64,000 bases of DNA. It comes from an uncultured Dehalococcoidia bacterium (GTDB lineage: Bacteria; Chloroflexota; Dehalococcoidia; SZUA-161). How positions within the stretch are numbered: the first letter of the stretch is position 1; every line of letters begins with the position of its first letter. Location of the stretch: contig CAZGDV010000001.1 in NCBI GenBank assembly GCA_964524995.1, forward strand, positions 6,221-70,220, read 5' to 3'. Shown piece by piece: positions 1 through 64,000 of this stretch. A program made the translations under genes and the position numbers. Under the pieces are notes generated by a model. The model made no database searches, was not told the origin of the DNA, and saw nothing but the letters and a program-made list of their open reading frames with translations.

Positions 1-983
1 TTGTCAAGGAATAGCTCGACCGCCACCTCGTCCGCCGCGCTCGCCACAGCCGGGTAGGTGCCACCCTTCCTCCCGGCCTCCATCGCGAGGCGCAGGCAGG
101 GGAATCTCTGCATATCGACTTCCTCGAAGTCCAGGTTGGCAACCTGCCGGAAATCCAGGTCTCTGTGGTAGTCGCTTTGCCACCGCTCAGGGTAGGACAG
201 GGCGTGTTGAATCGGCAGCCTCATGTCCGGCAAGCTCATTTGCGCCTTGATCGACCCGTCAACGAACTCGACCATAGAGTGAATGATGCTCTGCCTGTGA
301 ATGATCACTTCGATCTCGTCATAGGGGACGCCGAACAGCCAATGTGCCTCGATGATCTCCATCCCCTTGTTCATCAACGTAGCCGAGTCGACAGTCACCT
401 TCGAGCCCATCTGCCAGGTGGGATGAGCCAGCGCCTGCTCCGGCGTGACACGCGCCAGTTCCTCCTTCGACCTGCTCCTGAAAGGGCCACCCGATGCCGT
501 CAGAATGAGCCTTCGGATGCCGTTCCCCTCTTCACCGCGCAGGCACTGCCAGATAGCGCTGTGTTCGCTGTCGACAGGGAAGACCTCAACGCCGTGCCTC
601 CGCGCTTCGCCCATGACGATTGCCCCCGCCATGACGAGCACTTCCTTGTTCGCCAATGCGACCTGCTTCTTAGAACGAATCGCAGCCAGTGTTGGTTCCA
701 GACCGGCCTTGCCTGATGTGGCAACCAGCACCAGATCGACTCCCTGACGTGACACCATCTCCACTAGCGAGACGACCTCCACACCCGACGCTCCGGCCAA
801 CCCGCCCTCGGCGGCGCTGCACGCCATCTCCGGCCCAAACTCAGCGATCTGTTTCTCCAGAAGAGTGGTGTTTCTGCCACCGGCCAGGCCTACTACCTGA
901 GCCCGGTCGCGGAACCTTCGCAGAACGTCGAGGGTCTGCTGACCGATCGACCCCGTAGAGCCCAGGATTATGATTCTCTTCAT
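1..983 (-). CDS. dxr: 1-deoxy-D-xylulose 5-phosphate reductoisomerase, N-terminal ~327 aa; gene runs off the left window edge
   Basis: Reverse-strand frame is open from ATG at 983 to position 1. N-terminus MKRIIILGSTGSIGQQTLDV carries the GSTGSIG Rossmann motif typical of DXR. It sits downstream of cdsA/uppS as in the canonical cluster. It is missing from the ORF track only because no stop codon lies inside the window. Confidence 0.8.
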   Translation of the reverse strand, partial: MKRIIILGSTGSIGQQTLDVLRRFRDRAQVVGLAGGRNTTLLEKQIAEFGPEMACSAAEGGLAGASGVEVVSLVEMVSRQGVDLVLVATSGKAGLEPTLAAIRSKKQVALANKEVLVMAGAIVMGEARRHGVEVFPVDSEHSAIWQCLRGEEGNGIRRLILTASGGPFRSRSKEELARVTPEQALAHPTWQMGSKVTVDSATLMNKGMEIIEAHWLFGVPYDEIEVIIHRQSIIHSMVEFVDGSIKAQMSLPDMRLPIQHALSYPERWQSDYHRDLDFRQVANLDFEEVDMQRFPCLRLAMEAGRKGGTYPAVASAADEVAVELFLD

Positions 984-996
984 CGTTATTGGCCAA

Positions 997-1815
997 TCAG
1001 GCTAGATAGTATGCCCAGTAGTATACTACAACTCCAGTGAGCAGAATGCTATCCAGGCGGTCTAGCATCCCACCGTGTCCCGGTATCAGGCCTCCTGCCT
1101 CCTTGACCCCTGATATTCGCTTCAGCTTGGATTCCACAAGGTCCCCAATCTGCGCCGCGACCGCCAACAGCATCCCCAGCACAGCCGCCTGCCAGTAGGG
1201 CATGTCCAGACCGAGCAGAAAGGACAGCAGCACACATCCAGCGGTACCGCCCAACAGCCCCCCCGCGGCTCCCTCCCACGTCTTGCCCGGAGACACGCTT
1301 GGAGCCAACTTGCGCCTGCCCCATGCGCGCCCCACGAAGTACGCGGTCGTATCCACGGCAAACGTGCCGAACAGTGCAAGGAACACCCACTCTCGTCCCT
1401 GGGTGTTCATCAGCAGGACCCAGAAGCAGGCCAGCAGTCCGAGGTAGACGACGCCGAAGGCGTGCCACGCCCAAGGGTTCACCCCCTCCTCTGAAGCGCC
1501 TTGACGCTGAAGAGTCGCACCAACCAGCGAGAACACGATTGCAGACCCAGCTATGGCCGACGCTACGCCCATAAGCACCGTGTTGGAGCTGTAGTCATTG
1601 ACGAAGTGCGCGTTCAGGATGAGGGCGAGCATCCACAACCCACCCAGGATGGGTACACCCGCCCAGATGGGCCGTGATGGCATGGAGCTCAGCTCGCGAT
1701 ACGCGAGCACTGCAACGAGAGAGACAAGGAGCGTGAACCAGGGGGCTTCGAACCAAATAGCCAGAATGAGAAGGGGGATAGCTATTATCGCGCTGAGCAC
1801 TCTATGCCGGAGCAT
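997..1815 (-). CDS. cdsA: phosphatidate cytidylyltransferase (CDP-diglyceride synthase)
   Basis: 272 aa polytopic membrane protein with the CdsA C-terminal signature SPGKTWEG ... KRxxGVKExGxLIPGHGGxLDRxDS; positioned between uppS and dxr. Confidence 0.85.
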   Translation of the reverse strand: MLRHRVLSAIIAIPLLILAIWFEAPWFTLLVSLVAVLAYRELSSMPSRPIWAGVPILGGLWMLALILNAHFVNDYSSNTVLMGVASAIAGSAIVFSLVGATLQRQGASEEGVNPWAWHAFGVVYLGLLACFWVLLMNTQGREWVFLALFGTFAVDTTAYFVGRAWGRRKLAPSVSPGKTWEGAAGGLLGGTAGCVLLSFLLGLDMPYWQAAVLGMLLAVAAQIGDLVESKLKRISGVKEAGGLIPGHGGMLDRLDSILLTGVVVYYWAYYLA

Positions 1816-1836
1816 TCACCGCAAGAGGCCGGGAGC

Positions 1837-2601
1837 TCAATCGGTCGGGCCCGATTCCTCGCCTCCTTCCACTCTCAGTCCACCAAAGCGCCTCTCCCTC
1901 TCGGAGTAGGCAAGGAGAGCCTTCTCTATCTCAGCAGCATCGAAGTCAGGCCACAATGTGGGGGTAGAGTAGTACTCGCTGTAAGCCGACTGCCAGATGA
2001 GGAAGTTGCTGAGACGCATCTCACCACCCGTACGTATGATCAAATCCGGCTCTGGTATGTCCGTGGTGTACAGGTGGCTGCTTATCGTGCTTTCGGTAAT
2101 CGCCTCGGGTGCGATACCCTCCTGGACTATGCGCCGCACCGCCTCGACTATCTCCGCCCGACCCCCATAGTCGAACGCGATGCTGAGATTCAGCCTGGTG
2201 TTGTCCTTCGTCAGGGCTATGGCCTTCTGCACCTTGGCCTGAATCCCAGGTGCCAGGCCCTCGATCCTGCCCAAATGCCGGAGCCGCACTCCCTTGCGAT
2301 GGAGCTCCTTGCTCTCGCGGTCGATGACCTGAGCCAGAATCCCGAACAGGCCGCGCACCTCCGACTCGGGCCGCGCCCAGTTCTCAGTGGAGAAGGCGTA
2401 GAGCGTCAAATAAGGGACTTGATGCTCGGCGAAACACTCGACGACTTTCCTGATATTCTCCGTACCGGAGCGATGACCTCGAATGCGTGGCAGTCCACGC
2501 CGCTTCGCCCACCGACCGTTGCCATCCATGATGATCGCGACATGATCTGGGAGCGGCCATATCTTCCTGACTGCTAGTGTTTCTGGTGACGGCTTGGCCA
2601 A
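1837..2601 (-). CDS. uppS: di-trans,poly-cis-undecaprenyl-diphosphate synthase
   Basis: 254 aa; HVAIIMDGNGRWAKRRGLPR...GHRSG motifs of cis-prenyltransferases; immediately downstream of frr. Confidence 0.9.
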   Translation of the reverse strand: MAKPSPETLAVRKIWPLPDHVAIIMDGNGRWAKRRGLPRIRGHRSGTENIRKVVECFAEHQVPYLTLYAFSTENWARPESEVRGLFGILAQVIDRESKELHRKGVRLRHLGRIEGLAPGIQAKVQKAIALTKDNTRLNLSIAFDYGGRAEIVEAVRRIVQEGIAPEAITESTISSHLYTTDIPEPDLIIRTGGEMRLSNFLIWQSAYSEYYSTPTLWPDFDAAEIEKALLAYSERERRFGGLRVEGGEESGPTD

Positions 2602-2619
2602 CTACCTGTCCCCGGAGGC

Positions 2620-3180
2620 CTAGAACTCCAGCAGCTCAGCCTCCTTATCCTTCGCTACCTTGTCGATCCTCTCGATGAAGCCGTCCGTGATCTGCTGCAA
2701 GCGGTTCTGCGCTCTCCTCTGATCGTCTTCGGACATCTCCTTGCTGTCTTTCATCTGTCGCAGCTTCTCGAGGGCCTCTCGCCTCACATTCCTCACCGAA
2801 ACGCGGCCTTCCTCGATCCTCCTGCGCACCACCTTCACCAGTTGATTACGCCTCTCCTCTGTCAGCTGGGGAATGACCAGTCTTATTACGTTCCCGTCAT
2901 TATTGGGATTCAGGCCGAGATCGGACTTGAGTATGGCCTTCTCTATATTGCCCAGGATCTGCCTTTCCCAAGGCTGGATCACTATGAGTCTAGCCTCAGG
3001 CGTGGAGATACCGGCCACCTGGTTAAGGGGCATCTGCACGCCATGGTAGTCGACCTTCACGTTCTCCACCAGCCCCGGGCTGGCTCGACCAGTTCGAATC
3101 GTTGCGAGTTCATTCCTCAGCACCTCGATGGCCTTCTCCATCTTGGACTCGGCAGTCGACAGAGCATCATCGCCACTCAT
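2620..3180 (-). CDS. frr: ribosome recycling factor
   Basis: 186 aa; full-length RRF-like sequence (..VRTGRASPGLVENVKVDYHG.. and the ..EERRNQLVKVVRR.. helix); pyrH-frr-uppS order. Confidence 0.95.
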   Translation of the reverse strand: MSGDDALSTAESKMEKAIEVLRNELATIRTGRASPGLVENVKVDYHGVQMPLNQVAGISTPEARLIVIQPWERQILGNIEKAILKSDLGLNPNNDGNVIRLVIPQLTEERRNQLVKVVRRRIEEGRVSVRNVRREALEKLRQMKDSKEMSEDDQRRAQNRLQQITDGFIERIDKVAKDKEAELLEF

Positions 3181-3279
3181 GTTCGATCCCCCGTTTCGAG
3201 GTTGTGATCCTCCGGTGGCCTGCAGTCGCCGTGGAAGAGATCAAAGCGCCCCGCTGGCAGGACGCTGGCAAATGCCTGA

Positions 3280-4005
3280 CTAGTTGCCGCTATCGACGCG
3301 CGTGCCGATAGGCTCGCCGTTGATTACCCTCTCGATGCTCCGTGGTGCCTTGAGGTCGAATACAACTATCGGCAGCCCGTTGTCCATGCACAACGAGAGA
3401 GCTGTTGAATCCATCACCTCCAGCCTCTTCTGCAGAGCATCCATATAGGTAATGTGATCGTACTTCCTGGCGTTACTGTTGGCAATAGGATCAGAATCAT
3501 AGACCCCATCTATGTTGTTCTTGGCCATCAGAAGCACATCCGCACCGATCTCCACCGCGCGGAGAGCGGCAGCTGTATCCGTTGTCATGTATGGATTCCC
3601 CGTGCCCCCGGCGAACAGGACCACCCGCCCCTTCTCCAGGTGCCGGATGGCACGACGCCTTATGTAAACTTCGGCGACTGCCTGGACAGCGATAGCACTT
3701 TGAGTTCTCGTGTCGAGCCCGGCCTTCTCAAGGGCATCTTGAAGGGCCAGGGCGTTGATTATCGTGGCCAGCATCCCCGCGTAGTCGGCTGTGGCCCTGT
3801 CCATACCCGCCTCCTCCGCCACCGTGCCCCTCCAGATATTGCCAGCGCCGACCACTATCGCCACCCTCACCCCATCCGCCACTACGGCCTTGACCTGCTG
3901 AGCGATGCCACCCGCTACGGCCCGGTCGATTCCACTCTCGCACCGCCCACCGAGGGCCTCTCCACTGAGCTTGAGCAGAACACACCGGTACTCTGACTCA
4001 GGCAT
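3280..4005 (-). CDS. pyrH: UMP kinase
   Basis: 241 aa; [16 protein letters not shown]-terminal nucleotide-binding motif; amino-acid kinase fold; between tsf and frr. Confidence 0.95.
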
Positions 4006-4516
4006 CCTTCCCTTCTACACCCAACTCAAAGCGCGAGAACCTTCTGATCCTGATGTTCTCTCTGACTTTGCCGATGGTCTCCGCAAGCAGGTCGTTGATG
4101 GTCTTTTGAGGATCCTTGATGAAAGGCTGCAGGAGAAGGCAATCCTCCTCCGTTGAATCGTCTCCCTCGGGAATGCCATCGGAATCCAGGTACTTGGGAT
4201 TGGTAGCAGCTACCTGCATCGCTATGTCGTGCGCCAAATCCCTGAACTCCGGTGTGCGCGCCACGAAGTCACTCTCGCAGTTGACCTCAACCAGGGCACC
4301 TATCCGCCCCCCTGTGTGAATGTAGCTCTCCACCAGCCCCTGGTCGGCAGCCCGCTCCTCTTTCTTCTTCGCAATCGCGTGTCCCTTCTCACGAAGCATG
4401 CTCGCGGCTGCCTCAACGTCGCATCCGGTCTCCTGAAGCGCACGCTTGCATTCCATAATCCCGGCGCTGGTGAGCTCCCTGAGCTCCTTGATCGCAGCAG
4501 TTGTTATCTCCATCAA
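3998..4516 (-). CDS. tsf: translation elongation factor Ts (short form)
   Basis: 172 aa; N-terminal UBA-like [24 protein letters not shown] motif; overlaps pyrH start by 8 nt and follows rpsB. Confidence 0.9.
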
Positions 4517-5325
4517 TGTGTCTCCTGGCTCTCTTCTTCGGCAGGCGCTGCTTCGGCTTCCTCGGGTTCGAATGTGGCCTCGTATACACCCGCCATAGCC
4601 AACTCCTCGTCCGTGAGGTCCTTGTCCGCAAGGGCTTCGAGGGCCTGCCTGCCCTCCAGCACAGCATCAGCGATGACCGAGCAGAACAGCGCCACGGCCC
4701 GTATGGCATCATCGTTTCCAGGGATCGGGTAGTCTATCTCATCAGGATCACAATTCGTGTCAACAATGCCGACGATTGGTACCCCAACCCGCTTGGCCTC
4801 GTTCGTAGCGTTCCTCTCCTTGGTAGGATCGATCACGAAGAGCGCCCCCGGTATCCTTGTCATCTCCTTCACCCCACCCAGGAGCCGGTTCAGGTGCCCT
4901 ATCTCCTTGTTGATCTTGAGTGCCTCTTTCTTGGGCAACCGGTCCAGCTCTCCCCGCGCCTTGCGATCCTCGAGCCGCACCAGATGATCGATGCGCGATT
5001 GGATAGTGCTGAAGTTAGTCATCATTCCACCCAACCACCGCTGGTTCACAAAGAACATGCCGCAGCGCCTGGCTTCCTGCTCGATAGCGTCCTGAGCCTG
5101 CTTCTTGGTGCCCACGAATATGATGTCCTGGCCGCTCTCGGTTATTTCTCGCACGAAGTCGCAGGCCTTGCCAAGCAGCACCACGGTCTGCTCAAGGTCG
5201 ATAATGTGGATGCCGTTGCGCTGGCTGAATATGTACCTCTTCATCTTCGGGTTCCAGCGCGATACCTGATGTCCGAAATGAACACCCGCTTCGAGAAGCA
5301 GCTTCATCGATATGGGCTCTGCCAT
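4513..5325 (-). CDS. rpsB: 30S ribosomal protein S2 with acidic C-terminal tail
   Basis: 270 aa; [22 protein letters not shown] S2 N-terminus; 4-nt overlap (ATGA) with tsf; AGGAGG-like RBS upstream at ~5331. Confidence 0.95.
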
Positions 5326-5561
5326 CTTGGTAACCTCTACCCCCTCCTAAGTGCACAGCCTAGCCGGGCGTAACATAAAGCTATCCCACCCTCGGCCGCA
5401 CCCACGTTTGGCCGGAAGACAGTTTAGCATAGCACCCTCCAAAACACAATAGCTACAGCGCACTGCACGAAGCAGCATTGGCCAAGCTGCACCCGCCGGC
5501 CATCGTCCTCCCGCAGGGTCCAGCCAGTGCTGCGGGGAAGCTACACCCTACCTCACTCGCC

Positions 5562-5590
5562 TTGACAAACGAAGCCATGCGTGATAGATT
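5562..5590 (+). promoter_or_regulatory. sigma70-like promoter (TTGACA-17-TAGATT) upstream of the fmdB-like gene
   Basis: TTGACA at 5562-5567 and TAGATT at 5585-5590 with an exact 17-nt spacer, about 85 nt upstream of the TTG start at 5678. Confidence 0.4.
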
Positions 5591-5677
5591 CGAGTCGTTA
5601 GCACTCTCTCCAGATGACTGCTAGCGAGTCTTACAGGACGACCTCCGTGCCGAGGCGTCTTTTCTTTGAGGTGTGAC

Positions 5678-5968
5678 TTGCCGATATACGAGTACGAGTG
5701 CAACAGCTGCCACACCAGGTTCGAGAGAAGGCAAGGGTTTCACGAGGAGCCGGTGGCCATGTGTCCAGAGTGCGCCAGCAAGGCCAGGCGGGTGATCCAT
5801 TCCGTGCCGGTGTTGTTCAAGGGCAGTGGCTTCTATTGCACAGACCATGGCCGAGGATCCGCAAGCTCGGCCAGCCGTAAGGAAGAAGCCCCAGAATCCA
5901 AACCTGCTGCGGACTCGAAGGCAGACGCTGACGCCGGGGGCAAAGCGACGGAGACTGCCGACGTCTAG
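5678..5968 (+). CDS. FmdB-family zinc-ribbon protein with low-complexity acidic/Ala-rich tail
   Basis: Begins (M)PIYEYECNSCHTRFE...CPECAS...FKGSGFY, the FmdB/CxxC-x17-CxxC zinc-ribbon family signature. Start moved from the track's 5666 to the in-frame TTG at 5678, which gives the canonical MPIYEY N-terminus. Confidence 0.7.
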   Translation: MPIYEYECNSCHTRFERRQGFHEEPVAMCPECASKARRVIHSVPVLFKGSGFYCTDHGRGSASSASRKEEAPESKPAADSKADADAGGKATETADV

Positions 5969-5982
5969 TCCAGGGAACACCG

Positions 5983-6451
5983 TTGAGAGCCGTCATTCAA
6001 CGAGTTACCGGGGCATCCGTCACCGTTGATGATAGAACCGTTGCCGAGATCGCCAAGGGCCTCGTCGTACTCGTTGGAGTGGGTGACGGTGACTCAGAGG
6101 ACGACGCCCGCTACCTCGCCGACAAGATAGCCAACCTCCGTATCTTCGCAGACGAAGCAGAGCGATTCAATCTCTCAGCGCTCGATGCTAGTGCCCCAGT
6201 ACTCGTCGTGAGCCAGTTCACGCTGCTGGCTGATACGCGAAAGGGCCGCCGACCCAGCTTCAGTCGCGCGGCGCCGCCCGATGTCGCCGAACCCCTCATC
6301 GAGCAGTTTCGTCGCCTACTTACGGGAAACGGGCCTGACGGTGGAGACAGGGCGTTTCCAGCAACACATGCTCGTCCGCATCAACAACGATGGCCCGGTG
6401 ACGATCATCATCGACAGCGAGGACAGGCAGAGGCCAAGACGACAGGCATAA
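5983..6451 (+). CDS. dtd: D-aminoacyl-tRNA deacylase, interrupted by an apparent +1 frameshift at ~6307-6310
   Basis: Frame 1 from 5983 encodes [15 protein letters not shown]...[34 protein letters not shown], a near-perfect Dtd. After the T-run at 6307-6309 the Dtd C-terminus [40 protein letters not shown] continues in the +1 frame and stops at 6449-6451. The track ORF instead reads through in the wrong frame to 6510. Confidence 0.75.
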
Positions 6452-6484
6452 CGACGCTCGGCGCTTTCGACACACCCAACTCAG

Positions 6485-7351
6485 TCACAGGACCTCGAGT
6501 TCCAGGCTGATGTCAACGGCGCAAGCCGAGTGAGTTATCGCGCCGATCGATATCAGGTCAACACCGGCCTCGGCGATTGTCCGCACGTTGAGAAGGCTCA
6601 CACCACCCGACGCCTCGAGTATCACCCTACCCCCCGCCAGCTCGACCACTCTCTGTATATCCTCCAGGCCCATGTTGTCCAGCATAACAATGTCCGCCCT
6701 CCCGGCGATGGCCTCGAGAGCCTGTTCTACGCTCTGTGCCTCGACCTCGATCTTCGCCGTATGCGGGCTTCGTTCTCTGACCTTTCCGAGGGCCTCGCTC
6801 AGCGGTGTACCCGCTGCTCGTAGCAGGGTCAGGTGATTGTCCTTGATCAGCGCAGCATCGCCAAGGCTGCTCCGATGGTTCCGGCCTCCGCCGACTCGCA
6901 CGGCGTACTTCTCCAACACCCTCATCCCAGGCGTGGTCTTCCTGGTGTCCGTGATAATGGCACCGGTGCCAGCCACGGCCGCAACGTAGCGGGCTGTCTC
7001 CGTAGCCACGCCACTCAGTCTCTGCAGGAAGTTGAGAGCCGTCCGCTCCCCCCTCAGAATGCTGGCCGCCGATCCTTCGATTCGGGCAAGCTCGTCGCCG
7101 GCGCGCACCCGTGTCCCATCCGCGCTTACCAGCTCGAGGCTGAGAGCAGGGTCCACCCTCTCGAAGACCAGGAGAGCTACCCCAAGCCCGGCAATCAAGC
7201 CCTCACCTTTTGATATCAGATGTGCTCTCGCCGCCACGCCGGGTCCGACGAGTGTGTCCGTCGTCATGTCGCCCCATGACAGGTCCTCCGCCAGGGCGGA
7301 ATCGACAACGGCACGTGCGTGTCTCCAGACTTCCGTGGAGCTGTTGCTCAT
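6485..7351 (-). CDS. nadC: nicotinate-nucleotide pyrophosphorylase (quinolinate phosphoribosyltransferase)
   Basis: 288 aa; full-length QPRTase-like sequence including the glycine-rich C-terminal region ..VILEASGGVSL..GVDLISIGAITHS; same strand as nadA/nadB. Confidence 0.9.
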   Translation of the reverse strand: MSNSSTEVWRHARAVVDSALAEDLSWGDMTTDTLVGPGVAARAHLISKGEGLIAGLGVALLVFERVDPALSLELVSADGTRVRAGDELARIEGSAASILRGERTALNFLQRLSGVATETARYVAAVAGTGAIITDTRKTTPGMRVLEKYAVRVGGGRNHRSSLGDAALIKDNHLTLLRAAGTPLSEALGKVRERSPHTAKIEVEAQSVEQALEAIAGRADIVMLDNMGLEDIQRVVELAGGRVILEASGGVSLLNVRTIAEAGVDLISIGAITHSACAVDISLELEVL

Positions 7352-7409
7352 TCTCTCTTGCCTCTACATTCACTGTTTTTGATTCGACCAAAGGGCTGCA
7401 CCGCAGCAT

Positions 7410-8915
7410 CTACGCAACGTTGGTGGCAAACCTCTTGCCATCTCTCTTGCAGAGCAGTTGAGCCACATGCTGACCGGAGTACAACACCGAGTTCACGCCC
7501 CCACCCATCGCCCACTGCCCCGCGAGATAGAAGTTGGCCAAGCCGGGCAGGGTCCTCTCGAACCGAGCCTTGACCGTCTCCGGGGTCAACACCCAGCCCA
7601 TGTACGATGCCCTGTAGTTCAACGTGTAACGCCAGATCGTGTATGGCGTGGCGACATCCGTCATCTCCACCTGCGACGAGATGCCCGGGTAGTGCGTCTC
7701 CAGACGCTTCAGCACCTCACTGGCTACACGTTCCTTCTCCGCATCATAGAGTCTCCTGTCGCGAGCCTGAAGCTCATTCCAGTAGTCCCACTCAGTCTCA
7801 AACTCGACCTGCATAACCGTCTTGCCCGGTGCCGCGAAATCGGGGCCGTAGCTCATGTTTCGAAGAAGCAGTCCGGTTACAGACTCGCCGCCGACCGTTA
7901 TCGGCTCGCGCAGCTTGATCCCGGTGAACGGCGGATCACCCGGGAACTCGCGCGCCACGCCGTACGTAACGATAACATACGGCCTGTAAAGCGGCCAAGT
8001 TTCGTAGCGCCTCCTCATCTCATCGCTCAGATACTTCCCACCGAGCATTCCGTACACCGTGCTGTGCCCATCGGCGGCTGAGACGACCGTACCAGCGCAG
8101 CGCTCCGTGCCATCGCCCAACTGGACTCCCACCGCCGTATCGTTCTCCACCAGCACTCGCTCCACCTTTGCCTTGTATGTAACCTCGCCGCCCAGCTCCT
8201 TGAACCGCCTCTCGATAGCGAGTACGAAATCCAGGCAGCCGCGCTTGAGCAGCCCTATCTGTCCATCGGCCACAAGCGCCAGCAGCATACACACGAACCA
8301 CACCGGCACCTCGGGGAGGAAGAGCCCTTGAAGGAACTCACGCAACCACGGGTCCCGCACTACACTGACATACTCATCGACGGACTTGGACATCTTGCCG
8401 GCATACAGCCTGAGCATCCGCCGCATCTTCCAGATAGTTATCACCTGGTCGAACCAACCCGTCAGCTCGGGAGGCTTGGACAGGCCCATCTCGCTCATAT
8501 CCACGCCCTTCATGGTCCTAGCGCCCTTGATGATCTCGGTTATCACGCCCGTGTCCTGCGGAGCGAACGCACCCAAGTCCCGCGCCAAAGCATCGAGGTC
8601 GCCGGTGACGTCCACGCAGCGTCCGGTGATCTCATCTACATAACGCCCGTATGTTGGCAGGTCTACGAATCTGCCGTCGCCGGCTGCACCAAGCTCGCGA
8701 TACACTTCATACAGACCCGTTCCCGGCCTGTGGCCCATGATGAAGTGGATTCCCCCATCGATGAGAAAACCCTTCCGCTTCCAGCAGGCTGCCACGCCCC
8801 CTGGTACACTATGATGCTCGAAGATGTGACTCTTGTACCCGTTCATCTGCAGGTAGCAGCCCGCAGCGAGGCCCCCCAGTCCGGCACCGATTACGATCAC
8901 AGAGTCGTCTTTCAT
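7410..8915 (-). CDS. FAD/NAD(P)-binding oxidoreductase, phytoene-desaturase (CrtI)-like family
   Basis: 501 aa; N-terminal dinucleotide-binding VIVIGAGLGGLAAG...E...PGG motif and overall amine-oxidase/CrtI-like architecture; 4-nt overlap with the upstream flavodoxin gene. Confidence 0.75.
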   Translation of the reverse strand: MKDDSVIVIGAGLGGLAAGCYLQMNGYKSHIFEHHSVPGGVAACWKRKGFLIDGGIHFIMGHRPGTGLYEVYRELGAAGDGRFVDLPTYGRYVDEITGRCVDVTGDLDALARDLGAFAPQDTGVITEIIKGARTMKGVDMSEMGLSKPPELTGWFDQVITIWKMRRMLRLYAGKMSKSVDEYVSVVRDPWLREFLQGLFLPEVPVWFVCMLLALVADGQIGLLKRGCLDFVLAIERRFKELGGEVTYKAKVERVLVENDTAVGVQLGDGTERCAGTVVSAADGHSTVYGMLGGKYLSDEMRRRYETWPLYRPYVIVTYGVAREFPGDPPFTGIKLREPITVGGESVTGLLLRNMSYGPDFAAPGKTVMQVEFETEWDYWNELQARDRRLYDAEKERVASEVLKRLETHYPGISSQVEMTDVATPYTIWRYTLNYRASYMGWVLTPETVKARFERTLPGLANFYLAGQWAMGGGVNSVLYSGQHVAQLLCKRDGKRFATNVA

Positions 8916-9784
8916 GTCCGTCTTCCGGGCCTCAGCGGCGCCCAGGTCTTCGGACCAACACGCTCATAGTCAATGGACGAGTCCCGCGAGGCACATCGTG
9001 CGTTGTACTTCGCGATGGGGCGAAACAGCCGCCAGCTCGCCGGGGAAGTGATCGCCCTGGTGGGACATTTCATCTCGCAGGTAAGGCACAGCAGGCAGTT
9101 GCGCCCCCACCTCAGCCCCCCATCTCCAGCCATCGAGATGTTGCCCGTCGGGCACTGCTCAACACAAAGCCCGCAGGAGTTGCACAAATTCTTGTCCACC
9201 CGGAACAGCCGACTGTAGACGTTCGTGGCCAGCCAGCGGTTCGTCACCAGTCTCTCGATCCGGTACACGAGCGGCGCGTCAGCATCGTCATCCGACCCCG
9301 CGAAGCCACCCACCCCGGCCTGAACCGCGACTTCACGCCCGAAGGCCTCCGCCCCAGCCAACTCAGCCTCACTCGGGTGCCCCGGCGAGAACACATAACC
9401 CTCATTCAAGTAGCCCACCCACAGGTCTATGCCATAGCTTCGGAAGCCCCCGATGACTCTCGCCCCCTTGTCACTCAGCGCATGACGGACCACTCGGCCG
9501 GTTTCCCAGGCATAGGTCCCGTGCAGCAGGAACACGAAGGCCGGAAGTCCGTGGAGCTCGCCCAAGTTGCTCAAGAAGTCACTGACTATAAACGGCGGGC
9601 GGTAGTAGTAAACCGGCGTGCCAATGCCGAGCATGTCATAGCCGTCGACTTGCGGCCTGCCTCCCCGTCCGAGGCGACTCAGCTCCACCGAGTACCCTTC
9701 CCCCCGCAGACCACCAGCTATGCGCTCCGCTACCTGCGCCGTCGTCCCGCCCTGCGAGAAGTACACAATGAGGCATTTCGCCAT
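8912..9784 (-). CDS. flavodoxin-like domain fused to a 2x[4Fe-4S] ferredoxin domain
   Basis: From ATG at 9784 (GGAGGA RBS 6 nt upstream): MAKCLIVYFSQGGTTAQVAERIAGGL flavodoxin N-terminus. C-terminal CNSCGLCVEQCP and CLLCLTCEMKCP ferredoxin motifs. The track's longer start at 9937 would overlap the cytochrome gene and lacks an RBS. Confidence 0.75.
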   Translation of the reverse strand: MAKCLIVYFSQGGTTAQVAERIAGGLRGEGYSVELSRLGRGGRPQVDGYDMLGIGTPVYYYRPPFIVSDFLSNLGELHGLPAFVFLLHGTYAWETGRVVRHALSDKGARVIGGFRSYGIDLWVGYLNEGYVFSPGHPSEAELAGAEAFGREVAVQAGVGGFAGSDDDADAPLVYRIERLVTNRWLATNVYSRLFRVDKNLCNSCGLCVEQCPTGNISMAGDGGLRWGRNCLLCLTCEMKCPTRAITSPASWRLFRPIAKYNARCASRDSSIDYERVGPKTWAPLRPGRRT

Positions 9785-9848
9785 CGTACTATCCTCCGGA
9801 CAGAGTGGCGAGGATACTAGGTGAAACGGTTTCCCTCTCGCGCTACCA

Positions 9849-11567
9849 CTACTCGCTGACGATAGCGACGGCACTCGCCACTGCCACGCCGCTGTTTGGA
9901 ACGTCGTCGTAGTATCCCAGGAAGAAGACCACTTCATCAGCTTCGTAGGCCCGCAGGTTATTAGCCCACCGATAGCCGATCGGCTGATACATGAGGTCCA
10001 CGCTCACCGTCAACGGGCCGCGGCCTTCCCCCACTTCAACCATATACCGGACAGTGTCACCACCGCCCTTGAAATCACTATCGTCGATCGCTGCCCCGAC
10101 AACGGCGATGTCGTCCTCGACGTCGTCCTTGTCGAAACCCAACGGGAGAAGCCGGTTGTCCTTCAAGTATCCCGCGCCATGAAGCAGAGTCGTGGTGACA
10201 CGCCCCTCCGTATCACCCATGATGGACTCGTATATCTGTACCTTGTCCGCACTGTCGATCAACGAGTAGTGGGGCTCGTACATTCCGGGACCGGCATCAT
10301 TGTCGTTGCCGGCAATCGAACCGCCGCTGTCCACCGCACCGGACTCGAAGAGAACGGTTCCGTCTGAATCGCTCACCCTGAAGTGAAGCCAGGCACGTCT
10401 TGAAGGAAAGCCCGTGGGGAACTTGTGGCCTGTGTCGCTGTTCACGGTCACGTCCGCCTGCAGTGTCCCGCCCGACAAGCTGCTTTCCACGCTGACCGTC
10501 GCAGTCCTGCTCTGGAACTGGTCCAGTACGTGGTCCATCTTGACCGCGAACTGTGTGCTTGACGCCGTTGCATTGACGTCAGGTCCGAACCACCGGAGTA
10601 TGTCGAGGATGTATGAGTTGCCGCCCACGAACAGGTGTCGGGAGAATGAGTTCCGGCTTTCGCGACCACTTCCGGGACTGACAACACCATCGAATGACGG
10701 CATATGGCACCCCTGGCAAGGCTTCTGCTCCGAGTATGCACTATTCGACCACTCCAAGAACGCCATCTGCTCCGGAAACTCACCGGCCACTTCACCGGAG
10801 GCATCCACGTAGGGCGTGTACAGCGTGTGGCAGGTAGCACACAGCCTCGCTTCCCTGATATGTGCAGCCTGTACGGGGCTGAATCCCGTGACGGCCTGCA
10901 TCGTCGCCACTTGGCCAGGTCTCACGGAGTAGGGGCCGTAGATGACGCGCTCCCCCTGCGTTTGCTCATCATCTATGACGAATCCTCCACTGAAGCTGCC
11001 CGCCTCACCCAATCCGGTCTCATCGATCTGATGGCAGAGAGTACACGACACGCCATCCACCGCGAGCGTGTGCAGATTGTTACCTTCATTGAGGAAGCCT
11101 TCGTCCAGCACCAACGTATCGGCCCCTTGTACAACCGCCGTGAACCGTGCCATGCCAGTGTGACACGTGGCACACTTGTCTTCGATGACCGACTGAAGCT
11201 CAGGGTTCTCCAGCGTCTCAGACCTCACCGACGCCCGCCAGTAGGGATCGCGCGCAGCGTTGGCCATCATCGTCGCACGCCAGTCGGTGTCGATCGAGAC
11301 ATCCGATCCAGCCTGATCCGTAAGCCTGGTATGGCAAGGCGCGCAAGCACCTGATGCCGAGAAGAAGGCGCCCTTGACGGTGGGCAGCGGTAGGCCACCG
11401 TGCGCCGGCGTCCCTGTGGGCTCGGGGGTTGTCGTAACTGCGGGCGTTGGCGATGGTGACGGAACAGGCGATTCAGGAGAGACACTCGGGGTTGGACTCG
11501 GCTCCGGTCCCGGCGAACAGCCGATCACAATGACGAGCAAGCATAGAATCAGGGCAATGTGTTTCAC
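9849..11567 (-). CDS. multiheme c-type cytochrome lipoprotein (5 CxxCH), probably surface-exposed
   Basis: GTG at 11567 (GGGGTGG RBS) gives MKHIALILCLLVIVIGCSPG, a signal peptide with lipobox IGC, followed by a Pro/Thr/Ser-rich linker. Five heme-binding motifs: CAPCH, CATCH, CTLCH, CATCH, CQGCH. Large heme-free C-terminal domain. Confidence 0.8.
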   Translation of the reverse strand: MKHIALILCLLVIVIGCSPGPEPSPTPSVSPESPVPSPSPTPAVTTTPEPTGTPAHGGLPLPTVKGAFFSASGACAPCHTRLTDQAGSDVSIDTDWRATMMANAARDPYWRASVRSETLENPELQSVIEDKCATCHTGMARFTAVVQGADTLVLDEGFLNEGNNLHTLAVDGVSCTLCHQIDETGLGEAGSFSGGFVIDDEQTQGERVIYGPYSVRPGQVATMQAVTGFSPVQAAHIREARLCATCHTLYTPYVDASGEVAGEFPEQMAFLEWSNSAYSEQKPCQGCHMPSFDGVVSPGSGRESRNSFSRHLFVGGNSYILDILRWFGPDVNATASSTQFAVKMDHVLDQFQSRTATVSVESSLSGGTLQADVTVNSDTGHKFPTGFPSRRAWLHFRVSDSDGTVLFESGAVDSGGSIAGNDNDAGPGMYEPHYSLIDSADKVQIYESIMGDTEGRVTTTLLHGAGYLKDNRLLPLGFDKDDVEDDIAVVGAAIDDSDFKGGGDTVRYMVEVGEGRGPLTVSVDLMYQPIGYRWANNLRAYEADEVVFFLGYYDDVPNSGVAVASAVAIVSE

Positions 11568-11774
11568 GGCTAGCCACCCCCGGAGAAAACCACCACTCAC
11601 CAACCTTCGTGCTCGCCGAAATGCCAGCTCAACATTCGGTGCACGGCGACGAAGTAAGTTACATCAACCCATACTTGTAAGGGAATTCGCCCCGCTGGTC
11701 AAGAGCCACGCATGATTCCCGACCGGTGCGAGAGGCCAGGACAGCTGGTACGTGTGGACCGGCGGGCCCGCCCC

Positions 11775-13316
11775 TCAACCGGCCTTTTTGAATACTATGC
11801 GCCTCAGCCAAGCCTCGCTGGGCTCCGGGAAGTCCGATCTCCAGTGAGCTCCCCGGCTCTCTTCCCTCGTCAACGCGGCCTCTGCAATCAAGCGTCCGAC
11901 CAGCACCATGTTCGCCAGCTCGTATGAAGGTCTGTCCATAGCCGGACGGAGAGTCCTCTCCCAAACAGCCAGTGTCCTCGCCGCCCGCCTCAAGCCGTCT
12001 CCCGACCGCAGGATTCCAACGTCCTCCCACATGATTGACCGGAGCGCCCTCAGGCTGAGTACCTGTTGGGCCTCTTCCCCCGAATCCCACTCAGCGAGGT
12101 TAACGGTCTTCGCGCGTGGTGCAGGCGTTATACCCGGCCTGCCTTTCACCCGATCGATGATGCGCTTCGCGAACACCAGCACCTCCAGCAGGGAGTTGGA
12201 AGCGAGACGGTTGGCACCGTGTACGCCTGTGCAAGCGACCTCGCCGCTCGCGAAGAGGCCGTTCACGTTGGTCTCGCCCCAGTAGTTGGTCCTCACTCCG
12301 CCCATCATGTAGTGGGCCGCCGGCACCACAGGTATGAGGGAGCTATTAATGTCCAGCCCGTGGTCCATGCAGAAGCGGTAGATCTGCGGGAAGCGCGTCG
12401 ACACAACCTTCGGTGGCAGATGCGTCACGTCCAGAAACACACGGTCTGTACCTGTCCTCTTCATCTCCGCAACGATTGCCCGCGCTACTATGTCCCTCGG
12501 TGCCAGGTCAGCCAAGTCGTTGTAACCTGACATGAAACGCTCGCCATCTACATTCCGCAGAATGCCACCCTCGCCCCGGACCGCCTCAGATATCAGGAAC
12601 AGCGGTACGCCGGGCAACCGCAACGCCGTGGGATGGAACTGTATGAACTCCATGTCGACGATATCCGCCCCCGCCCGGTAGGCCAGAGCCACGCCGTCTC
12701 CGGTAGCTACGTCGGGGTTCGTCGTGGTCTTGAACAACCGGCCCACCCCACCCGTCGCGAGGATGAGCGCACCGCACCGGAATACCTCTGTGGACCCCGA
12801 ACCCGCGTCGATGGCAGTCACACCCCCCACACGCCCATCGTCAACCAGGATCTCGGTTACCAGGCAATGCTCCAGAATAGTGATCCGCTTCGAGGCGCGT
12901 GCAGCGCGGCTGAGCGTGGTCTCAATCCTCTCCCCTGTTGCGTCACCCCCCGCATGAAGTATCCTGGGGACGCTATGAGCGGCTTCCTTCGTCAGCGCTA
13001 TCTCCCCATCCACCGTGTCGAAGGGTACGCCAAGCCCCACGAGATCAGCGATCCGGTCAGCAGCCTCCTCGGTCAATATGCGTACGGCCTCAGGATCACA
13101 AAGCCCAGCGCCCGCCGCTATCGTGTCCTGGAAGTGAAGCTCCGGATAGTCCACACTGCCAATGGCGGCCGCAATCCCACCCTGAGCATGCTTGGTGTTG
13201 CACTCATCTATGCTGCCTTTCGTCAGGACGAGTACGCTTCCCTCTTCGCCAGCCAGCAGCGCGTCATACAGGCCGGCTATACCGCTGCCAACCACTATGA
13301 AATCGTACTCCCCCAC
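11775..13316 (-). CDS. nadB: L-aspartate oxidase
   Basis: 513 aa; DFIVVGSGIAGL FAD motif, HAQGGIAA, and overall succinate-dehydrogenase/fumarate-reductase flavoprotein fold typical of NadB; directly downstream of nadA. Confidence 0.9.
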   Translation of the reverse strand: MGEYDFIVVGSGIAGLYDALLAGEEGSVLVLTKGSIDECNTKHAQGGIAAAIGSVDYPELHFQDTIAAGAGLCDPEAVRILTEEAADRIADLVGLGVPFDTVDGEIALTKEAAHSVPRILHAGGDATGERIETTLSRAARASKRITILEHCLVTEILVDDGRVGGVTAIDAGSGSTEVFRCGALILATGGVGRLFKTTTNPDVATGDGVALAYRAGADIVDMEFIQFHPTALRLPGVPLFLISEAVRGEGGILRNVDGERFMSGYNDLADLAPRDIVARAIVAEMKRTGTDRVFLDVTHLPPKVVSTRFPQIYRFCMDHGLDINSSLIPVVPAAHYMMGGVRTNYWGETNVNGLFASGEVACTGVHGANRLASNSLLEVLVFAKRIIDRVKGRPGITPAPRAKTVNLAEWDSGEEAQQVLSLRALRSIMWEDVGILRSGDGLRRAARTLAVWERTLRPAMDRPSYELANMVLVGRLIAEAALTREESRGAHWRSDFPEPSEAWLRRIVFKKAG

Positions 13317-13325
13317 TCGTGCTCC

Positions 13326-14249
13326 CTAGGCCAGGTCCAGCATGCGGTCCAGACTTCGCTTCGCCTTGGCCCTTGTCTCCTCCGGCACTGTCACCACGTT
13401 CCTCATTCCCTCCATTGTGGCCACTACCTCCGCCAGCGTCGTCTTCTTCATATCATGACACACCATGCTGGGCGAGAGAAGATGAAACCGCTTGTCTGGA
13501 TTGTCCAGTCTCAGACGATGCAGCAGTCCCTCCTCCGTGCCGATCACGAAGTCGGAGGCTGCGCTGTCCTTGACGTACCGTGCCATCTGTGACGTGCTCA
13601 GTGCCAAATCCGATCGAGCTATGACATCCGACCTGCACTCCGGGTGGACCAAGACGACCGCTCCCGGATGCTCCTCTCTGGCCCTATCGACATGCCTCTC
13701 CCCTATGCGATTGTGCACGATGCAGTAGCCCGGATAGAGGACCACCTGCTTCTTCGTCTTCGTCGATACGTAATGCCCCAGATTCCGGTCGGGAACGAAG
13801 ATAACCTGGTTGCCGGGAACCGCCTCCACCACCTTCAGCGCATTGGCCGACGTGCAGCAGTAATCGCTCTCGGCCTTGACGGCCGCTGACGAGTTGACGT
13901 AGCAAACAACCGTGGCTTTCGGATACCTGGCCTTCCACTCCCGTAGGCCTTCCACGTCGATCATGTCGGCCATAGGGCAGCCAGCTGTGCCTTCGGCGAG
14001 CAAGACGGTGCGATCCGGATTCAAAATCGCTGCAGTCTCCGCCATGAAACGCACCGCGCAGAAAACCAGCACCTCCGCGTCCAACTCCGTCGCCTCTCTG
14101 GCCAACTCGAGCGAGTCACCGACGAAATCCGCGACGTCCTGAACCTCCGGTCGCTGATAGTTGTGCGCCATCAGTACGGCGTTCAGGCGCTTCTTCAACT
14201 CGGGGATACGTTCAGCAAGTGGGCTCTGTGCTTGTGAAAGCGCGCTCAC
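13326..14249 (-). CDS. nadA: quinolinate synthase A
   Basis: NadA motifs: LAHNYQ..PEVQDVADFVGDSLELA, CPMADMI, VVCYVNSSAAVKAESDYCCTSANA, GYCIVH. I prefer the GTG start at 14249 (AAGGG 10 nt upstream), which gives a typical ~25-aa lead before LAHNYQ. The track's start at 14345 is also GTG and would add 32 aa. Confidence 0.85.
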   Translation of the reverse strand: MSALSQAQSPLAERIPELKKRLNAVLMAHNYQRPEVQDVADFVGDSLELAREATELDAEVLVFCAVRFMAETAAILNPDRTVLLAEGTAGCPMADMIDVEGLREWKARYPKATVVCYVNSSAAVKAESDYCCTSANALKVVEAVPGNQVIFVPDRNLGHYVSTKTKKQVVLYPGYCIVHNRIGERHVDRAREEHPGAVVLVHPECRSDVIARSDLALSTSQMARYVKDSAASDFVIGTEEGLLHRLRLDNPDKRFHLLSPSMVCHDMKKTTLAEVVATMEGMRNVVTVPEETRAKAKRSLDRMLDLA

Positions 14250-14385
14250 GTCCGCGAAGCCCTTCGGGGATAGCTTAGTCGAATGCCCTTGGAGTGTCAA
14301 CGCAACGTCGTACTGCCTACGAACCAACAAGAAGGGGCGGGCCACTGGCAGTGACCCGCCCCCATTGACTCAAATGTGATCTTGG

Positions 14386-15492
14386 CTAACGCGCCTGTCC
14401 CGCGAGCGCCGCCTCCGGGGCACGACCCCCGACTCCGACGGCTAGAGGATCACGCGAGTCCTCCGGCTTGCTGTACCTCTTCGCGGCCTCCTCTCGATCC
14501 ACTACTCCACTCCTGACCAACTCCTGCAGACTCTGGTCCAGAGTCTGCATACCATACTGCTTCCCGGTCTGGATATACGTGGGTATCTGGTCGATTCGGT
14601 TCTCTCTAATCAGGCTTCGAATCGCATCCGTGCCGACCATTACCTCGAAGGCCGCGACCCTGCCAATCCCCTCAGCCCGAGGCACCAGTACCTGAGAGAT
14701 AACGCCTTCGAGCACCAGCGACAGCTGGCACCTGATCTGTTCTTGCTGCGACGCCGGGAAGACGTCGACGATTCGCTCAACCGTCTGAGGTGCGCTCATG
14801 GTGTGAAGCGTGCTGAGTACCAGGTGTCCTGTCTCAGCAGCCGTGATCGCCGTCGATATCGTGTCGAGGTCGCGCATCTCGCCGACCAGTATCACATCGG
14901 GGTCCTGTCGCAAGGTGTGCCTCAACGCATTCGCGAATGAGGTCGTGTCGTCGCCCAGATCGCGCTGGGCAATCAGGCACATATCGTTTTGATGGGCATA
15001 CTCAATGGGATCCTCGATCGTGATTACGTTCCGCCTGTCATTATGATTCAGATGATTGATCATCGCGGCCAGCGTCGTCGATTTGCCACTCCCGGTCGGC
15101 CCCGTTACCAGCACGAGGCCCTTGGTGCGCAGGGCGAACGACCTGCACACGGCTGGCAGCCCGAGATCCTCGATCGTCGGCATGTCCAGAGACACCTGCC
15201 GTATCGCCAGACTGATAGTGCCCCTCTGGAAGAACGCATTCAACCTGAAGCGCGCCAGCCCGGGCACACTGTATGCCAGATCCAGTTCCTTCTTCTCGTG
15301 GAACTCGTTCCACTGCTCATCAGTGGTGATCTGTTCCAGTGCCTGCCTGGCATAGTCCGGGGTGACATCCGGGAGATCAGTCAAGGGGACGAGAATGCCA
15401 TCTATTCGGAACACCGGGGGACTGGGTACACGGATATGGAGATCGGACGCCTTCTTCTCTACCATCAGCGCGAGTAGCTCGTGGATGTTCAT
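14386..15492 (-). CDS. pilT: type IV pilus retraction (twitching motility) ATPase PilT
   Basis: Walker A LVTGPTGSGKSTT; PilT-type N-terminus MNIHELLALMVEKKASDLHI from ATG at 15492 with AGGTGG RBS 5 nt upstream. The 61 extra N-terminal residues of the track ORF are rejected. Confidence 0.85.
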   Translation of the reverse strand: MNIHELLALMVEKKASDLHIRVPSPPVFRIDGILVPLTDLPDVTPDYARQALEQITTDEQWNEFHEKKELDLAYSVPGLARFRLNAFFQRGTISLAIRQVSLDMPTIEDLGLPAVCRSFALRTKGLVLVTGPTGSGKSTTLAAMINHLNHNDRRNVITIEDPIEYAHQNDMCLIAQRDLGDDTTSFANALRHTLRQDPDVILVGEMRDLDTISTAITAAETGHLVLSTLHTMSAPQTVERIVDVFPASQQEQIRCQLSLVLEGVISQVLVPRAEGIGRVAAFEVMVGTDAIRSLIRENRIDQIPTYIQTGKQYGMQTLDQSLQELVRSGVVDREEAAKRYSKPEDSRDPLAVGVGGRAPEAALAGQAR

Positions 15493-15823
15493 TTCTTCCA
15501 CCTTTCTTCGCGGAGGGTCAACATCGCCTCTGCGCCAGCTTGTTTGCCCCTCGCCCCAGTCCGTGCACTGTCGCAGACCTCCTGTTAAGGGGGGCCGTAC
15601 CAGGAGGCCGCGACAGCGCAGAGACTGTATGGCCCATTCCGCCGCCCATCCACCCGACCTTTCATATAACGACAATCCCCGCTGACTGTTACACCCCCCT
15701 CTCCGTTACCCCATCAATCGGGCCGGGGATTGCACCTGGACAGCATTCGAGATACAGTTACAGGGCGAACAGTCTTGTCATGGCCCAATCGGCTGGTCCC
15801 TGTCTCCAGCCAGGAGCAAACGC

Positions 15824-17029
15824 TTGCACATAAGACACTTGTCTCTCAGCAACTTCCGAAACTACGCCAGACTTGAGCTCGACCTGTCTCCCGGCATCTC
15901 CGTGTTCTACGGCGACAACGCCCAGGGCAAGACCAACCTCCTCGAATCCGTCTACGTGCTGGCCACCAGCAGGTCACCCCGGACAACCTCCGACGGTGAA
16001 CTCATCAGCTGGCCGGCGCTGAAAGAAGACATGCCCGTTTGCCGAATCGCCGCCGAAGTCGAGAAGGGAGCACGAACGCATACCGTCGAGATCGCCCTCA
16101 TGGCAAGAATGGGCTCCCATCAACGAGAGCACCCCGCATCGACCACGCATCTCATGCCGAAAGCTCCGACAGTGCACAAGCGCGTACGTCTGGATGGAGC
16201 ACCCAAGCGTGCGGCAGACCTGATCGGGCAGATCAAGGCCGTCGTATTCACCGTACATGACATCGATATTGTCAGCGGAGAGCCCGCCCTGCGGCGTCGC
16301 TACCTCGATATCACGATTTCGCAACTCGACAGACTATACCTGCGCCATCTCCAGCGCTACAGCAAGGTGCTATCGCAACGCAACAGACTTCTCCACCGCA
16401 TAGCCGAAGGTGAGGCCCACCAGGACGAGCTCGCATTCTGGGACAAAGAGCTTACACAGAGCGGCTCTTATCTGGTTGTGCAGCGTGCGCGGGCCGTCGC
16501 TGGGTTGGAGGAACTGGCCCAGCCGACCCATGCCGAACTCAGTGGTGAGGAAGCGGCGCTGCGAATGGTGTACGTCAGAAGTATAGGTGCAAGGGATAGC
16601 GCGGACGTCGACACCGAAGACACAATCGCCACCCTCTTCCGTGAAGCCCTGAATGCATCTCGGGCGAAGGAGCTGGCACAGAAGGCCACACTAATCGGGC
16701 CGCATCGCGACGAGTTGCGGTTCCTCTCCAACGGGATAGACGTGGGGGTCTACAGCTCCAGGGGCCAGCAACGAACGGTCGCCCTCGCTTTGAAGCTGGC
16801 CCAGGCACGGTTCATCCTGGACGAGACCGGTGAACCCCCGGTTCTACTGCTCGACGATGTGCTCTCGGAGTTGGATGCCCGGCGCCGTGCCCACCTGCTG
16901 GCTTCGATCCAGGAGTACCACCAGGTCCTGGTGACGGCCACTGAGCTGGACCACTTCGACGGTGATTTCCTGTCCAAGGCCAACGTCTGCGAGGTGAAGG
17001 ATGGGAGGGTGGAACGGGCCGGTACGTGA
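15824..17029 (+). CDS. recF: DNA replication and repair protein RecF
   Basis: 401 aa; MHIRHLSLSNFRNYARLELDLSPGISVFYGDNAQGKTNLLE (RecF N-terminus + Walker A), C-terminal LLLDDVLSELD signature. Confidence 0.9.
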   Translation: MHIRHLSLSNFRNYARLELDLSPGISVFYGDNAQGKTNLLESVYVLATSRSPRTTSDGELISWPALKEDMPVCRIAAEVEKGARTHTVEIALMARMGSHQREHPASTTHLMPKAPTVHKRVRLDGAPKRAADLIGQIKAVVFTVHDIDIVSGEPALRRRYLDITISQLDRLYLRHLQRYSKVLSQRNRLLHRIAEGEAHQDELAFWDKELTQSGSYLVVQRARAVAGLEELAQPTHAELSGEEAALRMVYVRSIGARDSADVDTEDTIATLFREALNASRAKELAQKATLIGPHRDELRFLSNGIDVGVYSSRGQQRTVALALKLAQARFILDETGEPPVLLLDDVLSELDARRRAHLLASIQEYHQVLVTATELDHFDGDFLSKANVCEVKDGRVERAGT

Positions 17030-17079
17030 GTCTGCAACCTTGAACAGGCAACTGATGCTGAGGCAACGGCTTCGTGGCA

Positions 17080-20000
17080 CTAGGCGACGGCATGCAGACG
17101 CCGACCAGCGTCTCGCGAGGTGAACTTGATAATCTCGGCGAAGTTAGCTATCTTGGCCTGGTTATTGCTCTCCAGAATGCCATCGTAGGTGAGGCTGATC
17201 CATGGCTTGCCGTACATGGCGGCAAGCTGCTCCGCGATCGCGGCCACGATGCCCCCGGGCATGCAGCCATGGGGCATGACCGATATCACGCCGGCGAACG
17301 CCGGGTCCTCCAGCCACTCCAGCCCCGCTCCTATGCTCAGAACGGCCTCGCTGCCACACTTCGGCGAGAGGTATCTACCCGACATCGAGAGCAGGTCCCT
17401 GGTGCTCGGCTCCTTCCCGTCTACGTAGCCATTAAACAGGGAAGCTACCCTATGTTCATCCCACTTGAGGAACGCTTTCCTCAGATAGCCCTTGAGCACC
17501 CTCTTCAGGTCCCTGTCTCTGACACCATCCTCGATGTTGCGGTGTGTGACGTACTTGAACCACTCGGACATTGGTGAGACCACGACCTCCAGGCCAGCCT
17601 TCTCGCAATCACGGACCAGATCATTGTTGCTAAACCGGTTGGACCTCAAGAATATCTCGCCGTTGATGCCGACGATAGGTCTTCTGGGCTCTGTGGGATC
17701 GATCAGCGAAGTGAGTTTCTGGGATGCGTCCCTTAGCACGGGGTCTATCGATTGCCTCTTGCTGGTCACCTCAGTCACCCTGGCCAGGTACTCCCGGAAC
17801 ACCCTTTCCGCCGCGCCTTCTTCCTTCTCGTACGGCCTGCTTCGCCATAGCAGGCGCTCCAGGTAGTCAACACCCACGATGGCTCTCCAGGCCAGTCGTT
17901 CGAATCCCGAACCGAGGTTCCAATCATGGTAGCCGTTGTTGGAGACAGTAGTCCTGATGGGGAAATCAAAGCCCAGCCCGCGCAGTATGCGTATTTGCTC
18001 TACCGCGTACTTGCCGAAGCGGCACGGCCCGAAGGCGGCAGCCAAGAACCCCTCTACAGCCTTAGGGGTTTCTCCGCCGTTGTCGTCATACAGGTATCGC
18101 ATGAACCCGCCCAGCGTAACGCGATAGGGCAGACACTCCTTCCCCGAAGTCACCCTGTTGGCATAGAGCAGGTTCCTGTAATCCGGCTCTGGTAGCACCT
18201 GCGCGTCGACTCCGTAGGCCTGCATCGCCGCAGCCAGTACGTCAGCATGCTCGCACATCCTGGGCAGAAGCACCCTCTGGCTCTCATTGAATCTGGTGTA
18301 CGCGTACCTGCGTATATCCCTTCCGTCCACACCCGACTCGACGATCCTATCTGATCCGGCATACTGCTTGATCGTGTCGACGAAAGCCTCCAACCTGGTT
18401 ACTATCCCTGCCTCCGCCGCATGCTCGTCGATCTCCAGTTGGCCCAACGGCTTGTCGCCCATTATGTCCTCAACGATATTGAGCACGAACGAGTTCGGGC
18501 CGCAGCCGAAGTTGGTCACCACCAGGCCGAAAAGCTGCGGATCCTTGGCCACGATAGCCGCGGCAGCTATTTGCTTTGCCTCATTGAACCAGTACGGGCG
18601 ATCCGAGTAGTCCCTGACGTTGACAGTGGACAGGGGCAGGAAGTCCAGCGGAATCGGCGTCACGCCCAACTGGGCGAGCTTCTCGGCAATCCCGAGGTTG
18701 GCCCCCGAATCCTGCGACATGTACGACCGGGCGAAGATCACGACCCCGAGTTGTTCGCTCTCGCGAAGCTTTGCCATAGTCTGTCGGCCCAGCTCCGCCT
18801 CGGCCTCCAGGAAATCCCGATGCGCCTTCAGCGCAGCGAAGGCAGCCCTTTCACCCCGTCTTTTCGAGAAACCCATCCTGACGGCAGCTCGGGTAAGGTT
18901 CTCGATCACGTCTTCGTCGCCGTGGCTGAAGTCGATCATTGGTACGACGAGCTTCCTGCCCAGACCCAGCGCCTGACGCACTATGAACGGCGATGCTTGC
19001 ACGAGCGGGCAGGCATACTTCTGGTCCTCGTCGCCTTCCTGCCGACCCATCCTCAGCACACTGGGGAAGAGAATAAAGTCCGTGTGCTCCTTGAGGCTTT
19101 CGCCATGCCCGTGAACGAGCTTGATCGGGAAGCAACTGTCCGTGTAGCTGAGTTCGACCGACTGGTGTATTATCTGGTTGTTGGTCCTGGTCGACAGCAC
19201 AGCCTTGGCCCCGAGAGCGTTCAGGAACCCCAAGAGCATCGGAGCATAGTCATACACCACCAGCGACCTGGGAATGCCGACAGTCGGCCCACCGCCCGCG
19301 CCCGACTCGTACCCGCCGAACAGCAGCTTCTCGCGGTCGTCGAACGGCGTCGACACCCTCTCACGGCCCACAGTACTGTCGAACAGATCACACCTGCTCC
19401 CGTAGAACGTAGGTGACTCGCCCGGGATTTCCATTCTCGTTATTGTGCAGTTGTTGTCACATTTCTTGCAGATGAAAGTCGACAGCTTGTGATGGCTGTC
19501 AATGACCCTCTGGAAGCCCTTGAAACTCGACGGCTGGCCAGCCATTTCCTCCTTGGCCAACAAGGCAACCCCGATCGCGCCCGTCACCTCCTTGTGCTCG
19601 GCAACCCGGACTCTCTTGCCCTCCAGCGCAGCCTTGAACGCAGACACCACCGCATCGTTGTAGAACACGGCGCCGGTCAGGATTACGCTTTCGCCCAGTC
19701 TCCGCGTTCCGAGTACCTTTGACAGGTAGTTGGCGGCAATGGAGTTCGACAGGCTCGCGGTTATCACCTCCAGCGGCACACCCTCCTGCTGCGCCGAGGC
19801 AACCGACTGGCCCATGAACGCAGCGCAGCGCGAGCCCAGATCGATAGTATGCGGGGCGTCGAAGGCCAGCCGCGCAAACTCGCCGTCGTGCACCCGGACG
19901 CCGAGCTGCTCCGCCAGCTCGTCGATGAAGCTGCCGGTCCCGGCAGCACAGGCCTTGTTCATCTGGTAGTCGACGACAACGCCGTTGCGCTTGATAACGA

Positions 20001-21264
20001 GCTTCGAGTCCTGGCCGCCTATCTCTATGATATCGGCATTGGGGTCTACTTCGGCCGCCGCCCTCGTCTGTGCTGTGATCTCATTCCTGATGACATCCGC
20101 GCCGATGAAGCTGCCAACGAGATACCTGCCCGAACCGGTTACGCCGACACCAGCTATCTTGGGCTTATCCCCGACATCCTCCAGGAGATTGCGGAATACT
20201 TCCTTGATCGCTTCGACCGGCCTACCTGCCGTCATCAGGTAGTTCTTGGCCATCACCGTCTTGCCGCTCTCATCCAGAATCACGGCCTTGGTACTGGTCG
20301 ACCCGATGTCCACGCCCAGGTAGCCTACGAACGGCCCCTCCAGTTCAGGACGACTCCAGAAGTCCCGCTGCTCAACCCGCTCCAGCCTCGGCATCTTGAA
20401 ATAGCGCTGCCTGCTGTCCTCATACGGCAGTACCTTCACCTTCGATTGACGCCCTGACCCGGCGGCAAGCTGCGCACAGCCTATGGCCTCGGTGTACAGG
20501 AAATCCTCCGGCACGACGGCATGAACCGGATGCCCGTTCCGAGATGAGAGGGCCTCGTCCAGGGCTCTCGACATGGCGGCGTTCGCAGCAACTCCACCCA
20601 CGAAATATACCGGCTCTTCGAAGGCACCCCTCTTGAGTGAAACGACCATCCGGGCGATGCTCTCGCTGAGCGCGTACAGCATGTCCGACATGGGTACGCC
20701 CTTCTGCTGCAGATGAATGAGATCGCTCTTGGCAAACACGCTGCAGCGAGCGGCTATGCGAGGCGGGTTCCCAGCGCATTCAAGTGCCAGTCGGGCGAAG
20801 TCGTCCAAGCTGACGCCAATACGGTAGGCCTGCTGTTCCAGGAAACGTCCCGTCCCCGCCGCACAAAGGGGGTTGGACACCACCTGCCAAGGCTTCCGGA
20901 GCCCGTCCTCCAGCGATATGACATACGAACTCTGCCCGCCAATCTGGATTATGCTCCTGGCATCCGCATGCTGCCTGAGCAGACCTGAGGCAATCGTGAG
21001 GGAGCTGCTGTACTCGGCCCAATCGAGCTCCTTAGGTATGACCCCGCTGCCGGAGCCCGACAAGCCGGCCGTGGATATGTCGTCCAACCGGCAGGTCTCG
21101 GACAACCTGCCGAGAATGGCAACGGTGGCGTCTCTGGGGCTCGACGTGATTCTCTCACTGTCGAGAATGAGGACGTCGCCGTCACCGAGGAGAGCAGCCT
21201 TGACCCATACCGACCCGATATCCAAGCCAAGGGAGTATCTCATATTGAGCCAATTGTAGCACAA
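17080..21264 (-). CDS. fusion protein: two BcrA/BadF/HgdC-type ATPase (activase) domains + HgdA/HgdB-like 2-hydroxyacyl-CoA-dehydratase-like domains; plasmalogen synthase PlsAR-like
   Basis: 1394 aa. N-terminal ASKHA ATPase repeats (LGLDIGSVWVKAAL.. and LGVDIGSTSTKAVILDE..), a central Cys cluster (CKKCDNNC..C), and a long C-terminal region of the 2-hydroxyglutaryl-CoA dehydratase D-component type. The natural start may be the in-frame MRYSLGLDIGS at 21243. Confidence 0.75.
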   Translation of the reverse strand: MCYNWLNMRYSLGLDIGSVWVKAALLGDGDVLILDSERITSSPRDATVAILGRLSETCRLDDISTAGLSGSGSGVIPKELDWAEYSSSLTIASGLLRQHADARSIIQIGGQSSYVISLEDGLRKPWQVVSNPLCAAGTGRFLEQQAYRIGVSLDDFARLALECAGNPPRIAARCSVFAKSDLIHLQQKGVPMSDMLYALSESIARMVVSLKRGAFEEPVYFVGGVAANAAMSRALDEALSSRNGHPVHAVVPEDFLYTEAIGCAQLAAGSGRQSKVKVLPYEDSRQRYFKMPRLERVEQRDFWSRPELEGPFVGYLGVDIGSTSTKAVILDESGKTVMAKNYLMTAGRPVEAIKEVFRNLLEDVGDKPKIAGVGVTGSGRYLVGSFIGADVIRNEITAQTRAAAEVDPNADIIEIGGQDSKLVIKRNGVVVDYQMNKACAAGTGSFIDELAEQLGVRVHDGEFARLAFDAPHTIDLGSRCAAFMGQSVASAQQEGVPLEVITASLSNSIAANYLSKVLGTRRLGESVILTGAVFYNDAVVSAFKAALEGKRVRVAEHKEVTGAIGVALLAKEEMAGQPSSFKGFQRVIDSHHKLSTFICKKCDNNCTITRMEIPGESPTFYGSRCDLFDSTVGRERVSTPFDDREKLLFGGYESGAGGGPTVGIPRSLVVYDYAPMLLGFLNALGAKAVLSTRTNNQIIHQSVELSYTDSCFPIKLVHGHGESLKEHTDFILFPSVLRMGRQEGDEDQKYACPLVQASPFIVRQALGLGRKLVVPMIDFSHGDEDVIENLTRAAVRMGFSKRRGERAAFAALKAHRDFLEAEAELGRQTMAKLRESEQLGVVIFARSYMSQDSGANLGIAEKLAQLGVTPIPLDFLPLSTVNVRDYSDRPYWFNEAKQIAAAAIVAKDPQLFGLVVTNFGCGPNSFVLNIVEDIMGDKPLGQLEIDEHAAEAGIVTRLEAFVDTIKQYAGSDRIVESGVDGRDIRRYAYTRFNESQRVLLPRMCEHADVLAAAMQAYGVDAQVLPEPDYRNLLYANRVTSGKECLPYRVTLGGFMRYLYDDNGGETPKAVEGFLAAAFGPCRFGKYAVEQIRILRGLGFDFPIRTTVSNNGYHDWNLGSGFERLAWRAIVGVDYLERLLWRSRPYEKEEGAAERVFREYLARVTEVTSKRQSIDPVLRDASQKLTSLIDPTEPRRPIVGINGEIFLRSNRFSNNDLVRDCEKAGLEVVVSPMSEWFKYVTHRNIEDGVRDRDLKRVLKGYLRKAFLKWDEHRVASLFNGYVDGKEPSTRDLLSMSGRYLSPKCGSEAVLSIGAGLEWLEDPAFAGVISVMPHGCMPGGIVAAIAEQLAAMYGKPWISLTYDGILESNNQAKIANFAEIIKFTSRDAGRRLHAVA

Positions 21265-22059
21265 GGCAATGTCATAGTGAAGCCCATCACGGACATCTTA
21301 ATAGCGGTAAATGCAGGTTGTCACCACTTATCGGCGCTGAGTAAGACTTGGTGGATAATCGAAGCAGCAGGAGGAGAAAACGACTCGAATGTAACCGATA
21401 CCGCTGAGGATTCATGCCCCGAGGGGGCTCGCAGCTAGCCTCCACCCACATACGTCGGCACGGGTGGATCGGACTCGCCGGCGGTCACCACGCCCACGAG
21501 ACCACCTATCAACGAGGCGAGCAGGATGCAGATGAACAGCGCCCTTACCAAGACGTACATCTTCCCTTCAAGCACTATTTATCCTCCCATGTCTTCATAG
21601 CTGATAAATGAGTTCATCGTCATCGGCCTCTGTCAATGAAGTCCCGGGGTCAGCCCTGAGGGCCCTCGAGATCCGGCTGGATATCGACCTGGGGAGGGGC
21701 AGTCTCCTCGCTCATATGGTGCTCACACATGGCGACAAGGCAGCACAAAGCAGCAAGGCGACAGTCAACGCTGCAATATTCGCTGTACCACCTCCTGATC
21801 TCACCGAGACATCCCGGAATGCTTATCTCTCTCGACATCAGGAGCACCCCCAGCAAATCACTTTCTCTACTGTATCCTTGCCGGACTCACGGACTTGACG
21901 AAAGACCACATCTGAAGCGAACCTTGCCGGACAGTCCACCAGACCCTCAAGACGGCGGACTGTCAGTTTCTAACACGTTTCGCGCGTTTTGTCAATACCC
22001 TGAGAAAAAATAAAACGGTGGACGGCGCGGACTGCCTCCACGCCTTCCGCTCCGTCCGG

Positions 22060-22088
22060 TTGACAGTCGCCGCAGTCGATGGTATAAG
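22060..22088 (+). promoter_or_regulatory. near-consensus sigma70-like promoter (TTGACA-17-TATAAG)
   Basis: TTGACA 22060-22065, 17-nt spacer, TATAAG 22083-22088, inside an otherwise gene-poor 1.3 kb spacer; oriented toward the small membrane-protein ORF at 22242. Confidence 0.35.
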
Positions 22089-22241
22089 AGCATCAATAAC
22101 GCCCCGCCCGCCACACATCGAGCCGACCACGATGGCGTTCCTAAGTATGCCGCGCCTACCTGCAGAGCAACCGGTGCAGATGCTCAGAAAGGGGGATGCC
22201 GTATGTTCCGATTTATTGCGATCACGAGGAAGAGATCGCGC

Positions 22242-22445
22242 ATGGCGCGAAGACGGGCGGCGTCCAGAGGAATTTTAGGCCGAACCGGCTTCTTCGCCTT
22301 CGCCGGACTGGCTGTTGCGGCGCTCTTCGGACCTCAGGTAGCACTCGCCCCAATAGTCCTACCATTGGCGATGCTGGCCGCGGCGTTCGCTGTCATATGT
22401 GTGGCGTTTGTCATCACGATACCGATCGCCTTCGGCCTCTGGTAG
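22242..22445 (+). CDS. small (67 aa) two-helix membrane protein, hypothetical
   Basis: ATG at 22242 preceded by GAGGAAGAG 7 nt upstream; MARRRAASRGILGRTGFFAFAGLAVAALFGPQVALAPIVLPLAMLAAAFAVICVAFVITIPIAFGLW = basic N-terminus plus two hydrophobic helices; no homology assignable. Confidence 0.3.
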   Translation: MARRRAASRGILGRTGFFAFAGLAVAALFGPQVALAPIVLPLAMLAAAFAVICVAFVITIPIAFGLW

Positions 22446-22592
22446 TACGCGCCTCGTCGGCTCACGATACTGCAGCCATATTGTCGGGAGAAGGCCAGGA
22501 GCCAGACACAGCAAGTCAATTAGCATGACAAGGGGGCAGACTCCAAGAGTAGAGCCTGCCCCCTCCAACTACCCCAAGCCAACTATACGAGC

Positions 22593-23009
22593 CTACGGAC
22601 TCCGCTTGCTTACGCGAGCGATCGCGGGCCTGAATTCCTCCTTGACGATCTCCATGGCCTCATCGGTCGTGAACCACCCGTATCGGTCGTTCTCCCAGTC
22701 CAGCACGACATTGTCATCCCGACCCAGGTAAGTTGCCGCGTAGCAGCCTACCACCTTGGCCTTGGACTTATACGTGATCTCGCCAACATCGATTACGGAC
22801 TCATAGGCATCGGGTTTCAGGTGAAGCTCCTCAACCACGGCACGCCTGGCGGCGTCCAGCGGTGTCTCCCCTTCCTCGATCTCCTCCTTGGGAGGCATCC
22901 AGGGCGCATTCCGGTTGTGCCACCCCGAGGGATGAACAAGCAGCACCTTGCCCTCTCGATTGACCAGGAACATAGCGCCCGAACGCTTCAAACCCACCCC
23001 CTCATCCAT
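22593..23009 (-). CDS. NUDIX hydrolase
   Basis: 138 aa; Nudix box GETPLDAARRAVVEELHL (GX5EX7REUXEEXGU). Confidence 0.85.
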   Translation of the reverse strand: MDEGVGLKRSGAMFLVNREGKVLLVHPSGWHNRNAPWMPPKEEIEEGETPLDAARRAVVEELHLKPDAYESVIDVGEITYKSKAKVVGCYAATYLGRDDNVVLDWENDRYGWFTTDEAMEIVKEEFRPAIARVSKRSP

Positions 23010-23216
23010 GGCAGAACGAGCACACCAAGCAGGATTATGTGATCAGGCGCTGCCCCTGTCAACGCCGGTCGTATCCAGGCACGCCGCCCCGGAGAAGCTA
23101 CGCACCGCGGGGGCAAGGGAGCGAAGGCGATTGCCGAGCTGCAGGAGCAACGCGTATAATGCCGCTGTCGGTTCCTCGATACTGTCCCGGATTCCTGTGC
23201 AACAAGGAGCGAAGCC

Positions 23217-23453
23217 TTGGCCTCCGGTGAACCGCTTTCCGGCGACGAGATCATGAACATCATCGCGGACCCCGACCTCTCGGAGGACGCCAAGAGACGT
23301 ATGCTCGCTGACCCCCCGAGCCACGCTGACCTTCTCAGTGCCGGGGCTGAGATGGACACGCCGCATTCACTCGAGACCACACAGCTGCTCATCCTGCGAA
23401 AGCTGGACGAGATACTGGAGCTGCTGAAGGAGATGCGCAAGCAGCGCGGCTAG
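23217..23453 (+). CDS. small hypothetical protein (78 aa)
   Basis: TTG start with AAGGAG RBS 7 nt upstream; ends 8 nt before the SMP-30 gene (likely co-transcribed); no recognisable domain. Confidence 0.4.
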   Translation: MASGEPLSGDEIMNIIADPDLSEDAKRRMLADPPSHADLLSAGAEMDTPHSLETTQLLILRKLDEILELLKEMRKQRG

Positions 23454-23461
23454 GTAGTAAT

Positions 23462-24307
23462 ATGGCGCAGCGAACGCAAGTCCTCAAGGACGGCCTCGTC
23501 TTCCCCGAGTGCCCGCGCTGGCATCAGGACAGGCTGTGGTTCTCGAATATACACGCGCACCGCGTCATGAGCATAGACATGCTGGGCAACAGCGAGACCA
23601 TCGTCGAGGTGCCGACCCAACCCACCGGTCTGGGCTGGCTTCCTGACGACAGGCTGCTCCTGGTATCCGCTACGGATCGCCGGCTGCTGCGCCTCGAACC
23701 CGATGGCCTTGTGGAGCATGCCGACCTGTGGGAACTGGCATCGTCACACTGCAATGACATGGTCGTGGACCGTCTCGGGAGAGCCTACGTGGGCAACTTC
23801 GGTTTCGACTTCCTCAGCAATGAGCCCTTCGCACCGGGTGAAATCGTACTCGTGAACCCGGATGGCGCCGCCCGCGTGGCGGCCGAGGGCCTTGCGTTCC
23901 CGAACGGCAGCGTAATCACGCCGGACGGGCGGATGCTCGTAGTAGCGGAGACGCTCGCCTCCCGGCTCACCGCCTATGATATCGAACCGGACGGCTCGCT
24001 GTCGGGGCGACGCGTCTGGGCTGAGGTGGATGAACTGATGCCGGACGGCATCTGTCTGGATGCCGAGGGCGCGATCTGGATTGCCTCGCCCCTCGGGGGT
24101 GAGGTGCTGCGTGTTCGTGAGGGTGGGAAGATAGAGGAGACTGTGAAGGTCTCGACACAGGCCTACGCGTGTATGCTGGGGGGCCCGGACCGCCGCACGC
24201 TCTTCGTACTCACGGCCGAGACGCTGGACCCGGACGAGGCAAGAGCGAAGAGGAGCGGACACATCGAGACGCTCCGTGTGGAGGTGCCGGGCGCTGGTCT
24301 CCCCTGA
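23462..24307 (+). CDS. SMP-30/gluconolactonase/LRE-family beta-propeller protein
   Basis: 281 aa; repeated propeller-blade segments (..GLGWLPDDRLLLVSATDRRLLRLEPDG.., ..PNGSVITPDGRMLVVAETLASRLTAYDIEPDGSL.., ..PDGICLDAEGAIWIAS..) characteristic of the SGL family. Confidence 0.8.
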   Translation: MAQRTQVLKDGLVFPECPRWHQDRLWFSNIHAHRVMSIDMLGNSETIVEVPTQPTGLGWLPDDRLLLVSATDRRLLRLEPDGLVEHADLWELASSHCNDMVVDRLGRAYVGNFGFDFLSNEPFAPGEIVLVNPDGAARVAAEGLAFPNGSVITPDGRMLVVAETLASRLTAYDIEPDGSLSGRRVWAEVDELMPDGICLDAEGAIWIASPLGGEVLRVREGGKIEETVKVSTQAYACMLGGPDRRTLFVLTAETLDPDEARAKRSGHIETLRVEVPGAGLP

Positions 24308-24326
24308 TCCCGTCCGCCCGGAATGC

Positions 24327-24956
24327 TTAGCACTTGGCGTGCCTGCGCCTCTTGATCACGAAGACGCCACCCAGGCCGAGCAAGGCAATCGAGAACAGCA
24401 CAATCGTGGCCGCTTCCGGCACGACCCTGAATCCCTCTTTTCCAAGGGCAACCGCGTCGAGTCCGTCACTCGCTGAATCGTAGATGCCGGCCCCGCCGCA
24501 GTCCTTGCCCACGTCATCAGCCACGATCTCCCAGTAGGTGTTCTGGTACCCTTCCGCGGGTATCTGCCACAGCTCTACAGGCCCGATGGTGCCAAGCACG
24601 CTCGACTTGACATGCCTCGGCGCTGCGCCGCTGGGATCAAGCGAAGGGTCGAGTATGTCGCCCTCGGCGACATGCGCTCCTTCCGAATAGGGCTGTATGT
24701 ACAGGTCGTAGCCCCAGCACGGCTTGAACCCGTATCCCACGACGGCCACGGTGTCTCCGGGCTCGAATTCGTCGACCTCGATCACCAGGCTATCCCTGAT
24801 GCCGAGTATCGATATCAGCTGCCGTTCGCAACACTGTTGCGAGAGGTCTCCGTCGCCCTGATCGTCACCCGACGACGCCCAGGCGATACCCGACACCCCG
24901 AGCATCATGCCGGCAACTAACATAACGACCAGCGAGATCAGAGCTATCTTCTTCAT
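24327..24956 (-). CDS. secreted Cys-containing protein with PEP-CTERM-like C-terminal anchor (VPEA + TM helix + KRRRH)
   Basis: 209 aa; N-terminal signal peptide MKKIALISLVVMLVAGMMLGVSGIAWA; C-terminus ..VVPEAATIVLFSIALLGLGGVFVIKRRRHAKC resembles exosortase/archaeosortase sorting signals; lies in the lower-GC island. Confidence 0.55.
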   Translation of the reverse strand: MKKIALISLVVMLVAGMMLGVSGIAWASSGDDQGDGDLSQQCCERQLISILGIRDSLVIEVDEFEPGDTVAVVGYGFKPCWGYDLYIQPYSEGAHVAEGDILDPSLDPSGAAPRHVKSSVLGTIGPVELWQIPAEGYQNTYWEIVADDVGKDCGGAGIYDSASDGLDAVALGKEGFRVVPEAATIVLFSIALLGLGGVFVIKRRRHAKC

Positions 24957-25200
24957 CGTATTCCACCTCCGTGAGGCGTTCCAGTTTCTTGTCGTCCGCG
25001 ATTATACTCCGAAAAGTATAGTCCTGCAAGAGCGTTATGTCGCGTATTTCTATCCAGCTTCTCGACACCACTCGCTTGCGCATATCCCGCTGCGGACGCA
25101 CGCGCGAGGTCCACATGACCACGCAGACCGCTACGGTGTGTTGAGGGGCTTGAGCAAGTTGGCTCCGCCATAATGCTCGGTGCCGAACGGCCGTGTAGAC

Positions 25201-26055
25201 TCAGATCACCCCGCGTCGTATGTACTCGCAGTTAGGTCCGGGCAGGGTGGGCACAGCGAGCCAGTATTCGAGTTCCGCCCTCAGGTCTTGTAGCGTGCGC
25301 GCTAGGTTCTCGTATTCATTTGCGTGATCTTGGTGATGATCTAGGATTGGGGCAGTCCTGCCACTTTCCATGTCTCTTCGGAGAGCTTCGACTCCATCAG
25401 CGAGCCGGCCCAGTGCCGCACGGCATGGAACCTCGTCGGGCCCCACGACGAGGTTCAAGTATCCTCCGCCCGGTTGTCGCCGCAGGAGCACCTCCCCATT
25501 CCACGAGATTCTTGCGGAGTCATACAGTACCATGAACCGATGCACGCCGGACACCGCTCCACTCAGCTCCTCGTATAGCAGCCTGACCGATGCGGGCAGC
25601 AACGCCTCGACGTCAGTAGGCCGGACACTAGTGGGGCATTCATACACTCCCAGACCACTCAGACGCACGGCCAAGTCCAGCGTCTCCTGCGTGAGTGCGC
25701 GCTTGTGGGTCCAGTACTCGACGACCTGCTTGAGGTAGTCCTCATACCTCAGCATCGCTTCAGGTATGTGGCATTTGAGGTCTCGGAACAGCGTATGCGA
25801 TTCGCACTTGTACGGTTCCAGCCTGACCTGGGGCACCGTCGTCACCCATCCATCGACCTCTGAAATCGTGTAAGGCACCGATGGATGGTCGGGAAGGCAC
25901 AACTCCTTGAGGCATGACCGTATGGCCTGCTTGACTTCACCCCAGTGGACGCTCTCAGCCTCTCTCAAGCGCGGTCTATCTCGGTGAGTGCGGTAGGTGG
26001 CGTACAAGGAGGCCAAGAGGGCAAGAGAAGACAACACGATTGCTGCAACAGCCAT
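25201..26055 (-). CDS. hypothetical N-terminally membrane-anchored protein
   Basis: 284 aa; single N-terminal TM helix (MAVAAIVLSSLALLASLYATY) then soluble domain with no recognisable motif; in the island between the Abi-like gene and the PEP-CTERM-like gene. Confidence 0.45.
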   Translation of the reverse strand: MAVAAIVLSSLALLASLYATYRTHRDRPRLREAESVHWGEVKQAIRSCLKELCLPDHPSVPYTISEVDGWVTTVPQVRLEPYKCESHTLFRDLKCHIPEAMLRYEDYLKQVVEYWTHKRALTQETLDLAVRLSGLGVYECPTSVRPTDVEALLPASVRLLYEELSGAVSGVHRFMVLYDSARISWNGEVLLRRQPGGGYLNLVVGPDEVPCRAALGRLADGVEALRRDMESGRTAPILDHHQDHANEYENLARTLQDLRAELEYWLAVPTLPGPNCEYIRRGVI

Positions 26056-26196
26056 ATTACCTTGTCAAGTGCGGCAGACGTCACTGCCCAATGTGCGACC
26101 ATGGGCCCGTAGCCACGATCGTGTCAGCACTACCTTCGATCGATTGGACAGCGTTGCCAGTGTACTTCTCATTTATCCGAATTGGCCCTCAGTGGC

Positions 26197-26937
26197 CTAA
26201 GCTTCCGAGGAACCGATGCGCCCATTCGACCCTTGCGTGCTCTCAAGCTTCGATTGCTCGTCTCGATGGAGCTTCTCTCCTATCGCGTCGATGATGTACT
26301 GCATTCCGATTTGGAGCGGCAAGCCCTTGCTATGCGACGTTCCATTATAGGCGAGGGAGTACCTGTCCAAGACTTCATCTATGACCTCGATGATGCAGTC
26401 AAGCTCGGCCACCTTGACAGGGTACTGCTTGGCAACTTCGATTCCGCTCAGCACGTGGTCTATGTCGACATGGGCTAGTGCCTTGTTTCTCCACACCCTC
26501 AAGTTCTTCGCAGGCAGTCTCGCAAGCAGCTGCCTATCCTTGGCAACGCTTCGCAAAGTCACCCGCATAGGGACTCGTGGCGTGCCACCATTCCGATAGG
26601 CAGGATGCTGGCGCATTCGCCTCTGGAAGGCTCGGCTCTGAAACGCGGGGCGGTTCTCGTCGACGAAGTCGAGTAACCACCACATACTTAAGTCCTTCTT
26701 CCCCTTGGACAACAACCTCGTCAGCCGCATAACTGCCTGAAGGAAGTGTCCATACCATGTCAACTCAAAGAAGGCAGGTGCCGTGTTCAATTCGTGTGCG
26801 TGGGAAGCTCTCGCACTATGCAGGAACTTGCATATGGACCAATGCCAGTAGGCGTTGTTGAGTTCCTCTCTCAGGTGGTCATGGCACTTGACGAACTTGG
26901 CTTCTTCAGCCGTAGGCTCGTAGTCATGTTCAACCAT
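26197..26937 (-). CDS. Abi_2 (AbiD/AbiF-like) / HEPN-motif protein, putative abortive-infection effector
   Basis: 246 aa; Trp/Lys-rich; contains RNKALAH (R-x5-H HEPN-type motif of the RNxxAH kind found in Abi_2 proteins); located in the lower-GC island next to mazEF. Confidence 0.5.
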   Translation of the reverse strand: MVEHDYEPTAEEAKFVKCHDHLREELNNAYWHWSICKFLHSARASHAHELNTAPAFFELTWYGHFLQAVMRLTRLLSKGKKDLSMWWLLDFVDENRPAFQSRAFQRRMRQHPAYRNGGTPRVPMRVTLRSVAKDRQLLARLPAKNLRVWRNKALAHVDIDHVLSGIEVAKQYPVKVAELDCIIEVIDEVLDRYSLAYNGTSHSKGLPLQIGMQYIIDAIGEKLHRDEQSKLESTQGSNGRIGSSEA

Positions 26938-27196
26938 TTGCCGTTCTCACCACAATCAATGCATCATCCCAACGACGTTCTGACGTTGCGGTCCTGCCCG
27001 AAGCCCATCAAGCTCCCCCAGCGCGGGACAATCGTATGCTAGTGGCTGGCGGCAGTGGTGTCAAGCCGTGCTCAGAGTCGTGGACGCCCCCTCCGCCCCG
27101 CGATGATGCGCTCGACGGCGCATGGGGGGCTGAGGGGGCTTGACAGACACCCTCCAGAGTAGTATCTTCATTGTAGATACAATACGGAGGCTAAAT

Positions 27197-27439
27197 ATGA
27201 GAACCAGGGTCCAGAAATGGGGCAACAGCCTGGCTTTGCGCATACCTAAGTCCTTCGCCAACGAAGTGGGGCTTCAAAGGGAAACATCTGTCGAGGTCTC
27301 GCTAGATGACGGGAAGCTTGTCATCACTCCGGTGTCAGAACCAAAGCTGACTCTGGAACAACTCCTGGCAGAGGTTACCGAAGACAATCTGCATCACGAA
27401 GTCGATACCGGCACCGCCGTAGGAAATGAAGCATGGTAA
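27197..27439 (+). CDS. mazE: MazE/PemI (AbrB/SpoVT-fold) antitoxin
   Basis: ATG at 27197 with GGAGG RBS; MRTRVQKWGNSLALRIPKSFANEVGL is the classic MazE/PemI swapped-hairpin N-terminus; the track's longer 27140 start is rejected. Confidence 0.8.
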   Translation: MRTRVQKWGNSLALRIPKSFANEVGLQRETSVEVSLDDGKLVITPVSEPKLTLEQLLAEVTEDNLHHEVDTGTAVGNEAW

Positions 27440-27780
27440 GTCCGCGCGCTTACGTTCCCCAGCGTGGGGATGTGGTTTGGATTACGCTGAATCCACAGGC
27501 GGGGCACGAGCAAGCCGGACGCCGCCCGGCTGTGGTGCTTTCACCAACAAGCTATAACGGCAAGACCGGACTTGCTATCCTTTGCCCGATAACCAGCCAG
27601 GTCAAGGGCTACCCGTTCGAGGTGCTCCTTCCCGAGGGGTTGCCGGTGAACGGGGCAATCCTCTCAGACCAGGTCAAGAGCTTAGACTGGGGCGCGCGAA
27701 AGTCAGAGTTGACATGCAAGTTACCGGATGAAGTCATGTCCGAGGTGCTTGAAAAGCTGGGTACGCTGCTATCGCAATGA
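27433..27780 (+). CDS. mazF: MazF/PemK-family endoribonuclease toxin
   Basis: 115 aa; PQRGDVVWITLNPQAGHEQAGRRPAVVLS...LAILCPITSQVKGYPFEV matches the PemK/MazF fold; 7-nt overlap with mazE. Confidence 0.85.
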   Translation: MVSPRAYVPQRGDVVWITLNPQAGHEQAGRRPAVVLSPTSYNGKTGLAILCPITSQVKGYPFEVLLPEGLPVNGAILSDQVKSLDWGARKSELTCKLPDEVMSEVLEKLGTLLSQ

Positions 27781-27968
27781 AGAAGAACTCAGCTTACCTT
27801 GCTTCCTGCGATTGAAGAAGTAGAGTCCGAAGCTGATCCTGTCCCCGACGCCTTCCCCGTCCCCGCCCTCCACGCCCCGACGACGCATTTGACGGCGAAA
27901 TGGGGAAGCGGCGAGAGCCGATTTTCGGTATAGGCCCGTGGTCTAGACGAAGCTAAGGCGCGGGAAAT

Positions 27969-27993
27969 CCCGTGGTCAAGAGCCACTTTTTTG
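27969..27993 (+). terminator. candidate intrinsic terminator after mazEF
   Basis: GTGGTC-AAGA-GCCAC imperfect hairpin at 27973-27986 followed by TTTTTT (27987-27992). Confidence 0.35.
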
Positions 27994-28034
27994 CGGTCAT
28001 CACGCCGTCAAAATCCCCGAAATAGATTCAAAAG

Positions 28035-28106
28035 TGGCAGCGGGAGGATTCGAACCTCCAACCCCGGGCTTATGAGTCCCATGCTCTGCCTTTGAGCTAC
28101 GCTGCC
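28035..28106 (-). tRNA. tRNA-Met (anticodon CAT; could alternatively be tRNA-Ile2/lysidine type), no encoded CCA
   Basis: Reverse strand folds as acceptor GGCAGCG/CGCUGCC, D-arm GCUC..GAGC, anticodon loop CUCAUAA, T-arm GGAGG-UUCGAAU-CCUCC, discriminator A. G1-C72 rules out a bacterial initiator. Confidence 0.8.
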
Positions 28107-28182
28107 AAGCCAGTTTAGAGGTTATCACCGGCCCGAGCTTCAGTCAAGACCGGCGGTACCGGGTAGAGAGTGTCCGGGCACC

Positions 28183-29406
28183 CTAGCGTGCGGCCAGCAG
28201 CGCCGCAACCCTGTCCAGGAGTCGATGCGCGACGTCGGCCTTGGGAAGAAGCGGCAGTCTCTCCACGTTCCCGCTCCGGTCTACCAGGGACACCCTGTTG
28301 GTGTCTACCTCGAAACCGCTGTCTTCCGCCCTTATGTCATTGACGGCGATCAGGTCCAGGCCCTTCTTCCGCAGCTTGTCGGCACCCCTCGATTCTGCGT
28401 CACCGTCCTCGGCGGCGAACCCGACCTTGATGAAGCTGCCCGACAGCTCTCCGATGATATCCGTCGTCTTCTCCAGCTCGAGGGTCAGCCGCTCGGCCTC
28501 CCTCTTGATCTTCCCACCCGCCGAGGTCGCCGGACGGTAGTCGGCGACGGCTGCTGCCATTATGATCACGTCGGCTCCCTCAGCGGCTCGCCCGACAGCA
28601 GCGCGCATCTCCTCGGCGGTTGCCACGGAGACTATTTCCACCCCGGCAGGCTCGGGTACCGACGTCGTCCCGCTGATCAGCGTCACGGTCGCGCCCCGGT
28701 CCCTCGCCGCCTCCGCTATAGCATAGCCCATCTTGCCCGACGAACGGTTCCCTATGAACCGGACGAGGTCGATCGGCTCGTGAGTACCACCTGCGCTCAC
28801 GACCACCCGCCTGCCGACGAGATCGCCGCCTTTGCCCAGCACCTGGTACACCGTCCCCAGGATCACGAAATTGTCCTCCAGCCGCCCTTCGCCGATAAGG
28901 CCCGAAGCCAGCCTGCCCTCAGCCGGGCCGACGATGGTGAAGCCACGAGCGCGGAGCCTCTCCACATTCTCCGTGGTCGCCGGATTCCGCCACATACCGA
29001 CATCCATCGCCGGCGCTACGATCACAGGGGCCCTGGTGGCCAGCACCGTGCTAAGCAGCATCTCATCCGCGATTCCGGCGGCGATCTTGGCTATCGTGTT
29101 GGCCGTAGCAGGGGCAACCAGCATTACGTCGGCACGCTCGGCCAATGCCACGTGCTCGACGCTGAACTCCGACGACAGCTCGAACATGTCCGTCACCACA
29201 GGCCTGTGGGTGATACTGCGAAACGACAGGGGCGTAACGAACTGCATCGCAGCCTTGGTCATGATCACGTCTACCGCGAGCCCTCTCTGGGTCAGCTTGC
29301 TTGCGAGATCAACCGCCTTGTATGCGGCTATGCTGCCCGTTACTCCCAGGACAACGTTCTTGCCTTCGAACACATTACCTCCAACCGGTCCCTCAGCGTC
29401 CTTCAT
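28183..29406 (-). CDS. coaBC: bifunctional phosphopantothenoylcysteine decarboxylase / phosphopantothenate-cysteine ligase
   Basis: 407 aa; N-terminal flavoprotein domain (KNVVLGVTGSIAAYKAVDLASKL) and C-terminal CoaB ligase domain (GNRSSGKMG). Confidence 0.9.
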   Translation of the reverse strand: MKDAEGPVGGNVFEGKNVVLGVTGSIAAYKAVDLASKLTQRGLAVDVIMTKAAMQFVTPLSFRSITHRPVVTDMFELSSEFSVEHVALAERADVMLVAPATANTIAKIAAGIADEMLLSTVLATRAPVIVAPAMDVGMWRNPATTENVERLRARGFTIVGPAEGRLASGLIGEGRLEDNFVILGTVYQVLGKGGDLVGRRVVVSAGGTHEPIDLVRFIGNRSSGKMGYAIAEAARDRGATVTLISGTTSVPEPAGVEIVSVATAEEMRAAVGRAAEGADVIIMAAAVADYRPATSAGGKIKREAERLTLELEKTTDIIGELSGSFIKVGFAAEDGDAESRGADKLRKKGLDLIAVNDIRAEDSGFEVDTNRVSLVDRSGNVERLPLLPKADVAHRLLDRVAALLAAR

Positions 29407-30163
29407 TCATCTCATAGATGAACCGCAGTCCATGCAGCGTCAGATCGGGCTCCAGCGCATCTATCACATCCGTTTCCTCGGCGATGATGTTCGCCAGGCC
29501 GCCGGTCGCGATGACTTTGGCCTGCGCGTCCAACTCCTTCTTCATCCTGACTACTATGCCCTCAATCAGGCCAACATACCCGAATATGATCCCCGACTGC
29601 ATCGCCGCGACGCTGTTCCTGCCGATGGCCCGTTTCGGATTGGTCAATTCGACCCTGGGCAGTCTCGCCGCCCTCTCGAACAGCGCCTCCGCCGAGATGA
29701 CAATGCCCGGCGCTATGGCACCCCCGAGGTAGTCCCCGTCTTCCGAGACCGCATCGAAGGTCGTCGCTGTGCCGAGGTCGATCACGATCAACGGGCCGTC
29801 GTACAGCCTGTGCGCCGCCGCCACGTTGACCACTCGGTCCGGACCCACCTCATGGGGATTGTCGAGCGCGATCCTGACCCCGGTCTTGACACCTGTACCC
29901 ACGATCATCGGGGACACATGGAAGTAGTCCCGGCACATCTCCCCGAACGTAGTCACGAGCGGCGGCACCGAGCTGGAGATTATCGCGCTCTTGACCACCG
30001 AGAACTTGAGATCCTTCAGAGCAACTAGATTCGAGAGAATACCCGCATATTCGTCGGACAGCTTGTGGACGTCCGTTCCGAGCCGCCACGTCGCGACCAA
30101 CCTTTCGCCGTCAAAGACGCCTATCGCGATGTTCGTGTTGCCGATGTCAATTGCAAGCAGCAT
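29393..30163 (-). CDS. coaX: type III pantothenate kinase
   Basis: 256 aa; MLLAIDIGNTNIAIGVF.. ASKHA N-terminus and DLGTATT motif typical of CoaX; overlaps coaBC by 14 nt. Confidence 0.9.
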   Translation of the reverse strand: MLLAIDIGNTNIAIGVFDGERLVATWRLGTDVHKLSDEYAGILSNLVALKDLKFSVVKSAIISSSVPPLVTTFGEMCRDYFHVSPMIVGTGVKTGVRIALDNPHEVGPDRVVNVAAAHRLYDGPLIVIDLGTATTFDAVSEDGDYLGGAIAPGIVISAEALFERAARLPRVELTNPKRAIGRNSVAAMQSGIIFGYVGLIEGIVVRMKKELDAQAKVIATGGLANIIAEETDVIDALEPDLTLHGLRFIYEMNEGR

Positions 30164-30260
30164 GTCAGGACAAGCTCCCTTTCATAGCCGGAGTCCACAG
30201 CCCGGGCCCCAGTGTGCCGCATATTATAGCCAACTTCAGCTTCCCTTACAACGCGTGCAT

Positions 30261-30998
30261 TCACGCCTTGTGTTCGATGACGAAACGCGCTCTCTTGCGG
30301 CGCTGCGCAACGTCGCCGTACGATCTCTGCCTGGCGAGATAGTCCATCGCCTTCTTCGTGTCGCTGGCGACCTTGGCCTTGTCGCTGTTGGTCAATCTGT
30401 ACTTGAACAGCCAGTATGTGAACTCCTGCAACTCGTTCAAGGCAACAGTCTCCTGATGACGGTACGCCCGCTCCTCCCTGAACTGCCTCAAGAGCGCATC
30501 CTGCGCCAGGCCATACAGTCTGATGTAGCCGTCGGCCTCGTCCCCCTCGCCCAGGCGCAGCAGCTGGGCATTCCTCTCCTTGCATATCTCCTCTTCGACC
30601 GCCGCGAGCAGGAACCTCTCCGCTATGATTCCGTACAGGAAGTTCAAGTAGGCATGGTACTTCGCCGTGCCAATGAGACCCTTGAACTCATCGTCGCTGA
30701 CGTCCACCGGTAAACGTCCGTCGAACACCAGGTCGTTGTACTCCTGTTCGGGAACGGCATCCTTGACTTCGCCGACCAGGCGTTCTGCAAGCAGCAGCCA
30801 ATCGAACGCCTCCCCATCTATTAGATAGCGGTAGTGCCTGCCACCTGCCGTCTCCTCCGGGCTTGCCCACAGTCCTATCGCCTCGAGCAGGGCCGTATGC
30901 CATGCTTTGCCACTCACCACACCCTCCCTGAGGTGGCCCATCGCCTCCTGGTCGGCAACCCTCGCCCAGCCCTTCTTCTCCGAACCGGCTCCTGCCAT
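30261..30998 (-). CDS. hypothetical protein
   Basis: 245 aa, good coding statistics and placement, no recognisable motif. Confidence 0.5.
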   Translation of the reverse strand: MAGAGSEKKGWARVADQEAMGHLREGVVSGKAWHTALLEAIGLWASPEETAGGRHYRYLIDGEAFDWLLLAERLVGEVKDAVPEQEYNDLVFDGRLPVDVSDDEFKGLIGTAKYHAYLNFLYGIIAERFLLAAVEEEICKERNAQLLRLGEGDEADGYIRLYGLAQDALLRQFREERAYRHQETVALNELQEFTYWLFKYRLTNSDKAKVASDTKKAMDYLARQRSYGDVAQRRKRARFVIEHKA

Positions 30999-31007
30999 CG
31001 TACCTTC

Positions 31008-32726
31008 CTACCTCCGCTTCAACCAGCGCAGGAACTCGTCAACCGGCCTGGTGTTCAATACGTCCGATGCCCGGCACCAACCCCGCCGCGCGACTCCCAC
31101 GCCGAATCGCATGAGATCGAGGTGATCGACGCTGTGGGAATCCGTACCGATTACCAGGCTCACTCCGACCTCTCCGGCCCTCTTCGCCTGCGTATCCCTC
31201 AGATCAAGCCTGTCCGGCATCGCATTGATCTCCAGGGCTGTGTTCGTTCTCACCGAGGCGCGGAATACCTCCTCCAGATCGATTTCAACCGGCTCCCGCG
31301 TCCCGATGAGCCTGCACGTAGGATGAGCGAGGACATGCACGCGCGGGTTCTCGATGGCGCGAATTACTCTCCTCGTCATTTTCTCCGAATCTTGCTGCAT
31401 TGACGAGTGAACTGCGGCAACCACTATGTCAAGCTCTTCAAGAATATCATCAGGGTAATCGAGCGCACCATCCGCGCGTATGTCTAACTCGATCCCGGCG
31501 AGGAGGCGTATGCGGGATAACTTCGCGTCAACGTCTCTTATCTCGGCGATCTGTTCTCTCAGCCGCTCAACGCTCAGGCCGTGCGCGATGCCCCTCCCTG
31601 CTGAATGGTCCGTGATAGCGAGATATTCGTAGCCCAAGCCCTGCGCCGCCATCGCCATCGCCTCGATAGAATCGTGGCCGTCGCTCCAATCGGTGTGCAC
31701 GTGCAGGTCCCCTTTGATATCGGCCAACTCGATCAGTTCGGGCAACTGCCGCTTCTGGGCTGCCTCGATCTCCCCTTGCGCCTCGCGTAACTCGGGGGGA
31801 ATCAACTGCAGCCCCAACCGTTCGTAGAACGCCGCCTCGTCGGTGTACTTCTCCACCTCGCCCGTATCCAAGACAGTGATCCCGTACTCGCTCAGGCTTA
31901 GCCCCCGGTGTAGCGCCATCTCCCTGAGCAGTACGTTGTGCTCCTTCGAGCCTGTGAAGTGCTGGAGAAGCGAGCCGTAGCTCTCGTGATCGACCATCCT
32001 CAGGTCGACCTGTATCCCGTTGGCGGCGATGACGCTCGCCTTCGTCGGGCCCTTGGCCAACACCTCCTCGACCATCGGCAGATGCAAGAAGGCCTCCACT
32101 ATGCGAGCTGGCTCGTCCGCGGTACCCATGATATCGATATCGCCTACAGTCTCCCTGGCCCGCCGCAGGCTTCCCGCCGGCTCCAGGTGGCGAACGCCCA
32201 GCTGATCACGCAAGGCGCTGACTATCTCATCCACCAAGGGTTGCGCAGTCCCCAAAAGTATCCGAACGTCCTTGTGACGGTGCCTCCGAAGCTGCCTGAG
32301 GATGTTATCGGCGGTCTTCTCCCCCAAACCCTGCAGTGATGCGAACCTGCCATCGACGATCGCCTTCTCCAGGTCGTCGATGCTGTTCACACCCAACTCC
32401 TGATGGGCGCGTGCGGCAATCCTCGGGCCCACTCCGGGTACGTCCATCAAGCTCCTGATGCCATCGGGGAACTCGCTGCGAAGCTTCTCGTAGACATCGA
32501 GACGACCCGTAGACAGGAGTTCCGATATCTTCTTGGCTATGGCTTCGCCGACGCCGGGGATCTCGCGGAGCCTGCCCTCGTTCATGACTTGCTCCAAGTC
32601 GACGGACAGGCCTTCAATGGTGCGTGCTGCGCGTTCGTAGGCCTTGATCTTGAAGCGGTTCTCGCCCTTCAACTCCAGAAGATCAGCCAGGTCCTGGAAT
32701 ACCTGAGCTACCGCTGCGTTGTCCAC
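31008..32726 (-). CDS. polX: DNA polymerase X family protein with C-terminal PHP phosphoesterase domain
   Basis: 572 aa; N-terminal HhH/pol-beta-like region (IPGVGEAIAKKISELL, GVGPRIAAR) and C-terminal PHP His/Asp motifs (HVHTDWSDGHDS, LAITDHS). Confidence 0.85.
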   Translation of the reverse strand: MDNAAVAQVFQDLADLLELKGENRFKIKAYERAARTIEGLSVDLEQVMNEGRLREIPGVGEAIAKKISELLSTGRLDVYEKLRSEFPDGIRSLMDVPGVGPRIAARAHQELGVNSIDDLEKAIVDGRFASLQGLGEKTADNILRQLRRHRHKDVRILLGTAQPLVDEIVSALRDQLGVRHLEPAGSLRRARETVGDIDIMGTADEPARIVEAFLHLPMVEEVLAKGPTKASVIAANGIQVDLRMVDHESYGSLLQHFTGSKEHNVLLREMALHRGLSLSEYGITVLDTGEVEKYTDEAAFYERLGLQLIPPELREAQGEIEAAQKRQLPELIELADIKGDLHVHTDWSDGHDSIEAMAMAAQGLGYEYLAITDHSAGRGIAHGLSVERLREQIAEIRDVDAKLSRIRLLAGIELDIRADGALDYPDDILEELDIVVAAVHSSMQQDSEKMTRRVIRAIENPRVHVLAHPTCRLIGTREPVEIDLEEVFRASVRTNTALEINAMPDRLDLRDTQAKRAGEVGVSLVIGTDSHSVDHLDLMRFGVGVARRGWCRASDVLNTRPVDEFLRWLKRR

Positions 32727-32750
32727 ATCCTTTCGCCCCCTGCCTAGCCC

Positions 32751-35312
32751 CTACTGACGTCCACAGCACTTCTTGTATTTCTTCCCGCTCCCACAGGGAC
32801 AAGGGTCGTTCCTGCCGAGCCTGCTCGGCACAGGGACCTTCTCCCGCTCGGGGCGCTTCTGCTCTCTGACAAGCCCGACATGGTAGATCGTATGGACTAT
32901 GTCATGACTCACTCCGGCCATGAGGCGCTGGAACATCTCGTGCCCTTCCCGCTTATAGGCCACCAGCGGGTCTCTGTGCCCGATAGCCTGCAGACCGATC
33001 CCCTGGCGCATGTTCTCCATTGCCGTTAGATGCTCCACCCAGCGCCTGTCGATGGCCCGCAGCATGACAAGCCGCTCCAGGATTCTCATGTTCTCGGGCC
33101 CCATCTCCTGTTCCTTCTGGCCATACAGCGACTCGGCCTGCTCCAGCAGCTTGTGTTCGACCTCGCTACGACTCATGCGCGACAGGTTGTCCGGACCGAG
33201 GTCTGGGGGAAGCGGCAGCACGGCCCCCACGGCACCGACCAGTCCGGGGATGTCCCAATCATCGCCCTGCTCGTCGGCCAGGTTGGAGCGGACCGACTCG
33301 CGGATCTCGTCCTTCACCATATCGAGGATGTTGGCGCGCAGGTCTGCACCGCCCAATATCTTCTCGCGCTCGTCATAGATGACTTCCCGGTGCCTGTTGA
33401 CAACGTCATCGTACTCGACCAGATGCTTGCGGATATCGAAGTGATATGCCTCTATCTTGGTCTGTGAGTTCTCTATCACCTTGCCCACCAGACCATGCTC
33501 CAGCGGCGTCTCGTCATCGAAGCCCGCCCATTCCATTACACCTTTGACGCGCTCACCACCGAACCTTCGTATTATGTCGTCTTCCAGCGACACGTAGAAG
33601 CGTGAGCTGCCCGGATCACCCTGACGGCCGGCGCGGCCTCTGAGCTGGTTGTCGATCCGCCTGGCCTCGTGCCGCTCCGTTCCCACAACGTGCAGTCCCC
33701 CGAGCTCAATGACGCGGTTGTGCTCAGCTTTCCAATCCTCGGTATCCCTGCCCTCCGGGTTACCACCGAGAATGATGTCCACGCCACGCCCGGCCATGTT
33801 CGTCGCGATGGTCACAGCGCCGAGGCGTCCCGCCTGAGCCACTATGCCCGCTTCCCTCTCGTGCTGCTTGGCGTTCAGCACCTCGTGAGGTACGCCCCGC
33901 CTCTGCAGCATCTGGCTCAGGCGCTCTGACTTCTCGATCGAGACGGTGCCGACGAGCACCGGATGTCCTTGCCGATGCAGCTCTTCGATGTCCCTGACCA
34001 CAGCCCGGAACTTGCCCTCTTCGTTCTTGTATATCTGGTCACGCATCTCCTCGCGGATCAGCGGCTTGTTCGTGGGGATGACGACGACGTCAAGCCCGTA
34101 TATCTTGTCCAACTCCTCAGCCTCTGTCTCTGCGGTCCCGGTCATCCCGGCAAGCTTCTCGTACATGCGGAAGTAGTTCTGGAACGTAATCGTGGCCATC
34201 GTGATGCTCTCGCGCTGAATCTTCACGCCCTCCTTCGCCTCGATGGCCTGGTGTAGTCCCTCCGAGTACCGCCGCCCGACCATGAGACGGCCGGTGAACT
34301 CATCGACGATTATGACCTCGCCGTCCTTCACTACGTAGTCACGGTCCCGCTTGTACAGTACGTGTGCCTTCAGCGCGTTATCCACGAAATGCGTCAGCCC
34401 GTAGTTCGCGGGATCGTAGAGGTTGTCGAGGCCGAGGCCGCGTTCCATCTTGGCGACGCCCGACTCCGTCAGCGTAACTGACCGGGTGCGCTCCTCCACC
34501 GCGTAGTCCTCTTCCGGCCTCAGCCTCGGGATCAGCCTGGCGACTCTTACGTAGTCCTGGGCTGACTCCTCCGCAGCACCGCTGATGATGAGTGGTGTTC
34601 GGGCTTCATCGATCAGTATGTTGTCAACCTCGTCCACAATCGCGTAGTACAGGTCCCTCTGCACACGTCTCGACAGGTCGATGACCATGTTGTCCCTGAG
34701 ATAGTCGAAGCCGAACTCGTTGTTGGTGCCACAGGTTATGTCGGCCTCGTAGGCCTCACGCCGGCTGATCGGGCGAAGGCGGACCAGCCTCGGATCGTCG
34801 GACTCCGCATCCGGGTCGAAGGCGTAGGCGGCGTCGTGCTGGATGCAGGCCACGGACAGGCCCAGCATATGGTATATGGGGCCCATCCACTGCGTATCGC
34901 GCTTCGCCAGGTAGTCGTTGACCGTTACTACATGGACTCCCTCGCCGGCCAAGGCATTGAGCGTCACAGGCAGAGTAGCCACCAGCGTCTTGCCCTCTCC
35001 GGTCTTCATCTCAGCAATCTTGCCGTGATGAAGGACTACCCCACCCATAAGCTGAACGTCGAAATGCCTTTGCCCGATCGTTCTTTTCGCTGCCTCCCTG
35101 ACCAACGCGAAGACCTCAGGCAGGACGTCATCCAGGACTCGCTCGTTATCCCTTGCGGCCTCTTTGAACCGATCAGCTTTCGCGCGCAAGTCTGAGTCGC
35201 TGAGTCGCTCGAATTCGGGCTCGAGCGCATTGACCTTCTCGACAACCGGCAGAAGCCGCTTGACCTGCTTCTCGTTGGAGTCACCTAGAATACCTGTAAT
35301 CCGCCTCAACAT
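32751..35312 (-). CDS. secA: preprotein translocase ATPase SecA
   Basis: 853 aa; DEAD-motor motifs ([32 protein letters not shown]) and C-terminal zinc finger [14 protein letters not shown]. Confidence 0.95.
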
Positions 35313-35323
35313 GATTCCCGTTC

Positions 35324-36265
35324 CTATTGGAACATAGCGCCAACGGAGAGTCCGGCATGGATCCGGTGTATCGCCTCCCCGATCAATGATGCCAGCGACA
35401 GCACCTTGATTTTGTCCAGCATCTTGCCGTCCGGAATGGGCACCGTGTCCGTTACGACCAGCTCCTTGATAGGGCTAGCGGCAACCCGCTTCACACCATC
35501 TCCCGACAGTATCGGATGCGTGCAGCAAGCGTATATCTCGGCTGAACCATGCTCCTGCAGTGTTACTGCCGCGTTCGAAATCGAGCCACCAGTGTCAACC
35601 TCATCATCCATCAGAACGGCGCGCTTCCCCCTGACATCACCTATCACTGTCAGGGTCTCAGACTTGTCGACGTTTCCGACCCGCCGCTTCTCGATGATAG
35701 CCAGCGGTGCGCCAAGCATCTCGGCCAGGTCACGGGCGCGCTTGGCGATGCCAACGTCCGTGGCTACCACCACGAACTCATCCCACCCCTTCTGCGCGAA
35801 ATAGTCGCTGAGGATGTACAGGGCGCTCAACTCATCAACGGGTATGTTGAAGAACCCCTGTATCTGCCCCGCGTGGAGGTCTACGGTCAACACGCGATCC
35901 GCCCCGGCCACGGTCAGAAGGTCCGCAACCAGACGAGCCGTAATAGGGACCCTCGGCTGGTCCTTCTTGTCCGTACGACTATAGCCGTAGTACGGCATTA
36001 CCGCGGTAATCCTGCCCGCCGAGGCCCTCTTCATGGCATCTATGATTATGAGCAACTCCACGAGGTTCTTGTTCACAGGAGAGCATATCGGCTGCACGAC
36101 GAACACGTCCCGCTGCCGCACATTCTCCAGTACTCGGGCAAAGATATTCTCGTTGCTGAACTCGAATACCTCCATCTTGCCCAGCGGCAGGCCGAGGTAG
36201 TCGCAGATTCTCTGCGACAGCTGCGGATGGGCGTTGCCGCTGAAGACCTTCAGTTCATCGAACAC
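35324..36265 (-). CDS. prs: ribose-phosphate pyrophosphokinase
   Basis: 313 aa; [22 protein letters not shown]-terminus and PRPP-binding loop DDEVDTGGS. Confidence 0.95.
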
Positions 36266-36440
36266 TTCTGTCCCCCTGGCTACTGATACTTCGCTCGAAC
36301 CGTCTCACGGCGCAAATATAGCACATGAGGATAGGTGCTGCAATCGCAGCAAGACACGTCCGAAGAGATGCGGGCCACCACCGGAAGGCTACGCCGTAGG
36401 TAGCCCTACTGGAAAATGCCCGCGCGACCGCGTACCGGGC

Positions 36441-37028
36441 TCATCTCCTCGCTTCGCGGAGCACCTTCCTGACGCCCGGCTCAATATCTTGTGAGGTGTC
36501 GACCACAATGTGATTGCGTCCAATTCGCTCCACCCGACCCCTCATCGCATTGTACACACCCAGGTCGGCATCCGAGCTGTCCGGGCGGCTGCTGTCTCCG
36601 GCACGAACGGCCAAGCGCTCCTCCACCAGCTCCGGCGGAGCCTTCACCCACACCAGTGTGAGCCTCGCCCCGGCACGGTCTGCAATCTTGTACAGGCGCT
36701 CCCGATGGGTCTCAATCAGGTTGGTGGCATCGAGGATTACCGACAAGCCCCGGCTCAACAGCTCTTCAATCAACACATGACAGGCGTCGAACAGGCGATT
36801 GCTCTCACTCGCATTGTACCGGGGTGACCGAATGAGCCGTTTCCGTAGCGCGTCGCTCTCCAGGACGACGCTCGGCAGGTCCTCCGCCAGCCTTCGGCTG
36901 AAGTGCGACTTCCCTGTACCGGGAAGGCCGCTGACAACTATCAGGACCGGACGTGCCTCGGGCTCGGGGAGTTCCCCGAGCCCGTCTTTCAGTGTCTGTA
37001 CGTCCTGTTCGACTCTAGTCGGTCCCAT
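36441..37028 (-). CDS. P-loop kinase-like ATPase (AAA_33 / zeta-toxin-like fold), function unknown
   Basis: 195 aa; Walker A VSGLPGTGKSHFS and Walker B-like VILDATN. Confidence 0.55.
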   Translation of the reverse strand: MGPTRVEQDVQTLKDGLGELPEPEARPVLIVVSGLPGTGKSHFSRRLAEDLPSVVLESDALRKRLIRSPRYNASESNRLFDACHVLIEELLSRGLSVILDATNLIETHRERLYKIADRAGARLTLVWVKAPPELVEERLAVRAGDSSRPDSSDADLGVYNAMRGRVERIGRNHIVVDTSQDIEPGVRKVLREARR

Positions 37029-37103
37029 TGTCTAAGCAATCCCGATTAGGCGCGTGCCGCCCCAACTACGGGTTCGTCCCAACTCCTAACACGCCGATGC
37101 CGA

Positions 37104-37802
37104 CTACGAAGCCTCTACCTCTATCTCGCTACGGTCGTACAGGAGGCGGTTCCCCATCCTGCGCAGCTTGCGTGACGGAAGGTGTATGTCCTGCCTTATT
37201 CCCGCCGTGGCCCGCCGCACCATGATCAGCACGAAGAGCACTACAAACGATATGATCACCGACAACGGTTGTCCCACCAACCACGCCGCCAGTGGCAGTA
37301 CCGCGAAAGCCACCGCCATCGCCAAGGGCAGGCTGAGGGACGGCGGCCCGCCCAGCTTCAGCCTCTCGTTCACGGTCTGATTTGGCCGCATAAGCCTCGG
37401 TATCGTGCGAATCGAGGCACCAATCAGGATGGGTATCAATATGATTCCCATGGCCCTGGTGGCCACGGCCCCCGACATGGCCAACCCAATCGTGTTTCCC
37501 TTCTCTCCCTGGAATTTCAGGAAGACAGGCCACATCTGCCCGGCGACGGCCGCCACGCCTGCGAACGCCACCCAGCCTGGTTCGAAATCGAACGCCCGGG
37601 CCACCAGGACAGCGATGACACCCTTGGCGAAATCAAACAGTATGCCTGCCAGCCCCTCAAGCCGATTGACATTCCTCCAGAGCGCCAGGTGCATGTCATC
37701 GTATTCCCTGAGGTCAATGCCGTGAAGTCTCCCTATGAGGTACATGAAGGGAAAAGCTCCGAGCAGATAAGAGCCGACCATCAGGCCGGCTTCATCCCAC
37801 AT
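37104..37802 (-). CDS. PlsY-family (DUF205) membrane protein with degenerate active-site motif
   Basis: Polytopic membrane protein colinear with PlsY (..GxMWPVFLKFQGEKG.. aligns with PlsY GHIWPVFFGFKGGKG). Where PlsY has SGNxGATN this protein has DMHLALWRNVN. Start chosen at ATG 37802 (GAGGAG RBS 7 nt upstream); it overlaps the DegV stop by 11 nt. Confidence 0.5.
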   Translation of the reverse strand: MWDEAGLMVGSYLLGAFPFMYLIGRLHGIDLREYDDMHLALWRNVNRLEGLAGILFDFAKGVIAVLVARAFDFEPGWVAFAGVAAVAGQMWPVFLKFQGEKGNTIGLAMSGAVATRAMGIILIPILIGASIRTIPRLMRPNQTVNERLKLGGPPSLSLPLAMAVAFAVLPLAAWLVGQPLSVIISFVVLFVLIMVRRATAGIRQDIHLPSRKLRRMGNRLLYDRSEIEVEAS

Positions 37803-38649
37803 CCGGGCTCTCCTCGTGGAAGAAGGCAATGCCTAGTACGCCGGGCCCGGCCTGAACGCCCATGGTCGGTGCGAAATCCGTGACATAGATCTCTACGCAC
37901 TCGAACCCAGATTGAATCCTCTCTTTCAGGGCTTCCGCTTCATCGCGCACATTGGCATGCATGACATTCACGTGGACCGGCTTGCCCTGAGTCCGCTCCC
38001 TCATGACCTCGACCAATCGGTCCACCGCTTTCGGCTTCGTTCTCGACTTTTCGAACAGGCCTATTCCGTCCTTGGAGAACGTCAGTATGGGCTTGATCTT
38101 GAGTACAGAGCTACCCCACGCCGCTATCCTGGGGATTCTGCCCGCCCTCGCCAGGTACTGGAGAGTGTCGAGCACGGCCAACATGTTCACACGGGGTATC
38201 ATGCCCTCGGCTACCTCTGCTACCTCTGCCAGGCTCTTACCACCCGCCGCCGCCCTGGCAGCCTCGAGCGCCACGAACCCCTGCGCCCCACCGGCAGTCC
38301 GGGAGTCAACCACGCTGACAGAGAGTCCCGGCAACGACTCGGCTGCCAACCCCTTCGCCTGAACAGCGGAGTTATACATCATGCTTATCTCAGAGCAGAT
38401 GGTAACACAGAGCACGTCAGTTGCCACCGCGCTGATTTCCTCGAATGCCTGTAGGAAGTCCGCGGGAGACGGCGATGTCGTAGTCGGCAAAGAGGGGCTG
38501 CTCGCAACGAACTCGTAGACCTCGCGAGACGTTATATCAATGCCGTCGCGATAGGTCTTGCCATTCATAACGATGCTTATCGGCACGATCCCGATGTCGT
38601 ATTCGTCGATCAACTCCTTGGGAAGACAGGCCACGCTATCGGTGACCAC
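37792..38649 (-). CDS. DegV-family fatty-acid-binding protein (FakB-like)
   Basis: 285 aa; DegV N-terminal VTDSxACLPxEL..IxIVPIxI and overall EDD-fold pattern. Confidence 0.85.
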   Translation of the reverse strand: MVTDSVACLPKELIDEYDIGIVPISIVMNGKTYRDGIDITSREVYEFVASSPSLPTTTSPSPADFLQAFEEISAVATDVLCVTICSEISMMYNSAVQAKGLAAESLPGLSVSVVDSRTAGGAQGFVALEAARAAAGGKSLAEVAEVAEGMIPRVNMLAVLDTLQYLARAGRIPRIAAWGSSVLKIKPILTFSKDGIGLFEKSRTKPKAVDRLVEVMRERTQGKPVHVNVMHANVRDEAEALKERIQSGFECVEIYVTDFAPTMGVQAGPGVLGIAFFHEESPDVG

Positions 38650-38697
38650 AGCAACAAGAGCGATGCTAGGCCCCTTTCCCCTGCATCCAGAGCTTCT

Positions 38698-39561
38698 CTA
38701 CTTTGCCGGTTCGACCGTATAGAACGTGATTCCGAGCGACCCGGGCCCGGTATGTGCGCCGATCACCGGAGTGAAGTCGGTGATGTAGAACTCCCTGCAG
38801 TCGAACCTCGATATGATCTCGTCCTTCAGCCTCGCTGCCTCCTCCGCTGCGTTGGCATGCATCAAGTTCACGCACAGCGGCCGGCTATCGGCCCTGGCCC
38901 TCAGTATCTCCAGCAGCCGTTGGAGCGCCTTCTTCCGAGTGCGGCACCGCTCGATCAACCGAACATCGTCGGTCGCATCGAGAATCGGCTTTATCTTGAA
39001 CAGCGAACCTGCCCACGCGGCCGCCTTCGGAATCCGTCCCCCCTTCGCCAGGTAGTACAGCGTATCCAGCATGGCAATCGCGTTGACCCTGCTCATCATG
39101 TCGTCCGCCGCCCGCCGCACTTCCGCCAAACTCGCTCCCTCTGCGGCAACCCGCCCGGCAGCCTGCGCTATGAACCCCTGAACCAGAGCGGGGCCACGCG
39201 ACGGGTAGACGTCTATCTCTATATCCGGGGCACGGTCTGCAGCCATCTCCTTCGCCTTCACGGCGGAATCGTAGGCCATCCCCAGGTGCGGTGGAAGGGT
39301 GATACAGAAAACGCCATCGTACTCTTTCCCCAGCTCCACGAACGCATCGAGATACTCTCCGGGCGAAGGGGAGGAACTGGTGGGAAGTTTCTTGGCACCC
39401 TTGAGGAGCTCATAGAACTGGCTGGCCGTTATGTCAACACCATCTCTGTAGGCCCGATCCTCGAATACCAGAAGCAGCGGCAGTACATGCACCTTGTACT
39501 GCTCGACCACTTCCCTGGGCACGCAGGCACTGCTGTCGGTGGTAACCGCGACTCTGCCCAT
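38698..39561 (-). CDS. DegV-family fatty-acid-binding protein (second tandem paralog)
   Basis: 287 aa; VAVTTDSSACVPREVVEQYKVHVLPLLL..; paralogous to the preceding DegV. Confidence 0.85.
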   Translation of the reverse strand: MGRVAVTTDSSACVPREVVEQYKVHVLPLLLVFEDRAYRDGVDITASQFYELLKGAKKLPTSSSPSPGEYLDAFVELGKEYDGVFCITLPPHLGMAYDSAVKAKEMAADRAPDIEIDVYPSRGPALVQGFIAQAAGRVAAEGASLAEVRRAADDMMSRVNAIAMLDTLYYLAKGGRIPKAAAWAGSLFKIKPILDATDDVRLIERCRTRKKALQRLLEILRARADSRPLCVNLMHANAAEEAARLKDEIISRFDCREFYITDFTPVIGAHTGPGSLGITFYTVEPAK

Positions 39562-39828
39562 ATGTCTGATGGCTATACCACTCCACAGACGTGCGGAGAT
39601 CGGGGCAATTCTACCAGCAAACTACTAGCAGTGCAACTATCCGCAGCGCAGTATGATAAACACCCCAAAAAGTACCACCCGAAAAGACCCAAACGGGTGA
39701 TATACAGAAAGGCACGACCACTACATAATACGCCCGTGCGATACCCGCAAGTTGCGGGGGTGCGGTCGGACGGTGGAGTCTGGAGAGACAATCGATCCGA
39801 CGCTATCGCAAGCAAGGAGGGGATGGCA

Positions 39829-40779
39829 ATGCAGAGTCTGATCGGATACAGGAAGGTCATCATAGCCCTTGCGGGCGCAATCCTCGTGGTGTTCGGGGCT
39901 GTCTGGATGACCGCGCTGCTCCCGGCGATGTCTAAGGTCCCAACCGACCTGGATGAGACGGTCGTGCTGGAGGGCACCTACCAGGTGGCTGACTCCCAGA
40001 CCGGCCAGCTCAGCAGCATCCCGGTAACCGTGACGAGAGTCTCCGAAGGCGCCGGCACGGAGGCAGGCGACATCCTGCTGGTTCAGGAGACGATCACAGC
40101 CGCTAACTCAGAAACGGGCGAGGATCTCACGGCGATGTTCGGCTCCACCAACATGCTGGCGATTAACAGGAGCACGCTTGCAATGATGCCCGAAGCGGAG
40201 GGCGCTGACATGGCCCGGCAGGGGCAATGGTCTCCGCCAATAGGCGTCAGCGAAGGCTCCTCATTCGAGATCTGGAATCCCGCCGCCGAGCAGGCCCTTT
40301 TGGCCCAGTGGACCGGGACAGACACCATCGGCGGAGTAGACGTGGCCGTCTTCCAGATCAGTGCTGAGAATCTGGCGCTCGGCCCCGAAGAGGTATCGCT
40401 CCCGACAGGCGGAACGATGACACTCGACAAGTACGTGAGCACCGAAATCACCCTGTGGATCGAACCCGCGACAGGCGTCGTAGTCAACTCACAGAGTGAC
40501 CTCACAGTGGCCTTCGAAGTACCTGGCATTGGCACAATGCCAAGCTTCATCTCCGATGTCAGCTACACGGACGCCACGATATCCTACTATGCCGACAAGG
40601 CCAGTGGCGCTGCAACCCAGCTGTTCCTATTCGGCACCGTTCTCCCGTGGGGATTCATTGGGATCGGTGCCATCCTGATTCTGGTACCTGTCGACCTCAT
40701 TCTGCTCCGCAGGTTCTTCGGCGAGGCTCCGGCCACAACCGACGTTCCTGCACCCAATCCCATATCCATGGACACGTAG
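39829..40779 (+). CDS. membrane protein anchored by N- and C-terminal TM helices (DUF3068-like architecture), hypothetical
   Basis: ATG at 39829 (AAGGAGG 8 nt upstream) gives MQSLIGYRKVIIALAGAILVVFGAVW.. and a C-terminal helix ..LFGTVLPWGFIGIGAILILVPV. The 5' 360 codons of the 675-aa track ORF are antisense to the DegV genes and rejected. Confidence 0.55.
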   Translation: MQSLIGYRKVIIALAGAILVVFGAVWMTALLPAMSKVPTDLDETVVLEGTYQVADSQTGQLSSIPVTVTRVSEGAGTEAGDILLVQETITAANSETGEDLTAMFGSTNMLAINRSTLAMMPEAEGADMARQGQWSPPIGVSEGSSFEIWNPAAEQALLAQWTGTDTIGGVDVAVFQISAENLALGPEEVSLPTGGTMTLDKYVSTEITLWIEPATGVVVNSQSDLTVAFEVPGIGTMPSFISDVSYTDATISYYADKASGAATQLFLFGTVLPWGFIGIGAILILVPVDLILLRRFFGEAPATTDVPAPNPISMDT

Positions 40780-40803
40780 ACATGTGCATTCGCACAGCTC
40801 ACC

Positions 40804-40834
40804 AGAGCCCCCCGGCATCGGGGGGCTCTTTCTT
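40804..40834 (+). terminator. intrinsic terminator
   Basis: AGAGCCCCCCG-GCAT-CGGGGGGCUCU perfect 11-bp GC-rich hairpin followed by TTCTT. Confidence 0.6.
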
Positions 40835-40920
40835 ATGCCGAAAGACCTACAGGTCTGTACGTCAGCCAGCGATCGACCTGCCGGTCATCTCCCTCCCTTT
40901 CCCAAGTGCTCGCTCACGAA

Positions 40921-40950
40921 TTGACTCTCGAAATCTGCCGTTGCTAGAAT
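40921..40950 (+). promoter_or_regulatory. sigma70-like promoter (TTGACT-18-TAGAAT) for the glycyl-radical enzyme gene
   Basis: TTGACT 40921-40926 and TAGAAT 40945-40950, about 110 nt upstream of ATG 41063 (AAAGGAG RBS). Confidence 0.45.
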
Positions 40951-41062
40951 GGAACCATGCACGGGCGCTTCGGCGGCACGATGGGACAAAAGTCACATAC
41001 GCCATATTCTAAGCCGCTAGAATAGAAGCAACTTCGGGACGCGAACGGAAAGGAGCGCAACC

Positions 41063-43516
41063 ATGGCTACCGTTGACCAGAGGACCCGGAGAGCACAGCA
41101 GATAGCTGACAAGGTCAGATTCAGGACCATGATGGGCCAACGCACCGGCCGCGTCGAGGAGCAGGAGAAGCTCGGCAAGATTTCGGATATCAGGCCCACC
41201 CTCAGGCTGGACGTGGAACGCGCAAGACACGTAACTCAGGCCTACAAGGACTACGAGGGCGAGCCTATATCCATCAGGCGCGCCAGGGCCATGGAGCGCC
41301 ACCTCGACAATATGACCATATTCATCTCAGACTACGATCTAATCGCTGGCAGCTCCTCACGATCACCAGACCACGTTATCTCTTACCCCGAACTCTACTC
41401 CCGCTGGGTCGACAAGGCCATCGAGATGGGCTACAAGGATATGGTCGACGACAACGAGCGCGAGGAGCTCCACGAGATAAACAAGTACTGGTTCCCCAGG
41501 TCTATCCAGGGCAAGGAAAGACAGTACCTCGCCGAGGCCGACAAGCCCTACTGGTCATACATGAACCAGGGCGTCTTCGTCTGGGTCCACGGCGCTCACT
41601 CCGGCCAGGTCCCCAACTACGAGAGGGTATTCCAGGTCGGACTAAAGGGCATCCTCCAGGAGACCAGGGACAAGCTAGCCGAGGTCACCCAGGACAGGGG
41701 CTTTATCAGGGACAACCCGCAGGAGTTCCTCAGGGCCAAGGCATTCCTCGAAGCTGTCATCATCTCTATCGAGGCAGCCCTTCGCTGGGCCCACAGGTTC
41801 TCCGACCTCGCTAAGGCCATGGCCGACGACGAGTCAGACCCCAAGAGGAAGAAGGAGTTGGAGCGCATCTCAGACGCCTGCGCCTGGGTCCCCGAAAACC
41901 CGCCCCGTTCCTTCTTCGAGGCCGTACAGGGCTGGTTCCTCATGTTCCTCCTCGTAAGGGTCCTCGATATCCAGACCAGCGGCATCGGCGACAGGCTCGA
42001 CTACCTGTTCGGCCCCTTCTACAAGAAGGACAAGGAAGCAGGCAAGATCACCCCCGATGAGGCTCGGGAGATCATGGAGTTCACTTTCCTCAAGTTCACC
42101 GACCTCTCGGACTTCAACGCGCCCATCATGGGCAGCGGTGCCCATACTACACCTCGCTACACCACCATCGGCGGCCAAGACAGGCTCGGCAGGGATATCA
42201 CCAACGAGCTCACCTACATCATCATGGACGCCGTCAAGGGTTTGGGTCTCGTAGAGCCCATGATGGTTGTCAGGCTCCACAAGAACACGCCCGACGAGTT
42301 CCTCTACAAGTTCACCGACATCCTCAGAGAGGACGCAGGCCACTATGGCATATTCAACGACGAGTTCATGGTACCCTGGCTCGTGAGCAAGGGTATGCCC
42401 GTCGAGGACGCCAGGAACTGGTGCGTCGAGGGCTGCATGCGCTGGGCCGTCGTCGGCAAGCCCATGGGCCACAGAGGCATCGCAGGCGTAGGCTTCGCAC
42501 TCCCTAAGTGCCTCGAACTCGCACTCACCGGCGGCAAGGACGACAAGTTCTTCGGCGGCAAGCAGGTAGGACCCGAAACCCAGGATCCCAAGACATTCAA
42601 ATCCATCGACGAGGTCATTCAGGCCTACCTCAAGCAGGTCGAGTTCTTCGCCGAGAAGCTCGTCATCTTCTCCAACCTCACAGACGCTGTTGAGGACGAG
42701 TGGCTGCCCCAGCCCTTCAACTCAGCACTCCTCGACGGCTGCATTGAGAACGCCAAGGACGTCAGGCATATCCACTACTGGCACAAGACCAACATGCAGC
42801 CCGTCGGTCAGACCACCGTCGTCAACGCACTCGTCGCCATGAAGAAGCTCATCTTCGAGGACAAGAAGGTCACCATCGACCAGCTCCTGCAGGCGCTCAA
42901 GGACAACTGGGAGGGCCACGAGGAGTTGCGCCAGATGTTCCTCGACGCTCCCAAGTTCGGCAACGACGACGACTACGTTGACCTCTTCGCCAGGGACGTA
43001 CATATCAAGACCTGCCAGGCGTTCCACCAGTTCAAGACTATCTTCGGCTTCAACGTCCAGTCAGACGGCTCCGGCAGCGCCTCATACTTCTCCTTCTCCG
43101 GCCTCACAGGAGCCACACCTGACGGCAGAAAGGACAGGGAGGTCTTCTCCGACGGCACCGTCTCCCCTGCTCCGGGCACGGATGTCAAGGGGCCAACGGC
43201 GGTCCTCAAGTCTGTAGCCAAGATCGACCCGCTTCTGACCTTCAACCACCTGTTCAACCAGAGGTGGATGCCCGAGTTCCTCGAGGGTGACAACAGGTCC
43301 AAGTTCGTCGCGTACCTCCGAACCTTCACCGACCTGGGCATACACCACATCCAGGGCAACGTGATCGACGACGCGGTACTCAGGGACGCGCAGGAGCATC
43401 CCGAGAACTACGAGCGCCTGGTGGTAAGAATCGCGGGCTTCAGCGCCTATTTCGTGGACATGCACAAAGAGGTCCAGGACCAGGTTATCGCCAGAACCAA
43501 GCAAAGACTCGGCTAG
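41063..43516 (+). CDS. glycyl-radical enzyme of the pyruvate-formate-lyase superfamily, substrate unknown
   Basis: 817 aa; C-terminal glycyl-radical motif RLVVRIAGFSAYFVDMHKEVQDQVIARTKQ (compare PFL [24 protein letters not shown]); mid-protein Cys loop NWCVEGCM with the C-V-E triad seen in the glycerol-dehydratase/CutC/HypD/X-succinate-synthase branch. Confidence 0.9.
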   Translation: MATVDQRTRRAQQIADKVRFRTMMGQRTGRVEEQEKLGKISDIRPTLRLDVERARHVTQAYKDYEGEPISIRRARAMERHLDNMTIFISDYDLIAGSSSRSPDHVISYPELYSRWVDKAIEMGYKDMVDDNEREELHEINKYWFPRSIQGKERQYLAEADKPYWSYMNQGVFVWVHGAHSGQVPNYERVFQVGLKGILQETRDKLAEVTQDRGFIRDNPQEFLRAKAFLEAVIISIEAALRWAHRFSDLAKAMADDESDPKRKKELERISDACAWVPENPPRSFFEAVQGWFLMFLLVRVLDIQTSGIGDRLDYLFGPFYKKDKEAGKITPDEAREIMEFTFLKFTDLSDFNAPIMGSGAHTTPRYTTIGGQDRLGRDITNELTYIIMDAVKGLGLVEPMMVVRLHKNTPDEFLYKFTDILREDAGHYGIFNDEFMVPWLVSKGMPVEDARNWCVEGCMRWAVVGKPMGHRGIAGVGFALPKCLELALTGGKDDKFFGGKQVGPETQDPKTFKSIDEVIQAYLKQVEFFAEKLVIFSNLTDAVEDEWLPQPFNSALLDGCIENAKDVRHIHYWHKTNMQPVGQTTVVNALVAMKKLIFEDKKVTIDQLLQALKDNWEGHEELRQMFLDAPKFGNDDDYVDLFARDVHIKTCQAFHQFKTIFGFNVQSDGSGSASYFSFSGLTGATPDGRKDREVFSDGTVSPAPGTDVKGPTAVLKSVAKIDPLLTFNHLFNQRWMPEFLEGDNRSKFVAYLRTFTDLGIHHIQGNVIDDAVLRDAQEHPENYERLVVRIAGFSAYFVDMHKEVQDQVIARTKQRLG

Positions 43517-43554
43517 CAACTGGCGAACACCGCAGCCATTCTGAGCAGACGCGC

Positions 43555-43594
43555 AAGGGCGGCAACTCTCCCACGAGGACTGTCGCCCTTTTCC
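43555..43594 (+). terminator. candidate intrinsic terminator after the glycyl-radical enzyme gene
   Basis: AAGGGCGGCA ... UGUCGCCCUU hairpin followed by TTTTCC; the 5' arm is also part of a 15-nt long-range inverted repeat (see findings). Confidence 0.5.
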
Positions 43595-43670
43595 TATTAT
43601 CAGCTTGTCAGGTTAGCTCGAAGGCCCTTGCGCGTCTGCCATCTCCTCTTTCCGGAGTGAGCACAGAGGC

Positions 43671-43699
43671 TTGACAGGCCTCGATTTCTGTGTTAAAAG
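43671..43699 (+). promoter_or_regulatory. possible promoter (TTGACA-17-TAAAAG) with ~350-nt leader to the surface-protein gene
   Basis: TTGACA 43671-43676, 17-nt spacer, TAAAAG 43694-43699. Confidence 0.3.
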
Positions 43700-44057
43700 T
43701 CACCTGCGAGACCGTAGGCCAAGACATACTTGGATGAGGTCTTTCCCCGCCGAGCCGCTGTTGAATGCGGGTGTGATATGCCCCAGACCCAAGTGTCGTG
43801 AAAGCTAACGGATGCCCCCCCATCCGCCCACGGAGCTTGAACGCCGCTGCTGGAGAATACCACAGCCACATTTCCTGTCTCATGGGAACCGACAGCCGCG
43901 CCTGAAACCGTGATTCTGTCGTCGCGGCAGGAAGGAGGTGCAAGCCAAAGCAACGGTTGCACCGAGGTTTGCTCCACCAATGCAGCAACATCCGAACCAC
44001 GCGTTACGTGCACACTCGTCAAACAGACAGGGAATGCAAATCGGGAGGGGGACTCAA

Positions 44058-45023
44058 ATGAAGAAGCTGGTAACTATCTTGATCGTCGTTGCGCTGGCGG
44101 CCACGGGTCTGTTCATAGCCGCAGCGCCAGCCGCAGCTGACTCGCTTCTCGACTCAGTTGAAGTCGGAACCCCATCCAGCGAGTCCACTCACGGCATAGT
44201 AGAGCAGCCCACGGGTGACTGGGGGCCGATAGAGACCGCGACGCACGGCGGCTCCTACGGGGACATTGACAACGGCGGAGCTCCAGATTACACGTCTGGA
44301 GACAACGCGTGCCGCTGCATATGGGGGTATGACGAGGACCCCACTGGGAACATTGGACAGGATGCCACCTTCACGATGAGTACGGGCTCCGGCATGACCG
44401 CCACCCGCCTCGTGATCCGAGTCTTGGATGGAGGCAGCGACGACTCCTTCGACCTCAAGGTGAATGGTTCAACCGAGCTGTCATATACAGACCAGTATAC
44501 TGCTGAGACTTGGGTAACCCATGACATCGACATCTCCTCCGGGGCCTATACGGGTACTCTCAACATAAGCCTGACAGCTACTGCCGCAGCCGGTCCATAC
44601 TTCAATGACTATGGACAGGTAGCTGTTGACTGGGCCGAGCTCTATGGCGAGGAGTCACCTCCACCGACACCGGAAGGCAACGAGACCGGTGGTTGCTTCA
44701 TCGCGAGTGCGGCCTATGGCTCATACTTCGAACCCCAGGTTGACACGCTCCGGTCATTCAGAGACGGGTTCCTGCAAACAGATGCGGCCGGAACCGGCAT
44801 TGTGTCGGCTTATTATGCGCTCAGCCCACCGATAGCCGACTTCATTGACGCCAATCCAGTTCTCAAGGCACCGGTAAGGGCCGCTCTGGCACCGGCGGTT
44901 GCGCTGAGTGACACAGCCGTAGCCACCAGCACGTCTGCGAAGGCGGCAGTAGCCGGCGCAGCAGCCCTTGCTGCTCTCGCCGCGGCAGCGTGGCTCCGGA
45001 GGCGCATGGTTCAGAGCCGTTAA
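44058..45023 (+). CDS. secreted protein with conserved ~110-aa C-terminal module (GGCFIASAAYGS...LRSFRDGFL, Ala-rich helix, RRR tail)
   Basis: ATG 44058 with GGGAGGGGG RBS; signal peptide MKKLVTILIVVALAATGLFIAAAPAAA; C-terminal module near-identical to that of the next gene and ending in a hydrophobic helix plus WLRRRM. Confidence 0.7.
   Translation: MKKLVTILIVVALAATGLFIAAAPAAADSLLDSVEVGTPSSESTHGIVEQPTGDWGPIETATHGGSYGDIDNGGAPDYTSGDNACRCIWGYDEDPTGNIGQDATFTMSTGSGMTATRLVIRVLDGGSDDSFDLKVNGSTELSYTDQYTAETWVTHDIDISSGAYTGTLNISLTATAAAGPYFNDYGQVAVDWAELYGEESPPPTPEGNETGGCFIASAAYGSYFEPQVDTLRSFRDGFLQTDAAGTGIVSAYYALSPPIADFIDANPVLKAPVRAALAPAVALSDTAVATSTSAKAAVAGAAALAALAAAAWLRRRMVQSR
44687..44851 (+). repeat. 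copy 1 of ~165-bp near-identical direct repeat (encodes the shared C-terminal module)
   Basis: About 95 nt identical then scattered mismatches versus 46621-46785 (constant offset 1934 nt). Confidence 0.7.
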
Positions 45024-45126
45024 CTGGCTCTCATTACTCAACGACTGAATGGCTGGTATCGGCTGGCGGCAGTGTTGTCGCGGCGCTACCGCCAGCCCAA
45101 ACCAAGCCTACGGAAGGGAGACCGCG

Positions 45127-46974
45127 ATGAGACACATCACGGCCAAAGCTATAGTGTGCTTGGCTATAATCGCTTCTGTCGTACCAGTGGTGACTGCGGG
45201 CGGTCTCTCACTAGCGGTTGCTGGGGCTACCACCACTGCAGGATCAATGGCAGTATCAGTACCCGGCGGCCCTGACTATGCACCGGCGAATGTACAGCTA
45301 GCGAAGATCGACCCGGGACTGACCTCGCCGAGCGGCGACTATCGATGGTTGGATGTCGCAGACAACGAGTACGCCGCATCCTTCCACTCCACCTACGACT
45401 ACTCGCAGGCCAGCGTTCAGGTTACCTATGAGACCCAGGGCACATCGCTACAGGGTACACTCGTCGCGACCAATCTCAAGCCCAACTTCGCATATCAACT
45501 CAAGCTTACAGGTACTCCCGACACACAAGACAACGAGAGGATTGGCCTGTCCGGAAGATGGTGGGAAGAGACCTGGGATGGCTCCCAGTGGAGCAATGGG
45601 CATAACCTGAACAACAAGGGCGACGGCTCGTCGCCGAATCCGAACGATGATCTGTACTTCAGCCGAAAGGATGTCCAGGAGTCATCCAGCCCAACGGGGA
45701 AGCTATATCGATACACCGGCTACATGCCGATTGATTACTTCATCACCAACGAGTCCGGCAGTGCCTCCCTGAGCTTCGAGGCCGACAGTTGCTACCATGT
45801 CCTCTGGAAGACCTCGCAGCGCGCGCCCAATGGGAACGATGGGCCTCTCAAGATGTGGGCCTTCGATCCCGATCCGCTATCGACCGCATATGATTTCGAC
45901 TACCCCGAGTCAAGCGCAACCATCTTCGGTGAGTGGGAACGGCTTCCCGTTGGTGGGGTCTATCTCCGACCGGGTAGCTACAGTTGCATGATCACGCTTA
46001 CCGAGGAATCGTTCCACGGCAACGGCCTCGCCGGAGGATGGGCCAGCGCCATGGGTGCCACGATATCATTCGACATTGAGCCAACCTACACCCTGTCCGT
46101 CAGCGCATCTCCCGTGGGCAGCGGGACCACCTCCCCAAGTCCCGGCGCCCACGGCTGCGCGCCCAACCAGGTTTTCCTTCTGGAGGCATATCCAGCCTCC
46201 GGTTACGAGTTCTCCAGTTGGGGCGGCAATGTCGCCCAGCCGTATTCCAGTTCGACACGCATCACGATGACAGCGGACGAAACAGTCACAGCGTACTTCC
46301 AGCCCGCCGGAACCACCGACCCGCCGGATGCCCCCTCCAACCTGGCCGCCACTGCCGAAGCCGACGGCACGGTCACGCTCTCTTGGCAGGACAACTCCAA
46401 TGACGAACTCGGATTCGCTATTGATCGCAAGACAGCAACGGGATACTTCCACGAAATCGATCGAGTTGCGGCCAACACAACTACCTATCACGATCAGGGT
46501 GTTACAGGCGGACGAACCTATGTCTACAGGGTGAAAGCCTGGAAGTACGTGGAAGGCCCCCTAGGTCCCACTGAAGTCTCTTCATCATCCAACCAGGTAT
46601 CGGTTACTACCTCATCGGATGGCGGTTGCTTCATCGCGAGTGCGGCCTATGGCTCATACTTCGAACCCCAGGTTGACACGCTCCGGTCATTCAGAGACGG
46701 GTTCCTCCAGACAGATGCGGCTGGAACCGGCATTGTGTCGGCTTACTATGAAATCAGCCCACCCATAGCCGACTTCATCGACGCACACCCGTCACTCAAA
46801 CCAATAGTCAAAGCTGCGCTGGCCCCTGCTGTAGTAGTCAGCGACACAGCTGTCGACGGTAGCATAGCTCTCAAAGCAGTGATAGGTAGCGTAGCATTGT
46901 TTGTAGCGTTTGTCTCCACGGTTTGGGTCCGCAGGCGTATCGCCTTGAGTAAACAGCCTCACCGGTTCTCCTGA
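45127..46974 (+). CDS. secreted multidomain surface protein (InlB-B-repeat-like domain, fibronectin type III domain) with the same C-terminal module
   Basis: ATG 45127 with GGAAGGGAG RBS; signal peptide MRHITAKAIVCLAIIASVVPVVTAGG. YTLSVSASPVGSGT..GYEFSSWGGNV..VTAYF bacterial Ig-like repeat; FN3 (PDAPSNLAATAEADGTVTLSWQDN...YVYRVKAW). C-terminal GGCFIASAAYGS... module + helix + WVRRRI. Confidence 0.75.
   Translation: MRHITAKAIVCLAIIASVVPVVTAGGLSLAVAGATTTAGSMAVSVPGGPDYAPANVQLAKIDPGLTSPSGDYRWLDVADNEYAASFHSTYDYSQASVQVTYETQGTSLQGTLVATNLKPNFAYQLKLTGTPDTQDNERIGLSGRWWEETWDGSQWSNGHNLNNKGDGSSPNPNDDLYFSRKDVQESSSPTGKLYRYTGYMPIDYFITNESGSASLSFEADSCYHVLWKTSQRAPNGNDGPLKMWAFDPDPLSTAYDFDYPESSATIFGEWERLPVGGVYLRPGSYSCMITLTEESFHGNGLAGGWASAMGATISFDIEPTYTLSVSASPVGSGTTSPSPGAHGCAPNQVFLLEAYPASGYEFSSWGGNVAQPYSSSTRITMTADETVTAYFQPAGTTDPPDAPSNLAATAEADGTVTLSWQDNSNDELGFAIDRKTATGYFHEIDRVAANTTTYHDQGVTGGRTYVYRVKAWKYVEGPLGPTEVSSSSNQVSVTTSSDGGCFIASAAYGSYFEPQVDTLRSFRDGFLQTDAAGTGIVSAYYEISPPIADFIDAHPSLKPIVKAALAPAVVVSDTAVDGSIALKAVIGSVALFVAFVSTVWVRRRIALSKQPHRFS
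46621..46785 (+). repeat. copy 2 of ~165-bp near-identical direct repeat
   Basis: See copy 1 at 44687-44851. Confidence 0.7.
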
Positions 46975-46994
46975 GAACCTCGATCTCCCGGTTG

Positions 46995-47030
46995 GCGGCG
47001 GCACCGGCGTTGGTGCCGCCGCTGTGTTTG
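46995..47030 (+). terminator. intrinsic terminator after the surface-protein pair
   Basis: GCGGCGGCACC-GGCGUU-GGUGCCGCCGC 11-bp GC hairpin followed by UGUGUUUGG. Confidence 0.55.
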
Positions 47031-47104
47031 GACATGACACCAGCCCTCGATAACGGTATGGCGTTGTCCGATGCCAGCCAGTGTGTTAACATCTAATCAG
47101 GATC

Positions 47105-47875
47105 ATGGACTCTGAGAGTGTGGAACAGACTGGCCAGGCGGGCGAGAGCTCAGTAGAGAGCTTCAGCGCCGACGTCGGTGGAAGCCGGCTGTACTGCTTA
47201 AAGGCAGGCATCGGCCCCGCTGTCGTGTTGATGCACGGCGGTGCAAGCAACTCCAGCGATTGGGCCGAGACCATGGACGCTCTCTCCGATTCGTACAGCC
47301 TGTACGCGCCTGATATGATCGGGTATGGCCAGAGCGACAAGCCCAAGGAGGCCTACTCTCTATCGGACTTCGTCAAGGCGACCCATGGTCTCATCCAGAA
47401 GCTGAACCTCTCCTCGCTCGTTCTCGTTGGCCATTCACTGGGCGGCAGGGTCTGCCTCGAGATAGCATTGCGCCATCCAGAGATCGTAGTCGGTTTGGTT
47501 CTCGTGGACAGCCCGGGGTTCGCCAAACTGGCGTGGTGGGGCGGTTTTCTCGGTGCAGTCGCCTGGGGCATCCGAAGCATGCTCGGCCGCCCACAGCCCT
47601 ATCCCCGCTTCCGCACAGAGGCGGGCGAGGACAGGAACTGGCGCTGTCTCGACAGGCTTCCGGCACTCAGCGTCCCGACGCTCCTGGTCTGGAACCGGCG
47701 CGACCCCTACTACTCAATGTCCGGCGCACTCAAGGCCGCCGAGCTCATTCCCAATGTCCAGATGGAGGTTTTCCCGCGCTACGGTCACGCCCCCCATAAG
47801 CAGGACAGAGAGGGATTCAACGAAGTCCTTCTGCGCTTCCTCAACAACATCGGACACTCCGGCCCTTTCATCTAG
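47105..47875 (+). CDS. alpha/beta-fold hydrolase
   Basis: 256 aa; HGGASNSSDW oxyanion region, nucleophile elbow GHSLGG, C-terminal His. Confidence 0.8.
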   Translation: MDSESVEQTGQAGESSVESFSADVGGSRLYCLKAGIGPAVVLMHGGASNSSDWAETMDALSDSYSLYAPDMIGYGQSDKPKEAYSLSDFVKATHGLIQKLNLSSLVLVGHSLGGRVCLEIALRHPEIVVGLVLVDSPGFAKLAWWGGFLGAVAWGIRSMLGRPQPYPRFRTEAGEDRNWRCLDRLPALSVPTLLVWNRRDPYYSMSGALKAAELIPNVQMEVFPRYGHAPHKQDREGFNEVLLRFLNNIGHSGPFI

Positions 47876-47887
47876 CACAGGACGCTC

Positions 47888-48268
47888 ATGGTCAGGACGA
47901 TCCGAATAGGTGCCGGTACGGTCGAGGTTATGGCCATACTCAACGACTCAGCTACCGCAGACGCGGTCTGGGCTGCTCTCCCACTCGATGGTTATGTCAA
48001 TACATGGGGCGACGAGGTATACTTCTCGATCGACGTGCGTCTCCCCCTCGACGACCCACACGAGGTCGTGGAGATGGGAGACCTCGGCTATTGGCCGCAG
48101 GGTCCCGCCTTCTGCATCTTCTTCGGCCCGACCCCGATGAGCACGGGCAACGAGATTCGCCCGGCAAGCGCTGTGAACGTCTTCGGCAGAGTCGCCGGGG
48201 ACCCTAGAGTGCTCACGCAGGTGTCGTCCGGAGCCCGAATCCAGGTCCACCAGTCGGCAGTCGAGTAG
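47888..48268 (+). CDS. cyclophilin-like-fold protein (DUF3830-type), function unknown
   Basis: 126 aa; paralogous to the C-terminal domain of the 54522-55358 protein (..GDLGYWPQGPAFCIFFGPTPMSTGNEIRP.. versus ..GDICYWPAAKAVCIFLGPTPLSRGDEIRT..). Confidence 0.55.
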   Translation: MVRTIRIGAGTVEVMAILNDSATADAVWAALPLDGYVNTWGDEVYFSIDVRLPLDDPHEVVEMGDLGYWPQGPAFCIFFGPTPMSTGNEIRPASAVNVFGRVAGDPRVLTQVSSGARIQVHQSAVE

Positions 48269-48430
48269 CCAGGCGGCTATCTCCCGATGGCGTCCTGCCC
48301 TTCGCCCCTCACTCATCTCGGGCAGCCAAACGGCGCCGCCCCGGATAGCTACCACCCTAAGGTATAATGGCGTCGTGCTCGATTGCCAGTCATCAGCATC
48401 CCCATGACCGCAGAATGAGGAGGCACTACC

Positions 48431-48754
48431 ATGCATTGGCTGTATCTCACTCTCGCCATAATACTCGAGGTTGCAGGCACGACCTGCATGAAATACTCCG
48501 ATGGCTTCACCCACCTCGTACCCTCCGTTCTGCTGTTCGTGTTCTACGCGCTCTCATTCACCGCCTTCGCCTTTGCCCTGAAGCAGATCGACATCAGCCT
48601 CGCCTACGCCATGTGGGCTGGCCTGGGGGTCCTCCTCATAGCGATCATCGGCATCACCTGGTTCGGCGAAGGCGCGAACGCACTGAAGATTGTGTCGATT
48701 GCCCTGATAATCGCGGGAGTGGTCGGCCTGAACTACAGCGGAGCTGTTCACTAG
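48431..48754 (+). CDS. small multidrug resistance (SMR/EmrE/Gdx-type) transporter
   Basis: 107 aa, four TM helices, MHWLYLTLAIILEVAGTTCMKYS with the conserved membrane-embedded Glu (LEV); GAGGAGG RBS; TATAAT -10 element at 48364-48369. Confidence 0.85.
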   Translation: MHWLYLTLAIILEVAGTTCMKYSDGFTHLVPSVLLFVFYALSFTAFAFALKQIDISLAYAMWAGLGVLLIAIIGITWFGEGANALKIVSIALIIAGVVGLNYSGAVH

Positions 48755-48778
48755 CATTCTTCTGCAAAGGAGACCTGT

Positions 48779-48997
48779 ATGCCGTGCTACTTCCGTATCC
48801 TCAAGGATGTGTTCGACGAAGCCGGTATCGACCTTGAAGCGGTGGACAAGAAGCGGCTAGACTTGGCCATTCATCAGATCATGGGGGTAGAGTACAAGGA
48901 CTGCCCGGCGACTGGGAGGGCGGTCAAGGCCCGCGTGTTGGGCGATGAGGGCAAGAGAGCGGAGTTCGTCAAGTGGCTCAGAGACGCCGTCCTATAG
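48779..48997 (+). CDS. small hypothetical protein (72 aa)
   Basis: AAAGGAG RBS 8 nt upstream; downstream of the SMR gene, possibly co-transcribed; no recognisable domain. Confidence 0.4.
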   Translation: MPCYFRILKDVFDEAGIDLEAVDKKRLDLAIHQIMGVEYKDCPATGRAVKARVLGDEGKRAEFVKWLRDAVL

Positions 48998-50506
48998 CTG
49001 GTCGAGGGCTCCGGCCACCTCCAACCACTTCTCGAAACACGCGTCATACGCCCCCGCCCTCTCGGGGTCAGGGGCAACGTGCTTGGACTCAGGACGCATG
49101 GCGCTCATAGCCTGTGGAAGGTCAGAGTATGCCCCACCCCCGACGGCGGCGCACATGGCCGTACCCCACGAAGTGACATGCCTCACCTGAAACGCCACAA
49201 TAGGCCTGGCCAGGACATCCGCAAGCGCCTGCACCAGCAAGTCACTCTGGGCCAGCCCGCCACCGACGCACACCGTTGAAGGTTGCAGCCCGGACACTTC
49301 CTCCAGTTGGCCCAAGTTGCCCTTGAAGGCGAAGCATACATTCTCCACGCCGGCCCGTATCAGGTGCTTCTTCTCGACACTGGCCACGCTCGGGGTGATG
49401 GGGAATACGAAGCCGCCGACAAGTGGCTTGAGCCTGCTCACATCCATCAACCTCGGGCCGATGAACCCAACCACCCCCTCCGCTCCCACCGGCACGTCCT
49501 GAGCCATTGCATCCATCCTGAGATACGCCTGCTGGTCGTCGAGAACGTCGCTCAGCAGCAGGTCGCGCAGCCAACTGTACGCCCCTCCTGTCTCATGTGC
49601 ATTGCTCTCGAGTACCCAACGCCCGGGCAGCACGTGGCACCCGCTCCAAAGCCTTCCCTTCGGATCGATCACCGGCTCCGCTGTCACGATCTGAACAACA
49701 CCACTCCACCCAGCCACAATCCCGACCTCTCCGGGCTCGCCTACACCCATGCCCAGCAGGCCGCACTGACTGTCGGCCCCGCCAGCCACCACGGTGGTCC
49801 CGGCAGCCAGACCACATTCCTTCGCGGCGATGTCGGTCACGGCACCGACTCGGGTACCCGCTGTAACCACCGGAGGGCAGACCTTCGCAGGCAAGTCCAG
49901 CCTGTCGATAAGGTGAGCCGACCACCCCACTTCATGGATGTCCATGAGACCGCTGTCACTCATGCATGACGCTTCGCCTACTCGTTCGCCGGAGAGCCTG
50001 TACACGATCCAGTCGCTGATCGAGAGAACGGTGTCTATTCGCTCATAGACCTCCGGCCGGTTGGCCTGGAACCACTTCAGCCTGGCCGGTGTGAAGAGAA
50101 GAGACGGCCCATGCCCGGTAATGCGGTATACGTCGCCACCGCACTCAGCATCGATGGCGAAACCCTCGATAAGCGCTCTGAGGTCAACATTAGGGCCGGC
50201 GTACAGCTCCTGGCCATCCTTGTCGAGGAAGACAACGCCCTCACGCTGACTGGCCGAACTGACCGCGATGATGTCGGAGGGCGACACACCGGCCTGAGCG
50301 ACCGCTTCCCGCACGAGCTCACAGATGATGCGCCAGAACTCCCCCGGGTCGAATTCCTTCGCCATAGGGCCCGCGTCGGCGGGGGTCTCATACTCCCACT
50401 TCCTGACCGAGCTCGAGAGCAGCCTGCCACCCAGATCGATGACGAGGGCTCTCCCTCCACCCGACCCGGCATCAACCGCCAGAACGACTTTGTCGGACCT
50501 GCCCAT
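48992..50506 (-). CDS. FGGY-family carbohydrate kinase (xylulokinase/glycerol-kinase-like)
   Basis: 504 aa; N-terminal VLAVDAGSGGGRALVID ASKHA motif and C-terminal GGGA..S region of FGGY kinases. Confidence 0.85.
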   Translation of the reverse strand: MGRSDKVVLAVDAGSGGGRALVIDLGGRLLSSSVRKWEYETPADAGPMAKEFDPGEFWRIICELVREAVAQAGVSPSDIIAVSSASQREGVVFLDKDGQELYAGPNVDLRALIEGFAIDAECGGDVYRITGHGPSLLFTPARLKWFQANRPEVYERIDTVLSISDWIVYRLSGERVGEASCMSDSGLMDIHEVGWSAHLIDRLDLPAKVCPPVVTAGTRVGAVTDIAAKECGLAAGTTVVAGGADSQCGLLGMGVGEPGEVGIVAGWSGVVQIVTAEPVIDPKGRLWSGCHVLPGRWVLESNAHETGGAYSWLRDLLLSDVLDDQQAYLRMDAMAQDVPVGAEGVVGFIGPRLMDVSRLKPLVGGFVFPITPSVASVEKKHLIRAGVENVCFAFKGNLGQLEEVSGLQPSTVCVGGGLAQSDLLVQALADVLARPIVAFQVRHVTSWGTAMCAAVGGGAYSDLPQAMSAMRPESKHVAPDPERAGAYDACFEKWLEVAGALDQL

Positions 50507-51488
50507 TCCACACCTCGCTGTTACACAGGTTCACGGGGCGCTCTCCGTCCAGGAACCTCTCGATATCGTCAGCTATCATCATGGAGTATCGCTCTATCGT
50601 CTCCCAGGTGGCACCACCGATGTGAGGTGTCAGCACCACGTTGTCCATCTCCAGCAAGGGATCATCCGCCCTCGCTGGCCATGCGTCAAACACGTCGAAT
50701 GCAGCTCCGGCGATCCGCTTCTCCCGCAAAGCCTTCGCAACGGCGTTGCCATCAACAACATAGGTGCTGGCCGTGTTCACAAGGCAGGCCGCCGGCTTCA
50801 TCATCTCGATTCTCCGGGCATCGATCAATCCCATCGTCTCCGGCGTAACAGGGATATGCAGCGTGACAACGTCTGATTCCGCCATCAGCCTGTCGAGGTC
50901 CTCAGGCCTCCCGTTCAATGACCTTATCTCGTCACCAGGTACGTACGGGTCATAGACCAGAATGGTGGTGTCGAACGCACCGAGTCGCTTGGCGACCTGA
51001 CGCCCGATAGCGCCGAAGCCTACTATGCCAATGGTCTTCCCGGTCAACTCGGAACCGCGGAATGACATATAAGCCATCATCGGGTCGGTCCACTGATGAG
51101 AACTGACCATCGTGTGAGCAACAGGTATCCTCCTCGCCACCGACAGCATCAGGCCTATCGCCAGCTCCGCCACCGCCACCGCATTCCTGGCAGGTGTGTT
51201 CACCACAACCACGCCATGCTCCGTGGCAGCCTGCAGGTCGACAAGGTTCGTGTCCGCCCTGCAGACGCCCAGAAGCCTCAGCTTGTCAGCCTTTTCGAGG
51301 ACGTCGCGCTGCACGAAATCGGCCTCAACAACCAACACTTCCAGCCCTTCTCCCCGTATGCGTTCGATGAGCTCTTGAGGAGAGTACAGCTTCTTTGTTT
51401 CCATCCAGCTTTCATACGTAACCTTCAAACGCTGCCCGAGCCTGTCAAGGGCGGGCTTGCTGAAGGGAGCCAGCACAAGTGCGTTCAT
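50472..51488 (-). CDS. D-isomer-specific 2-hydroxyacid dehydrogenase (NAD-binding)
   Basis: 338 aa; GKTIGIVGFGAIGRQVAKRL Rossmann motif, catalytic R/E/H arrangement of the PGDH/GyaR family. Confidence 0.85.
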   Translation of the reverse strand: MNALVLAPFSKPALDRLGQRLKVTYESWMETKKLYSPQELIERIRGEGLEVLVVEADFVQRDVLEKADKLRLLGVCRADTNLVDLQAATEHGVVVVNTPARNAVAVAELAIGLMLSVARRIPVAHTMVSSHQWTDPMMAYMSFRGSELTGKTIGIVGFGAIGRQVAKRLGAFDTTILVYDPYVPGDEIRSLNGRPEDLDRLMAESDVVTLHIPVTPETMGLIDARRIEMMKPAACLVNTASTYVVDGNAVAKALREKRIAGAAFDVFDAWPARADDPLLEMDNVVLTPHIGGATWETIERYSMMIADDIERFLDGERPVNLCNSEVWNGQVRQSRSGG

Positions 51489-51521
51489 CGTTCACCTCTA
51501 TCCGTATGTACGACCGACGCT

Positions 51522-52448
51522 TCACCTCACCACATCGTATTCCCCGAGACCCAGACCATGCCGCAGCGCCACCGCAATTTGAGGTGAATCGTACGGATTG
51601 GACAGCAGCCTGTTCTTGCCGCCATACGACCCCAATACCCTTAGAGCCTCCACATCGATGGCTACCATATCTCCAGAAGCCATGATGATACCGGGGTCGA
51701 CCACCTCGCCCTTCTCCGGTCCTCCTGAAATGAAAGCCTTGCGTCCATCCATTATGATCAGGTCGGGTTGCCGTACCAGATTGATCTCCGCAACCTTCTG
51801 CTCCAGGTTACTCACGTGAAGCGACCGCCGTTCCCCGGGATGCATGATGCCCACCGACAGCTTGAGTGACAGGCTGAATCTTGCGTACTTGTGTGTCTTC
51901 ATGCAGGGCAGATATACAAGCTGGTCCGCTTCATAGACCGTCCTCGGCACCGTCACATGGCTCAGGTACTCACCGCCGGTACGCACCTTCACCCAGTCCC
52001 TGCGCCTGTCCTCGAAGACCACAACCTCGACAGGCATCCCCGCAAGAGCGTTCAAGACCCCGGTCCTGTAGAGTACTCTCCTCGTCGGTCGCCATATGCC
52101 ACCGGAACTCTCCCCGACCGTTACCTTCGCCCCAGCCTCCAGAAGGAGGCTGACAACAGCCTTCAAGAAGGCCACATCGGTCGATCCCGGGTACAGGTCG
52201 GAGCTGTTGTAGTTCGGTTTCACCAGGACCCGGTCGCCCCTCGAAATCACGCGCTCCAGTCCACCGAGCAAGTCAACGCACTCGCCCACCGACCCCGTCA
52301 GGTTGTCCCCGCAACGCACCATACTCACGAGCGCCCTGCCGTCACGAACATATGGAGTCTTCCCACGTGGCCTCGGCTGCACCACCGGCAGCCCGCCAGG
52401 CGTCCTGTCCAGGAGGAAATGCAGCACCCCTCTCGCTGTGCCGAGCAT
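51522..52448 (-). CDS. DUF362 domain protein
   Basis: 308 aa; GDRVLVKPNYNS and KTHKYARFSLSLKLSVG motifs typical of DUF362; the true start may be the internal MVRCGD.. at 52322. Confidence 0.65.
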   Translation of the reverse strand: MLGTARGVLHFLLDRTPGGLPVVQPRPRGKTPYVRDGRALVSMVRCGDNLTGSVGECVDLLGGLERVISRGDRVLVKPNYNSSDLYPGSTDVAFLKAVVSLLLEAGAKVTVGESSGGIWRPTRRVLYRTGVLNALAGMPVEVVVFEDRRRDWVKVRTGGEYLSHVTVPRTVYEADQLVYLPCMKTHKYARFSLSLKLSVGIMHPGERRSLHVSNLEQKVAEINLVRQPDLIIMDGRKAFISGGPEKGEVVDPGIIMASGDMVAIDVEALRVLGSYGGKNRLLSNPYDSPQIAVALRHGLGLGEYDVVR

Positions 52449-52713
52449 CTATGTCCATCCTCTCCGCATCCTGAACATGGTTGCGGCTTTCGTTCGGGAG
52501 CGTGCGTAGCGACAGATTCCCCAACATTGTACCCTCGGTTGCCCTTCTGTCAACACGAACGGCCTCCCGATGCCCCGACAGGCCGCTCGAACCACGCATC
52601 ACCACACAACCGGGAAGAGCATGTCATAGTGGTACACTTGGGAGGACAATGATCTCCCAGCGGGGCTCGCCATCAGAGACTAGGTACGTCAGAAGACGGG
52701 CAAGGCTTCGCTA

Positions 52714-53505
52714 CTACGTCCCAACGGAACCGCTACGCACGGACTCGACAATCCGGGGCAGTATGTCGCCCGTCATGCCCTGTATGAGGTAGTCCGATAT
52801 GCCTTCCGCGGTGAGGGCGGTTGGCTCGGCATTGACCTCGATCACCGTCACGGCCGAGCCACTCAGCTTGGCCACCCTGGGTAGCCCGGCGAAAGGGTAG
52901 ACAACCGCTGTTGTCCCACAGATGAGCATGAGGTCGCACATAGAGGCCTGCTTCTCGGCAGCCTGCATCACATCCAGAGGTATGGGCTCCTTGAAATGAA
53001 CCACGTCCAGCTTCATCGCTTCTCCACATCTGCATATGGGCGGAGGCTCCTCCAGTGCAACCTCGTCAAGGCCAAACCTCGCGCCACATGAGAGGCACCT
53101 TACCTTGTGGACGCTGCCGTGATATTCTATGACGCTCCGGTTGCCGGCCTTTCGGTGCAAGCCATCTATGTTCTGCGTAATGAGACACTTCAGGTAACCA
53201 GCGCTCTCCAGCTCGGCCAGGGCATTGTGTCCCGCGTTGGGCTCAGCCTTCCTGACCTCCACGTAGAACGCGCCGTGTGTCCCTTCCTTGCCGGACACCT
53301 CCCCCCAATAGGCCCTGGGGTCACGCAGGAAGAGATCGTACCTCTCGTATGCTTTCGCCTCGGCGTCCCTGCTGGTGGTCCAAATCCCCTTCGGGCCCCT
53401 GAAGTCTGGGATGCCCGACTCGGTGGACATGCCCGCACCGGTGAGCGCAATGGCATGACGGCTCCTCATGATATCCTCGGCAGCCCGCTCAATGAGTTCG
53501 GTCAT
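52714..53505 (-). CDS. cobB: NAD-dependent protein deacylase (sirtuin, CobB-like)
   Basis: 263 aa; AIALTGAGMSTESGIPDFRGPKG, catalytic His region, zinc ribbon (C..C...C..C). Confidence 0.85.
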   Translation of the reverse strand: MTELIERAAEDIMRSRHAIALTGAGMSTESGIPDFRGPKGIWTTSRDAEAKAYERYDLFLRDPRAYWGEVSGKEGTHGAFYVEVRKAEPNAGHNALAELESAGYLKCLITQNIDGLHRKAGNRSVIEYHGSVHKVRCLSCGARFGLDEVALEEPPPICRCGEAMKLDVVHFKEPIPLDVMQAAEKQASMCDLMLICGTTAVVYPFAGLPRVAKLSGSAVTVIEVNAEPTALTAEGISDYLIQGMTGDILPRIVESVRSGSVGT

Positions 53506-53535
53506 CCCACGCTATGCCTCATTCCTTCCCGTAGC

Positions 53536-54486
53536 TCACAGCCCTCTCAGGTACTCAGGTCGGAGCGATCCGGGGTCCCTGTTCAACAGCACTTCATCGA
53601 TCTCGCCCAGCATCCTCGCCTTGTCCGTGGGCAGGAACCCGCGTACGGACAGGTAGTTGGACGCGTGCATTGAACTTAAGAAGCACCTCGTAAAGCGGCA
53701 CTGCTGAACAAGTTCCCTGAGTTCACCAAGGAACTCGAAAGGGGACAGAAGAGTGAATCTGCCGTTTTGCCAGTCGTTGTAGAGGGGAGTACCGGGCACG
53801 AGCGTCAGGGTCAGCGCCCCGGTGTACTCTGTGTCGATCTCGGAAAGGACACGTGCCGTCTCGCTCACATGTCTTGCGCTCCCGTCGTCACCCCCGAGAC
53901 CCAGGATCACGGTCAGTGACAGCACCATCCCGGCATCTTTGGCCTTCCTGCCTGCCTCGACCAGTTGGTCGTGGGTGACTCCCTTGCCAACCTTTTCAAG
54001 CACCTGATCGTCGCCGCTCTCAATCCCCGTGTAGAGAATGCCCAGACCCAGGCGGCGCAACTCCCGCAGTTCGTCAGTGCTCCTTCTCAGTATATCCTGC
54101 GGTGTCGCATAGCTACCAATCCTGTGCAGCCCGGGCAGCTTCTCATTCAAGTGCCCGAGGACTTCCGCGAGCCTGTCGTACGGATAGACCAGAGCATCCC
54201 CATCCTGAAGGAAGACCCTTCGCCCATCCCAGCTCTGCGCTATAGCGTACACTATGTCGTCGACGTCGCCCAACCGAACGCCATGCCTCACGTACATAGC
54301 CAGCGCGTCTATCTCGTGCTTTACGTCCTCCACATCACGGACCCTGAGGGCCATACCATAGAAACCGCAGAAGGTACACGTGTTGTTCGAGCAGCCACTG
54401 GTCAGGGGAAGAAAGTAGCTCCTCCGCTCGCTGGGAGGGCGGAATATGTCCGGGCGCTTGAATCCGTCAGCACCTCGCCCCATCAC
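53536..54486 (-). CDS. radical SAM protein with Elp3-type CX4CX2C cluster motif (no GNAT domain)
   Basis: 316 aa; LPLTSGCSNNTCTFCGF (C-x4-C-x2-C as in Elp3-type enzymes), downstream TIM-barrel-like radical-SAM core (LYTGIESGDD); 30 nt upstream of the sirtuin gene on the same strand. Confidence 0.7.
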   Translation of the reverse strand: MMGRGADGFKRPDIFRPPSERRSYFLPLTSGCSNNTCTFCGFYGMALRVRDVEDVKHEIDALAMYVRHGVRLGDVDDIVYAIAQSWDGRRVFLQDGDALVYPYDRLAEVLGHLNEKLPGLHRIGSYATPQDILRRSTDELRELRRLGLGILYTGIESGDDQVLEKVGKGVTHDQLVEAGRKAKDAGMVLSLTVILGLGGDDGSARHVSETARVLSEIDTEYTGALTLTLVPGTPLYNDWQNGRFTLLSPFEFLGELRELVQQCRFTRCFLSSMHASNYLSVRGFLPTDKARMLGEIDEVLLNRDPGSLRPEYLRGL

Positions 54487-54521
54487 CTCTCCTGTTCGGG
54501 TGATTCGCCGGGCAGCGCCAA

Positions 54522-55358
54522 CTACGCGGGTAGTGGGAGCGCAATCGTGATCCTTATGCGACTGCCTTCACAGACAGCGTAGGAAAGCCTCTCAGGAGCC
54601 TCCAAGCTGCCTATGACCTCTACAGGGGTGAGGGTCCGAATCTCGTCTCCCCTGCTCAAGGGGGTAGGGCCGAGGAAGATGCAGACTGCTTTCGCCGCAG
54701 GCCAATAGCAGATGTCACCGAGCCTGACGACCTCCTGCAGATTCGCCGTTTCCACCTTGGCAGTAACCGGGAAGTACACCTCTTTACCCCACACACTCAC
54801 CCGTGATTCCAAAGGCAAGGCCTTCAGCACAGCAGCGGCCGCTTCACAGCGATTGAAGCAGCCGCGAACCGTCGTTCTTCCCAGAGTGACCTCCACGTCG
54901 GTCAGCACGTCGGTCTGTCTACTTATCCAGTCGAGATGCTCTGAACGTGCCTTGACGATCGGTAGCGCTATGACCTCCGGGATGACGCTGCTGGGTATGT
55001 CCTCTACGATATGCAGTATGTCTCCGAACAGGTCCGCCCTCGTTCTCGCCAGCAGGAAGCTCTCTTCGACACCATGGACACCTTCTCCCTGCCGGACCAC
55101 CGACCTTATCTTCGGCACGATGTTGACCATGGATGCCCTTCTTGAGTCCACCAGTCTCTCGGCGATACGATGAGCTGCCTCGTTCCCAACCACCGTGATA
55201 ACCACGACTACGTGACTGCGATCGACGTCTCCACAATCGCTCCCACCGGATGGCTCGAAGAGCGCGTCAACACCGCTCGATTCCTCCTCACCACCCAGCC
55301 AGGGCTCCGCCATTCTGTCAATGGCTAAGCGCTCACCAACGCTGATACGTCTGCTCAT
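54522..55358 (-). CDS. fusion of CutA1-like domain and cyclophilin-like (DUF3830-type) domain
   Basis: N-terminal region HVVVVITVVGNEAAHRIAERLV...IPEVIALPIVKARSEHLDWI resembles CutA1; C-terminal 120 aa paralogous to the 47888-48268 protein. Confidence 0.55.
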   Translation of the reverse strand: MSRRISVGERLAIDRMAEPWLGGEEESSGVDALFEPSGGSDCGDVDRSHVVVVITVVGNEAAHRIAERLVDSRRASMVNIVPKIRSVVRQGEGVHGVEESFLLARTRADLFGDILHIVEDIPSSVIPEVIALPIVKARSEHLDWISRQTDVLTDVEVTLGRTTVRGCFNRCEAAAAVLKALPLESRVSVWGKEVYFPVTAKVETANLQEVVRLGDICYWPAAKAVCIFLGPTPLSRGDEIRTLTPVEVIGSLEAPERLSYAVCEGSRIRITIALPLPA

Positions 55359-55815
55359 CGATCATCCCTGGATCGGCGCGCCACAGGGGAAGCGACAATA
55401 CCACCGTTCGTAGGCAGATGCTGTTGACCTGGGGTCTCTGATTCACGCATGTCAGCAGTAGCTAGGACCGGGGTCTAAAAAATCTGAAACGTGGCCCGTG
55501 TGTCCGTGCGCCAGGCCAGATTGACTACCACCCCGGCATACGTCCACGAGCCTGTTGGAGTATGATACCATGAGTGCATCTGAGTCCGCAATACACCTTG
55601 GCGGTAACATCACACACGTTCGCTGACCTTGACAAATTCAGACAAATCGTGTAAGAAAGAAGGCACCCTCCACATCGCAGCCGACACAACCCGCCGCTTC
55701 CGCCGCAGAATATCAACGCGCCACCGAAACAGCTATGAGCTACCCTGCGAGCATTCTGTGGGCCGGGGGAGTGTAGTTGGGTTATGGCCGAACCTACACC
55801 AGGATCCAAGCCACT

Positions 55816-56886
55816 ATGAGCCACGCTAACAGTAAGCGCAAGAAGGAGCATCTGGACGTATTCCTGAATGGCAGCGCACACGTCGATGGTGCAAGCACCG
55901 GGCTGGAGTGCTACCGTTTTGTACATCGTGCGCTACCGGAGATCAACCTGGCTGATGTCGACGTCTCGACCAACCTGTTTGGCAAGCAGTTGGGCGCTCC
56001 CATACTGATATCCCCAATGGTCGGTGGGATAGGGGAGGCCGCGAGGGTCAACAGGAACTTAGCGACGGCCGCCCAGGCCCTCGGCTTGGCCATGGGAGTC
56101 GGCTCGCAGCGGTGTGCGATCGACGACCCCGATGCGGTATCCACATACCACGTCCGCGATGTGGCACCCGACATTCTCCTGTTCGCAAACCTGGGTGCCG
56201 TACAGCTCAACTACGGATACAGTGTGTCGGAATGCCAGCGCGCCGTGGACATGATAGACGCGAACGGCCTCATGCTGCATCTCAATCCGTTGCAGGAGGC
56301 CCTTCAGCATGACGGCAACACGGATTTCTCCGGTCTGCTGTCCAAGATCGAACTCGTTTGCCGCAAGCTGAGCGTGCCCGTGATCGTCAAGGAGGTCGGT
56401 TTCGGCATCTCCGAGGATGTCTCCAGATTGCTAGCCAGCGCAGGCGTCGCCGCCATCGACGTCGCTGGAGCCGGCGGCACCTCCTGGAGCGAAGCGGAGA
56501 GGCTCAGAGCCAGCAACAACGGTATCACCGGCGTCGCGGCGGCCTTTGCGGATTGGGGTATACCCACAGCCGATTCCATCATCATGGCGAGGCAGGGTGC
56601 ACCGGATTCCGTGGTCATCGCCAGTGGTGGCGTCTACTCGGGGATCGACATAGCCAAGGCTATGGCCCTAGGCGCTGATGTAGCAGGCATGGCAGCGCCC
56701 CTGCTCAAATTGGCGCACAGCTCCACAGAAGCTGTTGTGCTAGCGCTCCGGAACCTAATACAGGAACTCAAGATCACTATGTTCTGCATTGGCGCCGCCA
56801 ACATCGATGAACTCAAGTCAGCGCCACTCGTGGCTGACTCACCCGGAGGCGGCACACATCGTTCGGAGTGGGAAGGGTGCGCATGA
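55816..56886 (+). CDS. fni: type 2 (FMN-dependent) isopentenyl-diphosphate delta-isomerase
   Basis: ATG 55816 gives MSHANSKRKKEHLDV.. (IDI-2 N-terminus); FMN/TIM-barrel motifs ILISPMVGG, GVGSQR, ASGGVYSGIDIAKAMALGAD. Confidence 0.85.
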   Translation: MSHANSKRKKEHLDVFLNGSAHVDGASTGLECYRFVHRALPEINLADVDVSTNLFGKQLGAPILISPMVGGIGEAARVNRNLATAAQALGLAMGVGSQRCAIDDPDAVSTYHVRDVAPDILLFANLGAVQLNYGYSVSECQRAVDMIDANGLMLHLNPLQEALQHDGNTDFSGLLSKIELVCRKLSVPVIVKEVGFGISEDVSRLLASAGVAAIDVAGAGGTSWSEAERLRASNNGITGVAAAFADWGIPTADSIIMARQGAPDSVVIASGGVYSGIDIAKAMALGADVAGMAAPLLKLAHSSTEAVVLALRNLIQELKITMFCIGAANIDELKSAPLVADSPGGGTHRSEWEGCA

Positions 56887-57917
56887 GCGGTCGTACTCTT
56901 GTTGCGCTGTGGAAGGCGAATGTGCCTCACTGGATCTGGATCGGCGCTCCGGCGTGGATCGGCGGTCTTCTCATGGGGCTGGAGGGCCAGACCGTGGAAT
57001 GGCCTCATGTCCTGCTATTCGTTCTGGCAGTGTTGACCATACAGGCCGCAGCCGAGTTCGCCAACACCTACACCGACAGACACGAGGACCAGCTATATGG
57101 GCCAACCAACACCCTGGTCACCGGCGAGCTCGATGCCGGTCTGGCCAAGAAGGCTCTCATCGCGGAGAATGTGGTTGCAGCCGCGCTGCTGATCGCCCTC
57201 CTTGCCATCACACTCAACTACGCCCTGGTGCTGGTAATGCTCGCTGGCTGGTTCTTCAGTGTAGCGTACTCGGTCCCTCCGCTCAGGTTGAAGGAGACCT
57301 TGTTGGCGCCGCTATCCCACGCCATAGCCTTCGCACTTCTGCCGGTAGCAGGATGGCTCATCGTGCAGCCGTCACTCACCGCCCAGAACGGGTTCATATT
57401 GGGTTTCGCCGGCGTCCTCTTCCTCCACAGCTTCGCCTTGGGCATCACCCTGAAGTTCAGGAAGACCCTGCTTGCTCTGACCTCCGGCCTGGTGCGCCTG
57501 GAGCCGGGTGCCAGCCTGTACAACATGGCTACCGTCGGCTTCAACCTCCGGTTCAGAAACGCCATGACACTGGAGGAGGTAACAGGCCTGGGGGCTTTCG
57601 TACTGGTGCCGATTCTGTGGAGTCTGGGCGTTTTCAACACAACTCTGTCGGTCGGGTTGCTGGTGCTTCCGCTGACCTGTACAGCCCTGGCGGTCATCTT
57701 GAGGGAGAAGGACCCCGTGGCGAACAGCTCCAGGTACAAGGTTCTCATGACGCTCGCCTGGGGTCTCATAGTCGTGCTGCTATTCGGCGTTGGAATGGCC
57801 AACCACGTGCACTACGGCTATGCCCTGATGGCTTCAATCGTCGTGCTTGCCGGTTTCCCTCTACTCGTGCGAATCGTCCATCCCTGGGGCTCCAAGTCCC
57901 TTAGTAGCCGGTGCTGA
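56883..57917 (+). CDS. UbiA-superfamily prenyltransferase
   Basis: Start ATG 56883 overlaps the fni stop (ATGA; translational coupling); 8-9 TM helices; first Asp-rich motif NTYTDRHEDQ (NxxxDxxxD). Confidence 0.75.
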   Translation: MSGRTLVALWKANVPHWIWIGAPAWIGGLLMGLEGQTVEWPHVLLFVLAVLTIQAAAEFANTYTDRHEDQLYGPTNTLVTGELDAGLAKKALIAENVVAAALLIALLAITLNYALVLVMLAGWFFSVAYSVPPLRLKETLLAPLSHAIAFALLPVAGWLIVQPSLTAQNGFILGFAGVLFLHSFALGITLKFRKTLLALTSGLVRLEPGASLYNMATVGFNLRFRNAMTLEEVTGLGAFVLVPILWSLGVFNTTLSVGLLVLPLTCTALAVILREKDPVANSSRYKVLMTLAWGLIVVLLFGVGMANHVHYGYALMASIVVLAGFPLLVRIVHPWGSKSLSSRC

Positions 57918-57963
57918 TGGACTCATAGTGTATCTGAAATGGAGCAGCTGCAGTCGAAAAGCT

Positions 57964-59064
57964 ATGAACGATGAATCCCTAAGACCGAGGCCAACTGAAC
58001 ACCGGGCGACTCACCGTCTGGATGGCCCGATCACCATCGACAGCGTGGAGCGTTACGCACACGGCCTGAGATGGAAGCTGGGGATCAGTACAAACCCTTG
58101 CGTCCAAGCGAGAAGAAACACACGATGCGTCTACTGTGGCTTCCGTAACCACCACAACCCCGTTCCACCCGACGATGTCGGCCACGTCCTCCGCAGAGCG
58201 CTCGAGAGCCGTGATCTGCGCGCAGTGCGTAGACTGGAGCTGTACGTGTCGGGCAGCTTCTTCGACGAGCATGAGGTGTCCGAGCAGTCCACGGATTTGA
58301 TCGCTCAACTTATCGCGGGCAGCACCGTGAATGAAGTCGTACTGGAATCAAGGCCGGAGTTCGTCACTGAAGACCGACTAAGGGCACTCGCACAGCGCTT
58401 GGACCCCAGCCGGGTAATAGTCGCCGTCGGCGTGGAGACAATGGACGACGAGCTTCGCTCCAGGCTGTCCAAGAACTTCAGTACAGACGATGTAGTCAGA
58501 AGTATCGAGGCCGTTGCCCAGGCCGGCATGGGATTCCAGGCCTACCTGCTCCTGAACCCGCCCCTCATCAACGACGACCGGTCTGCGATAGTCGACGTGT
58601 TGACCAGCTCCAGGAGAATCCTGCGTCTCACGTCGAGGCTTCAGTGCAAGACCATCCTGGCTGTCCAACCCTACTTCGTCGCCAAGGAGTCGGCGATAGC
58701 AGAGCGCTTGTCCGCGGAGCCGCCTCCCAGGCCTCCATGGCTGTACACTATTGCGCTGGTTCTGGGGCTGTTGGATGCGATCAGGGGAGAGTGGGTACCG
58801 CCTTTCCAAATCATCCTCGGTAATGAAGTAGACAACGTCGATACCCTGCGCATTCCGGCGAACTACGCCGCCGATGGTGGTGTGTGCGATTGCAGCGATG
58901 GAATCCGGCAACTACTGCGAGAAGTAAATATCTCGCGTGATACAATGCGCGAGCGAGTCCAGCAAGTGCTGGCGGCACCCTGCGAGTGCAGGGAGGCATG
59001 GGAACAGCAGATCGTTGCGGGTGTGTGTGAGTTTGCTTCCACTATACCCGACACGCCCTGGTAG
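57964..59064 (+). CDS. radical SAM-like protein with unusual CX8CX2C spacing
   Basis: ATG 57964 (avoids overlap with the UbiA gene); NPCVQARRNTRCVYCGF cluster motif; downstream LYVSGSFFDE / VGVETMDDELR segments consistent with a radical-SAM TIM barrel; Cys-rich C-terminus (CDCSDG, CECREAWEQQIVAGVCEF). Confidence 0.6.
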   Translation: MNDESLRPRPTEHRATHRLDGPITIDSVERYAHGLRWKLGISTNPCVQARRNTRCVYCGFRNHHNPVPPDDVGHVLRRALESRDLRAVRRLELYVSGSFFDEHEVSEQSTDLIAQLIAGSTVNEVVLESRPEFVTEDRLRALAQRLDPSRVIVAVGVETMDDELRSRLSKNFSTDDVVRSIEAVAQAGMGFQAYLLLNPPLINDDRSAIVDVLTSSRRILRLTSRLQCKTILAVQPYFVAKESAIAERLSAEPPPRPPWLYTIALVLGLLDAIRGEWVPPFQIILGNEVDNVDTLRIPANYAADGGVCDCSDGIRQLLREVNISRDTMRERVQQVLAAPCECREAWEQQIVAGVCEFASTIPDTPW

Positions 59065-59131
59065 CCAACGAATCCACCGGCATGCTTCTGGTTAGGCGGC
59101 CAGCTGCCAGCGTGGACCGAGAGGAGCCCTA

Positions 59132-60307
59132 ATGTCGCAGCGTTATCTCAACCTGAAAGCATACCACCAGTCGGATCTCTTCCATCCCGTCACCAAGGAC
59201 GAGATAGGTTTCGATAGACTATCCAACGTGCTCCCGCCATCGCTGGCCAGTCTGGAGTTGTCCAAGGACAAGCAGGTTGATATCCCCGAGACCGTCCGCA
59301 GCATCTACGCCAAGTACCGGCCCACTCCGCTCGTCAGAGCCAAAGGCTTCGAGAAAGCCATCGGCACGACATGTGAGGTCTATCTGAAGAACGAAGGCGC
59401 AGCCCCCACCGGCAACCACAAGGCGAACAGCGCCTACCTGATCGCCTACCTGTGTCGTAGCGACGGTGCGAAGTACATAGCCACGGAGACCACAGGCAAC
59501 TGGGGCATTGCCCTGGCAATGGCCGGCCGCGAATTGGGCATCAAGGTGGTCTGTTTCCTGGACGAGGAGAGTCACCTGGAGAGACCGGACCGCAAGCCGC
59601 TGATGGAGGGTCTGGGGGCCGAAGTGGTCGTCGTCAGCCCGCCGGACGACGACAAGCTGAGAGACCCGCTCACGATATCGGCTAATGCCGCCATAGACTT
59701 CGTCCGAAGCTCCAAGGACGCATACTACATCTTCGGCAGCGTCTACAATTACTTCATACTCCCCCAGTCGGTCGTCGGTCTGGAGATCAAGAGCCAGCTG
59801 GCTGAGTCGGGCAGATACCCGGACATAGTTGTAGGGACGTGCGGAGGCGGTGCCAGCCTGCTCGGAACAGCAGCCGTGTTCATCGCCGACATCCTGGACG
59901 AGGGCAGGCCAACCAGGATCGTCTCGGCCGAGGCAGAGACCTGCCCGATCCTGTCGGAGGGCAAAGTGGGGCTGTACTCGGTGGACGACAGGCAGCACTT
60001 CCCTCTGCTCAGAACCTACGGCATCGAGGGGCTCAAGGACGGCGACTACATAGGCGGGCTCGGGTCGACTGTACTAGCCAGCTCTGTATCGTTCTTCCAC
60101 TCGGAGGGCATGATCGAGGTGAACCGGTTCAACGCCCAGGAAGCCATGAGAGCGGCCAAGCTTCTGCACGAGAGCGAGGGGATGCTGGTTGCGCTCGAGA
60201 CCGGCTATACCGTGGCGGCGATAATGAAGCAGGCTCAGGAGAACGACAACAAGGTGATCGTAGCTAACGTCAGTTCCGGCGAGACAGACAAGCACTTCTA
60301 TGAATAG
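59132..60307 (+). CDS. PLP-dependent enzyme of the tryptophan-synthase-beta (fold-type II) superfamily, TrpB-like
   Basis: 391 aa; KNEGAAPTGNHKANSA (PLP-lysine motif, compare TrpB K.E..NPTGSHKIN) and ATETTGNWGIALAMAG (compare TrpB TGAGQHG); Gly-rich GTCGGGASLLG PLP-phosphate loop. Confidence 0.75.
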   Translation: MSQRYLNLKAYHQSDLFHPVTKDEIGFDRLSNVLPPSLASLELSKDKQVDIPETVRSIYAKYRPTPLVRAKGFEKAIGTTCEVYLKNEGAAPTGNHKANSAYLIAYLCRSDGAKYIATETTGNWGIALAMAGRELGIKVVCFLDEESHLERPDRKPLMEGLGAEVVVVSPPDDDKLRDPLTISANAAIDFVRSSKDAYYIFGSVYNYFILPQSVVGLEIKSQLAESGRYPDIVVGTCGGGASLLGTAAVFIADILDEGRPTRIVSAEAETCPILSEGKVGLYSVDDRQHFPLLRTYGIEGLKDGDYIGGLGSTVLASSVSFFHSEGMIEVNRFNAQEAMRAAKLLHESEGMLVALETGYTVAAIMKQAQENDNKVIVANVSSGETDKHFYE

Positions 60308-60316
60308 GCCATCATC

Positions 60317-61492
60317 ATGACGACTCCTTACGAAGACTATCTGCAGCAACTCGAACTCGACTTCGAAAGGCCCGACTGTCTCTCGAACAAGGTGAAGCTG
60401 TGCTCCTATCTGGTCTGCTGCGGGGCCACGGTGGAACTGGGCGGCTACGAACGCGACGACAAAGACCTGAGAACAGGCAACTCCGGCCTGCAACTCCTGG
60501 TCGGCCATCCGCAGCTGCGAGCTCTCATCCCCACAGCACACATGAACGACGAGAACCCGGTAATGATCAGGGGCAATGCGGGCGGGCAAGCGGTGCTAGA
60601 GTATGCTGGTATGTCATTCTTCCCCGTCGAAGTGCTCCCCGAGCAGAATACAGGCAACACCACCATCTCCGCCGAGTTCGACACCCTGATCACCGCCATA
60701 CCCAACGAGCCCTACGGTGTACGTAGCTGCCACTTCCACAAGCTGCAGAGTCCCTGCGCCTTCTGCGTACTCACCGAGAAGAGCATGCCCCTGGGCCCGC
60801 CCGACCTCGTCGCTGCCTACGACAAGGTCACAGCCGGATCGGGACGTGCCCCCCAGGTCCTGCTGACCGGCGGTACCGAGCCCAGCGCCGACCGAGGTCT
60901 CGCCAAGTATCTTCCATATGTGGTGGAACTACGGCGCGAGTTCCCCGATGCCCGAGTCGCCATCGAGGCCTCTCCCCCAGAGGACCCCTCGTCCCTCGAT
61001 CCACTGATCGAAGCAGGCATGGACACCTTCGCCGCGAATATCGAGTTCTACTCCGAGCAGACCAGGCGCGACCTGCTTCCGGCGAAATCGAGCATACCCC
61101 TCCACGCATACAGCAACGCCCTCAGCTACTGCAACAGGGCTGGCGTCAGGACATTCTCAGCAGTCATAGCCGGTCCGGAGGGCGATGCCGACACAATCCG
61201 CGCCGTCGAGTTCCTCGCGGACGCCGGAACTCCGACCAACTTCCTGTGCCTGCGCCCCTTCCCTGGTGCCGTACTTGCTGACAGCCCCAGGGTCAACCCC
61301 TCGTGGTACCTGCGCATGACATACGAGGCCAACGCCGTCATGGCACGCCACGGCCTGCTCGACGACCTTGCTGGGACGGCCGGGTGTGGCTCCTGCGGGG
61401 CCTGCTCCATGGAGATGAATCTATACCGGCTCGCTCAGCATCAGGATACCGCCAACGTGGCGGAGGAATGCCCTTGGGTAGCCACATCCTGA
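60317..61492 (+). CDS. radical SAM-like protein, second CX8CX2C member, with C-terminal CxxCxxC cluster
   Basis: 391 aa; RSCHFHKLQSPCAFCVL then LLTGGTEP (GGEP-type SAM-binding glycine motif), C-terminal GTAGCGSCGACS. Confidence 0.5.
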   Translation: MTTPYEDYLQQLELDFERPDCLSNKVKLCSYLVCCGATVELGGYERDDKDLRTGNSGLQLLVGHPQLRALIPTAHMNDENPVMIRGNAGGQAVLEYAGMSFFPVEVLPEQNTGNTTISAEFDTLITAIPNEPYGVRSCHFHKLQSPCAFCVLTEKSMPLGPPDLVAAYDKVTAGSGRAPQVLLTGGTEPSADRGLAKYLPYVVELRREFPDARVAIEASPPEDPSSLDPLIEAGMDTFAANIEFYSEQTRRDLLPAKSSIPLHAYSNALSYCNRAGVRTFSAVIAGPEGDADTIRAVEFLADAGTPTNFLCLRPFPGAVLADSPRVNPSWYLRMTYEANAVMARHGLLDDLAGTAGCGSCGACSMEMNLYRLAQHQDTANVAEECPWVATS

Positions 61493-61562
61493 TTGTGTGC
61501 TTTGATCGTATCACTTCGTGCTAATCCGGTCTCCCGCCACGGCGACATTCCGGAGTCAGAAG

Positions 61563-62897
61563 ATGAAGACCCTGGTCCTTGTGAATCCAGCACATCAGCT
61601 CAAGCCGAATCTGGCAACCATTCTCAGGCTGCCCTCGGCGAGCCTGGCCTACCTGGCTGCCCTTACACCGGCAGACTGGGAGATCAAGCTCATCGACGAG
61701 AACACCGAACCCCTGACATACGACGGTGCCGACCTGGTAGCCATCACGTCATACACGTGTAACGCTCCGAGAGGCTACGAGATATCTCAAGAGTACAGGC
61801 GTCGTGGTGTCAAGACCGTCATGGGCGGCGTCCACGTCTCACTCATGTCCTCCGAGGCTTCCGAATATGTGGATTCGGTGGCGATTGGAGAGGGTGAGTC
61901 AATCTGGGCACAGGTGATATCGGACTTCGAAAACGGTTCCCTCAAGCCCGTCTACCAGGGTGACCGCCTGTCCCTTGACAGCCTGCCCAGGCCCAACAGG
62001 ACCATCTACGGCAAGCGCTATCGTCTGGCCTCAGTCGAGACATCGCGCGGCTGCCCTAATGACTGCGAGTTCTGCTCCGTCACAACCTTCAACGGCCATA
62101 CCTACAGGCAGAGGCCCGTGGACGAAGTCCTCGCCGAACTCGAGGGCCTGACCGGCAAGTATTTCTTTTTCTCCGACGACAACATACTCGGCTACGGCCA
62201 CAAAGCAGAAGACAGGGCAATTCGCCTTTTCCGTGGCATGATCGACCGTGGGCTCAAGAAGCGATGGGCCGCGTATGTCGGCATCGACTTCGTCAACAAC
62301 CCCGAGGTAGTCGAGTACGCCAGGAAGGCCGGTTGCCTCGGGGTCTTCATCGGCTTCGAGTCCATCGATGAGGAGTCGCTGAAGGGCATGCACAAGGTGA
62401 GGAACCTGCGCATGGGTGTGGCCAGATACAAAGACGTCGTCAAGATACTGCATGGTCACGGAATAGGCGTGTTGGGCTCCTTCGTTCTCGGCAGCGACAC
62501 CGACGACAAGGACGTATTCGACAGGACCACCGAATTCGTTCTCGATTCGAGGATGGACGCCGCACAGTTCTCGATCCTGAACCCTTTCCCGGGAACGAGG
62601 CTATACGACCGGCTCATGCGCGAAGGCAGGCTCCTGCGAACGGACTACCCCTCTGACTGGAAGCACTATGACTTCACGGAGGCCCTTTTCCAACCCAGGA
62701 ACATGACTCCGGAGGAGCTGGAGGAGGGTGTGGCACGCATGTACAAGAACACCACGTCCCGCGCCACATCCGCGAAACGAGCACTTGTCTCCGCTATACA
62801 GACGCGCAGTCCCTTCGGTGCCGTCGTTGCATATCTCGGAAACCGGGGTGCGGGCGACTTATGGGAGAAGAGGTACGCGGGCAAGATCGGGTCCTGA
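61563..62897 (+). CDS. cobalamin-binding class B radical SAM enzyme (likely C-methyltransferase or cyclase type)
   Basis: ATG 61563 with GGAG RBS gives MKTLVLVNPA.. B12-binding Rossmann-like N-domain; canonical radical-SAM SRGCPNDCEFC; overall HpnP/BchE/GenK-like architecture. Confidence 0.8.
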   Translation: MKTLVLVNPAHQLKPNLATILRLPSASLAYLAALTPADWEIKLIDENTEPLTYDGADLVAITSYTCNAPRGYEISQEYRRRGVKTVMGGVHVSLMSSEASEYVDSVAIGEGESIWAQVISDFENGSLKPVYQGDRLSLDSLPRPNRTIYGKRYRLASVETSRGCPNDCEFCSVTTFNGHTYRQRPVDEVLAELEGLTGKYFFFSDDNILGYGHKAEDRAIRLFRGMIDRGLKKRWAAYVGIDFVNNPEVVEYARKAGCLGVFIGFESIDEESLKGMHKVRNLRMGVARYKDVVKILHGHGIGVLGSFVLGSDTDDKDVFDRTTEFVLDSRMDAAQFSILNPFPGTRLYDRLMREGRLLRTDYPSDWKHYDFTEALFQPRNMTPEELEEGVARMYKNTTSRATSAKRALVSAIQTRSPFGAVVAYLGNRGAGDLWEKRYAGKIGS

Positions 62898-62934
62898 CAC
62901 GAGCCACTTGCCGCGAGTGCTATACTCTGATCAA

Positions 62935-64000
62935 TGAGAGCGTACATACTACCGACGGACTTCACTATCGATCCATTCGGTGACCACCCCAGCGACTCCC
63001 TCATCGGAAACAGGGCCCTCCGCGACCTGCAGGCAGGCGTCCTGTACAGCCTGGGCATCCCTCTACAGCGAGCGGGCTCCCTATCAGAGGTAGAGCAAAG
63101 CGACGAGCGCCTGCTCATCACAGACAGCGTCTTCTTCAGCACAGAACTCGTTCGGGAGTTCATCGAGACCTCGCGGAAGCGCGGGCGAAGCACGGTTTGC
63201 GCCCTCAAACCGGGCTTGTTCACCCATCACAGCCTCGTCACAACCCAGAAGGTATCCGTCCACCCGGATCGGGTCGAATACGGCCTGCGCTATGATCCGG
63301 GGAGAGGTCGATCAGGCGAAGCCGAGCCGGTCGTGATCGATCCTGAGGGGTTCTCCCAACCCTTCCCAATGCCAGCCCATGTCCTCGGCGGAAGCGAACT
63401 CCGCATCCCTCTGACAACCAAGGCCATAGTCCAGCTCGACCACTGGGCCAACATCTGGGCTGCCAACATGGCCCTTCTGCTGGCCCGCCTCGCCAGGCTC
63501 CGAGTTGCGCCCAAGCCGAGGCTATTCACCCTGGTGCTCTGGGCACGTTCCCTCAACAAGTGGCGGTTGCTCACCAAGTGCAACTGCGTGGGTAGAGGAT
63601 GCGACATCCACCCCACAGCGTACGTCGAAGCCAGCAACATCGGCGACAATGTAATGATCGGCGCCGGGTCCGTCGTGAGAGCTTCCATCATCGGCAACGG
63701 CGTCAGCATCGGCAGTAACTCCACGGTTGAATGCTCCGTGATAGGCGACGGGTGTGCCATCGACTCGAACAGCGCCACTTTCTGCTCCGTCCTCTACCCG
63801 GGCACAGCCACTTCAACGAGGCAGATACTGGCCAGCCTCTGCGGCAGGGACACGTTCGTCGCGGATGGCGTGTTCCTCGCCGACTACCGTTTCGACGGCA
63901 GGACGGTAGCAGTGAATGTGAATGGGCGGATGGTCGATACGGGAAGCGTCGCGCTCGGCCCATGCTTGGGCCATGGTGTCTATCTGGGGGCTGGATGCGT
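62935..64000 (+). CDS. hexapeptide-repeat (left-handed beta-helix) transferase-family protein, 5' part (runs off right window edge)
   Basis: Open + frame from ATG 62935 to the window end. C-terminal half is clear [LIV]G-x-x-x-x hexapeptide repeats (IGDNVMIGAGSVVRASIIGNGVSIGSNSTVECSVIGDGCAIDSNS). Not in the ORF track because no stop lies within the window. Confidence 0.6.

Follow-up and report, generated by a model that had tools for sequence, protein, structure and literature searches.

MazEF is a type II toxin-antitoxin system in which the labile MazE antitoxin neutralizes the endoribonuclease MazF and represses the operon. The lactococcal AbiU locus joins AbiU1, a ParB/DUF262-type protein, to AbiU2 (PF18734, HEPN_AbiU2), and the partners described for AbiU2 proteins in the literature are Sel1-repeat proteins, R-M operons, and Bxe_C0808 HEPN proteins. 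Here, we analyzed a 64,000-nucleotide stretch of DNA (the window) from an uncultured Dehalococcoidia bacterium in which a mazEF pair and a solitary AbiU2-family gene lie beside tRNA-Met, together with a gene for a membrane protein that we call TM284. We read positions 25102 to 27923 as a small decayed integrative islet that occupies a replaceable slot and carries three independent conflict modules, and we give this reading a probability of roughly 0.65. The features on which it is based are as follows.

24327-24956, minus strand: 209-aa exported protein with a C-terminal PEP-CTERM-like anchor, conserved flank
25102-27923, no strand: variable cassette, 2,822 bp, GC 57.2%, delimited by blastn of the flanks against locus L111
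25201-26055, minus strand: TM284, 284-aa N-terminally anchored membrane protein (hydrophobic helix, AF2 model)
26197-26937, minus strand: solitary AbiU2-family HEPN protein, 246 aa (PF18734 HEPN_AbiU2)
26938-27196, no strand: divergent intergenic region from the AbiU2 gene to mazE (consensus scan only)
27197-27439, plus strand: mazE, AbrB/SpoVT-fold antitoxin, 80 aa (PF04014, E = 5e-12)
27433-27780, plus strand: mazF, PemK/MazF-family endoribonuclease toxin, 115 aa (PF02452, E = 2e-27)
27930-27986 (similarity over 27924-27986), minus strand: 5′ remnant of a tyrosine integrase, first ~19 codons (alignment to L111, BLASTP)
27987-28033, no strand: conserved spacer from the tRNA 3′ end to the L111 integrase start codon (blastn and alignment)
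28034-28106, minus strand: tRNA-Met, anticodon CAT (ARAGORN; Rfam RF00005, 65.3 bits)

Since tRNA-Met lies on the minus strand, positions lower than 28034 are on its 3′ side, as the earlier note had stated. The tRNA anchors the variable slot, with its 3′ end facing the cassette about 110 nt downstream. The L111 locus comes from a sister lineage whose flanks are shared with the window at 86 to 89% nucleotide identity: L111 positions 1 to 1188 align to window positions 29109 to 27924 at 89.5%, and on the other side window positions 25101 to 22687 match at 86.3% (blastn). According to the alignment, the two tRNAs are identical except for a 1-nt indel at the extreme 5′ end, and the first base past tRNA-Met differs. 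Between these common flanks, the four window genes give way in L111 to two small ORFs, an FGE-sulfatase-domain gene, and a tyrosine integrase. Given that L111 has the same flanks but other cargo, the variable cassette corresponds to 25102-27923, and its left boundary falls at about 25101 instead of at 24327, where the island had previously been made to start. In L010, the closest relative in GTDB, collinearity with the window spans about 11 kb, reaches as far as coaBC and tRNA-Met, and is lost directly after the tRNA. The proposal of an island-type insertion site thus agrees with both relatives, the slot being variable. As to whether the four genes could belong to the core genome, they are absent at the L111 site and from the 79 other Dehalococcoidia loci retained from a coaBC scan. 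No SNPs were found across 23747-29826, the cassette was fixed and monomorphic in every contig, and presence/absence variation of it was not observed in the species among all contigs of the population.

The L111 integrase (PF00589, E = 5.8e-24) is the first gene after the tRNA, and its N terminus aligns to the window remnant with 11 of 19 identities (BLASTP, E = 3e-5). Homology between the window and L111 stops at 27924, the remainder of the integrase gene being missing from the window. The earlier note had reported no integrase, which holds for a full gene but overlooks these 19 codons on the minus strand; because only they are retained, its description of a decayed island is a fair one. A repeat of the tRNA 3′ end in direct orientation, which the earlier note had proposed to look for near 24.3 kb, was found neither there nor anywhere else in the 64-kb window, and att-type direct repeats were absent from the junctions in both the window and L111. 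Consequently, recombination between the conserved flanks is an equally possible route of cargo exchange.

The 209-aa protein had been counted among the island genes, but it is part of the conserved flank. Its cluster-mate in L111 (P0013) shares at least 90% amino acid identity, the same SGL/p78/NUDIX neighbors surround the gene in both loci, and its GC3 of 0.76 is native-like. We therefore assign this gene to the native flank, along with those for the SGL lactonase-like protein, p78, and NUDIX. Its description as a secreted PEP-CTERM-like protein fits the N-terminal signal-like helix and the C-terminal VPEAAT-TM-KRRR tail, although its PEP-CTERM scores are under every curated cutoff.

The GC content had been placed in the low 50s by eye. 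The region is indeed the lowest-GC stretch of the window at scales of 1, 2, and 3.7 kb (about 3 standard deviations under the mean at each), but its actual values are 57.5% for 24327-28033 and 57.2% for the cassette, compared to 59.7% for the window, with a 1-kb minimum of 54.4% at 26001-27000. The cassette falls within the bottom 1.8% of sliding windows, and the AbiU2 and mazE genes have GC contents of 54.4% and 52.7%, respectively. GC3 ranges from 0.58 to 0.68 in the four cassette genes versus 0.75 to 0.79 in the flanking genes; values of 0.63 to 0.67 also occur in a few other genes of the window. The tetranucleotide distance of the region reaches only the top 8%. The GC dip is therefore real yet modest.

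The mazEF assignment made previously was upheld, as both proteins score over their Pfam cutoffs and MazF also exceeds the NCBIfam equivalog cutoff (NF007386, 127.9 bits versus 120). MazF matches the solved MazF structure 7d28 (E = 1.2e-38), and MazE matches chain E of 7d2n (E = 9e-22). The two ORFs overlap by 7 nt, and mazE is preceded, 6 nt upstream, by a GGAGG Shine-Dalgarno sequence. Plasmid-borne MazF proteins of Proteobacteria and Firmicutes are 56 to 60% identical to the window MazF. In the divergent intergenic region, a consensus scan, which is not evidence of function, returned one sigma-70-like site per strand (27064-27036, minus; 27140-27168, plus).

The 246-aa protein had been labeled Abi_2/HEPN-like. 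It does belong to a HEPN family, but Abi_2 is the wrong label: no Abi_2 Pfam match was obtained, whereas residues 14 to 203 match PF18734 with 66.1 bits (cutoff, 26.8; E = 3.9e-18). The protein contains a candidate R-x5-H motif (R150-H156) and, judging from these sequence features, is predicted to be an RNase of the abortive-infection type. A word search recovered no close relatives, and none were found on plasmids. An AF2 model built from the single sequence was of poor quality (pLDDT, 39) and gave no structural confirmation of the HEPN fold.

TM284 was described before as an unknown single-pass membrane protein, which our results bear out. A single N-terminal hydrophobic helix (residues 2 to 21) is followed by five basic residues within the stretch RTHRDRPRLR, and on this basis a cytoplasmic location is predicted for the alpha/beta domain. 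The basic residues after the helix and the existence of one homologue with two TM helices are consistent with a C-in orientation. No match to TM284 was found in Pfam, NCBIfam, PADLOC, or PHROG, and PADLOC, proposed earlier as a check, had no model matching any of the five proteins. The family is very rare, with 10 representatives among 1.84 billion proteins, and its homologues come from genomes of 42 to 56% GC. Although the AF2 model is confident (pLDDT, 87.9; pTM, 0.80), Foldseek returned no match to the predicted fold in PDB or BFVD, and no recognizable catalytic motif was present. PADLOC matched none of eight of the nine family members, the ninth giving a weak Cas4 match (E = 5.5e-4). Two or three members showed subthreshold SLATT_1 matches over the TM region.

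Six TM284 contexts were informative, namely, the window and loci L104, L100, L102, L105, and L096. The L104 gene is located between a GmrSD-like gene (E = 1e-27) and a PDC-M30 pair (PDC-M30B and PDC-M30A; E = 3e-97 and 3e-56), with a type IIG R-M gene (1,233 bits) further along. In L100, the homologue is located between the C terminus of an HmaA-like nuclease and an HmaB/DUF1156 methylase (HmaB, E = 4e-18) that starts 6 nt downstream. The L102 homologue adjoins a DruA-like gene (weak, partial match; E = 4e-5). The neighbors are unknown proteins in L105 and look like housekeeping genes in L096, with no recognizable defense gene in either. Defense genes thus occur near the family in three of the five other contexts, with a different set in each (four of six including the window), which lends mild support to the view that the 284-aa protein sits where novel defense genes hide. 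These neighborhoods suggest that TM284 travels alone as a self-contained accessory or defense gene.

The earlier note had raised the possibility that the 246-aa and 284-aa proteins work together as a two-gene abortive-infection module. In such a module, TM284 could, for instance, serve as a sensor of infection, as a regulator of the AbiU2 HEPN RNase, or as its antitoxin. The two genes are adjacent on the same strand and 141 nt apart (244 nt separate TM284 from the 209-aa gene), both are inside the swapped cassette with similar GC3 (0.68 and 0.67), and HEPN toxins are, as a HEPN survey is said to have found, frequently in need of a partner. No terminator-like site was found between them; hence, cotranscription of the pair in this genome is possible. 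However, an AbiU2/PF18734 gene is present in none of the five other informative TM284 contexts, and a fixed AbiU2-TM284 module is therefore not supported. The literature partners of AbiU2 are also different, a profile comparison detected no relationship between the two proteins, and their ORFs are neither overlapping nor tightly coupled. We therefore consider this module unlikely. A far stronger contender, somewhat short of even odds, is that TM284 has nothing to do with defense. It would then be a membrane protein restricted to certain lineages or a passenger of mobile elements that happens to occupy variable regions, such as a regulatory, housekeeping, or superinfection-exclusion-like gene. 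Two of the six contexts (L096 and L105) without a recognizable defense gene, the weakness of the L102 DruA match, the near absence of PADLOC matches in the family, and the lack of a recognizable catalytic motif all favor it. Conversely, the L104 and L100 genes are embedded between strong defense matches, the window copy adjoins AbiU2 and MazEF, and four contexts of six is far over the expectation for a random gene, as an estimate not computed against a background.

It could also be argued that no islet was ever acquired, the window arrangement being ancestral, with genes lost or replaced independently in L111 and L010 and a GC dip that simply reflects short, weakly expressed toxin genes. The window indeed lacks att repeats and an intact integrase, its compositional shift is modest, and the cassette is fixed and SNP free in the population. 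We nevertheless regard this scenario as very improbable: the truncated 5′ end of the integrase gene points to an integrase-bearing element that came first and was later partly overwritten, the cassette genes occur in no other fetched Dehalococcoidia locus, the plasmid MazF matches noted above belong to other phyla, and the TM284 homologues are from genomes of 42 to 56% GC.

Under the decayed-islet reading, an integrative islet would have occupied the slot by tRNA-Met and retained only ~19 integrase codons. Its cargo would comprise the mazEF toxin-antitoxin pair; a solitary AbiU2 HEPN protein, a putative RNase that would stop translation upon phage infection; and TM284, presumably tethered to the membrane by its single N-terminal helix, with a predicted cytoplasmic alpha/beta domain of unmatched fold, and possibly a self-contained accessory or defense gene that moves alone between defense islands. 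The divergence of mazEF from the AbiU2 gene, the intergenic gaps, and the fact that TM284 homologues are never beside AbiU2 in the five other informative contexts suggest that the modules are independent. Our best guess, held with low confidence, makes TM284 a sensor/effector that is anchored in the membrane and acts in abortive infection as a single-gene system. The islet is mostly an ordinary defense islet and not a new two-gene system, and TM284 is the sole lead in it worth testing.

Compared to known systems, the window slot resembles tRNA-adjacent islands with a tyrosine integrase in lying directly 3′ of a tRNA gene, in its lower GC, in the position of the L111 integrase immediately after the tRNA, and in the different cargo carried between conserved flanks by related genomes. 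It differs in that 19 codons are all that is left of the integrase, attL/attR direct repeats are undetectable, and the cassette, just 2.8 kb long, is fixed in the population that was sampled. Like SLATT-domain single-gene Abi effectors, TM284 has an N-terminal anchor, a predicted helical cytoplasmic domain, and defense-island neighborhoods, but the SLATT_1 scores (13 to 18 bits versus a cutoff of 26.3) concern the hydrophobic helix only, one TM helix is present instead of two, and there is no SMODS/SLOG partner; the likeness is probably compositional. Against the HEPN model of AbiU2, known from the lactococcal AbiU locus, the 246-aa protein reaches 66 bits, and it has the candidate R-x5-H expected of active HEPN RNases. 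However, the cassette lacks the AbiU1 partner, none of the neighbors reported for the family (Sel1-repeat, R-M, or Bxe_C0808) adjoins the gene, PADLOC has no Abi model that matches the protein, and its sequence is so divergent that word-based searching found no relative. The mazEF pair corresponds to MazEF of the ChpA type, since MazF is an equivalog-level match that also fits a solved MazF, MazE, with its AbrB/SpoVT fold, matches the cognate partner in 7d2n, and the order of antitoxin then toxin with a 7-nt overlap is typical; what sets this pair apart is its location in a Chloroflexota chromosome, within a tRNA-adjacent cassette.

The host is a member of the Dehalococcoidia (Chloroflexota), as the best CoaBC matches all belonged to Dehalococcoidia MAGs, the closest GTDB representative being 72% identical. 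Five genes lie on the 3′ side of the tRNA-Met gene, where the earlier note had placed them:

Genes at the tRNA-Met locus
28034-28106, minus strand: tRNA-Met
27433-27780, plus strand: mazF (115 aa; 7-nt overlap with mazE)
27197-27439, plus strand: mazE (80 aa)
26197-26937, minus strand: 246-aa ORF (here AbiU2)
25201-26055, minus strand: 284-aa ORF (here TM284)
24327-24956, minus strand: 209-aa ORF

As judged from profile matches, the identity of MazE and MazF is unambiguous. MazF scored 95.9 bits on PF02452 (cut-off 23.1) and 127.9 bits on the NCBIfam MazF equivalog NF007386 (cut-off 120), while MazE scored 45.9 bits on the AbrB/SpoVT-type family PF04014 (cut-off 24.7) and is encoded directly upstream of mazF in the same operon; all three matches above cut-off uphold the mazEF assignment already made by eye. 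On the NCBIfam MazE equivalog, MazE remained below threshold (58 versus 113). The nearest solved structures for the pair are 7d28 and 7d2n. PADLOC returned zero matches for all five proteins, and PHROGs matched MazE, MazF and, weakly, AbiU2, with nothing else among the five. The 209-aa protein had been described as secreted and PEP-CTERM-like, which agrees with its signal-like N-terminus and with a tail, VPEAAT-TM-KRRR, that resembles PEP-CTERM and occurs on no other ORF of the window; its scores nevertheless fall just under the PEP-CTERM cut-offs (15.5 bits versus 20.7 for PF07589 and 15.4 versus 16 for TIGR02595).

Comparison with relatives indicated that the island proposed at 24327-28106 is real but needs re-drawing. 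A contig of a sister lineage, L111, was reached via a cluster-mate of the 209-aa protein at least 90% identical to it, and carries the same flanks. Its positions 1-1188 match window positions 29109-27924 at 89.5%, covering the 3′ part of coaBC, the tRNA-Met gene and about 110 nt past it, and its positions 3877-6240 match 25101-22687 at 86.3%, covering the 209-aa gene, an SGL lactonase-like gene, p78 and a NUDIX gene. The two tRNA-Met genes are identical save for a 1-nt indel at the extreme 5′ end. Between these flanks, L111 has genes for a tyrosine integrase of 301 aa (PF00589, E 6e-24) and for a 462-aa protein with an FGE-sulfatase domain, plus two small ORFs, whereas the window encodes TM284, AbiU2, MazE and MazF. 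Since the flank matches end there and the contents differ, the variable cassette corresponds to 25102-27923. The 209-aa gene, formerly counted as part of the island, thus belongs to the conserved flank, lying inside the L111 match and sharing the third-position GC content (GC3) of the flanking genes.

L010, the nearest relative in GTDB, shares its gene order with the window along about 11 kb, between about 39.6 kb and the coaBC and tRNA-Met genes, and synteny stops exactly there. Past the tRNA, the window lacks two genes of L010, one CoA-disulfide-reductase-like and the other encoding 393 aa. The 3′ side of the tRNA therefore behaves as the island slot it had been suspected to be, with different content in L111 and L010; the cassette genes are absent from the slot in both, and none occurs in the 79 further loci that the coaBC scan retained.

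At 27930-27986 the window still carries the start of the L111 integrase gene, about 19 codons long (11 of 19 residues identical, E 3e-5), and the DNA aligns clearly with L111 as far as 27924, where homology ends. We take the remnant as direct evidence of an integrase-bearing element formerly at this site that was truncated or overwritten. The earlier note had suggested a decayed island with no integrase; the decay is borne out by this remnant of a gene intact in L111, and the lack of an integrase holds for a full gene adjoining the tRNA but overlooks the 19 codons that were kept. The slot in L111 (1126-3835) has a native-like cargo GC of 61.9%; its two small ORFs, of unassigned function, encode 62 and 53 aa, and in the 462-aa protein an N-terminal TM helix and a Pro/Thr-rich linker accompany the FGE-sulfatase (formylglycine-generating enzyme-like) domain.

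The note had also suggested looking for a repeated copy of the tRNA 3′ end near 24.3 kb, but a repeat search and dedicated 23-mer and 16-mer searches (≤3 mismatches) yielded nothing meaningful. The 22- to 23-mers of the tRNA 3′ end had no second copy at ≤3 mismatches in the window or L111, and the only other window match of the 16-mer, with exactly 3 mismatches, lies about 19 kb off on the opposite strand (8768-8783), at chance level. A shared k-mer test on the junctions of the window and L111 detected no shared 9-mers. Neither att-type nor junction repeats were found in either genome, and the cargo exchange may have proceeded by site-specific integration followed by decay or by homologous recombination between the conserved flanks.

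The cassette is fixed within the species: all contigs with an identical CoaBC, TM284 or 209-aa protein had the same layout at >99.7% identity, and no SNP was present among population contigs between 23747 and 29826. A deletion variant, considered on account of breaks in Logan contigs, was rejected, as those at 28059/28088 correspond to tRNA k-mers and that at 23661 to an SNP cluster in the SGL gene. SNPs among population contigs fall in tight clusters (23710-23746 in the SGL gene, 30816-30837, 30897-30907 and 32073-32109), for instance 6 in 37 bp or 8 in 37 bp, with the rest of some 20 kb identical. Several Logan contigs stop at 23661, beside one of these clusters, which resemble short tracts of recombination or gene conversion among co-existing strains.

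The GC content of 24327-28033 is 57.5% compared to 59.7% for the whole window, so that the drop to the "low 50s" noted by eye was overstated, although the region is indeed the lowest in the 64 kb at scales of 1, 2 and 3.7 kb, about 3 sd under the mean. The 1-kb minimum (54.4%) falls at 26001-27000, and the mazE and AbiU2 genes are similarly low, with nothing else in the region at that level. The cassette itself (2822 bp) has a GC content of 57.2%, in the bottom 1.8% of sliding windows. GC3 ranges from 0.58 to 0.68 for mazE, mazF, AbiU2 and TM284 and from 0.75 to 0.79 for the genes on either side, including the 209-aa gene. However, a few other genes of the window share the GC3 range of the cassette, and the tetranucleotide distance of the region is merely in the top 8%. 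Composition alone is therefore suggestive but not decisive.

Other parts of the window drew attention as well. A GC dip of about 56% was observed at 21265-22590, where 1.3 kb without a convincing ORF separates a 1394-aa BcrAD/BadFG-type gene from the NUDIX gene; an Rfam scan of this gene-poor stretch (21200-22650) at E ≤ 0.1 found nothing, and an 80-aa ORF at 22203-22445, which one assembly (L002) annotates as a gene, has the look of a small membrane protein. The 1394-aa ORF (17080-21264, minus strand; 1387 aa as called) combines two BcrAD/BadFG-type ATPase domains and DUF2229 in one protein. It resembles an activator for an enzyme of the 2-hydroxyacyl-CoA-dehydratase or benzoyl-CoA-reductase type and is unrelated to the cassette. 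About 8 kb from the cassette, a 401-aa AAA_15/AAA_23 ATPase (15824-17029, plus strand) matches the PADLOC MADS component mad3 over almost its full length (E 6e-32), and its N-terminal part also matches PtuA, GajA and AriA more weakly. The neighbouring gene encodes a T2SSE-type ATPase, and further MADS components are not evident there; the protein may be a defence ATPase that is orphaned or uncharacterised. A 195-aa Zeta_toxin/AAA_33-like P-loop kinase (36441-37028, minus strand) has a weak PADLOC VakA match; as L010, the 72% relative, has it in syntenic position, it probably belongs to the core genome rather than being a toxin.

The 246-aa protein had been labelled Abi_2-like, but at E ≤ 0.1 Pfam reported HEPN_AbiU2 only (PF18734; 66.1 bits versus a gathering cut-off of 26.8, E 3.9e-18), with residues 14-203 aligned to model positions 3-178 of 193. 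The string R150-NKALA-H156 fits the HEPN R-x4-6-H motif and is a candidate for the catalytic site. A word-indexed homologue search returned the query alone, and neither tblastn against plasmids nor comparison with PDB sequences gave a match. As to the all-alpha fold expected of HEPN proteins, a single-sequence AF2 model showed helices but was of low reliability (pLDDT 39.3). On the strength of its family and its R-x5-H motif, AbiU2 is a predicted RNase of the abortive-infection type.

In contrast to its neighbours, TM284 had no match in Pfam, NCBIfam, PADLOC or PHROGs. A HMMER scan of 1.84 billion cluster representatives identified 10 proteins at E ≤ 1e-3, 7 of them (query included) at E ≤ 1e-10, with homologues 25-33% identical to the query; two further homologues came from JGI metagenomes (six-sequence subset of a nine-sequence alignment). 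The family is thus very rare. A word-indexed homologue search returned the query alone, a profile search added no new members, tblastn against plasmids gave no match, and no PDB sequence matched the profile under E 0.18. The nine-sequence alignment contains no conserved 7-10-mer. When family members are aligned, a hydrophobic N-terminal helix is followed by a conserved basic segment (RPLRxRSIExHSxxLK); an E-x3-LF-x-DL-x2-H block is also conserved, two tyrosines are invariant and the C-terminal part has a VPILPxxC motif. The invariant residues include H37, K42, E85, D92, H96, Y107, Y114 and C276. According to the positive-inside rule, the positive charges after the helix would place most of the protein in the cytoplasm. 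Structure prediction was confident, and the predicted fold has no known analogue in the PDB or BFVD.

Several known identities were considered for TM284 and set aside. A hidden HEPN domain was rejected (hhalign against AbiU2, probability 0.2%), as was RDLKCH as an R-x4-H HEPN motif, the position being R, K, E or Q in the family. An SLATT effector was likewise rejected: the best score, in one homologue, was 17.6 bits versus 26.3, the window protein had no match, and a single TM helix is present. Sub-threshold SLATT_1 matches in two or three homologues cover the hydrophobic helix alone and were judged compositional or spurious. One homologue, P0010 (L102 8001-8603), matches the eukaryotic BTG/Tob family at 30.3 bits (gathering cut-off 23, E 3.6e-7) along its TM helix and conserved N-terminal region; it is alone in this among TM284 members, and the match is probably spurious.

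Six contexts of TM284, including the window, were informative, other contigs being too short, and four of the six contain defence-type genes. On L104, the homologue has a GmrSD-like type IV restriction protein (PADLOC PDC-M55C, E 1e-27) on one side and, on the other, a candidate PDC-M30 pair, DUF5131 and a TcmP-like partner (E 3e-97 and 3e-56), followed by a 1101-aa type IIG R-M enzyme. The surrounding stretch (829-10667) is a dense defence island that also encodes a 134-aa uncharacterised protein, and part of another type IIG enzyme is located upstream. On L100 (Dehalococcoidia MAG GCA_046759965.1; 2743-4014), only 6 nt separate the end of the homologue from an HmaB/DUF1156 methylase gene. 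The homologue has on its other side the C-terminal nuclease part of an HmaA-like helicase and an uncharacterised protein of 364 aa, and may be embedded in an Hma-like system. The divergent neighbour on L102 is a weak DruA-like gene, L105 has uncharacterised 594-aa and 106-aa proteins adjoining the homologue, and the neighbours on L096 look metabolic. The defence-type partner differs each time, and outside the window it is never AbiU2. These contexts fit a self-contained gene hitch-hiking in defence islands.

AbiU2 and TM284 had originally been proposed to form a two-gene abortive-infection module. The two genes are separated by 141 nt with no terminator-like site found between them, so co-transcription is possible; the promoter-like sites in the cassette are consensus matches only. 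However, a fixed module is disfavoured because the partners of TM284 vary and never include AbiU2 elsewhere, and profile comparison revealed no relationship between the two proteins. The partners described for AbiU2 in the literature also differ: in lactococci, AbiU2 is paired with AbiU1, a ParB/DUF262-type protein (PMC3632139), and a survey of HEPN proteins lists Sel1-repeat proteins, R-M operons and Bxe_C0808 HEPN proteins (PMC3710099). We consequently regard the two-gene module as improbable.

The reading we favour is that the cassette would hold three independent modules in one hotspot. By family knowledge, mazEF would act as a classic type II toxin-antitoxin pair, and AbiU2, from its family and R-x5-H motif, would be the abortive-infection RNase. 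For TM284, our low-confidence best guess, drawn from its neighbourhoods, would be a membrane-anchored single-gene sensor/effector. We give a probability of roughly one in four to the proposal that TM284 founds a new single-gene anti-phage (abortive-infection) family: a cytoplasmic domain tethered to the membrane, its fold absent from the PDB and BFVD, confined to uncultured, probably Chloroflexota-type lineages and moving alone among defence islands beside AbiU2/MazEF, GmrSD, PDC-M30, type IIG R-M and Hma-like genes. As a new defence gene candidate it is reasonable, if thinly supported.

The locus is best described as a cassette of 2.8 kb, swapped and decayed, in a hotspot beside tRNA-Met, made of known toxin and defence families and one uncharacterised gene. 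It illustrates cleanly, and on a small scale, how cargo turns over at such a tRNA-adjacent site in the uncultured and poorly studied Dehalococcoidia, with two close lineages having common flanks and different cargo, and an integrase caught half-deleted. MazEF and AbiU2 are ordinary in themselves, and cutting the candidate from five genes to this cassette leaves TM284 as its sole truly uncharacterised part. Given its confident predicted structure without analogue and its recurrence in defence-island neighbourhoods, TM284 is a cheap and well-defined target for heterologous phage-challenge screens. Compared to the lactococcal AbiU system (AbiU1 plus AbiU2), the cassette lacks AbiU1, with no DUF262/ParB gene called within ±10 kb, and its proteins match no catalogued Abi model; AbiU2 is instead accompanied here by mazEF and TM284.

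Follow-up and report, generated by a model that had tools for sequence, protein, structure and literature searches.

Dehalococcoidia belong to the most abundant bacteria of anoxic sediments, both marine and subsurface, and their glycyl-radical enzymes (GREs) are routinely named assA, bssA or pflD in metagenome studies by similarity alone. Benzylsuccinate is consumed by the bbs pathway. All the characterised GRE eliminases and isomerases keep a Cys-x-Glu motif in the catalytic loop, whereas the decarboxylase PAD has Cys482-x-Gln484, with Trp495 as a substrate-contact position (review, PMC13450708). In the X-succinate synthases (XSS), the distal carboxylate of fumarate is bound by an arginine, Arg508 in benzylsuccinate synthase (BSS) and Arg492 in MASS (PMC12358834).

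The stretch of DNA analysed here (64 kb, hereafter the window), from a Dehalococcoidia-like bacterium of sediments, carries an intact, full-length ORF with an ATG start at 41063-43516 on the forward strand, whose product of 817 aa is a GRE of the PFL-like division. It had been called clearly a GRE from the letters alone, and this identification was borne out by matches to both Pfam domains, PFL-like (PF02901, E 2e-157) and Gly_radical (PF01228, E 8e-25), and by the positions of the two loops, RIAGFSAYF at residues 789-797 and NWCVEGCM at residues 452-459. The AlphaFold model (pLDDT 88.6, pTM 0.90) retrieved GREs exclusively from the PDB with Foldseek, about 50 chains at TM 0.84-0.88, the first of them being the glycerol dehydratase (GDH) of C. 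butyricum; since all GRE classes tie within this range, the fold does not discriminate between them. The TPDGR motif is also retained.

The Gly-loop hairpin (residues 787-797, VVRIAGFSAYF; 43421..43453, + strand) has modelled strands at 787-790 and 793-796 and carries the radical motif RVxG[FY]xA at its tip as R789-I-A-G792-F-S-A-Y. The predicted glycyl-radical site, G792 (43436-43438, +), is supported by Pfam Gly_radical, the model and conservation, as it is present in each of the 113 full-length relatives over which we counted residues; with this glycine in place, the signature of the aminoacyl radical enzymes (AARE), in which the radical Gly is replaced by Ala, Ser or Thr, is absent. The Cys loop is where the gene departs from the described enzymes. 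The sequence-only reading had assigned the gene to a CVE-motif branch on account of the string C454-V-E456; this assignment was overturned by the alignments, by conservation and by the model. In the HMMER and MAFFT alignments, the catalytic Cys of GDH, IseG, PD, HypD, PflD and TutD all fall opposite C458 of EGCMRW (GDH C433, IseG C466, TutD C493). C458 is kept in 109 of the 113 relatives but C454 in just 20, and where identity is 72% the loop of the relatives is NWAVEDCMRH. In the model, the strands of the Cys-loop hairpin (residues 453-463, W-C454-V-E-G-C458-M-R460-W-A-V; 42419..42451, +) run through 453-457 and 460-463, placing 458-459 at the tip and C454 away from it. The literal CVE string is a coincidence and not the catalytic Cys motif. 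We predict C458 (42434-42436, +) as the thiyl-radical Cys, and with the catalytic Cys on C458 the loop lacks Cys-x-Glu and has Arg at Cys+2, that is, a Cys-x-Arg (C-M-R) loop; the Cys+2 residue (R460) is Arg in 95 of the 113 relatives and Glu in none. A second arginine, R471 at Cys+13 (42473..42475, +), is conserved in 112 of 113 and aligns by MAFFT with the fumarate-binding Arg508 in the TutD fragment; the TutD and MasD reference fragments were taken from PDB alignments. Asp447 and His164 of GDH align with Gly472 and with Gln or a gap, respectively, and the position of BSS Gln707 or MASS Glu690 corresponds, by the TPDGR register, to S670, where 112 of the 113 relatives have Ser or Thr.

Sequence scores placed the enzyme in none of the described classes. 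All the NCBIfam equivalogs lay under their cut-offs: the best was the HpsG-type model with 535 bits against a cut-off of 1000, and the same held for HypD (479 against 1100), HpfG (451 against 1000), CutC (441 against 1050) and the PFL equivalog TIGR01255 (88 against 994), and the subfamily model TIGR01774 also fell short (510 against 678). The Cys-Cys pair of pyruvate formate-lyase is absent, the loop reading G457-C458. Against PDB sequences over the full length, GDH scored 454 bits, TutD 376, AAD 354, MasD 350 and HPAD 246, whereas the C-terminal third had MasD as its top match (184.6 bits). Identity reaches 33% to the C. butyricum glycerol dehydratase and at most 32% to any solved structure; to any characterised GRE it is at most about 33%, and the best match in a search of the representative library was 42% identical. 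A tblastn search of plasmids for a BssA reference found no XSS. The earlier impression that the protein stands apart from glycerol and hydroxyproline dehydratases agrees with these values. Judged by sequence, the active-site loop matches no characterised GRE class, and we named the uncharacterised clade to which it belongs, typical of Dehalococcoidia and other Chloroflexota of anoxic sediments, the C-M-R clade.

The neighbours in the window are a PorA-like membrane protein (PF11271, 39829-40779) upstream and two CFI-box-CTERM surface proteins (44058-45023 and 45127-46974) downstream, as the first description of membrane and surface proteins had it. The same description found no activating enzyme or pathway partner nearby, and this can be extended to the whole 64 kb: no canonical activase was detected with a profile made from the sequences of 19 bona fide activases of GREs, and Pfam searches found no CoA-transferase, acyl-CoA dehydrogenase (ACAD) or microcompartment genes, so that the span free of activase, CoA-transferase and ACAD genes covers 41 kb upstream and 20 kb downstream of the GRE. 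Small Cys-rich ORFs of the beta/gamma-subunit type were not found flanking the gene. A strong terminator-like hairpin (11 pairs, 9 of them G-C, with a T-rich tail; 40804..40829, +) ends the upstream PorA-like gene and would set the GRE apart as its own unit. It is followed by a candidate sigma-70-like promoter (TTGACT, 18 nt, TAGAAT, with TG; 40921..40950, +), by a 10/12 consensus match only, 113 nt before the ATG, and a weak terminator-like hairpin lies 150 nt past the stop codon (43666..43682, +).

The gene is under purifying selection, with dN/dS of 0.06-0.16 against its relatives, and six independent assemblies (ENA, JGI, Logan) carry it with no nucleotide difference. Its GC3 is 0.84, against 0.65-0.78 in the neighbours. 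On its features, the enzyme is best read as functional.

Because the window holds no activase, CoA-transferase or ACAD, the link to a pathway comes wholly from relatives of 48-79% identity, beside which bbs-like CoA-transferase, ACAD and beta-oxidation genes are found. The order GRE, CoA-transferase, CoA-transferase, ACAD occurs in L008, L009/L088 and L089; in L015 the GRE is followed by two CoA-transferases with no ACAD match, and L087 has four to five CoA-transferases. Gaps from the GRE to the next gene are 30-160 nt, and the CoA-transferase of L088 follows at 30 nt. CoA_transf_3 was present in 6 of 16 clade loci and in 1 of 71 other GRE loci (Fisher p = 1e-4), ECH in 4 of 16 and 1 of 71, and ACAD in 5 of 16 and 4 of 71, statistics that are inflated because acyl-CoA genes are abundant in Dehalococcoidia genomes and several of the clade loci are phylogenetically related. 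The CoA-transferases belong to family III, with succinate-glutarate and succinyl-CoA:mesaconate CoA-transferases as best NCBIfam matches; for the ACAD they are pimeloyl- and glutaryl-CoA dehydrogenases. Other members have genes for enoyl-CoA hydratase, thiolase and SDR proteins near the GRE, and L174 combines a GntR gene, the GRE, an AbgT-type anion transporter and FrdABCD.

Our main reading, to which we give a probability of roughly 0.5, is that the gene encodes a functional GRE of this uncharacterised clade that is not an eliminase, is activated in trans and binds an anionic (di)carboxylate, C-C chemistry being the most likely. It would probably convert a carboxylic acid by an anaerobic reaction not described so far, possibly one resembling fumarate addition. 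As the Glu of the eliminases is replaced by R460 and the equivalents of GDH Asp447 and His164 are absent, elimination from diols, amino alcohols or sulfonates is not expected. From R460 and from R471, which stands at the fumarate-Arg position of the XSS, the substrate is predicted to be anionic and probably a dicarboxylate. The radical on G792 would be installed by a canonical radical-SAM activase whose gene lies elsewhere in the genome. The most likely chemistry would be either C-C bond formation on fumarate or, with a succinate-type acid as substrate, decarboxylation or C-C cleavage. The CoA-transferase pair and ACAD of the relatives follow the logic of the bbs pathway, which points to C-C chemistry and to a product activated by CoA transfer and then beta-oxidised. 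In the source genome, the gene would be parted from both this module and the activase, and is expected to be transcribed alone from its own promoter. Against this reading stand the window free of activase, CoA-transferase and ACAD genes, the Ser or Thr at the second fumarate contact of BSS and MASS, the lack of small Cys-rich subunit ORFs beside the gene, and full-length scores that are higher for GDH than for the XSS. A more specific proposal, which we offer tentatively and regard as doubtful at present, is that the C-M-R clade represents a new class of GRE function, made up of single-subunit enzymes in which the XSS-like Arg and the second Arg bind fumarate or another dicarboxylate, a C-C bond is made or broken and the product feeds a bbsEFG-like module; if true, it would amount to an unrecognised route by which the abundant Dehalococcoidia of sediments activate hydrocarbons or organic acids anaerobically.

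These readings have to be weighed against the described classes. The first framing, of a 1,2-eliminase similar to glycerol or hydroxyproline dehydratase that uses W-C454-V-E456, draws on the C. butyricum enzyme (DhaB1, PDB 1R8W) being the best overall match in sequence and rank 1 in Foldseek, with the same fold and length (TM 0.86), on the HpsG-type model being the best in NCBIfam and on the literal C-V-E; GD, PD, HypD, CutC, IslA/IseG and HpsG indeed have in common with the enzyme the Gly loop, the TPDGR motif and the placing of a Cys at the tip of the hairpin. We nevertheless hold it to be very unlikely, since the scores are far under the equivalog cut-offs, C454 is poorly kept and the reference catalytic Cys falls on C458 in every alignment, so that Cys+2 is Arg and not the general-base Glu of the eliminases and isomerases (GD, PD, HypD, CutC, IslA, HpsG, HplG, YbiW, PflD), and the Asp447 and His164 equivalents of GDH are missing. 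The gene contexts differ as well: that of the C-M-R clade is acyl-CoA metabolism, whereas aldehyde dehydrogenase, microcompartment or sulfite-reduction genes accompany the eliminases. The XSS (TutD/BssA, PDB 4PKC and 5BWD; MasD, PDB 9O8U) resemble the enzyme in other respects, namely a Cys-Met pair at the loop tip with no Glu (Cys493-Met494 in BSS), an Arg at the place of R471, a family-III CoA-transferase pair and ACAD after the GRE of the relatives as in bbsEFG, and a C-terminal third for which MasD and TutD score as high as GDH. Moreover, relatives come from hydrocarbon-rich settings such as a tar biofilm, Guaymas Basin and vents, and assA/bssA-like genes have been reported from Dehalococcoidia MAGs (PMC7673041). 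A bona fide fumarate-adding enzyme of the AssA/BssA type is quite unlikely all the same, because no genes for beta, gamma or delta accessory subunits adjoin the GRE either in the window or in the relatives (in L088 only 30 nt separate GRE and CoA-transferase), Ser or Thr stands in place of Gln707/Glu690, and full-length similarity to TutD and MasD, at about 30% identity, is below that to GDH and IseG, which leaves the enzyme outside the XSS group by score; the Cys loop is also two residues shorter and has the extra Arg at Cys+2.

A decarboxylase of the GRE type with a carboxylic acid as its substrate, in the manner of the phenylacetate and arylacetate decarboxylases, deserves somewhat more credit, although we still regard it as a minor alternative. 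Cys-x-Glu is absent in those enzymes too, PAD (PhdB) having Gln and AAD (PDB 7E7L) reading G-C-V-L-H, AAD needs no accessory subunit, their substrates are carboxylates, which two Arg residues would suit, and Cys+13 is a substrate-contact position in both PAD and AAD. That position is Trp there and Arg here, however; AAD and HPAD are among the weakest of the PDB matches, overall similarity to AAD and PAD being low, and the CoA-transferase/ACAD modules of the C-M-R clade are not found at known decarboxylase loci. Finally, the gene could be a decaying, non-catalytic relic stranded without its activase after a rearrangement, as might be supposed from the lack of any activase or pathway gene in the 64 kb and from the loss of the catalytic Cys in some relatives (Ser in P0047-P0049, Gly in P0037). 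This is highly improbable given the intact ORF with G792, C458, R471 and TPDGR all present, the low dN/dS, the strong codon bias indicated by GC3, the promoter-like site and the six identical assemblies, and given that most clade loci, intact tandem paralogues among them, likewise have no activase beside the GRE.

This last point changes how the orphan state of the gene is to be seen. It had been presented as unusual, and there is indeed no activase in the window, but it is less so within the clade, in which a canonical activase adjoins the GRE in just 2 of 16 loci (L011 and L092) and 14 are without one. The two activase-linked loci indicate that the clade uses ordinary activases. A scan of JGI metagenomes with an alignment of these clade-adjacent activases gave, among the 80 loci listed, none from the source samples Ga0180431, Ga0180432 and Ga0309772. 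We considered a 316-aa radical-SAM protein in the window (53536-54486, Cx5Cx2C) as an alternative activase, because L174 has a homologue (36% identity) 2.4 kb away from its GRE; it was rejected since it gave no score against the activase profile, is one of a highly conserved set of more than 7000 homologues and belongs to a cyclophilin-like/rSAM/SIR2 trio that is also present in a complete Dehalococcoidia genome with no GRE nearby. The radical SAM/SPASM protein adjoining the GRE in L087 was rejected as well, being a metalloenzyme maturase of the TIGR04311 type.

One widespread group of Dehalococcoidia GREs, with neither Cys-x-Glu nor accessory subunits, thus fits no characterised class, and the same C-M-R group keeps an Arg of the fumarate type and a clade-specific tie to dicarboxylyl-CoA metabolism. 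Should the chemistry prove new, a reaction type would be added to the GREs, possibly with an accessory-subunit-free hydroalkylase of biocatalytic interest, and the inference of carbon turnover by sediment Dehalococcoidia would change. The tandem paralogues accompanied by CoA-transferases (L088, L089) offer targets for experiments, as do the members with an adjoining activase (L011, L092). Within the clade, the Cys loop is itself altered in some subclades (C-A-S-Y in P0029-P0046), such that substrates may differ between paralogues.

The gene at 41063-43516 (+) starts with ATG, encodes 817 aa and is clearly a full-length glycyl-radical enzyme (GRE), as the sequence-only reading had proposed. It matches the Pfam families PFL-like (E 2e-157) and Gly_radical (E 8e-25), carries both strings quoted in that reading (RIAGFSAYF at residues 789-797 and NWCVEGCM at residues 452-459), and its AlphaFold2 model, made with 33 relatives as input (pLDDT 88.6, pTM 0.90), matches only GREs in the PDB (TM 0.84-0.88, identity of at most 32%). 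The nearest genome matches, 82, 73, and 72% identical, come from Dehalococcoidia MAGs. Contigs as long as 275 kb from ENA, JGI, and Logan carry the identical protein, its neighbours unchanged. We infer a functional gene in its own transcription unit because the 2454-nt sequence is intact, with no nucleotide difference among all six loci retrieved, dN/dS is 0.06 and 0.16 against the relatives in loci L007 and L088 (dS being saturated for two others), GC3 is 0.84 vs. 0.65-0.78 in the neighbours, a strong terminator-like hairpin (40804-40829) closes the upstream gene, and a promoter-like site matching the consensus (TTGACT, 18 nt, TAGAAT, with TG; 40921-40950) lies ahead of the ATG. The G+C content of the window is 59.7%.

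The assignment to a "CVE-motif branch" in the earlier reading does not stand. In HMMER alignments that are gap-free for more than 40 residues on each side, G457-C458-M459-R460 lies opposite the G-C-[VT]-E of glycerol dehydratase (GDH), IseG, propanediol dehydratase 9RCO, HypD, PflD, and PD, and MAFFT with a fragment of TutD, the benzylsuccinate synthase (BSS), gives the same register. Among 113 full-length relatives, C454 is kept in only 20 and C458 in 109, while E456, M459, and R460 are kept in 94, 91, and 95, R471 in 112, and G792 in all 113; relatives of 72% identity read NWAVEDCMRH. Strands 453-457 and 460-463 of the model put residues 458-459 at a hairpin tip, mirrored by the tip of the Gly loop at 791-792. 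Because the register, the conservation counts, and the place at the hairpin tip point to it, C458 is the predicted catalytic Cys, with Arg (R460) at Cys+2. According to a 2026 review, Cys-x-Glu, whose Glu hydrogen-bonds the substrate, is kept by every one of the six C-O eliminases, by CutC and the C-S lyases, and by the three isomerases (PMC13450708). Since the general-base Glu is absent, the window GRE, judged from these alignments, could not be a canonical eliminase performing 1,2-elimination. Four relatives 57-65% identical to it have another residue in the catalytic-Cys column, Gly in P0037 and Ser in P0047, P0048, and P0049 (835-847 aa; VEDSLRH/Q/L, with the unusual Gly loop AGSSAYF); they may be GREs that relay the radical in another way, or paralogues without catalytic activity.

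Tight clustering with a characterised clade, named beforehand as the refuting outcome, was not observed: the enzyme reaches no NCBIfam equivalog cut-off (highest score, HpsG type, 535 vs. 1000; TIGR01774, 510 vs. 678) and is 33% identical to the GDH of C. butyricum, whose Asp447 is replaced in the alignment by Gly472 and whose His164 by Gln182 or a gap. BSS has Cys493-Met494 and Arg508 at Cys+15, and the window GRE has C458-M459 and R471, which MAFFT sets opposite TutD R508 with the two extra TutD residues as an insertion (fragment from the PDB alignment, NVLC-M-S-P-G-I-H-G-R-R-K-T-Q-K-T-R). One fumarate carboxylate is bound by Arg508 in BSS or Arg492 in (1-methylalkyl)succinate synthase (MASS), and the other by the Cys-loop backbone (PMC12358834). 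The R471 column would be a substrate-determining position, because it holds Arg in BSS, Trp in the arylacetate decarboxylase (by alignment) and phenylacetate decarboxylase (by residue numbering, Trp495 being Cys482+13), and His next to Asp447 in GDH. Two conserved Arg at substrate positions suggest an anionic substrate, probably a dicarboxylate. The likeness to the X-succinate synthases (XSS; BSS and MASS) appears only partial, because Gln707 of BSS and Glu690 of MASS correspond to S670 (register set by counting backwards from TPDGR, a motif they share; 112/113 relatives have Ser or Thr), no small Cys-rich ORFs were found beside the gene, full-length scores are higher for GDH (454) and IseG (427) than for TutD (376) and MasD of MASS (350), and MasD leads solely in the C-terminal third (184.6 vs. 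182.6 for GDH).

The gene context of the relatives was compared over 16 loci in which GRE identity is 45% or more and the loop is of the C-[ML]-R type or a close variant (the C-M-R clade). Two family-III CoA-transferases and an acyl-CoA dehydrogenase (ACAD) directly follow the GRE in L008 (73%), L009/L088 (72%), and L089 (two tandem GREs, 68 and 72%); in L015 (48%) two CoA-transferases follow, with no ACAD match in the locus. In L087 (79%), a second GRE accompanies the first, together with four to five CoA-transferases, an ACAD, an NMO-type reductase, and an SDR; L090 (53%) combines thiolases, SCP2, and an OFOR with one family-III CoA-transferase and a transferase of the acetyl-CoA-hydrolase type. 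The order is GRE, enoyl-CoA hydratase (ECH), activase in L092 (49%) and GRE, activase, two ACADs in L011 (48%), and in L091 (52%) and L173 (67%) the GRE is isolated among housekeeping or glycosyltransferase genes, like the window copy. CoA_transf_3 occurs in 6/16 clade loci vs. 1/71 other-GRE loci (Fisher p = 1e-4), ECH in 4/16 vs. 1/71 (p = 0.004), and ACAD in 5/16 vs. 4/71 (p = 0.009), p values that overstate the independence of the loci. The top NCBIfam matches, all sub-cut-off, are succinate-glutarate and succinyl-CoA:mesaconate CoA-transferases for the transferases and pimeloyl- and glutaryl-CoA dehydrogenases for the ACAD. The CoA-transferase pair with ACAD parallels BbsEF and BbsG of the bbs operon, which process benzylsuccinate. 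In a gammaproteobacterial bin (L174, 51%; ENA ERZ24842471, 171-kb contig, 1128-12363), a C-M-R-W GRE has a GntR-FCD regulator on one side and an AbgT-family anion transporter on the other, with a complete operon for the fumarate reductase FrdABCD 4.7 kb away; this single case is consistent with a role linked to fumarate or a dicarboxylate. The window GRE is about 40% identical to a neighbouring clade, also uncharacterised, that is represented in a Chloroflexia MAG (L019, contig_52389, 1554-12364) by four tandem paralogues with one activase, a G-C-V-Y loop without Cys-x-Glu, and Arg-Arg at Cys+12/+13; MAGs of Smithella and Peptococcaceae (L016, L018) have loops resembling it.

That the gene has no activase or pathway partners nearby, as first noticed, holds across 41 kb upstream and 20 kb downstream in profile and domain searches. 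A profile of 19 activases adjoining GREs in other loci, which detects an activase at about 55 of them, had no significant match in the window (best 19.5 bits, the EFR1-type ferredoxin at 8912-9937), where the four radical-SAM (rSAM) genes are all of non-activase kinds: a 316-aa protein with a Cx5Cx2C motif (53536-54486, -), a RaSEA-like one (57847-59064, +), a variant rSAM (60317-61492, +), and a B12-binding one (61518-62897, +). No family-III CoA-transferase, ACAD, ECH, or thiolase was found in the window. The orphan state is unsurprising, though the earlier reading took it as unusual: with the same profile, a canonical activase is adjacent in only 2/16 clade loci, so that separation is the norm in the clade, and the two linked pairs show activases of the ordinary kind serving it.

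We give a probability of about one half to a functional GRE that binds a carboxylate, is activated in trans, and is not an eliminase. An activase encoded elsewhere would generate the radical on G792, R471 and probably R460 would hold at least one carboxylate, and the chemistry, lacking the general-base Glu, would be other than 1,2-elimination. The gene context suggests that the enzyme either catalyses addition to fumarate or cleaves or decarboxylates a succinate-type acid, after which CoA transfer from succinyl-CoA and then dehydrogenation would follow; a fumarate-addition-like reaction specifically is a tentative and rather doubtful proposal. The gene is an ordinary-looking yet unclassifiable GRE, and its Cys-x-Arg loop, XSS-type Arg, and the bbs-like context of its relatives, which are of more interest than the orphan state, probably mark a new functional variant within a known superfamily. 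Metagenomic work has reported assA/bssA-like GREs in Dehalococcoidia MAGs (PMC7673041) and, in Guaymas Basin genomes, GREs grouping with no characterised enzyme (PMC6258724); no description of the C-M-R loop variant or its CoA-transferase linkage was found in an incomplete collection of literature.

The gene order, from Pfam-labelled gene calls for the same contig and our own domain scans, begins on the reverse strand with DNA polymerase X, SecA, PRPP synthetase, a P-loop kinase, PlsY, and two DegV genes. Ahead of the GRE comes a PorA-like membrane protein (PF11271, 316 aa, 39829-40779, +), which scores 114 bits against the PgfA model, short of its cut-off of 160; a 675-aa ORF from the mechanical list (38752-40779, +) was rejected as an over-extended version of this called gene that overlaps the opposite-strand DegV gene. 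Two CFI-box-CTERM surface proteins (44058-45023 and 45127-46974) follow the GRE, then an alpha/beta hydrolase, a cyclophilin-like protein, and an SMR transporter, and after these, on the reverse strand, an FGGY kinase, a 2-hydroxyacid dehydrogenase, DUF362, SIR2, the radical SAM protein, and a CutA1/cyclophilin-like protein. The last three form a conserved trio (52714-55358, -; SIR2 52714-53505, rSAM 53536-54486, CutA1/cyclophilin-like 54522-55358) also present in the Dehalococcoidia genome CP070819.1 (L175); the Cx5Cx2C rSAM, which has no assigned function, has more than 7000 close homologues, and a homologue of 36% identity lies 2.4 kb from the GRE in L174. The co-directional genes at 55777-62897 (+), for an FMN-dependent dehydrogenase-like protein, a UbiA prenyltransferase, the RaSEA-like rSAM, a PLP (PALP) enzyme, the variant rSAM, and the B12-binding rSAM, look like a pathway, so far uncharacterised, that modifies a lipid or cofactor. 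Two BcrAD/BadFG ATPase modules are fused with DUF2229 in a 1394-aa protein (17080-21264, -) that resembles acyl-CoA dehydratase activases, with no dehydratase partner identified nearby. An AbiU2-type HEPN protein (26197-26937, -), a candidate for abortive-infection defence, adjoins two ORFs without a family match (24327-24956 and 25201-26055). The EFR1-family flavodoxin/ferredoxin fusion (8912-9937, -) adjoins a multihaem cytochrome-like protein of 584 aa (9849-11603), and 7410-8915 encodes a flavoprotein of the amine-oxidase type.

Follow-up and report, generated by a model that had tools for sequence, protein, structure and literature searches.

Genes A and B, adjacent on the forward strand of the window (the whole 64-kb stretch of uncultured Dehalococcoidia DNA that was analyzed), are tandem members of the CFI-box-CTERM family, and the core of their shared C-terminal module is, on balance, best read as a self-contained domain that sits next to the membrane and serves in anchoring or assembly, and not as a peptide removed in a sortase-like manner. 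The NCBIfam model NF041770 (CFI-box-CTERM) was matched over its full 69 positions (1-69) at 86.7 bits by gene A and 88.1 bits by gene B, compared to a curated cut-off of 40 bits. The initial annotation had been unable to place the module in a named class, which these scores of 87-88 bits now provide. In the kind of profile search that it had suggested, this model was the only one reported, with no other sorting-signal model found on A or B at E<=1. Judged by profile, A and B are added members of a family that is already named and functionally unstudied: they do not differ from it, the name has been applied by NCBI to proteins of Dehalococcoidia MAGs, and a literature search on the family name and motif strings found no paper. 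The model spans the helical core and omits the transmembrane helix and the RRR cluster that follow it.

Gene A (44058..45023, including the stop codon) encodes a 321-aa protein comprised of a signal peptide, an uncharacterized passenger and the CFI module, and the same gene call is present in four metagenome assemblies. A Shine-Dalgarno-like GGGAGGGGG (44043..44051), read off the sequence, lies 6 nt 5' of its ATG at 44058. The signal-peptide-like N-terminus (MKKLVTILIVVALAATGLFIAAAPAAAD; 44058..44141, with an approximate cleavage site) has two Lys ahead of an 11-aa window whose mean KD is 3.26. The core domain of gene A (residues 213-281; 44694..44900) begins at the invariant Cys codon and matches positions 1-69 of 69 of NF041770, and the Ala/Leu-rich transmembrane helix (44943-44996) with the succeeding RRR (44997-45005) occupies module alignment positions 87-107 (44943..45005; KD mean 1.69). 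Gene B (45127..46974, including the stop codon) encodes a 615-aa protein with a signal peptide, N-domain, InlB B-repeat, FN3 domain and CFI module, in agreement with independent 615-aa gene calls, and the identical full-length sequence was found in a protein collection. The longest open reading frame begins at 45049; the start at 45127 agrees with the independent gene calls and with the ribosome-binding site GGAAGGGAG, a Shine-Dalgarno-like sequence read off at 45112..45120. Within gene B, the N-terminal passenger domain (45292..46026) belongs to no Pfam family and is followed by a divergent InlB B-repeat (46087-46305; PF18998, 38.5 bits) and a fibronectin type III domain (46327-46542; PF00041, 27.9 bits), together spanning 46087..46542. 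The core of gene B runs from the invariant Cys codon (46627..46833; NF041770 1-69 of 69), and its transmembrane helix (46876-46929) and RRR (46930-46938) cover 46876..46938, corresponding to helix H88-115 in the full-module model (KD mean 2.03). All of these features are on the forward strand. No terminator-like stem-loop was found between A and B in a consensus scan, and the pair may therefore be co-transcribed; a terminator-like stem-loop lies 3' of gene B on the same strand (47005..47021), evidence that is weak because the scan yielded 5 sites versus 2.4 expected. The region 43500-47100 was 100% identical across four independent assemblies from different samples, which rules out an assembly chimera. 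For SecA, the nearest named relatives (70-77% identity) all come from Dehalococcoidia or Chloroflexota.

These results uphold the initial description of two neighboring secreted proteins with a common C-terminal module: the modules measure 111 and 117 aa, both N-termini are signal-peptide-like and the bodies are unrelated, with no blastp or blastn similarity between the parts upstream of the module. At the DNA level, a repeat search recovered a direct repeat of 300 nt (44688-44987 versus 46621-46920) with 76% identity. Its first part forms a tract, 44688..44851 in gene A and 46621..46784 in gene B (both on the forward strand), that is 93.9% identical by blastn with 10 mismatches in 164 nt, confirming the near-identity of about 165 nt noted earlier. 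The first 95 nt or so had also been described as identical; identity is unbroken for at most 83 nt (44691-44773), and 3 mismatches fall within the first 96 nt. In protein, the 43 residues from GGCF onward are identical and the modules as a whole share 71% identity. Synonymous divergence (dS) between the modules was 0.147 for codons 1-32, 0.268 for codons 1-55, and 3.8 (saturated) for codons 56-106. This rise, from 0.15-0.27 over the 5' half to saturation over the 3' half, shows that recent gene conversion between the adjacent paralogous modules has homogenized their 5' halves. Gene conversion and strong selection had been offered as alternatives, and the jump in dS favors the former and not selection as the sole cause. 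It is very improbable that the near-identical DNA results only from purifying selection on a protein motif, or from the module having recently been duplicated in full, with no gene conversion at all. While the first 43 residues do rank among the most conserved positions of the family, purifying selection on the protein leaves synonymous sites free, and dS is low in the tract and saturated directly downstream; at shared amino acids 74% of codons are identical between A and B compared to a between-locus median of 38%. One duplication event that copied the entire module, for its part, predicts even dS throughout. In further tandem pairs with the transmembrane helix, the first 70 codons were 77-89% identical, compared to a median of 57% between loci; the 95th percentile of the between-locus pairs reached 84.8%, a high value probably caused by close orthologues in the sample.

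The module had been thought possibly lineage-specific, and its confinement to these two proteins would have spoken against a sorting function. Neither was found: an exhaustive hmmsearch returned 20,627 cluster representatives at E<=1e-3 (6,767 at 1e-10), the size being counted as clusters at 50% identity, with loci ranging from 28% to 60% GC. The family was recovered by exhaustive profile search and an alignment query; a word-indexed homologue search with one module gave nothing, and a contig scan with the whole of protein B yielded mostly FN3 matches, with the CFI box in 0 of 69 loci. In the best 150 relatives, the median distance between the end of the module and the C-terminus is 7 residues; genes A and B end 5 and 11 residues past RRR, respectively. 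The box GGCFIASAAYGS is present in both A and B, and across 152 modules C4, F5, R23, R26, D27, Y43, S47, P48, A51 and L68 are invariant, with conservation spanning approximately 75 residues. A Gly-rich linker immediately precedes the Cys, and the residue directly before it varies across the family (G, R, A, P, N, Q, E, V). Two modules per locus were observed in 14 of 81 loci, and likewise in the 64-kb window, where genes A and B carry the only two. No match to the module was found in PADLOC or PHROGs, and a link to defense systems was dropped.

The passengers joined to the module are varied and of surface type, including LRR, Ig-like, beta-propeller, M6 protease, FN3 and InlB repeats. Homologues of the gene B N-domain from Planctomycetota and Lentisphaerales (L001 and L002, 65% and 57% identity by tblastn) have other C-terminal ends, either a dockerin-like segment or a choice-of-anchor D domain with a short Cys-containing GC...TM...RR tail.

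The hydrophobic helix and basic tail noted at the outset were found in both proteins as a C-terminal helix followed by RRR (gene A ...AAALAALAAAAWLRRR; gene B ...VALFVAFVSTVWVRRR). Among complete modules from metagenome loci, 76 of 89 have a transmembrane helix, usually succeeded by 3-5 basic residues, and 13 of 89 (~15%) do not, a fraction drawn from small, biased samples (80 metagenome loci and 8 IMG/VR loci). By a hydrophobicity heuristic, signal-peptide-like N-termini were present in 87 of 111 full-length homologues as well as in A and B. Bona fide NF041770 cores (76-95 bits) lacking the transmembrane helix were found on secreted proteins, and where such a gene is paired with an anchored one the helix-less gene is second (4/4 pairs); in one of the loci, L078, the passengers of the anchored and helix-less genes are paralogous. 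Furthermore, the core occurs at the C-terminus of Zn-ribbon/TPR, GYF_2 and HNH proteins that have neither signal peptide nor transmembrane helix, and six core-bearing proteins without a signal peptide were observed in IMG/VR. Insertion of a homing endonuclease gene could explain the sole HNH fusion, which would then be an artefact.

For the 69-80-aa core, structure prediction gives a compact domain of four helices. The core-only AlphaFold2 model (gene B) had a pLDDT of 91.8 and a pTM of 0.78, with helices at 6-11, 17-32, 34-56 and 58-81 separated by 1-residue turns; the fold comes from one AlphaFold2 run in which five models spanned pLDDT 62.6 to 91.8. The full-module model was weaker (pLDDT 73.5, with the CFI box near 55). 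No relatives of the core were found in the PDB by sequence profile or by fold search. The spacer between box and helix, put at about 40 aa in the initial annotation, comprises about 72 residues of conserved sequence, and the motif lies about 80 residues upstream of the helix. The 1-residue turns of the model point to an up-down bundle, in which the Cys would sit at the end facing away from the membrane, and a Cys in that position would argue against processing by an intramembrane enzyme. The predicted fold, the helix-less secreted carriers and the signal-less cytoplasmic-type carriers together suggest a folded anchoring or assembly domain rather than a short cleaved signal.

On that reading, A and B would be exported by an N-terminal Sec-type signal peptide and would remain attached through the C-terminal module to the cytoplasmic membrane, on its outer face. 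From its N-terminal side the module would be comprised of a flexible linker, a four-helix domain of ~80 aa, a loop of 5-8 residues, one transmembrane helix and the Arg cluster, with the invariant Cys as the first residue of the four-helix domain and the CFIA(T/S)AAYG box as its first short helix. The Arg cluster, located in the cytoplasm, would act as a stop-transfer signal and give a type I topology, while the core may serve as a stalk whose docking partner is the membrane surface, other CFI domains, or both. Simple type I anchors with a juxtamembrane stalk would share this topology and the stop-transfer logic, in which basic residues cluster behind a hydrophobic helix. Unlike the CFI module, ordinary type I anchors have no domain conserved across >20,000 clusters and no invariant Cys/R/R-D/Y/S-P signature.

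Anatomy also bears on whether the module is a cleaved sorting signal. In such a scheme, the helix and RRR would hold the precursor after Sec export, an unlinked enzyme would modify the Cys (e.g. with lipid) and/or cleave nearby, and the passenger would stay on the envelope via the new moiety. The C-terminal location, the invariant C-F-I-A-T-A-A-Y-G at the module start with a Gly-rich linker encoded immediately 5' of the Cys, the transmembrane helix and Arg cluster, the signal peptides, the unrelated passengers, the homologues with alternative anchors and the -CTERM suffix of the curated name are all consistent with this scheme, which we nevertheless consider fairly unlikely. The CFI module shows most of the attributes listed for C-terminal sorting signals by Haft (1, 3-7 and 8; bioRxiv 10.1101/2023.06.07.544157), including C-terminal position, helix and basic cluster, signal peptide, and unrelated members with other signals among homologues. 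The exception is small size (a short motif, then the helix directly), for which the motif is present and the remainder differs, the module being ~110 aa. The same study tied four orphan signals with an invariant Cys to CPBP/Rce1-like intramembrane proteases and proposed lipidation of the Cys (bioRxiv 10.1101/2023.06.07.544157), a precedent in favor of cleavage. However, the CFI motif does not adjoin the transmembrane helix, lying about 80 residues from it; the sequence between is equally conserved and predicted to fold; the modeled up-down bundle would hold the Cys away from the membrane; ~15% of complete modules have no such helix; and the core is also carried by cytoplasmic-type proteins without a signal peptide.

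No candidate processing enzyme was found either, with no sortase, exosortase, rhomboid or CPBP gene within the 64-kb window and no enzyme family recurring near the module in 80 metagenome loci, where only passenger repeats and housekeeping synteny recurred. This is a weak argument against cleavage, since in one-to-many sorting systems the processing enzyme is commonly unlinked. In one orthologous group of module loci, a gene for a beta-barrel OMP is located downstream.

Comparison with known tripartite signals (LPXTG/sortase, PEP-CTERM/exosortase, PGF-CTERM/archaeosortase A, GlyGly-CTERM/rhombosortase, and MYXO-, JDVT-, Synerg- and CGP-CTERM/myxosortase-type CPBP proteases) revealed a shared C-terminal position, an invariant motif and a helix succeeded by an Arg cluster. 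Both also occur on unrelated passengers that carry signal peptides and whose homologues show a 'choice of anchor', and Cys in the motif is a feature shared with the MYXO/CGP group. In contrast, the tripartite signals are ~25-40 residues long with the motif right before the helix, whereas the CFI module is ~110 residues long with a predicted folded domain of 70-80 aa between the two, has variants without helix or signal peptide, and yielded no cognate enzyme. The motifs of LPXTG, PEP-CTERM, PGF-CTERM, GlyGly-CTERM, MYXO-CTERM and related named signals are absent before the helices of A (SDTAVATSTSAK) and B (SDTAVDGSIALK). The sorting or anchoring logic originally proposed for the module thus stands with respect to position, helix, RRR, signal peptides and unrelated passengers, and not with respect to classical sortase, exosortase or archaeosortase anatomy.

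A purely structural role does not explain why the first residue, behind a Gly-rich linker, is an invariant Cys. The CFI core might instead process itself, with the Cys attacking the preceding bond (mostly after Gly) by an N-to-S acyl shift and releasing or transferring the passenger after folding or assembly, for which the Hedgehog G-C-F site and the Ser of phage S74 intramolecular-chaperone domains are models. The Cys is indeed located exactly at the N-terminal boundary of the domain behind a flexible linker, and the domain is strictly C-terminal with any passenger, intra- or extracellular. The best-shaped match in BFVD was a phage 'intramolecular chaperone auto-processing domain' protein (TM-score (query) 0.59, rmsd 3.4, 71 columns), but it was non-significant (E 6.8, probability 0.21), and aligning the CFI profile to the K1F endosialidase chaperone domain with hhalign yielded a probability of 0.6%. 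No Pfam family matched the module, Peptidase S74 included. The weak BFVD resemblance to the S74 auto-processing domain was rejected, as hhalign did not back it. The S74 domain (e.g. of K1F endosialidase) and the CFI core are both strictly C-terminal and largely helical, with a conserved nucleophile as first residue and this one weak structural resemblance; S74 differs in having a Ser-Lys dyad and driving trimerization of beta-helical fibers, and no sequence or profile similarity connects the two. The all-helical predicted fold is furthermore unlike Hint domains, the residue preceding the Cys varies, and to our knowledge no cleavage is known for CFI. Self-processing is accordingly judged very improbable.

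Returning to the anchoring or assembly domain, a broader role is possible but doubtful. The CFI core might represent a new fold and a general membrane-interface or assembly domain for sortase-independent display, in which anchored CFI proteins would hold their secreted helix-less neighbors on the Dehalococcoidia surface by core-core contacts. The same domain might tether cytoplasmic Zn-ribbon/TPR/GYF proteins to the inner membrane face via a cationic amphipathic last helix, and a chemical function (e.g. metal bridging or acyl shift) would fall to the invariant Cys. Some Dehalococcoidia, such as Dehalococcoides, are not known to possess a peptidoglycan wall, and Dehalococcoidia and their relatives are abundant in subsurface and marine settings. 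CFI-box-CTERM appears to be the common means for these organisms to attach surface enzymes and adhesins. With >20,000 clusters at 50% identity, the family is among the largest protein-tail families of no known function, and whether its module anchors permanently as a folded domain, serves for docking or is cleaved off as a signal sets how the surface proteomes of these uncultured organisms are predicted and settles whether an undiscovered processing enzyme exists. For genes A and B themselves, the outcome is mainly correct annotation. New to this analysis are the confident helical-core model, the helix-less partners adjoining anchored genes, the cytoplasmic-type carriers and gene conversion at the level of the module.

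For the loci with an in-frame TAG, genome-wide TAG recoding was rejected, as reading TAG as sense lengthened open reading frames no more than in control loci, and in the same loci TAG terminates 4-6 other long open reading frames. Locus L116 is bacterial, as RecA is present.

Genes A (44058-45023, 321 aa) and B (45127-46974, 615 aa) are adjacent open reading frames on the plus strand, separated by 103 nt and each provided with a good Shine-Dalgarno sequence (GGGAGGGGG and GGAAGGGAG). They are preceded on the same strand by a pyruvate-formate-lyase-like glycyl radical enzyme gene (41063-43516, +), which lies directly upstream of A across a 540-nt non-coding gap (43517-44057) in which no recognised RNA family was found. 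Four independent metagenome assemblies gave identical gene calls and DNA 100% identical to the window over 43500-47100, which excludes an assembly artefact as the source of this gene order. The named relatives of the SecA encoded in the window came only from Dehalococcoidia or Chloroflexota (70-77% identity). Both proteins have signal-peptide-like N-termini, in which a hydrophobic stretch comes after basic residues. No relationship between the two bodies was detected by blastp or blastn, and Pfam identified no domain in A and a divergent InlB B-repeat and an FN3 domain in B, the N-domain of which is uncharacterised. The shared C-terminal module described in the initial annotation was confirmed; it spans 111 aa in A and 117 aa in B, and identity is complete over the first 43 residues, counted from GGCF, and 71% over the whole module.

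The initial annotation had left the module without a named class. An HMM search assigned it to NCBIfam NF041770, 'CFI-box-CTERM domain-containing protein' (A, 86.7 bits; B, 88.1 bits; cut-off, 40 bits), with both matches spanning the whole 69-position model. No other sorting-signal model matched A or B at E ≤ 1, and Pfam contained nothing on the module. Proteins from Dehalococcoidia MAGs already carry the CFI-box-CTERM name at NCBI, and full-text literature searches for 'CFI-box' and the motif strings retrieved no paper. The family has a name but is apparently unpublished and functionally unstudied; A and B are new members of it, and for the window itself the contribution is one of annotation.

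An exhaustive profile search over 1.84 billion cluster representatives yielded 20,627 matches at E ≤ 1e-3 and 6,767 at 1e-10, so the module is not restricted to these two proteins. Nor is it lineage-specific, a possibility raised in the initial annotation. Among the best 150 matches, which ranged in length from 133 to about 2,000 aa, the median distance between the end of the module and the C-terminus was 7 residues, and 87 of 111 full-length relatives had a signal-peptide-like N-terminus. Passenger domains are varied and of kinds typical for surface proteins, including LRR, Ig-like, beta-propeller, molybdopterin oxidoreductase, M6 metalloprotease, and NosD-like beta-helix domains. In one orthologous group of CFI proteins (loci L105, L118, L120, L125, L126, L128, L135, and L144) the passenger is a NosD-like beta-helix with FN3, and the gene after the CFI gene weakly matches an outer-membrane beta-barrel, which suggests that the family is also present in diderm bacteria.

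Across 152 aligned modules conservation was high over about 75 residues, with C4, F5, R23, R26, D27, Y43, S47, P48, A51, and L68 invariant; beyond this stretch come a brief polar loop, then the hydrophobic helix, and finally the Arg cluster. The anchoring logic originally put forward is broadly right. What had been described as a 40-aa spacer separating the Cys box from the hydrophobic helix is a stretch of about 72 conserved residues. AlphaFold2 prediction of the module core alone (82 aa, 122-sequence alignment) gave a best model with pLDDT 91.8 and pTM 0.78, in which helices at 6-11 (the CFI box), 17-32, 34-56, and 58-81 are joined by one-residue turns; the remaining four models were weaker (62.6 to 80.4), as was the full-module model (73.5). 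No relative of the core was found in the PDB by profile or by fold, and the predicted fold is apparently new. A very large family with an apparently new fold and an invariant Cys deserves experimental work.

For tripartite signals that direct C-terminal sorting, Haft (bioRxiv 10.1101/2023.06.07.544157) lists eight attributes, and the CFI module shares most of them, namely the C-terminal position, invariant starting motif, transmembrane helix, basic cluster, signal peptides, and unrelated passengers. It also shares attribute 8, in that homologues of the B N-domain elsewhere have other C-terminal ends; those in a Planctomycetota MAG (65% identity) and a Lentisphaerales MAG (57% identity) end in a dockerin-like segment or in choice-of-anchor D with a short GC...TM...RR tail. 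The anatomy differs, however, since tripartite signals are small and their motif adjoins the helix. The 64-kb window contains no gene for a sortase, exosortase, rhomboid or CPBP protein, and across 80 metagenome loci no enzyme family turned up repeatedly beside the module. The CFI module is probably not a classical sortase-type signal.

Of 89 complete modules in the metagenome loci, 13 had neither the transmembrane helix nor the Arg tail. Four helix-less proteins (L076 1128-2024, L078 4846-7068, L097 860-1663, and L111 10379-11152) have a module that stops after the third core helix; each of the four has a signal peptide and is encoded second, behind an anchored CFI gene. The passengers of the anchored and helix-less proteins are paralogous in L078. 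A distinct tail, an acidic amphipathic C-terminal helix ('...VRELLVDPIV...W'), is common to L076, L078, and L097, unlike that of L111 ('...LRAVTRMALAPIIWFCSRITAQFSP'), and the two helix-less proteins scanned, L076 and L078, scored 90-92 bits against NF041770. Furthermore, IMG/VR contigs of 28% to 60% GC encode bona fide C-terminal CFI cores (76-95 bits) in proteins with neither a signal peptide nor a hydrophobic segment (L157 4350-5243, L160 4656-5237, L162 1564-2409, L164 4632-5222, L163 4356-5246, and L158 4187-4726). Their N-terminal parts comprise Zn-ribbon with TPR (four loci), GYF_2 with Zn-ribbons (one), and an HNH endonuclease (one), the last of which might be a homing endonuclease gene inserted beside conserved CFI-coding DNA. 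In these carriers the final helix of the core is amphipathic and positively charged. Together with the predicted structure, these occurrences are evidence for an autonomously folded domain. Since the core is found outside the cell with the helix, outside without it, and inside without it, it is more than a peptide recognised by a sorting enzyme embedded in the membrane. A cleaved sorting signal served by an unlinked enzyme is rather unlikely.

On balance, we lean towards reading A and B as Sec-exported type I membrane proteins in which the CFI core would act as a membrane-proximal docking stalk. Sec would export both proteins, the C-terminal helix would retain them, and the RRR would serve as a cytoplasmic stop-transfer signal. 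The core would stand directly on the membrane as an up-down stalk of three helices, with only 5-8 residues between its last helix and the transmembrane helix, and the passenger would be joined via a flexible linker at the far end of the stalk, the site of the invariant Cys. The conserved surface (R23, R26, D27, Y43/Y44, K61, and R65) probably docks to the membrane surface, other CFI cores, or both, which would account for both the neighbouring helix-less partners and the cytoplasmic carriers. That the module processes itself at the Gly-Cys junction is most improbable; the sole hint of this, a resemblance in BFVD to a phage intramolecular-chaperone domain, fell short of significance, and hhalign did not support it.

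Four modules in three related bacterial loci (L112 2038-4281 and 4584-6749, L115 7799-10249, and L116 8009-10249) carry an in-frame TAG ('...NTSPA*KTAIAGLLALV...WAARRR'), all precisely at one shared alignment column, where the consensus is E or Q. The transmembrane helix is still readable downstream, and low-level read-through yielding secreted and anchored forms is possible. Past the helix the tails differ in each copy by frameshift, lost stop, or divergence, and TAG terminates other long open reading frames in these loci; the in-frame TAG looks like an inherited truncation removing the anchor.

At the DNA level, 44688-44851 and 46621-46784 are 93.9% identical, and identity across 300 nt is 76%; the longest identical run is 83 nt, shorter than the approximately 95 nt first reported. 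Between the two modules dS was 0.147 for codons 1-32 and 0.268 for codons 1-55, versus a saturated 3.8 for codons 56-106 (dN 0.38). The initial annotation had offered gene conversion or strong selection. The 5' half has been recently homogenised by gene conversion, because selection at the protein level cannot hold synonymous sites and a single duplication would give uniform dS; selection alone does not account for the pattern. Elevated identity within tandem pairs is not unique to the window. Two modules were present in 14 of 81 loci, and other tandem transmembrane-type pairs were 77-89% identical over the first 70 codons, compared with a between-locus median of 57%. This is a tendency without clean separation, as the between-locus 95th percentile reaches 84.8%, probably owing to close orthologues in the sample. 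Anchored/helix-less pairs were lower, at 54-56% (L076, L078, and L097) and 68% (L111). Two homologous proteins, P0003 (2009 aa) and P0122 (1142 aa), contain two complete CFI modules each, with a new signal-peptide or lipoprotein-like start directly after the first; each is two consecutive CFI genes read as a single open reading frame, again a tandem arrangement.

Elsewhere in the window, an HEPN_AbiU2-domain gene adjoins a MazE/PemK toxin-antitoxin pair (26197-26937, -; 27197-27780, +) near a tRNA gene (28035-28106, -), a region that is possibly a small defence islet or a mobile one. A same-strand cluster at 55777-62897 (+) encodes an FMN-dependent dehydrogenase, a UbiA prenyltransferase, a PLP enzyme, and three radical-SAM proteins, one of them B12-binding; it resembles a biosynthetic operon of an uncharacterised kind. 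A BcrAD/BadFG-type ATPase fused to DUF2229 (1,387 aa) is encoded at 17080-21264 (-), and the gene at 9849-11603 (-), next to a flavodoxin/ferredoxin gene, encodes a protein of 572 aa that faintly matches multihaem cytochromes.
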